Shown in pieces: positions 1 to 64,000 of a stretch of 64,000 bases of DNA (positions are counted from its first letter, which is position 1; the number at the start of each line of letters is the position of its first letter). Position numbers and translations under genes: made by a program. The stretch covers positions 21,406,613 through 21,470,612 of the forward strand of contig NC_092392.1 in the NCBI RefSeq assembly GCF_030028105.1, written 5' to 3'. The stretch is from Mobula birostris (Eukaryota). A model generated the notes under the pieces. The model searched no databases, was not told the DNA's origin, and worked only from the letters and a program-made list of their open reading frames with translations.

Positions 1-493
1 CCTCAAATGACCCACACTCCTGTTTCATCGGGCATCTCCTGTCCCCACCATAGAGGAATCAATGGTTCCTGAAATAGCTGCATCAGTCACCAGGGAACCC
101 AGAAAACTGGAGGGGACAGCAGGTTACCCTTGACCGTAAGAAAATGCCCAAAAGAAAATTATGTGCATTAATAGTGCAAAGCAGCACATCAGTGCATATT
201 AAAATGCAAAGAGGAGAGCTAATTATGGGAGAAAAGAATGGTGTTTTAACAACAGAAGAGTACAGAGTAAGGTGAATTTAAAACAAGTAACTCTACATAC
301 CGAACCTTTGAAAGTTACCTTTCCTTTTTCAAATGATTTCTATTTTCAGTAACAATGAACTGTCAGCAGCTTACTCACACTCAGCATAGAATTTCATAAA
401 GTTAATCAGAAAAACTGCACGGTTTCCTGCCATATTAAAAGATGCATACATAAACATTCAAGTAATTCATTATTAACAAAGAAGGTTCCTTAC

Positions 494-548
494 CTAGATT
501 TAGAAGCTGCTGTTGAAGCACTTTGTCCTTTGTTTAAATTAAAGGCAA
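494..548 (-). CDS. KIN: KIN coding exon 7 (55 bp; VAFNLNKGQSASTAASKS). The gene continues off the left edge.
   Basis: Acceptor tttgatcag and donor gtaagg on the minus strand; phase continues from exon 6; resembles the vertebrate Kin17 linker. Confidence 0.85.
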
Positions 549-1529
549 CTGATCAAAATAGAAAAAATTGCATTTATATCCATGATTTTAAAATGCTCAT
601 ACATTAAATTGTTTTGAGTTTGCTATGGCATATCCACTGTACTGAATAAAGGCAACTTCCATGATCAATTCCACCCATCAAATCACTATCCACATAAAAG
701 GCAAATAATTATCCAAAAATGATCAACTCTCCTGAAGAGAATAGCAACTCTGCTGACAGACTTCAGGCAAGCAGGACCTTCAAAGCCAAATCCTAATAGT
801 TCAAAATTCCCACTTAAACATGCAAACATAAACTGGGTGGGAATGAAACAACTGATTTACAGCATATCAATTGAAAATAAATGACTAAACTTCAGGGAGT
901 TAAAATATATTTCAGTCCAGGAATAAAGAGAGTTATCGCTCAAACAAAATAAATTTTCTGTAACTTAATTGTATGACAAATAGATAATGAGTAAAAGGGA
1001 AAAAAATTACTAAGCAGAAGCTATAATTTCTACTTTATAATCTCAAATTTGACACAAAACTAGCCCTTTTAGAATGCATTTCAACATAAAACATTTATGG
1101 ATAGATCCCATACCATGACCTTTAATTCCTAACAAGCTAGTCACACAAGAGCACTTTTAACACAGCAACATGTCCTCAAGTGCTGGAGAGTACTGTCATC
1201 AAACAAAACATAACTAGCAAGTCTCTGCTGAGTTGAAATGCTTTTTTGAAAAACATCAGATAATAAAGTACCAGCTTGGTTAACTTCAGCCTCAACTCTT
1301 TGATACAAAGATAGGAAAAGAACAAATTTAATTCAATTATGGAATTTTCAAACTGACCAAATTTCAGAAATAACATTAGGCCACACAAGGAGTTAAGTCA
1401 GGTGACCAAAAGGTTGATCACCAATCCAAAAGAACAACTTAAAACAAAAACAGGCAAGAGAATTCCAAAGTTTATAGAATATAAAATGCCTTGCTTGAAA
1501 TGCATACTGCAGAGGATGAGAGGAACTAA

Positions 1530-1785
1530 CTTAGAAATGAAGAGATGAGGAGGTATTTCTTTAGGCAGAGGGTGGTGAATCCGTGGTATTCACTGCCACA
1601 GACAGCTGTGGAGGCCAAGCCATTCAGTATAATTAAAGCAGGGGTTGATAGGTTCTGGATTAGTAAAAGTGTCAAAGGTTATAGGGTGAAGAGGTTTGAG
1701 AGGGATAATAAATCAGCCGTGATGGAATGGCAGAGCAGACCTAGTGGGGCAAATGGCCGAATTCTGCTACTAGGTCTTATCGAAA
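1530..1785 (+). mobile_element. CR1 LINE 3'-end fragment
   Basis: RRYFFRQRVVNPWYSLP, the typical end of CR1 ORF2, plus a 3' UTR. Confidence 0.7.
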
Positions 1786-2235
1786 TTCAGTGACTTTTTC
1801 AATGGTATGATTAGAGAAATCACATGTAATTGCTAACATGTTTATGAAAGTTTCAGATGCAACTTTCACTTCACTAAAACAAAAAGAGGAAGTGTGAAGA
1901 ATTCAGAAATGCATTACTAAATCAAAACGCCCCCATGTTTGGATCATGCAATCAATATCATCTCAATTGCCAAAAAAAACCCCAATGAATACCAATGCTG
2001 GGTCACACTGATTCAAATGGCTTGGGTTCTTACTTACATGAATTTGCATTTGAAAGAGTATGCCTGGTAGAATACAAGCCGAAAACAAAGTTGTCACAAA
2101 ACTCTTCCCACTCACAGTAATAACAGGATTTTAAAAGACAAATGGTAAAAATCCAGAATTAGAAAGATAAGCAGTGATGCCTTAGAGAAGTTACGAAGTT
2201 ACAAATATCATTACAGTACATTCCTCAAAGCATAC

Positions 2236-2284
2236 CTTTCTCTTCCTCGTTTTCTCTCTTCAGTTCTGTAAAAACTGGGACATC
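2236..2284 (-). CDS. KIN: KIN coding exon 6 (49 bp; DVPVFTELKRENEEEK)
   Basis: tttag acceptor, gtatgc donor; resembles Kin17 EVPTFTELSRENDEEK. Confidence 0.92.
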
Positions 2285-3016
2285 CTAAACAATTAAAAGA
2301 AAATAGATATTTTTAACAAAAATAGCACACTGACCATGACCAAGACAGTTCGCAGGAGTGAGGAAGTCAGGAAGGTGTATGAATTGTCATTCAGAGACAA
2401 TCAAACTCCATTTGGGTCATAGACAATGGTTCGTTTTCACATTATAAACACAGATACTTCACAACATAGGCCGGTGATAATAAACCTGATTCTGATTCTA
2501 TTCTGCAGATCATTGAAATCAAGAGCAACACACAGAAAATGCTGGAGGAATCGTTGATGTTTCCAGTGGAGACTCTTTGTCGTTGAGATTATATCGAACA
2601 TCCCATTATAAGTAGGCTGCATCTTAAAATATACAGAAACCCAGCATGTGTTCTTGTATTGTTATAAATGGTTGAGGAATGAGATGGAGGGGATCATGGG
2701 ACACTGTTGAGATCATCATACTGGGTCAAATGAAGGAATTACAGATAATGTACAGGGAACTTAGGCACTTATAAAATGAGATGGATCACCAACATAAAAG
2801 TAAATACAGAAGAATGTAATAACTACTCTTGCATGCCATAATCTAAGGAGACAAGGAGTAAAAGAAAACCACTGTCATGCTCTCTTGTGACATTGACCAA
2901 ATTGGGTAGGGTGGACAGCAATCGGAAAGGTTCCAATGGAGAATGGGTGACATAATTACAAGAGTTTATAACAGTACCAAAAATGGTCTTTTTGTGCAAA
3001 TTATTAACTTTTTCAC

Positions 3017-3198
3017 CTCTTCTTTTCCTTCCTTTCCTCTTCTAACTAGCTCTTCAATAAACTTGGCATTTCTTTCCTCATCATCCAGCTCTTGCTTCTT
3101 CTTTTTCTCCAATTCCTGTTGTCTGCAGATGGTTTCTGGATCACGATCAATGTATTGAATGTACCAACCCTTTGGTGTTTCATCCACTTTGCAGTAAC
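3017..3198 (-). CDS. KIN: KIN coding exon 5 (182 bp; GYCKVDETPKGWYIQYIDRDPET...GKEGKEE)
   Basis: Within ORF 2966..3262; ttcattcag acceptor, gtgaaa donor. Contains the hallmark VDETPKGWYIQYIDRDPE. Counting from exon 1, the Lys of TPKG is residue 135, the same number as the human METTL22-methylated lysine. Confidence 0.96.
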
Positions 3199-3339
3199 CT
3201 GAATGAAAGGGTACACTATGAGTTTCAATTGGTGTATTATTGTCATATGTACCAAAATACAATGAAGATCTTGTCTTGCAGTCTCTTCATACAGAGGAAG
3301 TCATTACACAGTGTGCTGGACAATTTGTGAAGGTTCATG

Positions 3340-4690
3340 AAAATGGAAGAAAACAAGAGGAGTAGACCACTCAGCCTGTCGCAGCATTTATGGCAGATCT
3401 GTCCTAGGCCTCCTTTCCACTGTGTCAGTTTTCCATAGGCCTCAATTCGTAGATCTTTCAAAAAACTTACTTACATTTTCTTTAAATACTGCCAATGATC
3501 TAGCCTCCATAACCTTTGAGGGCAGAGAATTCCAGAGATTCTCCACGCTCTGAAAAATTCATACACACCTCAGTTTTATGTGACTGCTCCTTAGTCTTGT
3601 AACTATGTCCCCTCGTTCCCACCAATGAACACATCACAACATCTACCCGGTCAAGCCTCATCAGGACCCTATGTTTCAATAAGATCACCCCTCATTCTTC
3701 CTAACTCCAAAGAATATCATTCTAATTCCTTTAGTCACTCATGATCATACAAACCTCTCATCCTAGGATTTGGCTCAGCAAATTTTCAGACAGCCTACAA
3801 TGCTAATATATTAACAAATAAGAGAAAATCTGCAGAGGCTGGAAATCCAAGCAAAACAAACAAACAAACAAACACACACACATTCCCACACACAAAATGC
3901 TGGAGGAACTCAGGTCAGACAGCATCTACCGAATGGAGTATAGTCGACATTTCAGGTCCAAAGTGTCAAATATACTCTTTTCCATACATACTGTCTGGCC
4001 TGCTGAGTTCCTCCAGCACTTTGTGTGTGAATACTAATATATTGCTTCTTTAACACAGCTACTAAAATTGGTACTCTAGGTGTGGTCTCACCAATACCCT
4101 GTATAAAAATGACAATTTTTAAACTTCAACCTCTTACAAAAGAGGCCAGTATGTCATTCGCCTTCTCAATCATGTGCTGTACTTGCCTGTCAAACCTTTG
4201 CAATTCCTGCACAACATCCAGACACCCCCCACACAAAGGGTATCGGCCCGAAACATCAACTGTACCTCTTCCTAGAGATGCTGTCTGGCCTGCTGCGTTC
4301 ACCAGCAACTTTGATGTGTGTTACCCCCCCCCCAATACCTTCCTCACTTCCTTTTCTTCTCCACTTCGATAATAGTCTGCTTTTTCAGTGCATGTCTTCA
4401 CACTTTCCCACAGTAAACTCTTATTGCCAAGCTGTCACTCGTTCAGTCAACCTGCCTTTATGCAGCAGCAGAGTCCTAATACAGCGTCATTCCCTTCCAT
4501 CTATTTTTGTATGATCAGCAAACTTGGATACCTTGAACTCTGCCCCCTCCTCCAGGTCATTTATATTGTAAATATTTGAGTGACAAGAACTGATCCTTGG
4601 TCCACTTAACTAGTTACAAGCTTCCAGCCTACAAAAGAGTGCTTATTCCAACTCTTGTCTTCGATATGATAACCACTCTTCAATCCAAAC
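3340..4690 (-). mobile_element. Old CR1 fragment interrupted by two short Penelope-derived inserts (3813-4029 and ~4231-4322)
   Basis: Degenerate CR1 ORF2 3' peptides (MRLDRVDV...TRGHSYK); the inserts are flanked by duplications. Confidence 0.65.
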
Positions 4691-5001
4691 CAACGCACTA
4701 AAGTGTTTGAATTTCAAAATGCTGACCTGATCTTAAGTTTGATGTGAAAATTATAATGTGATAATGACTCATTTTTTACTAAATGCTCAAAAGAATGAAC
4801 CTGCAAGAAAATATTTTAGACCAGTTTAAATATGTAGCTGTTTGGTGATATTCGAGCTTGGCAACTTTTTATGTCAATGTGGGGGGGAAGGAATACCTTA
4901 AAATTTCTTCTTTGTTAATCAAAACTAATAGAGTGAACTATTTAAAAGAGGAAGATTAAAGAGATAAAACTAATAACAATAATTGTGCAATAGTTACTCA
5001 C

Positions 5002-5124
5002 CTTCTCTGCCAAGCCACTTGGTGAAGTCAGTCAACGTTTCCCACATTGTTGCATTCATGTGAACATGTTCTCGGTGGCTGATGTATTCATTGTAGATAA
5101 CGTTGTTATGAACGCGCTTTGTTC
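5002..5124 (-). CDS. KIN: KIN coding exon 4 (123 bp; TKRVHNNVIYNEYISHREHVHMNATMWETLTDFTKWLGRE), winged-helix-like domain
   Basis: Translated by hand; aaacag acceptor, gtgagt donor; Kin17 HxHMNATxW motif. Confidence 0.96.
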
Positions 5125-6039
5125 CTGTTTTTAAAAAAGCATATGATGGCATATTGCAATATTAAATTATTTTGAATACTGCTGCTAACATATGTAATAA
5201 AAATATAGCAAGCACATTTACATGCTGTGTCCCACATGATGTCACAGCAGTGGATATTGGATTCCCCAGCTTCCCCAGTTATTCATAAAATGTAAAGAAC
5301 GCAAACAAACTTGAGCTGATAGAGGCAGAAGCCAATGGCACCAGCCTTCACCAGAGGAAATCAATTCAGATCATTGTTGATTTTTTATGGTCAACCCAAC
5401 AATATAATGTGGTGCAATCTAGGAACACTCAAGACATCAAAAATATTATATAGTTGCTTGCATTGTTCTCCAAAGAATTGTACTTCGAAGAATAAAGCAT
5501 ACAATCTGTCACAGATACAATCTTTTACTGAGTATGCTTTTTATGTATTAGTTGGCACCACAGAATCTCATTCCATAATGATAACAGATTCCTTTCCCTC
5601 TAGACTGTTAACTGAGAAAGAAGGCCATCAGAAATGCAAAGTGAATATTGCAGTGTTTCAGTTCAATGTTCCTGTGACTTTATTTGAACTGAAACACTAC
5701 AACATTCACTTAGAATTTCCGATTGCCATATTTCTCAGTAAACAGCCTAAAGGGAAAATAAGGGAAAGAAATCTGCTCTCATTGCGGAATGAGGACCAAT
5801 GGTGCCAATACATAAAAAGCATGCTAAATAAAGGGATGCATTTGTAACAGATTGTACGCTTTACTCTTGGAAGTGCAATACTTCGAAGAGTAATGCAAGT
5901 AACAATATTTCAAAAGAGTTGAGCCAACGGCAAATTGTTTTATACATCAGTAGCTTACATTTTTTTTAAATTGCAGTTGCATTGTTCAGCTAGATCTAAT
6001 GACATTGTGCATTATTAAAGAAAATATACGACAACTCAC

Positions 6040-6083
6040 CAAAACGTCTTCTAAGCAGCTCAAGAAATTCATTGCGAAACTCT
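6040..6083 (-). CDS. KIN: KIN coding exon 3 (44 bp; EFRNEFLELLRRRF)
   Basis: ctcttcag acceptor, gtgagt donor; phase fits exons 2 and 4. Confidence 0.95.
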
Positions 6084-6539
6084 CTGAAGAGGGAGACAAA
6101 AACAAAATTAAATTGAGCACTTCACAGAAATGTAACATTTTAGAATATCACCACGGTACCATAAAAAGATCAGTCATTTAAAACAAAAGCCATTAGGGGC
6201 ATATTGTAAAAAATTGTTAAACAACTTATTAAAAAAATCTCAAGTTTTTCTGTATTTAATGCTCAGTTACTTTCTTTCCACTTTCCCATCCTCCATTGGA
6301 GTTGCCACACTATATAACAAGCACTCTTTCAAAGAAACATTCCAGATGTGGCTTATCAGCACAAACTGATCACACTCACCATTGACACAAGATTTTTCTG
6401 TAATCTTGTGCAATTTCGTTAGGCAGGAATTTGCTGAATTTTTTTAAAATCCTGAGTGGTGAGATTATGTGCATCAAATGGGTCCTCCACAATACAAAGG
6501 AATAACATGATGACCTGTTAATGGCAATTCCAGTAAACA

Positions 6540-7030
6540 GGAAAGCAACAGGCTGCAGAGAATAGTGGAGTCAGGTCCACACAGGCACAGCCACAGCCAT
6601 TCATTTGAAACCATTCATTTTTGTCTCAAGAAGGCAGCATCTTTCATCAAGGATTCGCACATTCCAGGTCATGTCCTCTTCCTGCTGCTACCATTGGGCA
6701 GGAGATACAGGAGCCTGAAGTGCCACACTAACAGCTTCAGGATCAACTACTTTCCTACAACCGTCAGGCACTTGAACTGACCTGCACAACCCTAAACCCA
6801 CCTCAGTAATAGAAAGCTATAAGTCACTTCTTACACTACCATGGACATTCTACTGATTTGTTCTGTTGCTTACATGTTTTTTTTCTTCACTGCCTTGCAT
6901 ATGTACAACTAACGTACAACTTACGTGCTGTGTTTTATCGTCTCAACCTACGTGCCTGTATGCTGCTGCAAAGATGTTTTTTTAATAGTACTTTTACCTC
7001 ACCATACTTGCTCATGTGACAAATAAACTC
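6540..7030 (+). mobile_element. Rex1/Babar-type non-LTR 3' fragment
   Basis: CLKKAASFIKDSHIPGHVLFLLLPLGRRYRSLK C-terminal motif; AATAAA tail. Confidence 0.75.
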
Positions 7031-7554
7031 GACATGAGATGGAAGGACAAGGAAAAATGTGCTTATCCGTCTCCATAGATGCTGCCTGACCTGATTGGGT
7101 TCCACCAGCATTTTGTGCATATCCTGTTCATAAAACTGCTGAGAAAATACTTCTGAAAGCTGGTTTAGATGTAGGAGATTCAGCACCTGGGGTCAAAGGT
7201 TTAGTCTTAGAAGCCAGTAGAAACATTTTTACCCAGAGGGTGGTGAGTCTTGGTAATACTCTACCCAAGGGTTGTGAAAACTCCCCCTGCAGAAGTTATT
7301 CAGGGAAGAGACTGATAGATTTTTGGATATTAAGGGAGTCAAGGAAATGGGATAAATGCAGGAAGGTGGCATTGAAGTAAAAGATGAAGCAGGATCTCAG
7401 CATGGTTGAGGGTCAGTATGCCAATGTTTCACAATGGGATTAAGTGAAGGCATGGTGGGCTAGTTAGCCTCTAATGTAATATTCCTCTAGAATAATAAAC
7501 ACAAATGTAAAAAACACATTATTAACCCAAGTGGTCCTTGCTCCTGTCATGGTT

Positions 7555-10300
7555 CCATAAGATCATACGATATAAGAGCAGAATTAGGCCATTTGGCCCC
7601 AAGTCTGCTCTGCCATTTCATCATGGCTAATCCAATTTTCCTCTCAGCCCCAATTTCCTGCCTTCTCCCTATACCCCTTCATGCCCTGACCAATCAAGAT
7701 TCTATCAACTTCTACCTTAGATGTACATAATGACTCGGCCTCCACCGCTGCCTGTGGCAAAGGATTCCACAGATTCACCACTCTCTGGCTAAAGAAATTC
7801 TTCGTCATCTCCGTTCTAAAAGGTCACCCCTCAATTCTGAGACCGTGCCCTCTGGTCTTAGACTCTCCCACCATAGGAAACATCTTCTCCACATCCACGC
7901 TATCAAGACCTTTCACCATTTGATAAGCTTCAACAAGGTCAAACCTCATTCGTCTGAATTCCAGTAAATACGGGCCCAGAGCCATCAAACGCTCTTCATA
8001 TGACAAGCCATTCGATCCTGGAATCATTTTCGTGATGCTCCTTAAAACCCTTTCCAGTTTCAACACATCCTTTTTAAGGGGCACAAAACTGCTCACAATA
8101 CTCCAAGCGAGGCCTCACCAAAGCTTTATAAAGTCTCAACATTACATCCTTGCTTTTATATTCTATTCCCCTTGAAATGAATGCTAACATTGCATTTGCC
8201 TTCCTCACCACAGACTCACTGCCAATTAACCTTTAGGGAATCCTGCACAAGGACTCCCAAGTCTCTTTGCATCTCAGATTTTTGTATTTTCACTCCATTT
8301 TGAAAATAGTCAACCCTTTCATTTCTTCTACAAAAGTGCATGACCATACACTTCCTGACACTGTATTCCATCTGCCATTTCTTTGCCCAATCTCCTACTC
8401 TAAGTCCTTCTGCAGCCTCTCTACTTCCTCAAAACTACCTGCCCCTACACCTATCTTCATAGGGTCTGAAAACTTTGCAACAAAACCATCAATTCCATCA
8501 TCCAAATCATTGATATATAACGTAACAACAATTAGTCCCAAAACAGACCCCTTTGGAACACGACTAATCGCCGGCAGCTAACCACAAAAGGCTCCTGTTA
8601 TCCCACTCTTTGCCTCCTGCCAATCAGCCACTGTTTTATCCATGCTAGATTTTTTCCTGCAATACCATGCTTGTTAAACAGCCTCATATATGGCACTTTG
8701 TCAAAGGCCTTCTGAAAATCCAAGTACACAACATTAACTGATCCTCCTTTGTCTATCCAGTTTGTTACTTCTTCAAAGAATTCCAGCAGATTTGTCAGGC
8801 AAGGTTTTCCCTTGAGGAAACTATGCTGACTGTGGCCTATTTTATCATGTGCCTCCAAGTACCCTGAGACCTTATCCTTATTAACCAACTCAAACAACTT
8901 CCCAACTACTGAGCTCAGACTAACTGGCCTATAGTTTCCTTTCTTCCGCCTCTTTCCCTTCTTGAAGAGTGGAATAACATTTGCAATTTTCCAGTCTTCT
9001 GGAACCATTCCAGCATCTAGTGATTCTTGAAAGATCATTACTAATGCCTCCATACTCTCTTCAGCCACCTTTCAGAACTCAGGGGTATACACCATCTGGT
9101 CCTGGTGACTTATCGACCTTCAGCCCTTTCAGTTTCCCAACAGCCTTCTCCCCAGTAATGGTAACCTCACACACTTCATGCCACCGACACCTGGAACTTC
9201 CACCATACTGCTAGTGTCTTCCACAATGAAGATTGATGGAAAATACTTATTCAGTTCATCCGTTATTTCATTGCCCCCAATTACTACCTCTCCAGAATTG
9301 TTTTCCAGTGATCCAATATCCACTCTTGCCTCTTTTACACTTTATGCATCTGAGGAAACTTCTGGTATCCTCTTTAATATTATTGGCTAGCCTACTTTCA
9401 TATTCCATCTTTACCTTCTTAATGACTTTTTTAGTTGCCTTCTAGTGGTTTTTAAAAGCTGTCCAATCCTCTAACCCCACAAATCTTTGCTCTGTTATAT
9501 GCCCTCTCTTCAACTTTTATGTTGGCATTGACTTCTCATTAGCCACGATTGGGTCATCTTTCTTTTAGAATACTTCTTCCTCTTTGACATATCCGCTGCC
9601 CTCCAAATTGCTTCCAGGAATTACTGCTAGTGTTCTTTTCCAATCAATTCTGGCCAACTCTTCTTTCATGGTTCCATAATTCCCTTTACTCCACTGTAAT
9701 ACTAATATATCAGACTTTAGCTTCTCTTTCTCAAATTTCAGGATGAATTCAATCATATTATGACCACTTGCTCCCCAGGGTTCTTTTACCTTAAGGTCTC
9801 TAATCAATTCTGGCTCACTGACAACACCCAATCCAGAATAGCTAATCCTCTGGTGGGCTCAACCACAAACTGTTCTAAAAAGCCATTTTGTTGGCATTCT
9901 AGAAATTTCCCCTCCTGGAATCCAGCACAAACCTGATTTTCCCAATCTATGTGTATATTGACATCTCTCATGACTTGTATCATTGTCCTTTTGGCATGTG
10001 TTTTCTATCTCCCATTGTAATTTGTTGGCAACATACTACTGTTTGGGGGTCTGTATACAACTTGCACTTCCTTAGTTCTAGCAATGTTTCAACACTTTCT
10101 GACCCTATGTCACCTCTTCCTAATGATTCGACTTCATTTTTTGCCAACGGAAAAACGATGGCCCCTCTGGCTTCTTGCCTATCCTTTCGATACATGTTCA
10201 ATACATGGACATTAAGCTCCCAGCTATAATTTTTCAGCCATGATTCAATGATGCCTACAACATCACATCTGCCAATCTGCAATTGTGCTGTAAGTTCAAG
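7555..10300 (-). mobile_element. CR1 LINE, 5'-truncated and degenerate (APE endonuclease + RT)
   Basis: ORFs 9980-10318 (DVVGIIESWL), 9565-9831 and 8598-9068 (PEDWKIANVIPLFKKG...YRPVSL...YLDFQKAFDKVP), and 7824-8096. Confidence 0.92.
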
Positions 10301-11439
10301 TTTTGCAAGAGCTTTCACAACGCTTCTTCTTTCAACCCTGCCATGTGTTGCTAGTTCCTACAAATAGCTGTTTAGCTTTACTTCAAATACAGCAACGCAA
10401 GTTGCTTGGATGAAAGTTTCTCAGAATTAAGCAACAGCTATTCTAAACATAAGGCCACAGGTTCAAAAAAAAACCCACAAACTAACAAAATTAAAATAAA
10501 ATCAGGTAATTTACTGCTAAATAAAATGTATGCTCGCTTCCAAATAATCCTGATAATGTCAGAAAAATCCAATTGATTCCTTTGTTAGATCAACTATTCA
10601 GGAAAAATTTGAACACGCAAGAGATTCTGCAGATCCTGGAAATCTTGAGCAACATGCATAAAACGTTAGAGGAACTCAGCAAGTCTAGTGCTGATGAAGG
10701 GTCTTGGTCCCAAAACTTCCAACTGCTTATTCCTTTCTATAGATGCTACCTGACTTGCTGAGTTTCTCCAGCATTGTGTATGTTACACACAATTAATGTT
10801 GTTTTCCTTAAAAAAAAATTGTAACTTGATAAACCATTAAACCTTTGAAGACAGCTAATTACTAAAAATTACAAAGGACAAAAAAAAGTAATTTTCAGTT
10901 GTCCTTTTTAAGAAATATTAAAGCTTATAGAAAACTGTATGCTTCATCGAAACAAGGGGAATTAGACACTTGTGAAAAGGAAATATAGAAACTGGCCTGA
11001 AAAGGATAAAGGTTGATACTCATAATGCTGAATTTTATCAGCTACATTTTATTTAAAGGGAAGGGCAAAGGAACAAGACAAGAGCTACTTATGGAGCAGA
11101 TAGCAAGTGACAGAAAGTTATTTTGATATGCTGGAGTTTCCTGGCATTTTTTACTCAAACTGGAGATTAGTGGAAACTGACTTCTTTGGAGCAGCTACAT
11201 CAGCACAAGGCCAAATATTGCATAATTAATATTACTCATTAATTTATCGGTTGTGTTTTTTTTAAACTTTTTAAAAATTTTTTACACACATAAAAAATCT
11301 ATCAGATAATTAATTCTGAATTAACTATACACATTTTGTAAGCAACTTAGGTTTTAAAATTTTATAGATTGTTAAAAACTTAACACAGCTTTCAATCTTC
11401 GTTAGCAATGTTTACATAGCATTGAAACAGTGTACATAC

Positions 11440-11534
11440 TCTGAAAAATAATCCATAAATTGCTGTGGGTTCTCAGATGCCAGCAGAAGCTGTCGTTGGT
11501 GGGATTCCGATATGCAGTGACATTTAAAACCATT
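11440..11534 (-). CDS. KIN: KIN coding exon 2 (95 bp; NGFKCHCISESHQRQLLLASENPQQFMDYFS), second half of the C2H2 finger
   Basis: aatttcag acceptor, gtatgt donor; NGFKCH..SESHQRQ motif. Confidence 0.96.
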
Positions 11535-12559
11535 CTGAAATTCAACACAAATTATATCAGTGCACACAATATATTTTTGAAATATCACTAGCCATCTAAC
11601 TTAACCCTCATTCTGATGAAATTTCAGAGCAAAACATTAAAATAGATCACGTGACTCCCAAGTTGAAATATCTTCAGCCATCTGTTACCTTATAAAATGA
11701 CAATCAAACCCTGTCAATTGAGATGTGCAACCTATGTGAGATGTTCATATCATTCTTGATTTATGCTGCACTTTATTTGGATATGTGTGGCAGTAGGTTT
11801 ACAGTGATAAAAATTTACCTAACAATATTCTGCGATTATTTTCTTATGTGGAAAGATCCATTAATTAATCCCTATTGAATCAGTGTTTCATGTCACTGAG
11901 CTTTAATGTGGCACTTTACGTTTATGCAGGTAGGTACTTGTCTATTCCTGCATTTGCACTTACAATTTGCCACAACATTCAAAGTGGATTTTTGATTTAA
12001 CAAAAATCAAAACTGACTCCAGTTTTCAATGCATCACTAATTAAAATGCTGCCTGATCTTCTGAATATTTCTAGAATCCGTGGAAAGAAAAACAGTTAAG
12101 GCTCCAATTCGAAGTTCCTTTGTCAGAACTGGATAACAAAGAAAACAAGACAGTTTATGTTACACAAAAGGTGAAAGAAGGATGAAAAAGACAAAAAGAA
12201 ATCTCTCTAAAGACAAGATGGAAAAGAGAAACCACTGCCTGTGTAAAAGGCAAAAAAGATAGAGACGGAAATCTCGTCAAAAAAAAAGAGAAATTCACAA
12301 GTCAGTATTCCTGGAAGTGACTGTGAATTGAACAGTAAATGAAAATCAAAGGAATCGGCAAATGCTGGAAGTGTAGTAAATGTTTGAAAAACTTAACAAA
12401 TCAGCCTATGTGGGAAGGAATATAAATTAATATTTGTCAAGGATCTTTATTAGAACTCAAAAGTGGCGGAAAAGCTTAGCCTAGTGAAAATCAAAAGTGA
12501 GTTACTTTCCATAAAACAGCTAGACATCTGCAGTTTTTTGTCATTTTCTGGGTGTTAAC

Positions 12560-12990
12560 ATCTCCGAGGACTTGTCCTGGCCACAATAGATTGATGCAAT
12601 CATGAAGAAGGTTCTACTTTGTTCAAAAATTCCGTAAAACACTTGCAAATTTCTATAGGTGTATGGTGGAGAGCGTTTCAATTGGTTGCATCACTGCCTG
12701 GGATGGAGGCTCCAATGCACAGGGCAACAAGAAGCTGCAAAGGCTTGTAGGCTCAGCCAGTTCCTTCACAGGCACACCCACCCCACCATCGAGGGCACCT
12801 TCAAAACGCAGCGACTCAAGGCACTAACAACCCTCAAAACCAGGATATGTTCGCTTCTCATCACCAACAGATTTCTGAACACTCCATGAATGCCACTTCG
12901 CCCTATATACTTCATAATTTATAATAGTTTCTAACATTTTCGCATTGTACTGCTGCTCCAAAACAGCAAATGTCACATATAATCCCGAGT
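12560..12990 (+). mobile_element. Degenerate Rex1/Babar fragment
   Basis: Similar to the other Rex1 copies (catctccgaggacttgtcctgg; cccaccatcgagggcaccttcaa). Confidence 0.6.
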
Positions 12991-15009
12991 TTGATTCAAT
13001 TAAGGTTCTGCTCAGTGATAAACTATGAACCCCCCCCCCCACACCCCAATATGTAAATGGGAATTTTGTGATAGAAATTATTTCGATTATCAAGGAAAGT
13101 GGTTGGTCTCTTGTAACATTGGTATTGGTTTATGATTGTCATATAGGTACTCAGGTACAATGAAAAGTTTGTTTTGCATATTGCTCCTAAAAATCAGTTC
13201 AGATAGTCCTACTTGGCTCATGTGGCATGAGCATTAGTTGCCACTTATCAGACCATGCCCAAGTATTACTCCGATCTTGTTGCATAGACAGCTTCAAATA
13301 CCAGTCTCCTCAAAACAAGTTAAAATTGCACTTGCAAAATAGAAAACAACATTCAAGCATTAATAGGTGAGTGCTGGGCTGGATGAACAGCTCACTTAAA
13401 GAAAGTGAAGCATCTTAAATAACCTCACCTTTCCAGGGTAGCGATCGCCGCAGGGCCATTTTTTGGCTTGCCATGCAGGAGGAGACTTGCATATGGCCTC
13501 TCCTACACTACTGTGCCCGTAACAATGCCTTCACGTGGCATCCCTGTTTTCACTAAGGATGCGACCGAGTGTCCAGCAGTACCACTGGGTGGGTAGGCTG
13601 GGCTTATCAGCCTTGGCTGGCAGCCAGCCCAGAAGAAGGACAACTTAGATTCCAAACCCAAGTAGAAGGGACTCATTAGCCTTGCCAGGCAGTCTATCTA
13701 GGAGAAAGAAAACCCGGATTCTCAATCTACTGCCTTCCGGCCGCCGCAATCATCGCAGCTCACTGTGCCATTGTGGAACTTTCCCTGGCCTGAAGAGTAG
13801 AATCAGTCCGCGCGCACCAATCCTCATTATAAACCTATGCAGTGCAGGCAGGAAGAAAAGTCCTACAGTGATGGAGTTTTCCCACCTGATCTTCACAAGC
13901 AAAGAACCAGCCATCAATTTGAAGTTACTGGGAAGAAATTTGTTTTCATGCAGATGTGAAATGCACAATATTAAATAAATACACCCAGAATTCCACTACT
14001 CAAATTTTGCTCCAATACAGAAGAATTTCATAAGCACAGTTCTGCATCTATTTAACAAGCTGCAAAAATTATACAAAATGTCCCATTACGCTAGAGATAC
14101 TTTTCAACTCTACCAAATGAAATTCCCCTTACTTAATTCAAGCAACAGAACTCTTAACAGGATTTGTTTCCAATATTAAAACTCGCTTCATTATTATTTT
14201 CTTCTTTTCTAGTATTTCCTTTTCTGTTCAAGAAAGCTTTGACTCTTGCTGATGTTGGTTGCCCTCCAGTACACCAGAGAGAAAGTTTCTTCTGAGCTGG
14301 CAAATTTAGGATGAACAAAGAAGAACAAACCAGCTCATAGGATTTACAACCAAAGTCTGTGATAACCTTTCCAAACTCACAATATTTATCAAAATAATTA
14401 AAACAACAAAAAGCTGTTTTCTTGCGAAAGGATGCAGAGTAATTGTACTATTCTTTCATATTAGTCAGGAATGAAAAAAAGCATCCTGGCCTTTTTGGGC
14501 TTAAAGTGAAAGGAGATAACAAACGAGCTTGCAGCAGCATTCCAATTACAGCACATGACCGCTTATGTTTATCTCTGAAGTTAGCAGATACTCAATGTTA
14601 ATTAAAACGCACAATAGCTAAAATAAATATGAAAAATATCAGAAGGATTTTTTTCTCATTAAAGAGGTGAACAAAAAAATGCACAAATCAATAAAAAAAA
14701 ACTGCATCTGGACTAATCACATCATGTGTTTCCCCAGTTAAGTCCGAAATCCTGCAGCAAAATAACAGAGATGCAAGAGGATTAAAATAAAACAAAGCTC
14801 TGGAAATGCTCAGGCCAGGTGGCATCTTTGGAAGAAGGAGCTGATATTTCATGGCAATCACTGACGTACATATTAAAGGAGATGAAACTGAAACTTTGAA
14901 TCTTTTCTGCGTTATCAATTCTTTTCAGCCTGACACCTCTTCCGGAACTTTGTGTGCTGCACTAAATTCCAGCATCTACAGCTCTCACATCTCACTTTAA
15001 TACTTCATT

Positions 15010-16758
15010 CAACACACATAAAAGTTGCTGGTGAATGCAGCAGGCCAAGCAGCATCTATTGGAAGAGGTACAGTCAATATTTCAGGCCGAGACCCTTCTT
15101 CAAGACTGACTGAAAGAAGAGCTAGTAAGAGATTTGAAAGTGGGAGGGGGAGGGGGAGATCCAAAATGATAGGAGAAGACAGGAGGGGGACAGATGGAGC
15201 CAAGAGCAGGACAGTTGATTGACAAAAAGGATATGAGAGGATCATGGGACTGGAGGCCTAGGGAGAAAGAAAAGGGGGGAGGGGGGGAGCCCAGAGGATG
15301 GGCAAGGGGTATAGTGAGAGGGACAGAGGGAGAAAAAGCATGTGTGTATATAAATAAATAACGGATGGGGTATGAGGTAGAGGTGGGGCATTAGCGGAAG
15401 TTTGAGAAGTCAGTGTTCATGCCATCAGGTTGGAGGCTACCCAGACGGAATATAAGGTGTTGTTCCTCCAACCTGAGCGTGGCTTCATCTTGACAGTAGA
15501 GGAGGCCGTGGATAGACATATCAGAATGGGAATGGGATGTGGAATTAAAATGTGTGGCCACTGGGAAATCCTGCTTTCTCTGGCAGACAAAGCGTAGGTG
15601 TTCAGCGAAACGATCTCCCAGTCTGCGTCGGGACTCGCCAATATATAGAAGGCCGCATCGGGAGCACCAGCACAGTATATCACCCCAGACGACTCACAGG
15701 TGAAGTGTCACCTCACCTGGAAGGACTGTTTGGGGCCCTGAATGGTGGTAAGGGAGGAAGTGTAAGGGCATGTGTAGCACTTGTTCCGCTTACAAGGATA
15801 AGTGCCAGGAGGGAGATCGGTGGGGAGGGAACGAATGGACAAGAGAGTCGCGTAGGGAGCGATCCCTGCGGAAAGCGGGGGGGGGGGAGGAGGGAAAGAT
15901 GTGCTTAGTGGTGGGATCCCGTTGGAGGTGGCGGAAGTTACGGAGAATTATATGTTGGACCCGGAGGCTGATGGGGTGGTAGGTGAGGACAAGGGGAACC
16001 CTATTTCTAGTGGGGTGGCGGGAGGATGGAGTGAGAGCAGATATGCGTGAAATGGGGGAGATGCATTTGAGAGCAGAGTTGATGGTGAAGGAAGGGAAGC
16101 CCCTTTCTTTAAAAAAGGAGGACATCTCCTTTGTCCTGGAATGAAAAGCCTCATCCTGAGAGCAGATGCGGTGGAAATGGAGGAATTGCGAGAAGGGGAT
16201 GGCATTTTTGCAAGAGACAGGGTGAGAAGAGGAATAGTCCAGATAGCTGTGAGAGTCAGTAGGCTTATAGTAGACATCAGTAGATAAGCTGTCTCCAGAA
16301 ACAGAGACAGAAAGATCTAGAAAGGGGAGGGAGGTGTTGGAAATGGACCAGGTAAACTTGAGGGCAGGGGGAAAGCTGGAGGCAAAGTCAATGAGCTCAT
16401 CATGCATGCAGGAAGCAGCGCCAACACAGTCGTCGATGTAGCAAAGGAAAAGTGGGGGACAGATACCAGAATAGGTTTGGAACATAGATTGTTCCACAAA
16501 GCCAACAAAAAGGCAGGCATAGCTGGGACCCATACAGGTGCCCATAGCTACACCTTTAGTTTGGAGGAAGTGGGAGGAGCCAAAGAAATAATTATTAAGA
16601 GTAAAAGTATTATTAAGAGACAGCTTATCTACTGATGCGCACTATAAGCCTACTGACTCTCACAGCTATCTGGACTATTCCTCTTCTCACCATGTCTCTT
16701 GCAAAAGAGCTGTGTTGCTTGAAATTCCAGCATCTGCAGATCTCCTCGTGTTTGCGTT
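15010..16758 (-). mobile_element. Penelope-like element (Neptune-type RT, Cys-rich linker, GIY-YIG), 5'-truncated and internally inverted, TSD tttaatacttca
   Basis: ORF 15790..16545 (MGTCMGPSYACLFVG...YIDD...VYYKPTDSHSYL); duplication at 14996-15007 and 16759-16770. Confidence 0.92.
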
Positions 16759-18689
16759 TTTAATACTTCACTGCAAAGTTTCGCCACAGTATGCTCACTT
16801 TGAAGAAAACTTTTCCCTCCTCTCTTCAATGCAGACAAAGGATGTCGATTCCAAACATCAACTGCTCATGCAGGGGTTCCCAACCTGGGATTCAAGGACC
16901 CTCCAGTTAATGGTAATGCTCCATGGCATATAAAAGGTTGGGAACCCCTGGTCTGCAGTTACTGCCTGAATGAGTTCCTCCAAGTTAGTTTTTTTTTCGT
17001 TCCAGTATTTCTGAACAATAGTGATCCACAGTAAAATGCAACATGCACCCACCGCCTCAGCTAAAGGTTAATAGTAAAACTTTTTGATGAAAGTAAACTA
17101 AAAATATGAATTCACAGGCGCAGGGCAGACTGTAGATGCTGGAATTCTGCAGCAATGCATGTAATATGCTGGAGGAAGTCAGCGGATCAAGCAGCATCTG
17201 TGGAGGAAAATAAACGGTTAAAATTTTGGGCCAAGACCTTTCTTCAGGACTGGAAAGAGGACGCAAGTCAGAATAAAGGGTGGGGAGAGGGGAGGAGTAT
17301 GAGCTGGCAGGTGATAGGTGAATCCAGAAGGATGAAGGCAAGAAAGTGGGAGACGAGAGAAAAAGGGAATGAAGTTGGGAAGTGATTGGTGGAAGAGGCA
17401 AAGGGCTGCAGAAGGAACCCGAGTAGATGACTGACATAATCAAATACTGCACCCACTCCAGACATTCTGTCTTCTAACCTCCTCCCATTGGGCAGAAGAT
17501 ACAAAAGCCTAAAAGCACGCACCACCAGATTCAAGGATGGCTTTTATCCCACTGTTACAAGACTATTGAACAGTTCGATTAGTTGGACTCTTGACCTACG
17601 ATCTACCTCGGTAAGACCTTGCACTTTATTGTCCACTGCACTTTAACTATAGCTGTAACACTTTATTATGTTATTATTTTACCTTGCACTATCTCAATGC
17701 ACTGATGGAATAAATTGATCTGACAATTGAGATGATTAAAAAAAATGTCAATCCAATAATGAGTGGGGATACCATGCAAATGATAGGAGTGACATCCAGT
17801 GTAATCTCGTTTTAGTAATACTGGAGTTTAGGAAAATCTGTGAGCTCCTGGGGCATCAAAGGGCAAGACAAGATCACAAGGCTTTGTGGAATCAGAGTTG
17901 GTGGTATCCGGCTGTTCTGCAGTCTATTACTCTTTTCCATTGTACTACTTCAATACACTGTTGTAAAGAAATTATCCATATAGTTCGAACGTAAATCAAA
18001 GATTTTAATTGTACCTCATACAAAAAGGTGGAGAAACTCAGCAAACCAGCTGCATTTTGAAGCCCTCCAATGGTCGAGGTCAACCATGGATGTTGCGTCC
18101 TAGCGATCTATGAGATTCGCAAGCCAGGGCAGTAGGAAATGGAGAGCAAGCTGTTGCCCATACAGCAGGCTCTCCCTCTCCATGCAGCTGATGAATCCAA
18201 AGGAACATCAAAGACTGATTGTTTATTCCTGCCCCCCCCCAAAAAACTGTCAACATTTTGGGCTGAAACCCTTCGTCAAGCCCAACTTGTAGAGCTCCAC
18301 CAGCATTTTGAGTGAGCTGCTCAAGCTTTCCAGCTTCTACAGAATCTCTTGAGTCACTGTACCTCAGTACGTGACAATATAAACCAATTCCAATGTGAAA
18401 TAATTACCACCCTGTGTGTAAAACACTGGATGGACAGGCTGCTACAGATCCCAAATGTCAATGTCAAAGTAAACTTACAAAGTACATACAGTATAAAAAT
18501 TATACATAAACAATGACTGACAAACAACTAATGAGCAAACAGACAAATTGTGCAAGTAAAATAAATGTGACAACAATAAACCAAATCCAATTCCTCATAA
18601 TTACCATATCCTGCATAATACAGTGGACAGATTGGCTGCCACTGATCCCCTATCTGACAATAGTAAACCAACTCTAATTACTTATTACA

Positions 18690-19620
18690 TCTATAAATTT
18701 GCCAACGATCCAACCACTGTTGGCAAAATCTGAGATGGTGACGAGAGAGCATACAAGAGTGAGATATACCAGCTAATTGAGTGGTGTCACAGCAACAACC
18801 TTGCAATCAATGTCAGTAAGACCAAAGAACTGATTGTGGATCTCAGAAAGAGTAAGATGAGGGATTAGAAGTGGGGAGAGTGAGCAATTTTAAGTTCCTG
18901 GGTGTTAATATCTCTGAGGACCTAACCTGGTCCCAACATATTGATGCAGCTATAAAGAAGGCAAGACAACGACTATATTTCATCAGGAGTTTGAAGAGCT
19001 TTGGTACGTCACAAAAAAATACACAAATTTCTGCACATGTGCCATGGAGAGCATTCTATCTGGCTGCACCACCATATGGCATGGGGTGGGGCAACTGCAC
19101 AGGATCAAAGCAAGCTGTAGAGTTGTGAATTTAGCCTATTCCATCATGGGCACCAGCCTCCGACATCTTCAAGAAGCAATGCCTCAAAAAGGCAATGTCC
19201 ATAATTAAGGACCCCCATCACCCACGGCATGCCCTCTTCTCATGGTTACCGTTGGGAAGGAGATACACAGCGAATTAGGAACAGCTTCTTCCCCTCTGCC
19301 ATCCGATTTCTAAATGGACATGTAACCCAGGAACACTACCTCACCTCGACCTGATGAACGATCTCTGCCCCAAACGTCGACTGTACCTCTTCCTAGAGAT
19401 GCTGCCTGGCCTGCTGCGTTCACCAGCAACTTTTATGTGTGTTGCTTGAATTTCTAGCATCTGCAGATTTCCTCGTGTTAACACTACCTCACCACTTTTT
19501 TTTGCGCGTGGATTATATATGACAGTAATTCACAATTTTTCTATTATTATGTATAACATTGTACCACTGACGCAAAGTTAACAAATTTCAAGACATTGCC
19601 GGTGATATTAAAACATATTC
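18690..19620 (+). mobile_element. Rex1/Babar non-LTR fragment carrying a 134-bp Penelope-derived insert
   Basis: ORF 18871..19128 FKFLGVNISEDLTWSQHIDA...KKARQRLYF. Confidence 0.85.
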
Positions 19621-19882
19621 GAATTTAAATAACACTGGAGAAATTAAAAACTCGAGATTTTGCAGATGCTGGAAATGCAGAGTAACACAAATGCTGGAGG
19701 ATCTCAGCAGGTCAGGCAGCTTCTATGGAAAGGAATAAAGAACCAACTTTTCAGGCAGAGATCCTTAATCAGGACTGGAGGGATTGACCGCCTCTGATCC
19801 CACACAGTGCTTCCGTGAGAGCCGCTTCTCCTTCTACAGGAGACCTGGAACCGTCTGGCCGCCTGGCCTTACACCGACTCAC

Positions 19883-19996
19883 CTCGTCCCGGCACTGCTT
19901 TTGACACATTTGGCAATACCAGCGCAGCTTTTGCAGCCCCTTGGATTTGATGCGGTTGGCGATTGCCTTGGGGGTGAGGAACTCGGCCTTGCCCAT
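19883..19996 (-). CDS. KIN: KIN coding exon 1 (114 bp; MGKAEFLTPKAIANRIKSKGLQKLRWYCQMCQKQCRDE)
   Basis: Within ORF 19769..20035; ATG at 19996-19994; GAG|gtgagt donor; diagnostic Kin17 N-terminus. Confidence 0.97.
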
Positions 19997-20470
19997 CCTG
20001 CCCGCTTCGATGAAACCAGCGACTCGAACACACACAAGAGCTACGTCACCGCACAGGTTCCTAACGACGCAAAAACCGGTGACGCCAGCTATTCGTGTGA
20101 ACGAATGTGTTTACGTCACCACGTTTCTCCTCCTAATGTCTCAGAGACAGACACCTTTACAAACTTTTGCAGAGGACACACATTCAGAAATCGCTTTTGC
20201 CCTCCCAATACTATATCTTCACATCAAGAAAAAACCCTAACAAGTTAACCTTTTCGGTGAGAGAAGGAACATTGTTGAGCGGGGATAAAGCTGTTTGATC
20301 GCGTTTCTGGGAGTTGTAGTTGATGGCTAATTCCATTGAAGAGCAACGGAATATTTTGACAATACAATTCCCGGAGGACATTGCGGCGAGGACGGGTGCC
20401 GGGACGTGGGAACGATGTACGACGCAGGCGCGTTTGCTGCGGGCTGACCTTCAGCGGTGGCGGATTCACC
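19997..20470. promoter_or_regulatory. KIN/ATP5F1C bidirectional CpG-rich promoter
   Basis: 474 bp between divergent ATGs; CpG-rich. ZNF143/SBS-like motifs at 20305-20321 (minus) and 20361-20385 (plus); CRE-like TACGTCAC near 20042 and 20112; ERR-type TGACCTTCA at 20445-20453. Confidence 0.88.
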
Positions 20471-20511
20471 ATGTTCACTAGAACAGGCGTCCTGGTTTTT
20501 GTGCCCCAATG
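20471..20511 (+). CDS. ATP5F1C: ATP5F1C exon 1 (MFTRTGVLVFVPQW; start of the mitochondrial presequence)
   Basis: Kozak-like ttcaccATG, donor gtaaat; phase joins exon 2 to give PQWGQVRNMATLKDI. Confidence 0.9.
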
Positions 20512-21194
20512 GTAAATTACAAAAAGCTAACTCGGTTTGTCCGTGCAAATCGTCGCGTTTTCCATCTCTCTCTTTGCTTCTAAATGGTGTGCTGCTGTGT
20601 GTTTGTTTTAATTGTGAAGTGAGCTGACCCCAGGTGGGGTGGATCGGGTAACTAGGCCTGTGAGGAAGCTTGGTGGAATGGGAGGTCTGCTTGCTGCCTA
20701 AGCTCGTTTACTTCAACTTTCCACTCAGATTTTGTTTGCTACAATCCCCCTTTCCAGTCTGGACAGGGAAGGTCTTCCTTACGATGTATCTGGTTTCCAA
20801 AAAAAAAGTAAATAAATATGAAAAGCATCAAAATTAAGTAGTGCTCATCAAATCTGTCGGTGTCTGAAGGAAGAAAGACCTTTTATGTGGGACTGTTATC
20901 AATTTATTGTGTATTAAGGGAGGGAAAACCCGATAAAGCATCTAAAACTATGATGGGCATAGGCACAGTAGATAGTTTTTATTCCTGAAGATGGAAATGG
21001 TCAAATATTAGAGGGCGTAGGTTTAAGGTGAAAGGAGGGAAGTATATTTCCAAGGTGTTATTTTTTACAAAGTGGTAGGTGACTGGAACCTGCTGCCAGG
21101 GTAAGTGGTGGGAGATAGGTACGTAGATAAATGGGGGTTGAAGGGATGTAGCTCACGTGCAGGCACGGGGTGAGTCTAAATTGGTCAGCTCAGA

Positions 21195-21570
21195 CATATC
21201 AGAAAGGCAGTGTCCATTATTAAGGACCTCCAGCACCCAGGCATGCCCTTTTCTCACGGTTACCATCAGGTCAGAGGTACAGAAGCCTGAAGGCACACAC
21301 TCAATGATTCATGAGCAGCTTCTTCCCCTCTGTCATCCGATTCCTAAATGGATATTGAAGCTTTGGACACTACCTCACTTTTTTTAACGTATGGTATTTG
21401 TTTTTGCACTTTATTTTAATCTATTCAATATATGTAATTGATTTACTTGTTTATTTTTTTTCTCTCTGCTAGATTATGTACTGCATTGAACTATTGCTGC
21501 TAAGTTCACAAATTTCACATCACATGTTACTGATAATAAACCTGATTCTGATTCTTAATCTGATTCTGAT
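21195..21570 (+). mobile_element. Rex1/Babar 3' end with (CTGATT)n tail
   Basis: Near-identical to 43730-44097; ends aataaacctgattctgattct. Confidence 0.8.
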
Positions 21571-22889
21571 ATGGGCCAAAGGGTTTGTTCCTGTCTTATA
21601 ATATTCTATATTCTGTTCTCAGAATTAAGTAAAGTAATATGGGGGTTAAGTTGCAAGAACAATCAATGCCCAAAATTCTAACCAATCAATCAGTGGGCAT
21701 GAATTCAGATCCAACCATGAAAGTAGGGGCATTTTAAATTCAAGTAATTCAATAAAAATAGAACTAAAAGTGTGTATCAATAATGGTGACTACAAAGCTG
21801 CTGAATTGCTCTTCAGAGAAAGCAACCTGTTGCCCATACCTGGTGTGGGAATGACACAAGTGGTTGAATCATAATTGTCTTCTCAAATGGCCAGGAAGCA
21901 TCTACGTGCAGGGCAATTAGGGAGAGTGAAGAAAGCTTGATTGGATAAATAAAATGAACATCAGTATATACTATTAGTTAGACTGCATGTGTCTTCATAT
22001 TAAAGCCGTTCTACAGAGATCTTTGCCTCATTTGGGCTGCAGTTGCAAACTCTCAAAGAAATTTTTTAAAATCCACTAATTGATACAAAATATAAGTGCA
22101 TTTATAGATAAAACTAACAGTGTCATTTTGCAATTATACTAGTAAATAATTAGCCAAAATATAACTTTGAAATTGTGTAACATAAATCATTTACATTTTT
22201 TTGGAAAAAAATCAGACCAGCAGAACAGGCTACTTGAGTGATGCTTATTGCTTAGAGTTTCCAGGTTTAATTTTATATTATCTGTTGGAAAGCTATCTCA
22301 TTGAGACTACAGCATTTAATGTTCTGTAAAACATTATCTTTCTGTTGAAAGACCAGGAGCTTGGATCAGGTGGAATGCTTTCTCTATCAGATGGTATAAA
22401 CCACAATGATCTTCCATGCTGTAAATTTTTGTGCATGGTGCATGTAAAAGTAGGTCATTGATGGATCCTTTGTTGCATTTGTTATCTGTTTAACAAAAAA
22501 AATCATTCAATATCATTGCAAAAATTGAAAATGTGTGAGAGGTCTGCTTTAAAATTGGATAATAGATGACCAACAGTAATTGTTCTCAACAATAACATTT
22601 TCACTTTGAAGATCAGTAATATTGGAGAGAGAGAGATCTGGTTTACATACTTTTTCTGTTGAGGCTAAAGATTGCAGTTGAAAGTTACTGCAAATATGTT
22701 TGGTTGGAAATATCTCGTATTTTAATGTTTTGTGCAGATACTTTGGTCTGATTTAAAATATCCAAAGAAACAGCTGTATACCTTGTCAATTTCATATGTA
22801 GATGATGGATTTTCAGTAGCCTGGGCTGCTCACCATGGACTCTCAATCCCTTTATATTTCCACCACCATCAGGAAGGTTTGCGAGGGGG

Positions 22890-23740
22890 GACTTCATTTC
22901 TTTCTTGAACAGAGACCTAACTGCTTCCCTTACTTCTGAACACTCATTTGATTATCAAATTCATCCTCATACTTCGCTACTTCTCCTTTGACGTAACACT
23001 CACTTTCTTTAGGTGAAAAGTTGCTACAGAACTCCCTTGGATCCTGGCTATGCCTGCTGTCTTACTGGAGTCCTTGCTCCAGACTTTTTTGGGCCCACTG
23101 TTTCAATTCCTTCTCCAATACACTGGCATTTGCATTGATGCTATATCCTACACCCAGAAAGAACACTAAAAAGTGATCATCTTTGCTGCCAATTTCCATC
23201 CTGTTCTCATGTTTCTGTTATCCATCTCTGACGCTTTCCTTTCTGGTTTTATGTCTTCGTCTCAGGAAATAGACTGGATACAAACCTATTTCACAGGCCC
23301 ATAAACTTACCCAACTAGCTAGACTGAACGTCTTCTCAACAATGCTTCTGTAAGTTTTTTAGTCACTTCTTCTCTGTCACAATTGTTCCATTGAGGCACT
23401 TCACAACTTTCTGGCATGAACATCGAATATATCTACTAGACTTGAGCTGCTCACTCATCATTGCCCGTTATCCTGCTGATATCCATTTATTGCCCCCATT
23501 TGTAATGCTGTGCTAATAGTCAGTATTCATGCTCCTTACCAAGCTCTGTATGAACTGTTGTCTTGCACCTCAACACCATTGCAAACCCACCCCCAGCCAG
23601 CTCTGCCCTGAAATCTGACATCCTTCCAGCTTTCCCAGTATTCTTCCTTAGTTCTGAGAGAAAATTCCTGACTCAAAGCATTAACTGTTTTCTCTTTCCA
23701 CAAATGCTACTTGACAGGATGAATTCTTCCAGCACAGGTG
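22890..23740 (+). mobile_element. Old, highly degenerate Penelope-like fragment
   Basis: Scattered similarity to the 28190-29706 copy and its 3' end. Confidence 0.5.
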
Positions 23741-24153
23741 TCCCCTCATATAACTTGCTGGTGTATTTTATACAAAATATGCCTGTGTCATAATCAATAC
23801 ATTACAACACCATTAAACACTCTTATTTTAAGCCTCTTATTTTACATGGAACCCAACTTTTTCATTGCATCGTCAGAGTCAGGATTGCCAGCAGATAAGT
23901 TGCTTTCTGTTGGTCTTTTGCTAGATTTTTCAGGTATAAAAATGGATCTTAAAATCTCAAAAATCTCAAAATGATCCCCATGAGCACAAGACCAGTTAAT
24001 CTTATTGCACAATTACCCTTTTCATTATTGTGACAGAATGACTGAAATCTATGTTATTGTTTTCTTTTATCTTACTACATATACCCAAAAAACTCCAGAC
24101 TTGCCTGTTTTATTTTAAATTTTATGCTAATATCTATTCTGTTGGTGTTACAG

Positions 24154-24188
24154 GGGTCAGGTCCGAAACATGGCAACTCTGAAGGATA
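24154..24188 (+). CDS. ATP5F1C: ATP5F1C exon 2 (35 bp; GQVRNMATLKD)
   Basis: ttacag acceptor, gtaagt donor; mature N-terminus ATLKDI. Confidence 0.95.
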
Positions 24189-24689
24189 GTAAGTATCATA
24201 TTTTCATAATGACAGAATATTGCTTTACTAATGATTTGCAAGATGCAGATATACATCGGAATAATACACTGTAGCTTTCAAAGATTTTAAGACTCCTGAA
24301 ATGTAATACTTAAAGGTTTCTGCATTGACATCTTGCTTGAGGAGCAATGTAACTGGTAAAATTGGGTGTCAGTTTGGAATTTCATACGGAGCGAGATCGT
24401 GTTGTTGAAAAAGCAAATTTTGTTAAGTAAAGAAAAACTGAAGTACTTAGGTCAGGTAAAAACATTGGTGATAGAATCAGTTAATATTTCAAAAGAGGGC
24501 GAATCATTTGATACTTCAGGTTGCTGATCTTCCTTCTGAACTGAAGGTACTAGGTTGCTTTCCCTATTTTTCACCATTTTCTGTCACCTTTTATATCTCC
24601 AGCATCCAATGTCATCTTGGTTCTAAAATAATATAAGCATTTCTCATGAATCTTGGACATGTACATTGTGGCTTTAATGTATCTCACTG

Positions 24690-25075
24690 GGTGACATGGT
24701 AGCATAGGATTAGCGTAAAGCTTTATAGTGCCAGCGATCCTGATTGGGGTTCAATTCCCACCGCAGTCTGTCAGGTGTTTGTACATTCTCCCCATGACCA
24801 CGTGGGTTTCCTTTCAGTGCTCAGTCTTCCTCCCACGTTCCAAAGATACACAGGTTAGGGTTATTAAATTGTGGCCATGCTATGTTGGCGCTGGAAGCAT
24901 GGCGACACTTGAGGGCTGTGCCCAGCAAAATCCTTGGACTATCGTTCTGAGGATTGTGCTGGAGGCAGCCCACACGTGTTGTCATTTGTTCGTCATTGAT
25001 GCAAACAGTGCACTTCACTGTATATATTTTGATCTACATGTGACAAATACGTTAATCTTTCTCTTTATCTTTATC
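24690..25075 (+). mobile_element. tRNA-derived V-SINE (HE1-like)
   Basis: A box tggtagcatagg, B box gggttcaattcc, V-domain gggtttcc...tcctcccacgttccaaaga. Confidence 0.75.
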
Positions 25076-25471
25076 TGCAATCTTTTAGCTTTACAATAAG
25101 CTTAGAGGTATTAATGGCATGGTTGGCTCTCTTCTAATTAATTTTACCAAAATAAATGAACATAACTTAATACATTCAAAACAAATATTTTGTATTGTGA
25201 CATGATCGAGGTTATTTTCTATTTTTAAAAAGAATGTAGGAGTCTGGTATAACATTGGTGTACTGCATACTTTTTTTTACAAAAGCATAATCTGATTGCA
25301 AATCTCAAATTTGCTCAGTTTAAATACATTTTCACTGAGGGATAATTGTGTAGTTTTGTGAGTCACACAAAAGAAATTACTACAAAATTTCATTAAAAAA
25401 GCTATTACAGTTAATATTGCATTGTAGTGTCAATATAAAAACTATCTGATATTATATTTGTCTGTTTTCAG

Positions 25472-25603
25472 TTACCAGGCGCTTGAAGTCTATCAAAAAT
25501 ATCCAAAAGATCACCCAGTCCATGAAAATGGTGGCTGCAGCAAAATATGCAAGAGCTGAGAGAGAACTGAAGCCAGCAAGAGTTTATGGAACAGGAGCTC
25601 TTG
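25472..25603 (+). CDS. ATP5F1C: ATP5F1C exon 3 (132 bp; [43 protein letters not shown])
   Basis: ORF 25483..25674; ttttcag acceptor, gtacga donor. Confidence 0.97.
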
Positions 25604-26914
25604 GTACGATAACTGCGGCATGCAATTTCACTTTAGAGTTGTGGAAGAGATTGTCTTCCAAGTCATGGATTTAACCTTTGTGGCAGCTAATGTTCAGCTG
25701 AGTGTTTTTTGCAGGATTGCCAAGTACGTAGTATTTTGAGGGGCAGGGGACAAGGACAAATCTGTGGTTTTATTCACTGCAGGCTTTTCCCACTGAGGTT
25801 GAGTGAGACTAGAACTGAACGCCATAGGTTTGGGGTGAAAGGTGAAATATTGAAGGGGAGCCTGAGGACGAAGTCCTTTACTCAGGGTGGTACAAGTGTG
25901 GAACGAGCTGCAAGCAGAAGTGGTGGGTATGGGTTGGATTGCAATATTTAAGAGAATTTTGGATTAGTACATGGATGGGAGTGGTATGGGCTGCTATGTC
26001 CAGGTGCAGGTCAATAGGACTAGTCAGAATAACAATTCGGCATGGACTAGATGAGCTAAAAGGCCCCTTTCTGTGCTGCTGTGCTTCTTGATTAAGCAGT
26101 AAACCCAAAACGCTGGTGGAACTCAGCAAGTTGACAACATCTATGGAGATGAACAAATGGTCAACTTTTTCAGGCTGGGACTCTTCATCAGAACTGGAAA
26201 GGAAGGGGGAAGAAGCCAGATTCTATTATGCCTTTTTGCTGTCAGAGCTAAAATAAATTGGTTTGCTAATGTAACATCTTAAATAATTTCATTAATTTGA
26301 AAGCGACTATTAATTTCTCGTTAGTCCAATAGGGAAGGGGTAGATTATATAAGCGGTTAATTATAGGCCATTCTTTGTCATAGCAGGTTTTCTTTACTGA
26401 GAACTGTTCACAACTCAGACGGTTCACATTGGAAATCCAGTTGCCTGGCAATATATTTAAACAAAAACATGGACAAGCCAAGGCCAAAATGTAGTTAAAC
26501 TGGGGTGTCTAGCTCAACTATTCAGACATTGCCGCAAATTGAATTTCCACATGACAGAAGATACCTGCAGCAGCTGGCAAATCCATCCCCCAAGTCTCCC
26601 AAACAGGTGATTATAACTTGGGCAGCTCCTATAAACAGTGACTTGTAACACAAATGAAGTTCTTTTGCTACACAATCCAGTCTGCATCATTTGAGACATT
26701 CTCACTCCCTTTTTTGTGATTTCTAGCACATTTCATGCTCCAAGTATGTTGCTTTATTTTAATATTATATAACAGATCTGAATAAAGCAGAGATATCAAG
26801 CATGCTGGCACAATCAGGAAACTAGCAGTCAAATGGGCAAAGATGTTTTGGATAATAGTCCTATTCATTTAAAACATTCTCCCAAACCTACTCACATTAA
26901 GTGCAGTCAAAAGT

Positions 26915-27085
26915 GTTGTTGCTCTCCATGCCTTTGTGGCAAATCAGGCAGCAAACTTAGCATTTGACTGTTTTTTTCGAGGCCATTGCTTGCTCAACGC
27001 TTAACCCAGCACGGATGGAAAGCTTGCAAGGAGCCGGCCAGATTTGAACCCGGGACCACTCATCTCAAAGTACGGCATGAATGTA
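26915..27085 (-). mobile_element. SINE of the same family as 35697-35961
   Basis: Minus-strand B box ggttcaaatc, then ccatccgtgctgggttaagcgttgagcaagcaa. Confidence 0.6.
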
Positions 27086-27223
27086 GGTGGGATCCATGTC
27101 ACAGAAAGCAAGCAGGAAAAGATTCTGCTACTAAGAGTGAACAAAGCACTAGGGTAGCAATGTGAGACGAACATGTGATTGAATGGATTGTTATCTAGTA
27201 GGATGTGGCTATTACATAGGCAG

Positions 27224-27420
27224 TGCTTGGTGTTCATCCTTAATTGCCCTTGAGAAGGATGTGGTGACAGCTGAATGGGTTGCTCAGCCATTTCAGAGGG
27301 CAACTAAATGTCAACCAGGTAAAGGCTGGGCAGAAAAGCTAACAGATTTCCACCTCTAAGAGCATCATTGAGAAGTGTAGTATTCCAGATGCCATTCCAT
27401 TGGGACTAGTGTCATTGTAA
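27224..27420 (-). mobile_element. Old Deu-domain-type SINE fragment (related copy ~21700-21930 on plus)
   Basis: ccttaattgcccttgagaagg...ccatttcagagggcaac motif; family assignment is from memory. Confidence 0.45.
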
Positions 27421-27855
27421 GTGGTTTGGGAGTTATTGAAGGACGTTCAGAGCATTGAAACTGATGATCAAACAAAGTTAAAGATAGTAATTTATATTCA
27501 TCCTGGCTGGATTTTTTTTTATTTAAGTATGCGTCTCAGTCTTGGTAAGCTAATCACCTTGGAGCATTGAGAGATTTGTTTTGTGGCATGTATATGCATC
27601 TTGAGAAATACCTTGTAGCTGTGCGTGCTTGCTGTTTCTCTTACTACAGGTCTTGAAACTGGAGTCTACGGCTGGCATTTCCTCAGCTTTCCCAATGTCT
27701 GATTTTTTTCCATTATAGAGCAATTTATAGGATCTTATTGGCTTGCAAGCTTGGTGTTTTAAATAATTGATGTTATCACCAAAAACAATTTACAACTGTT
27801 TTTATACAGCACTGCATAGATGCAACCTTTTAATGTTTGCTCTGTTTCTCCCAAG

Positions 27856-28060
27856 CTCTGTATGAGAAAGCAGAAATTCAACCCCCTGAAAACCAAGCTA
27901 GACACCTGATTATTGGAGTATCCTCTGACCGTGGTCTATGTGGTGGGATCCACAGTAACATTGCTAAAAACATAAGGAATCAAATACAGGAATTGACTTC
28001 TGCAGGTAAAGAGATCAAGGTCGCTACTATTGGAGAAAAGCTAAGAGCACTGCTGTATAG
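27856..28060 (+). CDS. ATP5F1C: ATP5F1C exon 4 (205 bp; LYEKAEI...HLIIGVSSDRGLCGGIHS...LRALLYR)
   Basis: ORF 27837..28064; SSDRGLCG motif; ctcccaag acceptor, gtaagt donor. Confidence 0.97.
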
Positions 28061-28189
28061 GTAAGTATATCGTGGCTTTCTGAAAATACATCCTTGAAAA
28101 ATATGAAGTTCATAGTGTTTTAGCCAAAAGCACATTATGCTGGTCTTTTGGTATAAATGTTTATTAAATTTGATTTCCTGGTGATGTTC

Positions 28190-29706
28190 CGTGCTTTGTA
28201 GAACAATCTATGTTCCGTGCCTATTCTGGTATCTGTCCCCCACTTTTCCTTCGCTACATCGACGACTGCATTGGCGCTGCTTCCTGCACGCATGCAGAGC
28301 TCGTTGACTTTATTAACTTTGCCTCCAACTTTCACCCTGCCCTCAAGTTTACCTGGTCCATTTCCGACACCTCCTTCCCCTTTCTAGATCTTTCTGTCTC
28401 TGTCTCTGGAGACAGCTTATCCACTGATGTCTACTATAAGCCTACTGATTCTCACAGCTATCTGGACTATTCCTCTTCTCACCCTGTCTCTTGCAAAAAC
28501 GCCATCCCCTTCTCGCAATTCCTCCGTCTCCGCCGCATCTGCTCTCAGGATGAGGCTTTTCATTCTAGGACAAGGGAGATGCCTTCCTTTTTTAAAGAAA
28601 GGCGCTTCCCTTCCTCCACTATCAACTCAGCTCTTAAACGCATCTCCCCCATTTCACGTACATCTGCTCTCACTCCATCCTCCTGCCACCCCACTAGGAA
28701 TAGGGTTCCCCTGGTCCTCACTTACCACCCCACCAGCCTCCGGGTCCAACATATTATTCTCCGTAACTTCCGCCACCTCCAACGGGATCCCACCACTAAG
28801 CACATCTTTCCCTCCCCCCTCCCCCCTGCATTCCGCAGGGATAGCTCCCTACGCAACTCCCTTGTCCATTTGTCCCCCCCGGTCCCTCCCCACTGATCTC
28901 CCTCCTGGCACTTATCCGTGTAAGCGGAACAAGTGCTACACATGCCCTTACACTTCCTCCCTTACCACCATTCAGGGCCCCAAACAGTCCTTCTAGGTGA
29001 GGCAACGCTTCACCTGTGAGTCAGCTGGGGTGATATACTGCGTCTGGTGCTCCCGATGTGGCCTTTTATATATTGGCGAGACCCGACGCAGACTGGGAGA
29101 CCGCTTTGCTGAACACCTATGCTCTGTCCGCCAGAGAAAGCAGGATCTCCCAGTGGCCACACATTTTAATTCCACATCCCATTCCCATTCTGACATGTCT
29201 ATCTACGGCCTCCTCTACTGTAAAGATGAAGCCACACTCAGGTTGGAGGAACAACACCTTATATTCCGTCTGGGTAGCCTCCAACCTGATGGCATGAACA
29301 TTGACTTCTCTAACTTCTGCTAATGCCCCACCTCCCCCCCCGTACCCCATCTGTTACTTATTTTTATGCACACATTCTTTCTCTCACTCTCCTTTTTCTC
29401 CCTCTGTCCCTCTGAATATACCCCTTGCCCATCCTCTGGGCCCCCCCCCCGTCTTTTTTCCCGGACCTCCTGTCCCATGATCCTCTCGTATCCCTTTTGC
29501 CTATCACCTGTCCAGCTCTTGGCTCCATCCCTCCCCCTCCTGTCTTCTCCCATCATTTTGGATCTCCCCCTCCCCCTCCAACTTTCAAATCCCTTACTCA
29601 CTCTTCCTTCAGTTAGTCCTGATGAAGGGTCTCAGCCTGAAACGACGACTGTACCTACAGATGCTGCCTGACCTGCTGCGTTCACCAGCAACTTTTATGT
29701 GTGTTG
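28190..29706 (+). mobile_element. Penelope-like element, 5'-truncated (RT C-half, CKRNKCYTC linker, GIY-YIG, 3' UTR with hammerhead)
   Basis: ORFs 28210..28896 (RYIDD), 28427..28996 and 28997..29323 (VIYCVWC...LYIGETRRRLGDRFAEH); one frameshift and one stop. Confidence 0.94.
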
Positions 29707-30518
29707 TTTTAGTAGAGGTGTTAGTTTATCATCTTAAGTGCTTTACTGCACTCTTTAACAAAGTAACAAAATGTGAATAATTTAAATAATTATTTTCCAG
29801 AGTATCACTTTAAGACCTGTGTAACATTTCTTTGACTTTGCCCTGATATGCAGTGCAGAAACAGGATCTTCAGCCCAACTGATTGATGTCAATCAAGGTG
29901 CCAACCTGAGCTAGACCCATTTGTCTGCATTTGGCTCATGCAAATTCCTGTGCTGGACGGATATTACTTGTTGGATGAATATTCAGTACATTACACTCCC
30001 CAAATTTAAACTGAAAATTGAGTATTCATATTTTCAGAGTGAAGAATTGGGACGATCCTTAAGATTTCTTACAAAACATTAATTATATATTTGAATTGGC
30101 ATTGTTGTTATTGAAACAAACAACTATCTGCAAAATAATTTTGAGTTCATTCACTCTTATTTTTAAGGTACAGTTCCACTGATTTATAGCAGTAACAATC
30201 TTCAATTACAATAGGCTAAAGGTTTATGGAAGTTGTAAAACCAAATTCAAAAAGTACTGAGAAGTTAGCATATAATTGTACGATAAATACAAGATGCCAG
30301 ACTTTTAACCTTTTGCGTCCACCTGGCTTCACCTATTACCTTCCAGCTCATCCTCCTTTCTCGCCCCCCCCACCTTTTCATTCTGCTGCCTGCTTCCTTC
30401 CTTTCCAGTTCTGAAGAAAGGTCTTGGCCCAAAACATTGACTGTTTATTAATTTCCATCGATACTGTCTGACCTGCTGAGTTCTGTGTGTGTGACCTGGA
30501 TTTTGTTTTAAATTGCAG

Positions 30519-30662
30519 AAATTATGGAGGTAATATCCTGTTGATGTTTAAGGAGGTGGGCCGGAAACCACCGACATTTGGTGATGCTTCATTCATTGCC
30601 ACTGAGCTCCTCAACTCGGGCTTTGAGTTTGATAAAGGTTCTATTATCTTCAACAGATTTAA
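30519..30662 (+). CDS. ATP5F1C: ATP5F1C exon 5 (144 bp; [47 protein letters not shown])
   Basis: Translated by hand; ttgcag acceptor, gtaagt donor; [13 protein letters not shown] motif. Confidence 0.96.
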
Positions 30663-31866
30663 GTAAGTTTGTCAGAATGAACGTATTAATGCTGTTTTAA
30701 AATTTCTGCGTCAAAACCTGTACCTTGCTTGTCCCCATCCAACACAGTTACCATGCCTCATGGCATTGTTGAAGTGTTGTTATTATCCAAAACTGTCTCC
30801 TTTATTAAACTTGCCATTGCCATCACTCCTGTTTACCTACTCCAATTGCTGCTGTAAATTTTGTGTGGTACTAGTTCTTATGGTCCATATCTTATAAGAC
30901 ATAGGAGCAGAAGTAGGCCATCGAGCCCATCCAGTCTGCTCCACCATTATGTCCTTACTTTCATTTTCATTTCCTCCATACGGACTTTTGCCTTGATTAT
31001 CATTACAAAATAAATTTCTATTTTAACAGTAACAGTATAGTGCCCTAATTCCATTGACTGAACGTAGAACAATACAGAACAGAGGCAGGCTATTTGGCCT
31101 GCAATGTTTTGCCAAACTAGATAAAAAGCAAATCAGAAACAACCAGACAGTAATCCCTCCTACCTACACCATGTCCATATCCCTCCATCTTCCTCACATC
31201 CATGCCTATCTAAACGTCTGTTAAGCCTCTAATATATTTGCCTCTACCTCCATACCAGGCAGCGCATTCCAGGCATCTATGACACAGAGTAAAAAAACTT
31301 GTCTCTCACATCCCCCTTGAACCTATTCCCTTTCACCTTCAATGCATGCCCTCTGGTATTAGGTATTTCAATCCTGGGAAACAGCTCCTCTCTGTCCACT
31401 CTATCTATGCCTTTCATAATCTTGTAGACCTCTAGCAGTAGTAGCACTGCCTCAACATCTATCATCAAAGATCCCCACCTCTCTAGACATTCAAGGTACT
31501 CTCATCTTTCCATCCCCATTCTTCCTTCTAACAGGAACATGCCTTTCCTATACTCTGTGCCATTGATCTTTAAACACCCTCTACACGTCTGATGTGGACT
31601 TACCAGAGTAAAGTTGTTCCCAATTAAAACTTCATTGTTCCTACCTAATGCCTGCGTAATTTGGCCTACTCCAATTTAAAACTCTTCCTACGAGGATCAT
31701 ACCTGCCCTTGTCTCTAGCTATCCTGAAAGTTAAGGAGTTGTGGTCATTGTCGCATAACTGTTTATCCACTGAAAAGTCAGTCATCTGGCCAGGCTCATT
31801 ACCCAACACCAGGTCCAGTATGACTCCTCCTCGCACTAGGCTGTCCATATATTGATTTAAGAAATG

Positions 31867-33862
31867 CTATAACCTTATAACAATTACAGCACGGAAACAG
31901 GCCATCTCGGCCCTTCTAGTCCGTGCCGAACGCTTACTCTCACCTAGTCCCACCGGCCTGCACTCAGCCCATAACCCTCCATTCCTTTCCTGTCCATATA
32001 CCTATCCAATTTTTCTTTAAATGATGATATCGAACCTGCCTCTACCACTTCTACTGGAAGCTTGTTCCACACAGCCACAGCTCTCTGAGTAAAGAAGTTC
32101 CCCCTCGTGTTATCCCTAAACTTTTGCCCCCTAGCTCTCAACTCATGTCTTCTTGTTTGAATCTCCCCTACTCTCAATGGAAAAATGCCTATCCACGTCA
32201 ACTCTATCTATCCCCCTCATAATTTTAAATACCTCTATCAAGTCCCCCTTCAACCTTCTACGCTCCAAAGAATAAAGACGTAACTTGGTCAACCTTTCTT
32301 TGTAACTAAGTTGCTGAAACCCAGGTAACATTCTAGTAAATCTTCTCTGTACTGTCTCTATATTATTGACATCTTTCCTATAATTCGGTGACCAGAACTG
32401 TACACAATACTCCAGATTGGGCCTTACCAATGCCTTGTACAATTTTAACATTACATCCCAACTCCTATACTCAATGCTCTGATTTATAAAGGCCAGTATA
32501 CCAAAAGCTTTCTTCACCACCCTATCCACATGAGATTCCGCCTTCAGGGAACTATGCACCATTATTCCTAGATCACTCTGTTCTACTGCATTCTTCAATG
32601 CCCAACCAGTTACCATGTACGTCCTATTTTGATTAGTCCTACCAAAATGTAGCACCTCACCTTAGCATTAAACTCCTTCTGCCATCTTTCAGCCCACTCT
32701 TCTAACTGGTCTAAATCTCTCTGCAAGCTTTGAAAACCTGCTTCATTATCCACAATGCCACCTATCTTAGTATCATCTGCATACTTACTAATCCAATTTA
32801 CCACCCCATCATCCAGATCATTAATGTCTAGGACAAACAACGTTGGACCCAGTACAGATCCCTAAGGCACACCGCTAGTCACCGGCCTCCAACCTGACAA
32901 ACAGTTATCCACCACTACTGTCTGGTATCTCCCATCCAGCCACTGTTGAATCCATTTTACTACTTCGATATTAATACCTAACGATTGAACCTTCCTAAAT
33001 AACCTTCCATGTGGAACCTTGTCAAAGGCCTTACTGAAGTCCATATAGACAACATCCACTGCTTTACCCTTGTCAACTTTCCTAGTAACCTCTTCAAAAA
33101 ATTCAATAAGATTTGTCAAACATGACCTTCCACGCACACATCCATGTTGACTGTTCCTAATCAGACCCTGTCTATCCAGATAATTATATATACCATCTCT
33201 AAGAATACTTTCCATTAACTTACCCACCACTGATGTCAAACTTACAGGCCGATAATTGCTAGGTTTACTCTTAGAACCCTTTTTAAACAACAGAACAACA
33301 TGAGCAATACGCCAGTCCTCCGGCACCTTTTCTAAAGACATTTGAAATATTTCTGTCAGAGCCCGACTTCCCTCAGGGTCCTAGGGAATATCCTGTCAGG
33401 ACCCGGAGACTTATCCACTTTTATGTTCCTTAAAAGCGCCAGTACTTCCTCTTCTTTAATCATCATAGTTTCCATAACTTCCCTACTTGTTTCCCTTACC
33501 TTACACAATTCAATATCCTTCTCCTTAGTGAATATCGAAGTATTGTTCAAAATCTCCCCCATCTCCTTTGGCTCCACACATAGCTGTCCACTCTGATTCT
33601 CTAAGGGACCAATTTTATCCCTTACTATCCTTTTGCTAATAATATAACTGTAGAAACCCTTTTAATTTATTTTCACCTTACTTGCCAAAGCAACTTCGTA
33701 TCTTCTTTTAGCTTTTCTAATTTCTTTCTTAAGATTCTTTTTACATTCTTTATATTCCTCGAGCACCTCATTTACTCCATGCTGCCTATATTTATTGTTG
33801 ATATCTCTCTTTTTCCGAACCAAGTTTTCAATATCCCTTGAAAACCATGGCTCTCTCAAACT
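31867..33862 (-). mobile_element. Relatively young CR1 LINE (RT and C-terminus) nested in older CR1 fragments (~31060-31865, ~33930-34520)
   Basis: ORFs 33662-33859, 33356-33577, 32862-33341, 32610-32840 (SKYADDTK), 32143-32655 and 31944-32201. Confidence 0.92.
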
Positions 33863-35371
33863 CCAGAGTTACAGAATACACTTAACAAAATCATGTTTTT
33901 ATTTTTAATTCTCCTTGCATTCTCATTAAAGGTCCCAGTTTATGTTAGGGAAGTTGAAATACCCCCATGACAACAGCCCTATTATTTTTGCACATTTCCT
34001 TAATCTGATTACATATCTGTTTCTCAAATGTCCCCGTGGCTCTGTAGTACAATCCCCTCTGTGTGTTTGCACCTTTCCTGTTCCTGAGTTCCATCCAAAT
34101 GGATTCCGACCCCTTTATTATGTCTCTCCTAAGTGCAGCTGTGATATTATATCTGATTATGATTACTAGTAACCTCTTCCCACCCCCACTACCATCTCCT
34201 ATCTTTTCTAAAACTTCTAAGATCAGAGGACACAGCCTTTTGGAATGTTAGAATGGAGATGAGAAGGAATTTCTTTAGCCAGAGAGTAGTGACTCTGTAG
34301 AATTCATTGCCACAGGCATCTGTGGAGGCCAAGTCTTTATGTATACTTAAGGCAGAGGCTGATAGATTCTTGATTGATCAGGGCAAGAAGGGATACGGGG
34401 AGTGGCGGGGGGAAAGCCTGGAGATTGGGGCTGAGACAAAAAATGGATCAGCCATGATGAAATGGCAGTAGAGACTCAATCGGTCAAATGGCCTAATTCT
34501 GCTCCTGTATCATATGGTCTAATCGAAAACCTGGTGCATTCCTGCCCCTCTCTCAACCAAGTTTCAGACTGCTTTTGTGAAATTTTACTTTATTGTAACT
34601 CAATGCAGGTATCCAATTAGCTTCATAATCACTATTATAACTCTCCAAGGACTTGCCTTACTGATAACATTTGCAGGCACATGGCTTGCTTCAAGTGTAT
34701 TCAAGAAAAATTCTAACTCACTGTCACCTTCAGCATCTGAGCAATGTGATAATTGGTTTACAGCTACCGAGTTACAGTGAAAATCATTTGTTTTTGCATG
34801 CTGGCCATTCAGATCATTTCACTAGTAGAAGGGTAAAGCAGTAACAGAAACTAGTACATTCCAGTCTTGATGAAAGGTCTTGGCCCGAAACGTGGACTGC
34901 TTACCCTTCCGTAGAAGCTGCCTGGTCTGCTGAGTTCCTTCAGCATTTTGTGTGTGTCATTTTGGATTTCCAGCATCCACAGAATTTCTCATGTTTGTGG
35001 AACAGAAACTGATGTTACAGCTACAGAGAAAGTGCAGTGCAGGCTTGACAAAGTAGGTTGTGAGGTCAAGAATCAATCTTATCATATATGGGGTCCATCA
35101 TATTGTACAAGATGTCTGAATGTAAAACAAAAACATTCAGCTTTAACAAGAGAAAGCATTAACATGAAAACAACATGAGGTTACTCATTCTTACCTAATG
35201 TACTATTCAAAACTGACTCGTAAGACAAACTATTGTGTTGACATTGGCCATTGAACTTTTACTTGCTTTCAGGAACAGGCAATGTCAATGCGCTTAGCTA
35301 AGCAATCCTCTAAAGATTGCCCATGATCCTTACCTTGAATACTGTCACAATTGAATTATATTTATTTTTAG

Positions 35372-35436
35372 ATCTGTGATTGCATACAAGACTGAGGAAC
35401 AACCAGTGTTTTCCTTCGATGCCCTGACAGGTTCTG
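35372..35436 (+). CDS. ATP5F1C: ATP5F1C exon 6 (65 bp; SVIAYKTEEQPVFSFDALTGS)
   Basis: tttttag acceptor, gtgagt donor; phase consistent. Confidence 0.94.
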
Positions 35437-35696
35437 GTGAGTAAATATGCTGCCTGCAAGATAATTAAATGAATTTACTGTTACAAGTTTATAAAAATAA
35501 TTGAGGAGAGAAAAAGCATGATATCTCAATTTGTACTGAATAAAAAGTCATAGAGTACAGAACATTACTGCACGGAACAGTCGCCACAGTGTAGGATCTT
35601 TTACCCTACTTTAAGCTCAATCTAACCGTTCTCTCCATTTTTCTATCATCATGTGCCTTTCTAATAGTTTTTTAAGTAATACTCATGTGGTATTTG

Positions 35697-35961
35697 GGTT
35701 GGCTGGTGGCGTAGTGAGATCAGCGCCGGGCTCGAGAATGGAGGTTTCCGAGTTTGATCTAGTGACAGACCGCCCCCGTGCGCACTCGCCATCCGCGCCG
35801 AGTTGACGTCAAGCTCGCAACTCGGCCTTGTAAAATAGCACTGCAAAATGTCTGTGCGAGGAGTGGCGCTCCATACAGCCTTTAGAACTGCGCCTTGCAA
35901 GGCATGAAAATGCCCGACGCTGGCCTCTCAGGTCTGAGTCGACGTCATTGTCATCATCATG
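35697..35961 (+). mobile_element. CpG-rich tRNA-derived SINE with (TCA)n tail
   Basis: A box tggcgtagtg, B-box-like gagtttgatc; imperfect TSD atgtg(g)tatttg. Confidence 0.75.
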
Positions 35962-37099
35962 ATGTGTATTTGCCTCTTTTACTTCCCCTGGCAGGGCATT
36001 CCACACACCCATCCCTCTGTGTAATGAACTTAACCATGAAATCCCCCATACCTTAAGAAATTATTTCCCCTTGTATGAGACATTTTCAACCTGGCAAAAA
36101 GTCTCTAGCTATCCACTTGATCTATACCTAGCCATTTGAGTTTCATATTTATTACTTTTGTGCAAATTTGTGGGTAGATTCTGTTGACAAAGCATGTACC
36201 ACTCTTCCTATTTAAATTTCAAACTGTTCAGGTCCTGTGTCTCCCATTCTGAATCTGATTTGTGCTGTGTGACTCAGCTTACAGCGAGTAGGTGCACATT
36301 TATTCCTTTGATTGGTGGAGGCTGACAGGGTGACACCCGTAACAAGTGGTCTGTTCATAGGAATTCTAGAATTGTCGAGTATTAGAAGAATCGGTAAATA
36401 TCTATTAGGCTCCTCATTGGGTGATTGATAATATGTTGGAAATCATAATCTTTTCTGATCCTGTGTACTAAGTTGAGATCCCATTAAAAATTGTTGAAAT
36501 ACTGGGTTATCATCGAGGCCCAAGGAAGCACAGGCTATACGCTATTAAGAGAGCTAGTCACTCTTTCATGAATCTTCCATGCACCAAGTTTCTTGATGCC
36601 GAATGCAAGATGCAATTCTTTTGAATGTCTTTCACAATTTGGAGAAAGTTTACTTTTTATGATAAATAATGAGCAGTTCATTTGGTAATTATTTCCTTTA
36701 AATTTATTAATTATGAATTATGTATGTTTATGCATAGTGGAATTGATTTCTGAATTTCATAATAAAAAGTATTTACAATAATTAACCATATAATGCCTTT
36801 TTATTCTTGCATTTATAGCAGTGCATTTCATGTTAAATTACATTATTTAAATCAATAACAATGTGTCCCCCTGAGGTGGTACATTACTACAACAAATGAG
36901 GGGCGTCCTCACCCAGCCATGACAAACACATGATCATAAAGCCTAAATGTGTTTAATTATACTTACATTTTGTGTGTTGGGATATATATATAACGCAAAA
37001 TGTGGAATATGGTGCAATTTTTTTCGGATGATCAAGTTATTTTACTTGTACACAGCGGAAGTAATCTGGCTATTAACCATATGTTAATTTTATTTCTAG

Positions 37100-37255
37100 A
37101 GAACATGAGCGTTTATGATGACATTGATGCTGACGTTCTGCGGAACTACCAAGAGTTCTCTCTGGTGAACATCATCTACTTTGGGTTAAAGGAGTCTACT
37201 ACAAGTGAGCAGAGTGCCAGGATGACTGCCATGGATAGTGCCAGCAAGAATGCCG
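37100..37255 (+). CDS. ATP5F1C: ATP5F1C exon 7 (156 bp; [19 protein letters not shown]...[21 protein letters not shown])
   Basis: ORF 37000..37278; ttctag acceptor, gtaagg donor. Confidence 0.97.
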
Positions 37256-38029
37256 GTAAGGAACTTGCATCAATTTAGATGATCGTTTAGTTTAACATAT
37301 TTATCTACTGAAAAGATGAGGTGTTATGGTAAATGAAGATTCATTTTCCGGGTACCCCGTGCGCAACAAATTAACCGTTCTGGACAGGTGACATAAGGAG
37401 CATTACAATTCATCCTGAGGTTCCTGGATTTAAAAAGAAACAAGTTGTCCTTTTTGATTCAATAATTTGTGAACATTCAGAGAGGTCATGGGTTAGGGTG
37501 GGACACGATTGAATAGTGATTTGTGCTCTCTGAATGCCTGCATGACCTGCGTATGACACAATAAAGCAGGCAGTGCCAAAACGTACATATCCAAGAAAAA
37601 AAGAATCTGTACCTTCAGAAGCATTGAAAGTTACTTTTGATGAGGAGAGAGATTATCTTTCTGACCTTGCCATGTTCATACTGTTTCGTGACAAGAAAAA
37701 CTTGGGATATCCCTCAGTAGATTGGAGTTTCTGAAGAAGCAAGTTGGAGGGAGGATGCATCTAGTCTTTCATCTCATGGTTGTTTGGATTGCTTTTCTTT
37801 TGTTCCAGATGTTGACTGTATTGTGTTAAGGTAGATATTCATTTTGTTTCTAAACTTTTCTAAATTGTGCATTTAAATTTGAGAAGCCCCTGTCAGGGTA
37901 ATATCATCAGTCCAAAATATTCCTGTACTACTTATTCTCATTGGGCATCTCTAACTGCTTCCAAGCATTGTTGTCCAATGCAATCCTGCATCTATGTTCA
38001 GCATTGTATTCACTCTTTAATACCAGAGT

Positions 38030-38323
38030 GCCATGGTAGTGTAGCGGTTAGTGCAACGCAATTACAGCTCAGGACATCGGAATTTCAAGTTCAGTCCCAG
38101 CATTCTTGGTAAGGAGTCTGTATATCCTCTCCATGGAATGCATGGGTTTTCTCTGGAAGCTCCGGTTTCCTCCCACAGTCCAAAGATGTACCGGTTAGTA
38201 GGTTAATTGGTCATTGTAAATTGTTCTGTGATTAGGTTGGATTTAATGGGGGGGGGGAGGGTTGTTGGGCGTCACGATTCGAAGGGCCTATTCAATGTTG
38301 TAGCTCTAAATAAATAAATAAAT
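38030..38323 (+). mobile_element. V-SINE (HE1-like) with (TAAA)n tail
   Basis: A box tggtagtgtagcgg; V-domain gctccggtttcctcccacagtccaaaga...ttaattgg. Confidence 0.8.
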
Positions 38324-38764
38324 ATGCATGATGTTATATTTCAAAATAGGCTGGTTCAGCTGTAAAAACTCTGGTACCCTGGGTTATATTGTTCTCTCTT
38401 GACCCCACCTTACTATACAATTATTCTCCTCCACATGCCTTGCCTCTAATTCTGAGTAGAGAAGAGGTACTTGCCACCAGGATGGGAAACTTGGAGGAGT
38501 GAAAAGCCATCTATTCAACTCTTAGAACCCTTGCACTTTTAATCTGCCTCACCGCATTTACGCAGCAGTTTAATCTGGCATTTTATGTATCTCCTTGTCC
38601 TGCAGTTTGGATAAGATGTGTTTGCAATTGACCATTTATCTCAAATGTTGACTTTCCAGATGGGAGCAATGTTTGAACAGATTTAATGTGAAAGCAAATA
38701 GTTTCAGGTAACTTGGCGCTGTTGGTTGATAAGTGTTTTTTTAATATAAAATGCAGAATATAAG

Positions 38765-39050
38765 GCAGCATGTAGCAGATGGTACATTGCTTTTCAGTGC
38801 CAGCAATCACCAATCAGGGTTCAAATTCATGCTAATGCTTGTAAGGCGTTTGTACGGTCAGCCCATGATCCCATGAAACACATTCTAAAGTGTACACTTA
38901 GGGTTAGTAAGTTGTGGGCATGCTATGTTGTCACTGGAAGTATGACAACACTTGTAGGCTATCTGCACAATCCTCCCCGATTTGACTTGACGTCAATGAT
39001 ACATTTCACTGTATGTTTCAATGTACATGTGACAAAGCTAATCTTTTAAT
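38765..39050 (+). mobile_element. Degenerate SINE related to 24690-25075
   Basis: agggttcaaattc and ttgtgggcatgctatgttg shared with the 24.7-kb copy. Confidence 0.6.
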
Positions 39051-39154
39051 TTTATCTTTGAATACTATTTACTGTAAGAAAGCAGAGTTCCAAATGTTGG
39101 ACAAAGAAATGATAAAGGTATAAAGGAAATAATGTGACCTGTTGTTGAATTTAG

Positions 39155-39251
39155 CTGAAATCATTGACAAGCTGACGTTGACGTACAACCGCACTCGCCA
39201 GGCTGTCATTACCAAGGAACTTATTGAGATTATCTCTGGTGCTGCTGCTCT
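39155..39251 (+). CDS. ATP5F1C: ATP5F1C exon 8 (97 bp; [32 protein letters not shown])
   Basis: atttag acceptor, gtaagt donor; C-terminal gamma signature [16 protein letters not shown]. Confidence 0.97.
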
Positions 39252-40136
39252 GTAAGTATTATGCTGAACATGGTTGTGAATTAATGTATAGTGGAAAAAA
39301 ATAACAGTCAAACTAAAGAACCAAGAAGAAATATATACTGCAAAATCAAATTGAGGCTTTAGGTCAAATCTAGATCCTAGAATGTAAAGGTTTTATTTCA
39401 GAATAATTAAGCCAGAATTTAATTTTATGCCATGAACTTTGTTAGACCTTGATTGTCTTGAATACCTCAGACCTTGCAAAATAATTATTGGTTTATAAGT
39501 CAGATAGTCTTGGCCATTTCATTAACCAGTTAGGTCATTAAAAAAATATTAAACTTATGTTGCATTACAGTAAATGGTGACTATTTTTGATCCAAAACGA
39601 GTGTAATTTGACTGTTCCATAAGATTCCAGAAACTTACAATAAAAATGTACAACCAGAAATTTCATTAATGAAACTTACATTTTTCTTGCAAGAACCAAG
39701 AACCACCATTGTGCTACTTCCTGGAGAAAGTCAGCAGGTCAGGCAGCACCAATGGAAAAGAATAACCAGTTGACGATTCGGGCCAAGACCCTTGGTCAGG
39801 ACTGGAAAGGAAGAGGGAATACGTCAGAATAAAAAGCTCTTCTTCCCCTCCTCCACCTTTTTATTCTGGCATCTTCTCCCTTCCTTTCCAGTCTTGGCAA
39901 AGGATCTCGACCAGAATCATCGACTGTTCATTCATTTTCATAGATGTTGCCTGATCTGCTGAATTCCTCCAGCATTTTGTGTGTATTGCTCTGGATTTTC
40001 AGCATCTGTAGAATCTCTTGTGTTTATATTTAATACTGCTCCTTTCCAAATACCTATTTTCTTTGAAACACGAATTTGCAGCTTAAATTTTTTCGGGCCT
40101 GGGATTCCATGCACAGAATAATTTCTGCAATGTTCT

Positions 40137-40304
40137 NNNNNNNNNNNNNNNNNNNNNNNNNNNNNNNNNNNNNNNNNNNNNNNNNNNNNNNNNNNNNNNN
40201 NNNNNNNNNNNNNNNNNNNNNNNNNNNNNNNNNNNNNNNNNNNNNNNNNNNNNNNNNNNNNNNNNNNNNNNNNNNNNNNNNNNNNNNNNNNNNNNNNNNN
40301 NNNN
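40137..40304. other. Assembly gap (168 N) in ATP5F1C intron 8
   Basis: Run of n. Confidence 0.99.
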
Positions 40305-41140
40305 TCTTTGGAAGAAATGTTCTTAGAACACTTTTCATAATCTTGAATGTTTTGATCATATAGGAATTCTGCTTCTCACTCTATTTATATTTTACCAATT
40401 AAGTTGCTTTCCCTTTCCTCATCTCAGATATGTATCTGTTCGCATTTATACAACTAATTGAATCTGGCATCTAATTTTCTATTTTACATAGTTTTTAGTA
40501 GTTCACCTTGTTGTGTGTCTACTTATTATGTGCCCCTGTCTGGTTATGTTAACTCTGTTAACTCATTGCTTGAGATTTGTGTGGCATTAAATTACATTCA
40601 GTTAGAGGTTATTTGTACCTTATTATTAGTTATACTGAATGAATGCTGCTGCGATTAAACTACACACCTACATTTCTAGATATAAGGCCCTAATTAAATT
40701 GCTTATCATGGATCTTGCATTGTCTGTCTTCTGTTGCAATGGACTGGTTCATTTGAAGACAGTGTGTTTTAAGAGAGCACCCTCACTCCTGGGCTCTGGT
40801 GCCTGTTGCTAGACCCTCAACCACCCTATTTCAGATCTGTTTCTGCAGCAGACCCCACAAACCAAACTAATCAATTCCTATTGAAATTGGAAAAACCAGT
40901 TGCAGTGCACCAAGAAATGCACTGAAGAAAGGGTAGTTATTGTGAGTAATGGAATGTAAATATTATTTTTCAGCTGTTTTGTCTACATCTGCAATTTTCG
41001 TAGAGCTTTGCACACAGCTTTTAGGATCTGGTTTCCTGTTTCTGTTTGCTGTTTTGAGCTTAATTTAGCTATTGTCACAACTGCATTGCATGTATAACTT
41101 CATGAATCATTACTCTGCTTTTTGTTTCTATGATTGCAAG

Positions 41141-41177
41141 GAGTTTTTAAACTTGCAGCAACATGTAATCCATAGAG
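41141..41177 (+). CDS. ATP5F1C: Putative ATP5F1C cassette exon 9 (37 nt; coding part 41141-41150 gives ...AAALSF*)
   Basis: Pyrimidine tract plus ttgcaag acceptor; GAG|gtaata donor. Same length as the mammalian liver-type exon 9 as I recall it; TGCATG at 41087-41092. Confidence 0.65.
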
Positions 41178-41573
41178 GTAATAGTTTATTCTTGCTAATT
41201 GCTATTTTTAGTACACATGGAAAAAAGAAAAAAATCTGCTGTGTTAATCATACAACAATTGGTAGTAATGTGTGTGATAGTTTTGCTTCTAGGAATTCAA
41301 GCTATTGTAGATAGAAAAAGAATAATCAAGCTTTATTCCAATTGTAGTTGCAAATTTAATTAGCAATGCAATTAGAAGTGCTAAGGCACAAAAGGCAGAT
41401 CACATTTTGGATGTGTAAAATAAATATTTATTTTAAATGGTATTGAAGTGATTAAATTTTTGATCTGCCTAGACTATGGGGGGGGGGGGGGAGAAAAGCT
41501 AAAAGGTTTGAAAACACATTTTGTCTTCAGATAGGAAATAATCTTAAGAGGTTTGCATGTGTTGAATTTGCAG

Positions 41574-41577
41574 GTAA
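41574..41577 (+). CDS. ATP5F1C: ATP5F1C terminal exon, coding part (CT|G TAA; 292-aa precursor when exon 9 is skipped)
   Basis: tttgcag|GTAA followed by a short 3' UTR and AATAAA. An alternative acceptor ending at 41530 gives the same Leu-stop. Confidence 0.75.
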
Positions 41578-41692
41578 CAATGATGATCCAGGAAGACCTA
41601 AATGAAAAAGAATGAAATCCTCCCTGTTCGAAGATTATGATATGAAATTTCTACTGAATTTGTGGAAATCTAAAGTTTGTAAATTATCATAC

Positions 41693-41698
41693 AATAAA
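41693..41698 (+). terminator. ATP5F1C polyadenylation signal AATAAA (a second one at 41853-41858)
   Basis: AATAAA ~115 nt after the stop, followed by a T/GT-rich downstream element (ttttttgtgtt). Confidence 0.75.
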
Positions 41699-42909
41699 AC
41701 CTGACAGTGAATGACTCATTTTTGTGTTATATCTCTTTCATTGCTAACAGTTAGGTACAGTTTTCTTTGAGAGTAGCATTACATAAATCATTTCCAAGAT
41801 CTTACTGAGATTAGCCCACTGATTTTTCATGAAACATAATTGTTGATATCTCAATAAACTGCATTTTTCTTAACACTCATGGTCCACTTACTCAGTGAAT
41901 CCGTATTTTAGAAGTATGTGCTCAGGGAATACTTGCTTCAAGGACACTCAAAAGGAAGGATCATTTACCCACCTGGTACTCAGGTTGTATGATACCGGTA
42001 GAGGGTTCGAAAGAAGTTCTACACTGGTTCTTGGACTCAGTTGTTTAATTATTTTCACCCGTGCTGGAGTTAGTTACAGTAAATCCTTTTGGTTAAAACT
42101 GATCTTTTCAAGGACTATTTGTGGCACACATATGGGTGCTCCACAGAGAGGGAGTAAAGAAAAAGGGAAACTGGGAGTATGCAATAAGCCGCAGGGAATC
42201 AACTGGAGGAAGTCTAATGTGGGCAGTGAAGTGTGACAGTGGAATCTAGAGGAGTCTGCAGCCAATCAGAAGTAGTTTTATTATCACTGATACATTGTGA
42301 AATTTCTTTTACAGCAGTAGTACAGTGCAATACATTAAAAATGTATTAGCCACATAAATATTTTTTTTAATTACCATAGATGTTGCATAATCAGATTGAA
42401 TTAATTCAGAATTTGTCGATTGAAACGTCAGATTCCTAGTTTCCTGGTAATAGCAAAATACTGAAATGTAGTGAACCCAGGCAAGGAATAATACTGTCTG
42501 CTTAAGCCACCTTGATGAGCAAAGGACCTTTCAGTTGGCACTGTTGCTTTACTACCAAGGATTTGGAAACAATATGTACTTAAAAAAACAGCTTACTGAG
42601 CCATCAGTATTTTTAATCAGATGTTTCCTTTCTATTCATCTGCTTCAGAATTGGGTTTATTATCACTGGCATATGTCATGAAATTTGTTGGTTTGTGGCA
42701 GTGCAATACATAAAATATACTATAAGTTACAGTAAAAAATATTTTAAAATTAGTGCAAAAAGAGAGCAAAATTATGAACTTGGACTGTTCCAAAATCTGA
42801 TGGCAGAGGGGAAGACACTGTTTTTAAAATGTTAAGTGTGTGTCTTCAGACTCCTGTACCTCCACCCCATTGGTAGTAATGAAAAGAGGGCATGACCTGG
42901 ATGGTGAGG

Positions 42910-44097
42910 CTTTAGACCACCTGGACAACACAAACTGATGGACAACATCAACTATAGATCAGCATTTAATACCAACATTCCCATAATCCTGACTGAGAAG
43001 TTGCAGAACCTGGGCCTCTGTACCTCGCTCTGCAATTGGATCCTTGACTTAATAACTGGAAGACCATAATCTGTGGAATGGTGATAATATCTCCTCGCCG
43101 ACAATCAACACTGGTGCACCACGGGTGTTTGCTTAGCCCACTGCTCTACTCTATATACACGTGACTGTATGGCTAGGCGTAGCTAAAATACCATCTATAA
43201 ATTTGCTGATGATACAACCATTGTTGGTAGAATCTCAGGTGTTGACAATAGGGCGTACAGTAGTGAGATATGCCAACTACTGGAGTGGTGCCGCAGCAAC
43301 AACCTGGCACTCAACGTTAGTAAGTCGAAAGAGTTAATTGTGGACTTCAGGAAGGGTAAGACAAAGGAACACATACCAATCCTCATAGAGGGATCAGAAG
43401 TGGAGAGAGTGAGCAGTTTCAAGCTTCTGGGTGTCAAGATCTCTGAGAATCTAACCTGGTCCCAACATATTGATGCAATTGTAAAGAAGGCAAGACAGCG
43501 TCTGTACTTTATTATTAAAGTTTGAAGAGATCTGGCATGTCAGCAAATACACTCAAAACTTCTATAGAGGTACCTTGGAGAGCATTCTGACAGGCTGTAT
43601 CACCATCTGGTAAGGGGGGGGGGGGGCTACTGCACACGCCGAAAGAAGCTGCAGAGGGTTGTAAATCTAGTCAGCTTCATCTTTGGTACTAGCCTACAAA
43701 GTACCCAGGACATCTTCAGGGAACAGTGTCTCAGAAAGGTAGCATCCATTATTAAGGACGTCCAGCACCCAGGGCATGTCCTTTTCTCACTGTTACCATC
43801 AGGTAAGAGGTACAGAAGTCTGAAGGCACACATTCAGCAATTCAGGAACAGCTTCTTCCCCTCTGCCATCCAATTCCTAAGTGGATATTTAATCCTTGAA
43901 CCACTACCTCACTTTTTTTAAAAATACAGTATATAGTATTTCTGTTTTTTGCATTATTTTTAATCTATTTGGTATATGTATACTGTATAAGATTTATTTA
44001 TTATTTTTTTCTTCCATATTATGTATGGCATTGAACTGCTGCTACTAAGCTAACAAATTTCACGTCACATGCCGGTGATAATAAACCTGATTCTGAC
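42910..44097 (+). mobile_element. Rex1/Babar RT fragment, flanked by opposite-strand Rex1 pieces (~42645-42910 and ~44100-44470)
   Basis: KFADDTT motif near 43198; ORF 43340..43525; tail aataaacctgattctga. Confidence 0.85.
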
Positions 44098-45256
44098 GGA
44101 TGTCACTTTTTTGGAAGCATTGCCTTTTGAAGATCCCCTCAATGGTGGGGAGGCTAGTGCCTATGAAGGAGCTGGCTGAGTTTGCAACCGTCTGCAGCTT
44201 TTTCTGATCCTGTGCATTGAACCTCCATACCAGATGGTGATGCAACCATTTAGAATGCTCTACATGGTACATCTGTAGAAATTTGCTGGAGTCTGGTGAC
44301 ATACCAATTCGTCTCAAACTAATGAATTATAGCTGATGGTGTGCCTTCTTCATAATGGCATCAATATGTTGGATCCCGGATAGACCATAAGAGATGTTGA
44401 TACCTAGAATTTGAAACTGCTCACCCTTTCCACTCTGGCCCCTTGCTGAGGACTAGTGTGAGTTCTCCCAACTTCTCTTCATTATGGGTGAGTCTTATCT
44501 GGATTGCTATTCTCAGTTTCCTAATGATGACATTCAAAGGTTTAGGAGAAGGGACAGAAATGAATTTGGCAGTAAAGATTATAAATCCTCAAGGGTAGTG
44601 AATATAGGCAAAGAATAATAATAATGTCTGCTTAACCCATCTCGACCACCAGCAGAACCTTCAGGCAGCACTGCTGCTTTGTTAATGTATACAATTGAAT
44701 TAACCTGCTCTTTGTACATAAATACAATGCCAGTAGCTCAGAAAACTGTTGTTAAGCAACAGTTAATCAAGATAATATTTTCCATTAAATTCTTGGCTAA
44801 TTAAACTGATTGTTCCTGTTTTTTAATTATAACAGTACTCTTTTTCTTTTAATTCTAACAAAGAGTACCTGCAACATTTATACTTTTAGTGTTACAATTT
44901 AAGAAAATGAGCATAATTACCAGTAATTTCAACTAATCTTCATTTTCTCCTCTTTTATATAAAAAAAAGTTGTACTTCTTTAGCAACACACAGGCAATTC
45001 ATTCAGAAATCAGCCATCTTCATGACTTTGGCACTCTAGTTAAGAACCAAGACCAAGAGTGATTTCAAAGGCCTTTCAAGTCTGCCCACCATTTTAGACC
45101 ATAAGATATAGGAGCAGAATTAGTCCATTTAACTTATCAAGTTTGCTTGCTCTGCCATTTCATCATGGCTGATCCATTTTTTTTTCTTAGCCCCAAACTC
45201 CTGCATTTCACCTGTATCCTTTCATGCCTTGACCCATCAAGAAACTAGCAAACTAT

Positions 45257-46599
45257 ATCCGACACCTCCCTCCCCTTTCTAGATCTTTCTGTCTCTGTCT
45301 CTGGAGACAGCTTATCCACTGACTCTCACCTACTGACTCTCACAGCTATCTGGACTATTCCTCTTCTCACCCTGTCTCTTGCAAAAACGCCATCCCCTTC
45401 TCACAATTCCTCCGTCTCTGCCGCATCTGCTCTCAGGATGAGGCTTTTCATTCTAGGATGAGGGAGATGTCTTCCTTTTTTAAAGAAAGGGACTTCCCTT
45501 CCTCCACTATCAACTCTGCTCTTAAACGCATCTCCCCCATTTCACGTACATCTGCTCTCACTCCATCCTCTCGCCACCCCACTAGGAATAGGGTTCCCCT
45601 GGTCCTCACCTACCACCCCACCAGCCTCCGGGTCCAACATATTATTCTCCGTAACTTCCGCCACCTCCAACGGAATCCCACCACTAAGCACATCTTTCCT
45701 TCCCTCCCCCCTGCATTCCGCAGGGATCGCTCCCTACACAACTCCCTTGTCCATTTGTCCCCCCCATCCCTCCCCACTGATCTCCCTCCTGGCACTTATC
45801 CGTGTAAGCGGAACAAGTGCTACACATGCCCTTACACTTCCTCCCTTACCACCATTCAGGGCCCCAAACAGTCCTTCCAGGTGAGGCAACACTTCACCTG
45901 TGAGTCGACTGGGGTGATATACTGCGTCTGGTGCTCCCGATGTGGCCTTTTATATATTGGCGAGACCCGATGCAGACTGGGAGACCGCTTTGCTGAACAT
46001 CTACGCTCTGTCCGCCAGAGAAAGCAGGATCTCCCAGTGGCCACATATTTTAATTCCACATCCCATTCCCATTCTGACATGTCCATCCACGGCCTCCTCT
46101 ACTGTAAGGATGAAGCCACACTCAGGTTGGAGGAACAACACCTTATATTCCGTCTGAGTAGCCTCCAACCTGATGGCATGAACATCAACTTCTCTAACTT
46201 CCGCTAAGGCCCCACCTCCCCCTCGTATCCCATCTGTTATTCATTTTTATGCACACATTCTTTCTCTCACTCTCCTTTTTCTCCCTCTGTCCCTCTGAAT
46301 ATACCTCTTGCCCATCCTCTGGGTCCCCCCCCCCTTGTCTTTCTTCCCGGACCTCTTGTCCCATGATCCTCTCGTATCCCCTTTTGCCTATCACCTGTCC
46401 AGCTCTTGGCTCTATCCCTCCCCATCCTGTCTTCTCCTATCATTTTGGATCTCCCCCTCCCCCTCCAACTTTCAAATCCCTTACTCACTCTTCCTTCAGT
46501 TAGTCCTGACGAAGGGTCACGGCCTGAAACGTCGACTGCACCTCTTCCTACAGATGCTGCCTGGCCTGCTGTGTTCACCAGCAAATTTGATGTGTGTTG
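45257..46599 (+). mobile_element. Penelope-like element, 5'-truncated, with an uninterrupted linker + GIY-YIG ORF and an intact hammerhead
   Basis: ORF 45458..46207; highly similar to the 15-kb and 28-kb copies. Confidence 0.94.
46502..46537 (+). ncRNA. Minimal type I hammerhead ribozyme motif in the Penelope 3' end
   Basis: agtc-CTGACGA-agg(gtcacgg)cct-GAAA-c-GTC-gact: helix I agtc/gact, intact core, helix II agg/cct, GUC triplet (cleavage 3' of 46533). Confidence 0.75.
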
Positions 46600-48360
46600 G
46601 TAAATATACATAAAGATTAAGCTTCCACAACTGCTGACAGTGGCAAAGAATTCCACAGATTTGCCACTCTGGCTAAAGAAATCCCTCCTCATCTCTGTTC
46701 TAAAAGGACACCCTTCTATCCTGAGGCTGTGTCCTCTGGTCTTAGGCTCTCCCACCTTTGGAAACATCCTCTACACATCCAATCAAGGCCTTTCACCATT
46801 CGATAGGTTTCAATTAGGTCACCCCTCATTCCTCTGAATTCTAGTGAATACAGGCCTAAATGCTATTCAAATGGCAAGCCGTTCAATCCTGGAATCATTT
46901 TTGTGAACCTCCTTTGAACCCTCTCCAGTTTTAGCACATCCTTTCTAAGATAAGGGGCCCAAAACTGCTCACAATACTCCAAGTGAGGCCTTGCCAGTGC
47001 TTTATAAGGTCTCAACGTTAGATCCTTGCTTTTATATTCTAGTCCTCTTAAAATGAATGCTGATATTGCATTTGCCATCCTCACTACAGACTCAACCTGC
47101 AAATTAACCTTTAGGGAATCCTGCACAAAAACTCCCAAGTCCCTTTGTGTCTCCGATTTTTGTATTATTTCTCCATTTAGAAAATAGTCAACCCTTTAAT
47201 TTCTTCCACCAAAGTGCATGACCATATATTTCCCAATGCTGTATTCCATCTGCCACTTCTTTGCCAATTCTCCTAATCTAAGAACTTCTGTAGCCTCTCT
47301 GCATCCTCAAAACTACCTGCCCCTCCACTTAAATTCGTATTATCTGCAAACTTTGCAACAAAGCCATCAATACCATCATCCAAATTATTGACATACAACA
47401 TAAAAATAACTTGTCCCAATACAGACCTCTGCCGCTGCTTTATCCATGTTGGAATCTTTCCTGTAATACCATGGGCTTGTTGCTTGTTAAGCAACCTCAT
47501 AGGTGGCACCTTGTCAAAGGCCTTCTGAAAATCCAAGTACACAACATCAACCAATTCTCCCTTGTCTATCCTGCTTGTTATTTCTTCAAAGAATTCCAAC
47601 AGATTTGTCAGGCTGGAATTTCCCTTGAAGAAACCATGCTGACTATGACCTATTCTGTCATGTACCTCCAAGTACCCTGAAACCACATCCTTAACAATCA
47701 ACTACTGGCTAACTTACTTTCATATTCCATCTTTACCTTTTTAATGACTTTTTTAGTTACTTTCTGTCAGTTTTTAAAAGCTTCCCAATCCTCTAACTTC
47801 CCACTAATTTTGCTCTATTATATGCCCTCTCTTTGATTTTTATGTTGGCTTTGACTTGTATTGTTAGGCACGCACATCTTGCCTTTAGAATACTTCTTCC
47901 TCTTTGGGATGTATATATCCTGTGTCTTCCATATTGCTTCCAGAAATTCCAGTCATTGATGTTCTCCGTCCTCCCTGCCAGTGTTCTTTTCCAATCAATT
48001 CCGGCCAACTCGTCTCTCTTCCCTTTACTCCACCGTAATACTGATACATCTGACTTTAGCTTCTCCTTCTCAAATTTCATTGTAAATTCATTCATATTAT
48101 GATCTCTCTCCCCTTAGGTTTCTTTTTAGATCCAGATCCCGAATCTGGGCCGTACCCTCCAAATATCCAGACCTGCCTCTCGTTTTTTTTTGCACTACCT
48201 TACTTCCCATTTTTCTATTTTCTATTTATGATTTATAATTTAAATTTTTAATATTTACTATCGATTTGTAATTCAGGGAGCGGGAAGGGCAGAATCAAAT
48301 ATCGCTGTGATGATTGTATGTTCTAGTATCAATTGTTTGGCGACAATAAAGTATAAAGTA

Positions 48361-49517
48361 GATTAGATTAGATTCAACTTTATTGTCATTGTGCCGAGTA
48401 CAGATACAAAGCCAATGAAATGCAGTTAGCATCTAACCAGAAATGCAAAGAATAGTGTTATTTACAAAATAACTGCAAATAAAAAGTAAGTGCTACAGCA
48501 CACAAATATAAAAGTACAGAGACGTACAATATGGGTGCAATACTGCTTAGCACTGTGATGTGAGATTCAGCAGGGTCACAGCCTCAGGGGAGAAGCTCTT
48601 CCTGTGCCTACTGGTGTGGGAGCGGAGGCTCCTGAAGCGCCTACCGGATGGGAGGAGAGTAAAAAGTCCATGGTTAAGGTGAGATGCTTCCTTGATAATG
48701 CTTTTCGCCCTGCCCAGGCAGCGTTTATGGTAGATGTTCTCAATGGTGGGCAATTGGGTGCCGATAATCCGCTGGGCAGTTTTCACCACACGCTGGAGTG
48801 CTTTGTGGTCTAATATGGGACAATTGCCATACCACACTGAGATGCAGTTGGTGAGTATGCTGTCACTGGTACAGCAGTAAAAGTCAGTCAGTATCCTGGG
48901 ACAGAGGTGAGCTTTCTTGATACTCCGCAGGAAATAAAGGCGCTGTTGCACCTTTTTGATCAGGACGGAGGAGTTCAGGGACCAGGTGAGATCCTCGGAA
49001 ATGGGGACACCAAGGAATTTGAAGCTTGATACATGCTTCACTACAGCTCCGTTGATGTAGATGGGGACCTCAGTGTGGCTCCTAGCATGCCTGATGTCCA
49101 CAATGATCTCCTTGGTCCTCTGGGTGTTAAGGGCTGGACCTCGTCCCTGTAGGCTGTCTCATCATGCCCTCTGATCAGGCCAACCACCATGGTGTCTGCG
49201 AACTTGATTATGGAGTTAGAGCCATGTACAGGAACGCAGTCATAGGTGAAAAGGGAGTACAGAAGAGGGCTCAGCACACAGCCTTGAGGCACAGGGTGAG
49301 AGTGGAGGAGGAGAGGTTGTCTAACTTAACTGATTGGGGTCTGTTAGTCAGAAAGCCCAAGGTCCAATTGCAGAGGAATGAGCTGATACCAAGCTGGCGA
49401 AGTTTGGCAATCAGCTTGGAGGGGATCACAGTATTGAATGCCAAACTAAAGTCAATGAACAGCATTCTGACGTAAGAGTTAGGACTGTCCCAGGTGGGTC
49501 AGGGCAGAGTGAAGTAC
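48361..49517 (-). mobile_element. Rex1/Babar RT element inserted in the CR1, tail-to-tail with a plus-strand non-LTR 3' end (48127-48360)
   Basis: ORFs 49271-49465 ([15 protein letters not shown]), 49041-49292 ([15 protein letters not shown]...KFAD) and 48547-49101; (AATCT)n tail. Confidence 0.9.
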
Positions 49518-52117
49518 CTTAAGCTCTCTAATCAATTCTGGTTCATTGCATAACACCCAATCCAGAATACATGATCCTCTAGTGGTCTCAACTATGATTT
49601 GCTCTAAAAAGCCATCTTGGGCAGTCTAGAAATTTCCCCTCTTGGAATCCAGCACCAAACTGAGTTTCCCTACTACCTGCATGTTGAAACCCCATATGAC
49701 TATTTTAACATTGCCTTTTTGGCATGCATTTTCTATCTTCCATTGTAATTTGTGGACCACATCCTTTCAACTGTTTGAGGGGTCCGCACATAACTCCCAT
49801 CAGGGTCTTTTCACCCTCGCAGTTCCTTAGCTCTATCCACAATGGATTAACATCTTCTCACCCTATGCCACCTCTTTTTAATGATTTGATGTCATTTTTT
49901 ACCCACAGAGCAACACTAACCCTCTGCCTTATTTTCGATACAATGTGTATCCTTGAACATTAAGCTCCCAGCTATAATCTTGTTTCATCCATGATTCAGT
50001 GATGCCTACATCATACATTCTCAATCTGTAACTGTGTTACAAGTTAACCTAACTTCTTCTGTAAACTGCACATTCAAATATAACACCTTAAGTCCCGTAT
50101 TCGCCCTTTTCGAATTTGTCCGCTTTTTGCATTGCGACTCATCCTTTTGACTGCAATTTTGCCCTATCATCAGCCTGTCATTGCTAGGAGTCTCACTACA
50201 CATTACCTCTGTTTTTAAAATTAACCCACACAACTCTAGCCAACCTGCCCACAAGGATATTGGACCCCCTTGGTACAGGTCATACCTTCCCCAGAAGAGA
50301 TCCCAATGATCCGTAAACCTGCCCCCCGCCCCAGTTCCTCAGCCACGCATCCAACTGACAAATCGTCCTATTCATACTTTCACTGCCATGTGGCACAGAC
50401 AGCAAGCCAGGGATTACTACCCTGGAAGTCTTGTTTCTCAACGTTCTACCTAGCTCCCTAAAATCTCTCTTCAGGACCCACTCACCTTGTCTAACTGTGT
50501 CGTTGGTGCCAATATGTACCAAGACTTCTGGCTGCTCACCCTCACCCTTGAGAATGCCATGGACCTGAAATGAGACATCCCTGATCCTGGCACCAGGGAG
50601 GCAGCTTACCATCTGTGTGTCTCTATCAAGCCTACAGAACCTCATCTCTATTCTTCTGACTAAGGAATCTCCAATCAACACTGTACTCTTCTTCACCTCC
50701 CTGTTCTTCTGAGCCACAGCACCAAACTCAGAGACCCAGTCACTGTGGCTCCCCCCGCCCCCCGGTAGGTTGTCCCTCTCAATAGTATTTGAAGTTGTAT
50801 AATTATGCTTGAGGGGAACACCCATAGATGTACTCTACAATGGCTATGCATTTCCCTTTCTTCTGACAGTCACCCAGTTACCTCTGACAGTCACCCAGTT
50901 ACCTGTCTCTTGCAGGGGTGACTACCTCCTTGTAGCTCCTATCTATCACCTCCTCATTCTCCCATATGAGTCAAAGATCATCGACCTGCAGCTCCGGTTC
51001 CTTAATACATTCTCTGAGGAGCTGCAACTTGGTGCACTTTGTGCAGGTGTGTTTATCTGGGAGACCAGAGGTCCCCCAGACTTCCCACATCCCACAAAGA
51101 GTGCAAAAAAAAAAAAATGCTCTGGAGCCATTCTCACTAAACTACTATGCCCTATCAGATGAGGAATGAGCAAATAAGAACAGAGAGAGAGTAACTTTCA
51201 TAATACTTTACCTCATCCAAACCTGATGAGCCAAAGCCGCTCAAATGACTGGCATACACAAAAGAATGGCTGCACCGCTTGCGCTTGAGTTAATTTTATT
51301 GGCCCTTTCTAGCGAATCACTTGCTGATTGGTTGCTCCCGAACTCAGAGAAAATATCTTTGAACTCAGCAAAACTCTGCCTTAAAAATCTCAGTTGCTGT
51401 CCTGATTGAAAAGTAGCTCCTCTTACACAGCCCTGACATTGATTTTGTATGTTAGTGGCTGATCTGCCCCAGGCATCAACTCCTGTGCCAATTTCACATT
51501 GCCCTCAGTTCCCCAGTCTTTCAAACACAAAATATCTACCTCCTTATTCAATACCTCCAGTGACTCTCCAGCAGGAAGTTCCATGGACCACAACACTTTG
51601 CATGAAGAAATTCCCACCTACCTAAGTTTTAAATGTCTACTCACTTAAGTGTATGTCCCCCTTATTTGAGGAGTGGAAACATCTCAACATTATCATGTGC
51701 CTCTAGAATTTTTTTGTTTCAATAACTCTTAGTTCTTCTAAACTCTTAACATTTTTTTTTACTGTTTATGATGGGTCATTCCAAGAATTGGTGAGCCTTC
51801 TCTAGACAGCCTCCAAAGTTCATATGTGGGTGTTTATTTTTTTTAATTAGGGGCCAAAACTGTACACTGCCCCAGATGCAGCCACATCAAAACCCTGCAG
51901 AATTGGAAAAGTACTGGCCTATGCATATCAATATTCATGACCTTCTACAGCAGTGCAGCTGAGAGCATCCTAACATGCTGCATCACTGTGTGGTACAGAA
52001 ATTGCTCTGCGCTGGACAGGAGGGCTCTGCATCAGGTAGCTAAAATTACCAATACATCGCTGGCACCAGCCTATTTGCCATTCAGGACATACAAACAAAA
52101 GTTGCCGATAAAAGGCT

Positions 52118-52930
52118 AGGGATAGATGGAGTTCAACCCAGATAAGTGTGAGGTAGTTCATTTTGGTAGGTCAAATATGATGGCAGAATATAGCATTAAT
52201 GGCAAGGCTCTTGGCAGTGTGGAGGATCAGAGGGATCTTGGGATCGGAGTCCATAGGACATTCAAAGCTGCTATGTAGGTTGACTCTGTGGTTAAGAGGG
52301 CATACGGTGCATTGGCCTTCATCAATCGTGGGATTGAGTTTAAGAGCTGAGAGGTAATGTTGCAGCTATATAGGACCCTGGTCAGACCCCACTTGGAGTA
52401 CTGTGCTCAATTCTGGTCGCCTCACTACAGGAAGGACGTGGAAACCATAGAAAGGGTGCAGAGGAGAATTACAAGGATGTTGCTTGGATTGGGGAGCATG
52501 CCTTTATGAGAATGGGTTGATTGAACTCAGCCTTTTCTCCTTGGAGCGACGGAGGATGAGAGGTGACCTGATAGAGGTGAGCAAGATAATGAGAGGCATT
52601 CATCGTTTGGATAGTCAGAGGCTTTTCCCCAGGGCTGAAATGGCTAGCACGAGAGGGCATAGTTTTAAGGTGCTTGGAAGTAGGTACAGAGGAGATGTCA
52701 GGGGTAAGTTTTTTACGCAGAGAGTGGTGAGTGCGTGGAATGGGCTGCTGGCGGTGGTGGTGGAGGTGGAAACGATAGGGTCTTTTAAGAGACTCCTGGA
52801 TGGATACATGGAGCTTAGAAAAATAGAGGGCTATGGGTAAGCCTAGGTAGTTCTAAAGCAGGGATATGTTCAGCACAGCTTTGTGGGCCGAAGGGCCTGT
52901 ATCGTGCTGTAGGTTTTCTATGTTTCTATG
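52118..52930 (+). mobile_element. CR1 3' fragment with (TTTCTATG)n tail, splitting a Rex1 fragment (~51925-52117 and ~52931-53315)
   Basis: ORF 52484..52840 LFSLERRRMRGDLIEV...FFTQRVVSAWNGL. Confidence 0.88.
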
Positions 52931-53924
52931 TCATGAAACATTCCACCCATCTTGCTCATGGACTGTTTACCCCCCCTTCCATCAGGGAAGAGGCTACATA
53001 GCATCCATACCCGACCACTAGACTCAAAAACACTTACTTCCCCCAAGCTACCAAGCTGAATCCCACCACCACTACTTTATCATTTCCTGTCAGTCACCTT
53101 ATGTACAGATACCACTGTACGTAGTATCACTTTACATACATTCAGTCAGTCTATATATGAGCTAATCTTATATATTTATATTTATTGTGTTTTATTGTAC
53201 TCTTTAAACTCATTGTGATTTTTAACGCTGCATTAGATCTGGAGTAACAATCATTTTGTTCTCTATTACACCTGTGTACTGCCAAATGACAATAAACTAC
53301 CTTGAATCTTGAATAAATCTATTTCTAGTGTCTAATCACTCCCTCAGTTATGGAGGGGCAATGCACCATTGCTTTAATTACTTGCTGTAGCTGCAACAAA
53401 TCTCTTTATGTTTCATGAAGAAATGCACCTAGATCCTTCTGTATTCCACATGTCTCTCTCCACATTCCAAAGACATACAGTTTAGGATTAGTAAGTTGTG
53501 GGCATGCTATGTTGGTGCCAGAAGCATGGCAACACTTGTGGGGTTCCCCCAGCACATTTCGGACAGTGTTGGTCATTGAACACAGCACATTTCTCTGCAT
53601 GATTCAATGTATGTATGACAAATAAAGTTAATCTTCATCTTAAATAATAGTGTTCATTTTGATTTCTCCTACGGTTTTCTACTTTTCTACATTAAATTCT
53701 GTTTCCAAGTTTTTGCTCATTTACTCTGTCCTTTCATAACTGATTGCATAATCAAAATAGGCCACCATCCATTCCAATGTCCATAGTAGACTCGGATAGC
53801 TTAGACTCTGCTCCTTCCTCTAAGACTTAGTGAATATAGTTTGTAAATAACTGAGGATCAGGTGCTGACCCTTGGGATACTGCACTTGTTACATCCTTCT
53901 CATGCATCTGTGGAAAGAGAAACA

Positions 53925-54330
53925 GGAGGCACTGCCTCAACATCTATTATCAAAGATCTCCACCATCTGGGCCTTACCATCATCTCACAACTACCATTGC
54001 GCAGGAGATACAGAAGCAAGAAGTCCCACACAAATTCAAGAAAATCCACTTCCCTTCACCAATTGGTCCTTGAACCCACCATCCCAACCCCATCACTGCA
54101 GTTTAACAATCATTTTGCTTATTTTATTCTAACTGTCTTTTTTATTGTGGAAAATATGTATAATTTCATTTAATTTCAGTTTTTCTTGTGACTGCTTCTT
54201 ATGTGATACAATTTGCCTGTAATGCTACTGCAAGTAAGTTTTAAATTATAAACATACTTGTGCATATGACAATAAACTTGACTTTAACTTTAGCATTAAA
54301 CTTGACTTTAACTTTAACATTAGTAATATT
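53925..54330 (+). mobile_element. Rex1/Babar 3' fragment
   Basis: SIIKDLHHLGL...LPLRRRYRS; duplicated tail taaacttgactttaacttta. Confidence 0.6.
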
Positions 54331-55646
54331 GTATTTGTTCATGACAATAAATCTGACTTCAGTTTAGATTCACTGACTGTTAAAAGGCAAATACTAACAA
54401 ATCCCCCCTCCCCCACCCATCTGGCTTCACCTATCACCTAGCTTGTACTCTTTCCCCTCCCCCACCTTCTTATTCTGGCTTCTTCTCCCTTCTTTTCCAG
54501 TCCTGATAAAGGGCCTTGGCCTGAAACATAAAATGTTTATACATCTCCATAGATGCTGCCTGACCTGCTCAGTTCCTCCAACATTTTGTGTATGTTGCTC
54601 CAGATACAAAGTGGCATGCTTTTAAGGGAAAGCTTAAAGGAGACATGCAAGATGAGGATTGTTGTTAACATGGAGAATGGTGGGTACCTGGAACACGATG
54701 CCAGAGGTGGTGGTGGAAGCAGATAGAAAAGTGGCATTAAAAACTGGCCGTTGGACATATGGATATGCAGAGAATGGAGGATATTGATCATATGCAGGCA
54801 AAAAGGATTTAGCATGGCTTAGTATGGCATAGTTTAGTATAGCATAGTATGGTTTAGTTTCCCTTAGTTTAGTTTAATTGGGCACCTTGGACAGGAAGAC
54901 ATGATGAGCTGAAGGGCCTGTTCCCATGTTGTTCTGGATTTCCATCACCTACAGATTCTTAAGAGATTGAAGATGAGCTTGATTTGTCACATGTACAGCG
55001 AAACACACGGTGATAATTCATTGTTTGTGTCAAATCAAACCCAATCGTTATGAAAGGTTTGATAGTTCAAAAGTTTCATTTATTAACAATGCATATATCC
55101 ATATTCAACTCTGGAATTTGTTGTCTCCAGATCATTCTGATGCAAAGAAGGAACCTGAAAGTCGTTCTGAGAGAAACATCAAACCCATCCACCCCCGCAC
55201 AAAAAAGGTTATCTCAATCATAAATCCCCAAAATACCCCTCCCCACATGAAATGGAACAGGTTATTAAGGGTCTCAGCCCGAAGCATCAACTGTTTATTA
55301 CTTTCCATAGATCTTCCCGACTTGCCGAGTTCTTCCTGCATTTTGTGTTACTCTGGATTTCTAGCATCTGCAGAATCAGTTGTGTTCAAATCAAATCAGC
55401 AATGATTGTGCTGGGCAGCCTTCAATCTTGCCACACTTCCGGCACCAACAAAGCATGCCCACAACTCACTAACCCTAACCAGTCTTTGGACTGTGGGAGA
55501 GAACGTACAAACTCCTTACAGACCCGATCAGTCCCATTCGAATTGAACCCAATCACTGGTGCTATAAAGCATTACGTTAACTGCTACACTACCTCTCTCA
55601 TCAACCACCCCCCCCCCGCCCCATCAACCTGTCCTGCCCTCTAACC

Positions 55647-57340
55647 CAGGGCCGGACTTTAGGCAGGGCTAGGCTGGGCTACAGCCCAGGGGCCAGAGCT
55701 GCAGAGGGCCCAAAATAGGTAGCTATCATCATGGCGGACAAAAAAGTACGAGAGTGGAGCACAGAAAAGAAAAAGAGGACCGTGAGAAAGAAGGATTAAA
55801 AAAGACAGTAAAATTGACAGAATTTTTTAAACCTGTTCTCGATGATGCAACAGTACATCGCTCTTGTCACAGTCTGAGACCGGTGGACAAATGGAGACTT
55901 GTTCAACAGCTAGCGCCACCACAGGACCATCGTCCTTGCCACAGTCAGCAGCTGATGTTGAAGAGGCAGCGAGCATGACTTTGGGATTCCTGACCACAGA
56001 GGCCTCTGAACAACCAAGCTGGTCTGCCATTAATGTTAAAGTTACCGCTACTGAGGATCCTTACAGCACTGATCCTGCTCACTGGGGAAAGGAAACGTTA
56101 GATGATTCAGTCAGAGCATACTGGGCTAAGAAAGGGCCGGAGTCCTGCCAGAATAAGGATGTGGATATCAAAGCTTCGGAACGAGTATACAAACAGCAGA
56201 GATGTTTTTTCTCCAAATTTCACTTCAAACACAAGCTTGTAAATGGTGAGTACATATCAAGGCAATGGCTCTTATATTCCCCTTCCACCGGCCGTGTGTT
56301 TTGTTTTGTGCAGGAGATTGTCCATTTCAGGGAATTTGTAAGTGGCAAAGATATTTCATCCGCAACAGAGCTTTTATGCTTCCTCCGAGAAAAAAAAACT
56401 TGCAGGTCATCTTCCCAAATGTAAGCATTACTTTGAGGCTTTACCTGTCTCTCCCTGTCACAAATGCAAGTGGTGAGTGATCTTTCTCCAAGCTCAAGCT
56501 AGTAAAGAACAGGCTCAGATCCACAATGGGACAGGACAGGCTGAATCATCTTACTCTGATGTCACTTGAAAGTGATCTTGTTCGGAAACTGGATTTTAGT
56601 GATCTGATCAAGGACTTTGCTGCAAAGAAATCCAGAAGAACTAGGCTTTAATTTTTAAAAAACAAGCATCTGACTTTGTAAATATCTAGGCTTGTGTGTC
56701 AGTGCTGTTCCTGTTTTTGTGGCAATAGGCTAATAGTTGACTGTTTACAAACCTAGTAAGTAATAAGTGGTCTTTACTCTGCAAGCCACACAGCACAGTA
56801 ATAGGTTAGTATTTGCTAGATCTCATTTTTCAAAAAGATTGTTGGAATATTGTCAAGTTTCCTAGTTTGCCATAGTGCCATCTCTCTTGGCCTTTTTGTC
56901 TCTCATTTCCATTTTACTTTCTCAGAACACACGGTTGAGAATAATACCTAGACAGAAATGCTTTGGCATTGTTTGAGAAATAAGGCCTATGGTATTTGCA
57001 GCAATAGCGAAATAAAGATTTAAGATTGGGTACATGATACTTCGTCTCCCTTATATCTTTAATAAACCAGCCACGCCTAGGTCAATTTCTGAGTGCTTTA
57101 GATGCTGTCCTTCAAACGAAGAATCTGCATTACTTTCTGTCCTCCCTCTTAAGGCCTGTAAGTTTATAGCCTACGTATTGTACTAAACCAATGTCTTGGT
57201 CCACAGATTTGGTATTTAGACCAGTACGACCTTTGCTTTTGTTCTTGCCTTTTTTTGCTTGGTACAGCAGCATTTTACGGTGTCGGCGAGCCCATCAGGG
57301 CCTCCAGCCCAGGGGCCCGGCCGCGCTAAATCCGGCCCTG
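55647..57340 (+). mobile_element. Non-autonomous hAT (Tip100/Charlie-like) DNA transposon, internally deleted
   Basis: TIRs CAGGGCCGGA(C)TTTAG and CTAAATCCGGCCCTG; perfect 8-bp TSD ctctaacc at 55639-55646 and 57341-57348. Remnants: KYESGAQKRK, RQWLLYSPSTGRVFCF, and the dimerisation domain FPNVSITLRLYLSLPVTNASGE*SFSKLKLVKNRLRSTMGQDRL. Confidence 0.95.
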
Positions 57341-57699
57341 CTCTAACCTGACACTAACTAACCTCTGCCCCCACTAACCTGACCCTCACTTTACCTCTCC
57401 CTCAACAAACTGGCTCCCATCGACTTCTCCCCATCCACCTGACCCCCAACAATGTCATCATCCCTTATCGACAACCACACATCTCCTATCAACAATCCAC
57501 ATCCCTTAATGTTAGTGCCTTATAAACAATTGTCCCTTGTAAATATAATCAGCCTCATCTCCATCATCCTTCAGTAATTCCCCCAACACTTGTGAGCAAC
57601 CTGTCCATTCCTTGTGAATCGTTTTCCTTAACTACACTGTCCCTTAGCAGCCAATCACGCCATCCCTTGTGAACCATCCTTTCTTCCATTGCCTTTGCC

Positions 57700-58270
57700 T
57701 CCCATGACTCGGTCGTCGCTCTTCTTCGGATCCCAGCTCCAGGGGAAGACGCCGCTCGATCGGACCTCTTCGCCTTCCCTCTGCTGGGCCCGTCTCCCCG
57801 CAACCACACAGGCCCGCTCAGTCGATACGGAAACAATCGATAGCGATCCGTCACCAGTCACTGGTGGAACTCGATTGGTGGCGCCTGGCGGAGCCCGGCG
57901 GCACAACATGGCGGCAGCGGCGGTGGCGCGGGCCGGGCGGTTGCATGGGCGGCGGATCCCGGTGAGCCGGTGCCATTGACGGCGGCGGGACAGGGGGCGG
58001 GTGACTCGTCCCGGGTTGGCCAGCCGCGATGTGTGAAAGTTACGGTCGGGCGCTGCTGCGGGTGGCGGTGGCGCAGATCTGCCAGGCGCTGGGCTGGGAC
58101 TCGGTGCAGCTCACGGCCTGCGACATCCTCACCGACGTGCTCAACAGGTACATGGAGCAGCTGAGCCACGGCTGCCACCGCTACAGCGAGCTGTGTGAGT
58201 ACCGACGCCGCCGCAGCGCGCACCGGGCACATGGGTAGAGGGAGGATTGTGTGCGGCGGGCATCCCGGAG
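57700..58270 (+). promoter_or_regulatory. TAF3 CpG island/promoter with YY1-like AACATGGCGGC (57905-57915) and inverted CCAAT (57874-57878)
   Basis: Sharp CpG and GC enrichment around the TAF3 ATG. Confidence 0.8.
58029..58194 (+). CDS. TAF3: TAF3 coding exon 1 (166 bp; histone-fold domain MCESYGRALLRVAVAQICQALGWDSVQLTACDILTDVLNRYMEQLSHGCHRYSEL). The gene continues off the right edge.
   Basis: ORF 58029..58238; recognisable TAF3 N-terminus; CTG T|gtgagt donor. Confidence 0.96.
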
Positions 58271-58496
58271 CAACCTGATCCCACTACAGTCTCTTCCCCC
58301 TTCAACCTCAACTCCACCAACATCTGTTTCCCCATCAGCCTGTGTTCCCTTCGAAACTGACCTTTATTAACTTCTACCCACACCAACCTGACGCCTTCCC
58401 CGTCAACATCTATCTCTCATCAAACTCTGTCAAGCATCAACATCACTTCCCTTATCAATCTCCTCACATCAACCTGCCTTTCCTTATAACCTGAAT

Positions 58497-58891
58497 CTTA
58501 TCAACTTCAACCCCCCCATCAACCTGTCCTGTCTTCTAACCTGACTCTTAATTTCTACCCCACTAACCTATCTCCATCACCTTCCTCCCCAACCAACCAG
58601 GCCCTCACCTGAATTCTCTCCATCCACCTGACACCGCCCCCAAACAATCTCAATATCCCTTACAACAGTTTCTCTACTCCTTCTCAATAACCCCATATCC
58701 GTAATCAACAATCCATATCCCTTAATGTTAGTGTCCCATACCTTATCAACAATTACCCTTGTCCATAATCAGCCAACCTTCAGTAATTGCCCCACATTCT
58801 TATGAGCAACTTGTCCATTCCTTATTCTTTCTCTCAACTTACCCGTTCCTTGTCAGCCAATCACCATACATTGTGAACATCTGCCCTTCCA
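58497..58891 (+). repeat. ~400-bp C-rich segment, direct repeat of ~55595-55646 + 57341-57688
   Basis: Colinear shared blocks: ccatcaacctgtcctg, ccatccacctgac, atcaacaatcca.atcccttaatgttagtg, ccttcagtaatt, tgagcaac.tgtccattcctt, cagccaatcac. Confidence 0.85.
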
Positions 58892-59404
58892 AATCAACGA
58901 TCTCCTCTGTCCCTCATCAACTGCCTTTGCTGGATCTTGTTTGTTGTTAACCACCCTGGCCTTGATGGTCCTTGTCCCCTCCCCTGATCTCTGTTGGCCC
59001 TTCTGCTCTTTTGGTCACCATCTCTGTTGGCCACCTGTGAACCCCCATTCTCTTCCCCCTCAAGCCCCCGTGACCCTGTCAGCTCTTTCCTTGCATCTAT
59101 TATCAACAGCCTCTCATACCAGCAAGCCCACACTCTCTGTAATCTTGCCCTCCCCATTCCTGTTACCCCTGCCAAAGTCCCTCAATTCCCTGTATTTATC
59201 AGTAACTGGTATTCTATTGACTACTTTCTCTGCTACCGACCCAACACTCACTTTGCTCTGTCCTCTGTTCAGGACATTGAGAGGTCAGTGATTAACCACT
59301 AACTAGCCACATAACCATGCTGCACAGCACACGTGAGCAGGGAGCAGAACCTCTCCCAATTCTCGCCTGTCCCCGTTAACTCAGTTATCTCTATTAACTC
59401 GTGC

Positions 59405-59678
59405 CACGGTTGGCATGATGCTGTTACAGCTCGAGGTGTTCTGGGGTTTGGAGTTCAATTCCGGGACTGTTATATAAGAAGTCTCTTTACGTCTTCCCTG
59501 TGGAATGTGTGGATTTCTTTCCACAGTCCAGGGATGTACTGGGTAGGTTAATTGGTTATGGAAGTTGTCCCGTGATTAGGTTAGGTTAGTCTTGGTTGTG
59601 AAATTGCTGAGACATCGTGGCTGGAAAGGCCAGAAGGGCCTACTATATAGTGTATCATTAATTAAAAATAAAATAAAA
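59405..59678 (+). mobile_element. Degenerate V-SINE
   Basis: gagttcaattcc; ccacagtcca...ggttaattgg; A-rich tail. Confidence 0.65.
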
Positions 59679-60666
59679 CTCCCATTTACTGTGACCACCA
59701 TGTCAGTCTACTAATTGCCATATGCTCCCAATATCAGTTTACTCATCACGAATTACTGGTTTACTCCCTCCATTGACCTCTGCACTCACTGTCCTGTGCC
59801 AGCAGCCCTCTTGATGTTTCTTCCCTCCCTACACTTCTCACAGAGGCACGCTGCCAACAGCCCACAGATTGGAGGCATACTCCTCCAACATTTGTGTTCT
59901 GCATTTCATGAAATAGGGCTAGAAATAGAATGGGTTGCTTGTGCTGGAGGAATGGGTATGATAGATAATTGGGTAATAGAATATTTAGACCTATTTATTG
60001 CCACAGATAGCTGTGGAGGATAAATCATTGGATATATTCAAATCAGTCATAATTGAATGGCAGAGCAGACGATGGGCCGAATGGCCTAATTCTGGTCCTG
60101 TGTCTTATGGTCTTATTCTGTGACTTAACTCCAATATGTTCGATTAACAAATATCTCGATCTGTTTGTGAAAGAGAATTCAAAATTTTCTACCACTTACT
60201 AATGCTTTCCTTATTCCATTCCTGAAAGCCCTGGCTCTAATTTTTGGACCATGCCCTCTGGTTCTGGACTTTTCAACAGGAGAAAATAGTTTCTTGTTAT
60301 CTGTTGTAACACATTACATTTCAAGATATTTATGATAGCTGAGCTTTCATTTTGTATGTTTATAGAGTTAGATCTATCTTAATTGTAAACACACCTCCAT
60401 GTGTTTGTGATTTCACATGAAAGTTCGTATCTAATGTGATTTTCCAATATTGATAGCTGGCAGTCACTGTAAAGCAACACTAATGAATGGAAACTATTAT
60501 GAATTCCCTCTTTTTCTCTTTCATACCCACTGTAACGACTATTCAAGTGCTGCAGAAGCAGTTAAAAAGCAATCTTTATTTGCTTGTTATCTGCACATTT
60601 CACAAAACAAGTAAAAAGTAACACACATTCAAAATGCTGGAAGAACTCGGCAGGTCATGCAGCATC

Positions 60667-61102
60667 CAGTCAGTCAGTGGGTGCCGTTCCAAATCCAGGG
60701 TTGGCGGCTATGCATCTCCATCTTGCGACAGCACTGAGTACTGCCTCTCCTCCAGTTTGTTCTCGCTGACCGCCTTGGCACCGTCGCCCCGCCGAACTTG
60801 AGCCCGAGGCCGTATCGGCCTCCAGCCACGGCCGCTTCTTCGAGCTCGGCCCTTCCTTAGGCGGAGGCAGCGCCCAAGTTCATCATGTCTCTTCTAACTA
60901 GGTGCATCGCATACAATTCGTAGATACGTGGTGAGGCTTTAATCTCTTTCACGCAAGATGGCCGTTGGCTGACAAGGAGCTCATCCGCCCTTTGTCAGGT
61001 CTTGTTTTTTTCAGTCCTGCTGGATGTCCTCACACCCTCCTCACCAGACTAAGTCCGGTGGGGGAGCCAGCCCAAGTCACCAACCACTAGACCACGGCCC
61101 CC
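60667..61102 (-). mobile_element. CpG-rich SINE-like/non-autonomous element with (ACTG)n tail, inserted into a Penelope-end repeat
   Basis: Minus-strand head ggccgtggtctagtgg (A-box-like); tail ggcacccactgactgactg; the host repeat resumes at caaggagaggaataaacagtcaa. Confidence 0.65.
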
Positions 61103-63359
61103 CAAGGAGAGGAATAAACAGTCAATGTTTTAGATGGTGTAGCAGTTAGCGTGACACTATTACAGCGCCAGCAACCCAGGTTCAATTTGTATGTTCTTCC
61201 CATGACTGCAGGTTTCCCCTAAAAGCTCTAGTTTCCTCTCACATTCCACAGCTAAACTTTTCTCTTGCTAGTGCATTAGCTTTAGAAATACTACTTTTCT
61301 ACATTATAAACATAATCATCTGTAAGAGTATTTCATAATTAGATTTACAGCAGTATGTTATTTTTGAAGTGTGTCTTGAGAAGTTCTCAATTAAGTACTA
61401 AGTAATGCAACTGTCAGTGTTATCACCAGGTATAAATTGAGCTAGTGGATATATATGGTATGCTTAACCTCTCAAAGCATTTCATCACTGTCGATGTGAG
61501 TGCTACCGGGGGATAGTCATTAAGGCAGTCCACATTATTCTTCTTTAGCACTGATACAAAGAAAACTTATATTACAAAGAAAAAGCATTTAAAGTGCCAC
61601 GCAGTTTTCAGGCGGCGTAAAAATTTCTTACACAGCTGTTAAAAAAATTAGAACGTTGCTTAAGACAGTCACCTCCTACTTTTAATTTTTTTAACTATTT
61701 TGAAATCAGTGTAACCTATGCAGCAGAAGTGTAGATATTTAAATAATTTCCACTAACTGATTTCAAATTATTTAATTAAATCCTTCTTTAGTTAGTGAAG
61801 TTGACATTAAAATGAGACTTAAAAGTAACCACTTTCATGTTGTGGATATTTGACAGCTTTAAAGTGTTTGGCTGGAATAACCAATTCTTTTCCAGTAGTG
61901 TGGAAGTTAAAAGAATGATTGCCATTGCATTGTGTCATTAGCCCACCTTTGTGCTATGGCTCAGCAGTTTCCAGCATTTTGGCTTAAAATATGTCAGTGA
62001 CTTTAGAATGCCTCCAGCTCCAATCATCCCAGCCTATTTGTAGGTCCTTGCTCCAGCATCAGACAGCAGACTTTGAAGCTCCATGGTAGGGCAGCCTCAC
62101 TGTAGAGAAACAATTCACATGTGTTATGCCATTGTATCGTCCTACTAAAACCATTGATTTAAACGTGGTCATTGTATATTTTGAAATTCTGATGCCTTTA
62201 GTGGGTTATTATTGAAAAATGCTTATGAAGCGGACCAACAGTATGCTCATTAATTTCACTGAGAAAAGCTACTAACCAAGTGAGTTTTTATATCTATATT
62301 TATTGCTTGAACATTTGTTTTTATATTTTATTTGATTTTATTTGGGATGTGGGCGAGTTCAAAATTAATTTGTCCACCCCTAATTGCTTTCTAGAAGGTG
62401 ATGGAAAACTAATTACTGAATAACTGTAGTCCTTATGTTGAGTTCAGGCTGATCAACACCTCCACCCATTAACCTGTCCCACCACCAGTACATACACATC
62501 ACCTAGCGTCACTTTATGCACATACAATCAGTCCATGTATATGACAGTTACTTGTGTACATTGTGTTTGATAGGATTGCTTTTTTTATGCTGCATCATAT
62601 GCAGAGTAGCAATCATTTTATTCTCCTTTACACTTTTTTTTAAACTGAAGAATGACAATAAACAATATTGAATCAATGCTGTTGAGTTCCAGGATTTAAA
62701 TACGACAACCTTGAAGAAGTGGTGATGCATTTTCAAGTCAGATTGTGACTTAGACAACATGCACCTGAAGCTTTGCCCTGATTAATGATGGACAGTATCG
62801 GAACGTACTGTCACGATAGTCATTGAGTTACTGCAGTGTATTTTGGCGATGACACACTGCAGGTACATTGTGATGTAATTGAATGTTTTGGGGAAGATGA
62901 GGAGCCAGTCAGGTGGCTGCATTGTCCTGGGTCATGCTGAAGTTTGGGCTGGGGAGAATTTTAATTTGGATCTATCCAGTCAAAATGATTAATAGATACA
63001 ATTTAAATGCTTACAAAATAGAATGCTCTTTTATTCTGTATATTTTTTCATCATTTTATTAGTCACATAGATCAATCTAAAATCTTGTGGAACTCACCAA
63101 ACTCAGCTAGACTTCTACTGGAAATGTTAGAATTTTGCTTGGTGTCTGTGTATTGAGGTAACGAAAATCAGCTCAACTTCTCATCCTTGCTTTGATCTTT
63201 GGTGCTTTGACAGGTTGATGTGCAGCTTTGAGTGAAAACACATGAAAGCTCACTGTCTGGTTACACAAAATACATAGCAACGAAACAAGTTATTGGAGGA
63301 ACTTGCGGGTCAGACAGGATCTGTAGAGGAAGTAGATACTCTGTGTTTTAGGTTGAGAT

Positions 63360-64000
63360 CCTTCATCTAATCTCCCCTGCACAACAGCCTCCAACCTGAT
63401 AGTTATCCAACCCTATACTGTGTTTCTATCTCCTACCCAAGAATCATAAACAGTACTCCCCTGGTAGGTGCATTGTTTCTGTCTGCCTTTACCGCACTAC
63501 AGTTATCTCCTCAAACCTTAATGTTCCCTTCTCTTCCCACCTATATCCAGGACACTTTGTATGCTTCCAACCATTTTAACAGCTTCTAATAGCTTGACCT
63601 TCAAGGTGCATTCCACACCCCTCCCATCCCCATCTTCATTATGGATGTTCAGTCCCTATATAACCCTACTCCCATCAGAAAGGCTTTTAAACTCCATTCC
63701 TTTCTAGAACATAGATCCAATCAGTTCCTCTCTGTCACCTGCCAGAATTTCTGCTTATCCTGAAAAATTCCTCCCTTGAGTTCTCTCGCTTTCAACAAAT
63801 CAAAGGTGTAACTGTGGGCACTTGCATTGACCGTAGCAATGTCTGCCTTCTCTTTGTCTTACACGGCACAGTCTTTGATCCAAACATACCCTGGCATCAC
63901 TCGCTAGCTCTTGACAACATCAACTTCACTACCGGCTTCCACCCTGCCTTCATTACAGATAAAGGTTCCCAATCCAAAATGTCGGCTGTCCATTTCCCTC
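63360..64000 (+). mobile_element. Old degenerate Penelope-like RT fragment
   Basis: ttcattatggatgttcagtccctatat (FxMDVQSLY-like) and caacaaatcaaaggtgta (QQIKGV). Confidence 0.6.

What the first reader, a model, noticed from the sequence alone, without database searches (positions are those of the whole stretch)
41087..41183. Probable ancient ATP5F1C tissue-switch exon with a different C-terminus (LSF*)
Seen: a 37-nt AG/GT-bounded exon candidate with an in-frame stop. TGCATG lies ~50 nt upstream, and the donor GAG|GTAATA mismatches U1 at -3, +5 and +6. Known: mammalian F1-gamma has a short exon 9 (37 nt as I recall) that adds one Asp in the liver form. It is skipped in muscle and heart through RBFOX binding to GCAUG in intron 8, and it has a weak donor. 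Inference: the switch predates the cartilaginous/bony fish split. Size and regulation appear conserved while the added residues differ (Ser-Phe versus Asp), hinting that the RNA-level event matters more than the Asp.
Basis: partly seen in the sequence, partly recalled or inferred. Interest (0 to 1): 0.72.

Follow-up and report, generated by a model that had tools for sequence, protein, structure and literature searches.

The report
Ancient ATP synthase gamma cassette exon
This ray's ATP synthase gamma gene carries a 37-base stretch with the same size, position and flanking splice signals as the optional exon that gives humans separate heart and liver forms; it would add Ser-Phe instead of Asp, so the optional exon is likely as old as jawed vertebrates and the added residue likely matters little, but its use in this species and its tissue control are untested.

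Summary
Confirmed in sequence. The window holds the single ATP5F1C gene of a ray (its exons give the RefSeq Mobula birostris protein exactly). Bases 41141-41177 form a 37-nt AG/GT exon candidate reading L-S-F-stop, with TGCATG 54 nt upstream and a donor that misses U1 at -3, +5, +6, as the human one does. Human and mouse exon 9 work out at 37 nt from published coordinates. RefSeq models of two sharks and a skate end in AAALSF, so the exon is likely real and orthologous. The N stretch holds no rival exon. Across vertebrates the added residue is D, N, G, S, A, T, H, E or SF, which supports 'the Asp is not the point' but does not prove an RNA-level function. Verdict: a new member of a well-studied splicing event, already in automated annotation of relatives; modest interest.

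The parts
20471..37255 (+). ATP5F1C coding exons 1-7 (20471-20511, 24154-24188, 25472-25603, 27856-28060, 30519-30662, 35372-35436, 37100-37255)
   Evidence: One AG/GT chain reproduces P0001; only ATP-synt locus found in G000
39155..39251 (+). Exon 8, ends in phase 2 within the last Leu codon; donor TCT|GTAAGT
   Evidence: joint 39251>41574 GT..AG in run X5
41087..41092 (+). TGCATG, RBFOX-type motif 54-49 nt upstream of the cassette exon
   Evidence: one of only two GCATG in the 2322-nt span; 1.6% of window AGs have TGCATG within 60 nt; binding untested
41069..41140 (+). AG-free zone, pyrimidine tract and AAG acceptor of the cassette exon
   Evidence: 72-nt AG-free zone, 70% pyrimidine in the last 23 nt
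41141..41177 (+). 37-nt cassette exon (exon 9): completes Leu, adds Ser-Phe-stop, then 27 nt of 3' UTR
   Evidence: AAALSF endings in P0006, P0030, P0009, P0043; inclusion in this species not seen
41175..41183 (+). Weak donor GAG|GTAATA (U1 mismatches -3, +5, +6)
   Evidence: human GAG|gtaaag from PMC2665233 and PMC2018636
41554..41559 (+). Second TGCATG, in intron 9, 14 nt before the exon 10 start; role unknown
41574..41712 (+). Exon 10: supplies G-TAA (Leu-stop) in the skip form, then 3' UTR; AATAAA at 41693
   Evidence: high-depth contigs 41574-41712 (X1) and 41574-41707 (X2)

Best explanation
Bases 41141-41177 are a 37-nt AG/GT-bounded, stop-containing stretch between exons 8 and 10 of the ray ATP5F1C gene that is likely the orthologue of mammalian cassette exon 9, likely repressed by RBFOX binding to the upstream UGCAUG, and predicted to add Ser-Phe when included. 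Shown: skipping joins exon 8 to exon 10 and gives ...AAAL* (292 aa). Predicted: inclusion gives ...AAALSF* (294 aa) and lengthens the 3' UTR; the stop lies 27 nt before the last junction, so the mRNA would escape nonsense-mediated decay (50-55-nt rule, recalled), which caps the exon's length. Inferred from the human gene: RBFOX bound in intron 8 blocks early spliceosome assembly at the weak exon 9 donor, so muscle and heart skip the exon. Inferred from annotation: in sharks and rays inclusion is likely a minor or tissue-restricted form, and selection likely keeps the splice architecture more than the residue.
For: Same slot and phase as human exon 9, near the last exon (intron 9: 396 nt here, 648 human, 608 mouse). 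Human and mouse exon 9 = 37 nt, derived from two supplements (685-648 and 645-608). Same donor mismatches as human GAG|gtaaag. Only Ser-Phe-stop acceptor in the span, and RefSeq X1 proteins of Chiloscyllium plagiosum, Scyliorhinus canicula and Amblyraja radiata end AAALSF. Only AG of 3738 with TGCATG within 100 nt plus a 37-nt donor; 72-nt AG-free zone. Skip joint 39251>41574 in X5. Four Fox-1_C loci in G000. Of 233 retrieved proteins, 55 add one residue: D 20, N 12, G 12, A 3, T 3, H 2, S 2, E 1. In register with the human exon start, the ray stop falls on the second of two tandem human stops.
Against: No SF-ending protein for 18 of 21 elasmobranch species retrieved, Mobula birostris and M. 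hypostoma among them. Contigs of X2, X3, X4 and X15 run unbroken through the exon. Nucleotide likeness to the human exon is not significant: 9 of 20 in register, reached at 8.7% of intron positions. In relative X15 the exon has 3 differences in 37 nt (all after the stop) and donor +6 differs, against about 3% over the whole stretch. Donors of 5-6 of 9 also occur at 4 of the 8 constitutive exons, so weakness alone is not diagnostic. The SF and one-residue endings are gene-model proteins; their DNA was not seen. No tissue labels were available.
Confidence: 0.7

Rival explanations
1. The exon is the true orthologue but is leaky or decaying in rays: rarely included in any tissue, with no working switch, kept only because it does no harm.
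For: No SF protein in Mobula or 16 other species; only the skip joint seen, and contigs bridge the exon unbroken; AAG acceptor; exon no better conserved than flanks in X15.
Against: Ser-Phe-stop is shared by a ray genome, a skate and two shark orders; length, donor type and UGCAUG are all kept; X15 keeps the coding letters, AG, GT and TGCATG among the 40 differences shown (7 not shown); one X5 contig begins exactly at 41141, a weak hint of a splice branch there.
Confidence: 0.2
2. The switch is conserved for its protein product: any short extension at the tip of the gamma axle tunes the motor in non-muscle tissue, whatever the residue.
For: An extension of 1-2 residues recurs in all major jawed-vertebrate groups sampled; PMC7969005 proposes a role for the Asp (passage); the abstract of PMC2576389 credits the C-terminal tip with half the torque.
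Against: [quoted passage not shown] These assays used bacterial and chloroplast enzymes.
Confidence: 0.25
3. The elasmobranch exon arose independently of mammalian exon 9 and only looks alike.
For: No significant nucleotide likeness to the human exon start; different peptide; a 37-nt AG/GT pair arises about once per intron of this size.
Against: Equal length, same slot, same AG|GTAA donor with -3G and non-G +5, upstream GCAUG and a stop in register would all have to recur.
Confidence: 0.06
4. Chance AG/GT pair, or the true exon lies in the N stretch.
For: No inclusion junction for this species.
Against: The N stretch is a C/T simple repeat without a usable exon; the reading matches AAALSF proteins of three relatives.
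Confidence: 0.02

Closest known systems
Human ATP5F1C (ATP5C1, F1-gamma) cassette exon 9 (PMC2018636, PMC2665233, PMC7969005)
   Same: Same gene and slot, 37 nt, in-exon stop, GAG|GTAA donor with -3G and non-G +5, GCAUG in intron 8, short intron 9, skip form ending AAAL*.
   Different: Adds Ser-Phe, not Asp; one GCATG in intron 8 against four in human; a TGCATG just before exon 10; inclusion appears uncommon in elasmobranch annotation, whereas human inclusion is the liver/other-tissue form; regulation untested here.
RefSeq isoform X1 models XP_043570052.1 (Chiloscyllium plagiosum), XP_038667809.1 (Scyliorhinus canicula), XP_032896038.1 (Amblyraja radiata)
   Same: End in AAALSF, exactly what the window exon would give.
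   Different: Automated models without tissue or regulatory data; no such model was retrieved for Mobula; their exon DNA was not seen.
One-residue-longer gamma isoforms of bony vertebrates (zebrafish NP_001315480.1 D, Xenopus tropicalis NP_001016407.1 G, gecko H, sturgeon A, bowfin N)
   Same: Long and short forms differing only after ...SGAAAL.
   Different: One residue, not two; that they come from the same exon is inferred, not tested.

Membership tests
ATP5F1C exon 9 orthologue | Gene is the ATP5F1C orthologue | tested here: met
   Exon chain gives P0001 exactly; single locus; KIN17-type exon upstream on the opposite strand and TAF3-type exon downstream (human order recalled)
ATP5F1C exon 9 orthologue | Short stop-containing exon between exon 8 (phase 2) and the last exon, 37 nt | tested here: met
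   human and mouse size
ATP5F1C exon 9 orthologue | Skip form exists as RNA | tested here: met
   joint 39251>41574 GT..AG in X5, 1 of 4 runs laid on that span
ATP5F1C exon 9 orthologue | Inclusion form exists | tested here: inconclusive
   AAALSF models in 3 of 21 elasmobranch species; no junction in 8 laid contig sets, which drop minor forms
ATP5F1C exon 9 orthologue | Nucleotide homology with the mammalian exon | tested here: inconclusive
   9 of 20 matches to a published human primer, not significant; no vertebrate genomes on hand
ATP5F1C exon 9 orthologue | Adds one Asp | tested here: not met
   Adds Ser-Phe; the residue is also not Asp in 35 of 55 one-residue forms, so this is a mammalian trait, not a defining one
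RBFOX-repressed, muscle-skipped cassette exon | (U)GCAUG in the upstream intron and RBFOX genes present | tested here: met
RBFOX-repressed, muscle-skipped cassette exon | Skipped in heart/muscle, included elsewhere, dependent on RBFOX | not testable with these tools
   Runs carry no tissue label; needs raw RNA-seq or a minigene
U1-independent intron (human F1-gamma intron 9 type) | Donor departs from consensus at -3 and +5 | tested here: met
   PMC2665233, which also says the donor sequence is not the only determinant
U1-independent intron (human F1-gamma intron 9 type) | Spliced without U1 snRNP | not testable with these tools
   Needs U1-inactivated extract or oocytes

The most novel reading that the evidence does not exclude
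ATP5F1C exon 9 is a jawed-vertebrate-wide RNA switch, an RBFOX-gated, U1-independent exon of fixed 37-nt length whose job lies in the mRNA (3' UTR or junction mark), with the added residue free to drift; in sharks and rays skipping is the default, and broad inclusion in non-muscle tissues came later in bony vertebrates.
Probability: 0.25. Interest if true: 0.55.

Novelty: new member of a known kind. Interest (0 to 1): 0.32.

Why it matters
The heart and liver gamma isoforms have been explained by a single Asp, with no settled function. If the exon's size, donor and RBFOX motif have lasted since sharks and mammals split while the residue wandered through nine endings, experiments should look at the mRNA, not the Asp. 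The ray donor also gives a natural test of whether the one well-documented U1-independent intron is ancient. The event itself is well known and the SF form is already in automated annotation, so the gain is depth and a testable reframing, not a new system.

Tried and rejected
No RNA holder listed: none of 20 runs is on record as RNA; 8 of 20 were laid. No inclusion joint was listed in either lay (15 of 56 joints shown, the list crowded by a repeat; none); depth over the exon in X1, X2, X3, X5 is accounted for by intron-spanning contigs, but exon 8 or exon 10 is itself missing from several runs, so holes prove nothing. Intron 9 contigs of X1-X4 and X6 end at 41603, as expected if only the skip junction was left in the assembly graph (my inference, assumes 31-letter words; assemblers drop minor forms). 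True exon in the N stretch: rejected. RNA structure around the exon: z 0.32, rejected. Repeat or second copy: one match in G000; no retrocopy by Pfam search. Conservation of the 83 nt upstream in X15: no listed difference, p about 0.07, not significant. Dating beyond jawed vertebrates: three protein searches listed no chimaera, lamprey or hagfish protein (120 of 578 and 120 of 496 listed). Literature on this exon in cartilaginous fish: 0 papers; searches listed none on it; subscription journals and bioRxiv supplements are not covered. Earlier scan notes: nothing relevant.

Full report
Gene and species. A Pfam ATP-synt search of the own genome gave 4 matches, all in this window. One chain of AG/GT-bounded exons from 20471 to 39251, joined to the exon at 41574, reproduces the 292-aa RefSeq protein of Mobula birostris, P0001, exactly. 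A KIN17 zinc-finger exon lies upstream on the opposite strand and a TAF3-like exon at 58023-58193, the order I recall for human ATP5F1C.

Observation. Every stated feature is present: TGCATG at 41087-41092, acceptor AAG|G at 41141, 37-nt exon to 41177, donor GAG|GTAATA with mismatches at -3, +5, +6. Exon 8 ends in phase 2. Skipping gives AAAL*, inclusion AAALSF* with the stop 27 nt before the last junction. Chance: 27 of 3738 AGs in the window have a 6-of-9 donor 37 nt on, so size alone means little; but only this one also has TGCATG within 100 nt, and its 72-nt AG-free zone is reached by 2.4% of AGs. It is the only AG in the 2322-nt span that reads Ser-Phe-stop. The 161 bases around the exon occur once in the genome.

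Evidence that the exon is used. RefSeq isoform X1 proteins of Chiloscyllium plagiosum, Scyliorhinus canicula and Amblyraja radiata end in AAALSF: two shark orders and a skate. That is 4 of 29 elasmobranch proteins and 3 of 21 named species. The other 18 species, both Mobula among them, gave only AAAL. These are automated models and I could not see their DNA; the link to this exon rests on the exact peptide match. In sequencing runs (8 of 20 laid, all contigs, none on record as RNA, no tissue labels) run X5, whose listed intron and exon contigs match the window letter for letter, shows the GT..AG joint 39251>41574 at depth 1561, so skipping is shown. Contigs of X2, X3, X4 and X15 pass through the exon unbroken. 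One X5 contig starts exactly at 41141, a weak hint of a branch. Inclusion in this species is therefore neither shown nor excluded.

Comparison with mammals. PMC2665233 (parts 1-3 of 4 read) and PMC2018636 (parts 1-2 of 5 and passages) show that human exon 9 is skipped in muscle, that Fox-1 bound to GCAUG in intron 8 (four copies) blocks E-complex formation on intron 9, that the donor is GAG|gtaaag with -3G and +5A, and that setting it to consensus removes both U1 independence and Fox-1 control; the paper notes conservation only in human, mouse and cow. PMC2777236, PMC5840707, PMC5964235, PMC10943486 and bioRxiv 2021.07.19.452956 (passages) repeat or extend this. PMC7969005 (passages and supplement passages) adds PUF60 and suggests a role for the Asp. 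The supplement of PMC5389685 (rows) puts the exon 9 and exon 10 acceptors 685 nt apart in human and 645 in mouse; PMC8563012 gives intron 9 as 648 and 608 nt; both differences are 37. Nucleotide likeness is not significant: a published human exon 9 primer matches 9 of 20 in register, as do 8.7% of intron positions. In that register the human exon has two tandem stops and the ray stop falls on the second, which would explain two residues against one.

Residue drift. Of 233 retrieved proteins, 164 end at AAAL, 55 add one residue (D 20, N 12, G 12, A 3, T 3, H 2, S 2, E 1), 4 add SF, 3 have long tails and 7 lack the motif. The set is the top of three searches with ray, shark and skate queries plus cluster members, not a fair sample. 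N occurs in platypus, sugar glider and a panda model, G in frogs and turtles, H in geckos. PMC3536650 (passages) reports that 12 or more C-terminal residues can go without stopping rotation; the abstract of PMC2576389 credits the tip with half the torque. So the Asp itself is not conserved, but a role for any short extension is not excluded.

Mechanism. Shown: gene structure, splice signals, skip junction, four Fox-1_C loci in the genome. Inferred from relatives: inclusion gives LSF. Inferred from human: RBFOX at the UGCAUG represses the weak donor in muscle and heart. Inferred from recalled rules: the short exon keeps the stop inside the NMD-safe zone, which limits its length but does not explain exactly 37. 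Against a simple copy of the mammalian pattern: the SF form is missing from 18 of 21 species; in relative X15 the exon has 3 differences in 37 nt after the stop against about 3% overall (p about 0.11), with coding letters, AG, GT and TGCATG unchanged among the 40 differences shown, 7 not shown; 4 of 8 constitutive donors score as low as or lower than this one. No RNA structure stands out.

Novelty. No paper on this exon in cartilaginous fish was found (0 hits; none among the listings), but subscription journals, splicing databases and bioRxiv supplements were out of reach, and the SF isoform is already in RefSeq. Earlier scan notes held nothing relevant. Verdict: real exon, very likely the orthologue (about 0.9); RBFOX-type tissue switch in rays likely but untested (about 0.6-0.7); new member of a known kind; interest 0.32.

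Noticed in passing
RefSeq clusters; window 39252-39257: Many vertebrates carry two separately numbered isoforms with an identical AAAL-ending protein, also in species that have a third, longer form. A third splice form must exist. Reading from exon 8 into intron 8 gives the same protein, as would a tandem donor 4 nt further on; neither was tested.
   Followed up: partly
window 41554-41559: A second TGCATG sits 14 nt before exon 10, in its acceptor region. The only two GCATG in the 2322-nt span both lie just upstream of an acceptor, and none of the 7 constitutive acceptors has one within 150 nt.
   Followed up: partly
window 41162-41170: Alternative donor CAT|GTAATC would give a 24-nt exon with the same LSF ending.
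   Followed up: no
P0121, P0013, P0101, P0149, P0155, P0157: Coelacanth, lungfish, bichir, reedfish and paddlefish X1 models also end at AAAL, with no longer form retrieved, like most sharks and rays; inclusion may be low in several early-branching lineages.
   Followed up: no
window 40300-41573: Low-depth contigs cover the 3' part of intron 8 and all of intron 9 in most laid runs, consistent with unspliced RNA at the 3' end (or DNA carry-over).
   Followed up: no
window 39650-40040: High-copy repeat inside intron 8 attracts thousands of contigs; LINE-like reverse transcriptase fragments lie at about 28174-29320 and 18700-19275.
   Followed up: no
window 19772-20110 (-) and 58023-58193 (+): First exons of KIN17-like and TAF3-like neighbours; a sturgeon gene model (P0158) fuses ATP synthase gamma to the TAF3 exon, probably an annotation error.
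   Followed up: partly

Follow-up and report, generated by a model that had tools for sequence, protein, structure and literature searches.

The locus between ATP5F1C and the next gene

The window analysed here, a stretch of 64,000 nucleotides of the Mobula birostris genome (all coordinates are window positions), carries ATP5F1C, the gene for ATP synthase gamma, on its + strand, where profile PF00231 matches four exons within 25471-39252. In three of the four RNA-like runs, contigs link 39251 with the last exon at 41574, and one RNA-like contig stops at 41707, behind an AATAAA signal (41693-41698). The next gene is marked by an exon with a Bromo_TP match, and on synteny it is likely TAF3. A minimal hammerhead ribozyme motif sits between the known exons of these two genes, within a Penelope-like element (PLE) copy that interrupts an older repeat:

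41574-41707, + strand: last exon of ATP5F1C (ATP synthase gamma), from RNA-like contigs and the AATAAA at 41693-41698
45096-45254, - strand: left part of an older LINE-like host repeat, running uninterrupted into 46600 and beyond in three further copies within the window
45255-46599, + strand: 5'-truncated Penelope-like element copy (end of the ORF, 3' UTR and pLTR) without the 30-40 nt tail, from alignment ends
45323-46207, + strand: open frame of 294 aa, the C-terminal part of the element ORF, with a CX4CxxC linker and GIY-YIG, from a profile match
46487-46499, + strand: pyrimidine-rich segment whose predicted pairing with 46506-46517 would mask the ribozyme, from folding
46500-46506, + strand: stretch where short family copies preferentially begin (46501-46504) and putative RNA start near A46502, from copy ends
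46501-46538, + strand: minimal type I hammerhead, from a descriptor match and folding
46600-47701, - strand: right part of the LINE-like host repeat, with a reverse transcriptase fragment (RVT_1, E=2.7e-7 at 47276-47701)
58044-58193, + strand: Bromo_TP exon of the next gene, from a profile match

From the ATP5F1C 3' end (41707) to the predicted cut (46533) there are 4,826 nt, in agreement with the original prediction, which had placed the motif in sense orientation about 4.8 kb past that end. Six more AATAAA or ATTAAA hexamers lie between the main ATP5F1C signal and the hammerhead. The RNA-like runs are assembled contigs, none on record as RNA, whose starts, ends and strand are not readable and in which the family repeat attracts reads from thousands of loci. 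Downstream of the main poly(A) signal and site, low-depth contigs of run X9 (41730-42241 and 42371-42674) suggest continued transcription, and a second AATAAA is found at 41853. A contig of run X3 (39154-39977, depth 587) carries the last coding exon match and continues into the intron; together with the X9 contigs and the AATAAA at 41853, it makes alternative 3' ends of ATP5F1C possible. The unique stretch 44520-45075 has almost no RNA-like contig cover, which carries no weight either way.

Other repeats accompany the gene. A LINE-like element fragment with RVT_1 and ALKBH8_N matches (42930-43920, + strand) lies downstream of the poly(A) site and upstream of the Penelope copy. In the last ATP5F1C intron, two older head-to-head pLTR copies (39720-40000) form a long hairpin (z=-12.6), where the X3 contig shows seven A>G differences (39899-39919); these would fit A-to-I editing of the intron RNA.

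Sequence and structure of the hammerhead

The full set of hammerhead core nucleotides that had been claimed for this site is indeed present: C3-A9 read CUGACGA (46506-46512), G12-A15.1 read GAAA (46526-46529) and U16.1-C17 occupy 46532-46533, where a GUC ends, with the predicted cut 3' of 46533. Helix I also stands as first described, with five pairs between 46501-46505 and 46534-46538, as does the vestigial helix III with its self-complementary ACGU (46529-46532). Only the CG at 46530-46531 separates A15.1 from U16.1, and the monomer therefore lacks a helix III. The exception is helix II, first read as agg/ccu, a register that is probably off by one. Folding assigns it a pairing probability of only 0.02, versus 0.86-0.96 for GGGU (46514-46517) with GCCU (46522-46525), which leaves A46513 unpaired. 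We also rejected the agg/ccu register because 7,812 of the 35,075 genome matches to the motif (see below) have C at the position of 46525, turning its first pair into A-C; in the shifted register the same C yields a canonical G10.1-C11.1 pair, and the copy at 46501-46538 has G.U there.

A descriptor of minimal hammerheads matched exactly once in the window, at 46501-46538, versus twice in total in 100 random windows. Rfam returned nothing at gathering score across the window and no hammerhead family at E<=10 within 46000-47000, and the motif does not stand out by fold z-score (-1.27, -0.13 and +0.50).

These features correspond to the minimal hammerheads that sit in the pLTRs of metazoan PLEs, including the fish elements Xena, Poseidon and Neptune, according to the available part of Cervera and De la Pena (2014; PMC4209133). 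The conserved core of that group (CUGANGA / GAAA / UH) is present, and so is its layout, with a short helix I of 4-5 bp and a helix II, no helix III and palindromic positions 15.2-16.2. The unpaired base between 9 and 10.1 reported there as a trait (PMC4209133, in part) is A46513. The G10.1-C11.1 pair, a recurring trait outside that paper's descriptor and hence not a defining one (PMC4209133, in part), is absent from the window copy, which has G.U instead. The Mobula copy thus resembles metazoan PLE hammerheads in core, architecture and pLTR position, and differs in having G.U for the conserved G10.1-C11.1 and a helix II of 4 bp (PMC4209133, in part).

A truncated Penelope-like element

The limits of the element copy (45255-46599) were set by the ends of alignments with 30 loci and with the other window copies, and the alignment runs through to 46599 in 57 of 71 family copies. 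The copy splits the LINE-like repeat; in three further window copies of that repeat the left and right halves follow each other without a break. Within the 294-aa frame, the CX4CxxC motif precedes a GIY-YIG domain (PF01541, E=0.00097, below the curated cut-off), and the hammerhead lies downstream of this ORF, in the 3' pLTR. Its layout and its position in the pLTR bear out the earlier assignment to the Penelope-type minimal hammerheads thought to act as dimers. A non-LTR retrozyme, made of non-coding tandem repeats with one hammerhead per unit, was rejected on account of the single copy behind a coding fragment.

The window holds other copies. A second long one (28360-29706, + strand) lies in sense in an ATP5F1C intron, is 94% identical and has its core broken at U16.1; further sense copies at 30411 and 34867 also have broken cores. 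A third long copy (15010-16344, - strand) is 88.5% identical, with a broken core and an inverted piece at 16617-16706.

Longer members of the family elsewhere in the genome show the organization of EN+ PLEs. Two of the 12 loci chosen for long open frames, L061 and L062, have single ORFs (794 and 824 aa) with a reverse transcriptase and, at the C terminus, GIY-YIG, all with scores below curated cut-offs (RVT_1 E=1e-5 and 0.0018; GIY-YIG E=0.0042 and 0.0014, respectively). Searching PDB sequences with the 824-aa ORF brought up no meaningful match (best E=0.39). The locus L071 has the tandem arrangement pLTR-ORF-pLTR, with ribozymes 3,513 bp apart, an ORF split over two frames and an inverted truncated copy adjoining its 5' side; inverted copies occur in four of the 12 long loci (L063, L067, L069 and L071). 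The partial pLTR tandem, the inverted truncated neighbour and the 30-40 bp tail expected of EN+ PLEs are thus all found.

According to Craig et al. (2021; PMC8557442, in part), a CX2-5CxxC linker is characteristic of two clades, Neptune and Nematis, and the CX4CxxC in the Mobula ORF fits it, making the family a putative Neptune/Nematis-type element. With these EN+ PLEs the Mobula family shares the order of reverse transcriptase and C-terminal GIY-YIG, the linker and the pLTRs, as well as an adjacent inverted 5'-truncated copy, an optional tail and heavy 5' truncation (PMC8557442, in part). By contrast, the window copy is reduced to a single pLTR and the final 294 codons of open frame.

Abundance, age and decay

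A 34-letter pattern of the motif occurs 35,075 times without mismatch in the 4.0 Gb genome, almost equally divided between the strands (17,304 and 17,771), versus never for the reversed-pattern control, and a pattern from the 3' half of the pLTR has 54,289 matches. In 25 stretches of 10 kb chosen regardless of the motif we found 42 pLTR-like matches; of the 26 that extend across the ribozyme, 14 retained the core. The family exceeds the minimal hammerhead copy numbers given for coelacanth (4,000) and Xenopus (9,000) in the available part of PMC4209133, with the reservation that the counting methods differ. Position 11.1 is U (G.U) in 27,263 of the 35,075 matches and C (G-C) in the other 7,812, and G.U is found in 71 of 71 copies of the youngest subfamily, to which the window copy belongs. 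This subfamily probably lost G10.1-C11.1 through CpG decay in a master element that kept spreading.

Across copies, the hammerhead core decays at the rate of its flanks. Among 71 copies (of 150 ranked matches, chosen by ORF similarity alone), all of which extend through the ribozyme, the core is intact in 60; leaving out 20 polymorphic columns, non-CpG substitutions number 7/710 in the core versus 288/23,029 in flanks and UTR (Fisher p=0.73). Strong selection on all copies is rejected (8.9 core changes expected, P(0)=1.4e-4), a test that speaks to the copies jointly and not to any single one. With the copies decaying neutrally, covariation within the family would be uninformative. Compared with the majority letters, the window copy has 9 differences in 395 nt, as a young insertion would, and its intact core is therefore expected from youth alone.

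A contig of run X23 (116 nt) links 45254 with 46599 across four intervening letters. Its right side is 68/69 identical to the window, against a likeness of no more than 68-78% between paralogous host repeats, which makes this single contig, from a run whose species may differ, likely to represent the empty orthologous site. Run X24, the second of the two genome-scale runs, gave no empty-site contig among the matches listed.

Predicted folding at the locus

Folding predictions do not favour a cutting-competent motif. In the 38-mer alone, G5-G8 pairs with the cleavage strand with a probability of 0.97-0.99, and this misfold reaches -11.0 kcal/mol versus -7.0 for the open scaffold. Once upstream and downstream context is added, 46487-46499 covers the core and the probability of helix I falls from about 0.95 to 0.001, while that of the open-core scaffold falls from 1e-3 to 2-4e-7. 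Any ATP5F1C read-through RNA necessarily includes this masking segment. For a tandem dimer, the double-hammerhead fold is predicted at -8.2 kcal/mol versus -26.4 for an inactive duplex. These nearest-neighbour energies take no account of Mg2+, proteins, folding kinetics or tertiary contacts within the core. The descriptor found no second intact core in the 64-kb window and, therefore, there is no cis partner for dimer cleavage.

The 5' ends of family copies

We examined 94 distinct copies, recognized by the pattern of the pLTR 3' half among the first 100 matches listed on one contig (L140-L229), less the last five and one other, and excluding apparent 5' ends upstream of about 46470, mostly stops of the ungapped walk at indels. 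A tail extends beyond the common 3' end in 48 of them. The 5' end lies within 46501-46540 in 42 copies, and in 20 of these 42 it falls within 46501-46504, on the first bases of helix I (binomial p=6e-10, for an interval picked post hoc). No copy among the 94 starts at 46534, the cut product; a single 5' end at 46533 is a small deletion. Since cut RNAs used as templates would yield copies starting at 46534, the RNAs copied into DNA look uncut. Many short copies on the same contig stand head to head with an inverted partner.

The pile-up at helix I likely marks the beginning of the element RNA, near A46502, in the initiator-like context TTAGTCC, which resembles the initiator YYANWYY. A splice acceptor at the start of helix I would also explain it, and one is reported at a comparable point in the D. 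virilis Penelope; against this, the Mobula copies have no upstream exon in common. If the RNA does start there, the short copies are likely run-off products of internal priming of reverse transcription, by analogy with the anole element discussed below.

Discussion

Our analyses identify the motif downstream of ATP5F1C, with a probability of roughly 90%, as a minimal hammerhead in the 3' pLTR of a 5'-truncated PLE copy, an inactive passenger with no role for ATP5F1C. Target-primed reverse transcription, initiated at the common 3' end of the family (46599) and halted at 45255, would have produced the copy, whose core is presumably still intact since the insertion is young. In a read-through RNA, the predicted fold lays 46487-46499 over the core; without masking, a monomer would be expected to pair G5-G8 with the cleavage strand and to be unable to form helix III, such that cutting should need a second intact copy and probably the protein of the element too. 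Any ribozyme function would belong to active master elements and not to the window copy. What counts against the passenger reading is the lesion-free core, the sole intact one in the window.

Published systems point in a similar direction. In the available part of PMC4209133, the Schistosoma minimal hammerhead is inactive as a monomer and its dimer activity is low. The anole Poseidon element PAc cleaves only with protein, and cleavage is dispensable for insertion (Frangieh et al. 2024, PMC11167929, in part). The cutting of read-through RNA suggested for the locus finds no support here either: published PLE hammerheads lack monomer activity, show low dimer activity or depend on protein (available parts of these sources). 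The same anole study, in its available part, found no RNA-seq reads ending at the cut site (PMC11167929). Like the Mobula family, PAc has its hammerhead in the pLTR, apparently uses uncut RNA as template, and shows two 3' ends, with and without tail, fitting two internal start sites of reverse transcription (PMC11167929, in part). Unlike in the Mobula family, with its CX4CxxC, the PAc clade is described without the linker motif, and the PAc ORF starts inside the ribozyme, whereas L071 has its first in-frame ATG downstream of the tail (available part of PMC11167929).

The hammerhead class is already known, and the one departure of the Mobula motif, G.U for G10.1-C11.1, is common to most of its family. 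Lunse et al., going by the title, report dimer cleavage, and a review (PMC6765202, in part) summarizes their work. A 2026 preprint, in its available part, notes hammerhead-bearing PLE derivatives in one chondrichthyan and treats Neptune and Poseidon as the widespread vertebrate groups (10.64898/2026.07.22.740005). One searched supplement of PMC4209133 contains no shark or skate entry (source available in part). Our literature search, which left most subscription papers and Repbase outside, found no published description of the Mobula family from sharks or rays and no published PLE start site at the hammerhead.

Occasional cutting of the passenger copy in trans is an unlikely alternative, although the better of the two that grant the window copy any activity. 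Its ACGU would pair with other family transcripts, with the element protein helping and no selected benefit. The core is intact, there are 35,075 matching copies, family sequence is abundant in the RNA-like contigs, such that trans partners for dimer cleavage may exist, and protein-assisted cleavage has been shown for the anole element (PMC11167929, in part). Opposed to this are the predicted masking and inactive duplex, the 0/94 copies starting at the cut product, the low in vitro dimer activity (PMC4209133, in part) and the lack of reads ending at the anole cut site in the available part of PMC11167929.

Co-option of the copy to cut ATP5F1C read-through RNA, helping to terminate transcription before the next gene, is highly improbable: the sense orientation 4.8 kb past the 3' end and upstream of the exon at 58044 and the intact core speak for it, but orientation is a coin toss in a family about equally frequent on both strands, the X23 contig points to an empty site, there is no cis partner, masking is predicted, and six further hexamers precede the motif. 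A role of the hammerhead in ATP5F1C is accordingly unlikely, and the suggestion that read-through RNA could be cut gives way to the tens of thousands of sister copies, the predicted masking, the absence of a cis partner, the youth of the insertion and the decay of cores at the flank rate.

Domesticated mammalian hammerheads have a real helix III, are active as monomers and are conserved. Examples named in PMC6155905 (in part) are those of the Clec2 3' UTR and a RECK intron. Like the Mobula motif, they are oriented in sense with a host transcription unit. The Mobula motif, unlike them, has no helix III, lies outside the mRNA and belongs to a young insertion.

For the family itself, we tentatively raise the idea, which we hold to be rather doubtful, that the ribozyme is a position-dependent off-switch of the retrotransposon, with an RNA start at helix I, an active 5' ribozyme, masked 3' copies and only uncut RNAs copied. 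The 5' ribozyme, at the capped end, would fold briefly during transcription, whereas each 3' ribozyme, including the window copy, would be masked by upstream pLTR sequence; cleavage would strip the cap and remove the RNA from the cycle, such that only uncut RNAs would pass into DNA. Modelling of L071 disfavours a simple 5'-on/3'-off switch: its 5' ribozyme is predicted to be free only early, with a helix I probability of about 0.6 at 60 nt, 0.11 at 100 nt and 0.001 at 150 nt.

Returning to the passenger reading, the locus is of little import, one young transposon end among tens of thousands. Cutting of ATP5F1C read-through RNA, if true, would add a new example of host transcription termination being shaped by a transposon ribozyme, but the evidence opposes it. 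The family, by contrast, constitutes a large natural record on the question of whether PLE hammerheads cut in vivo. The pile-up at helix I and the lack of cut-site ends favour uncut templates, in agreement with the in vitro work on the anole element (PMC11167929, in part), and the off-switch, if true, could be read from where tens of thousands of genomic copies end.
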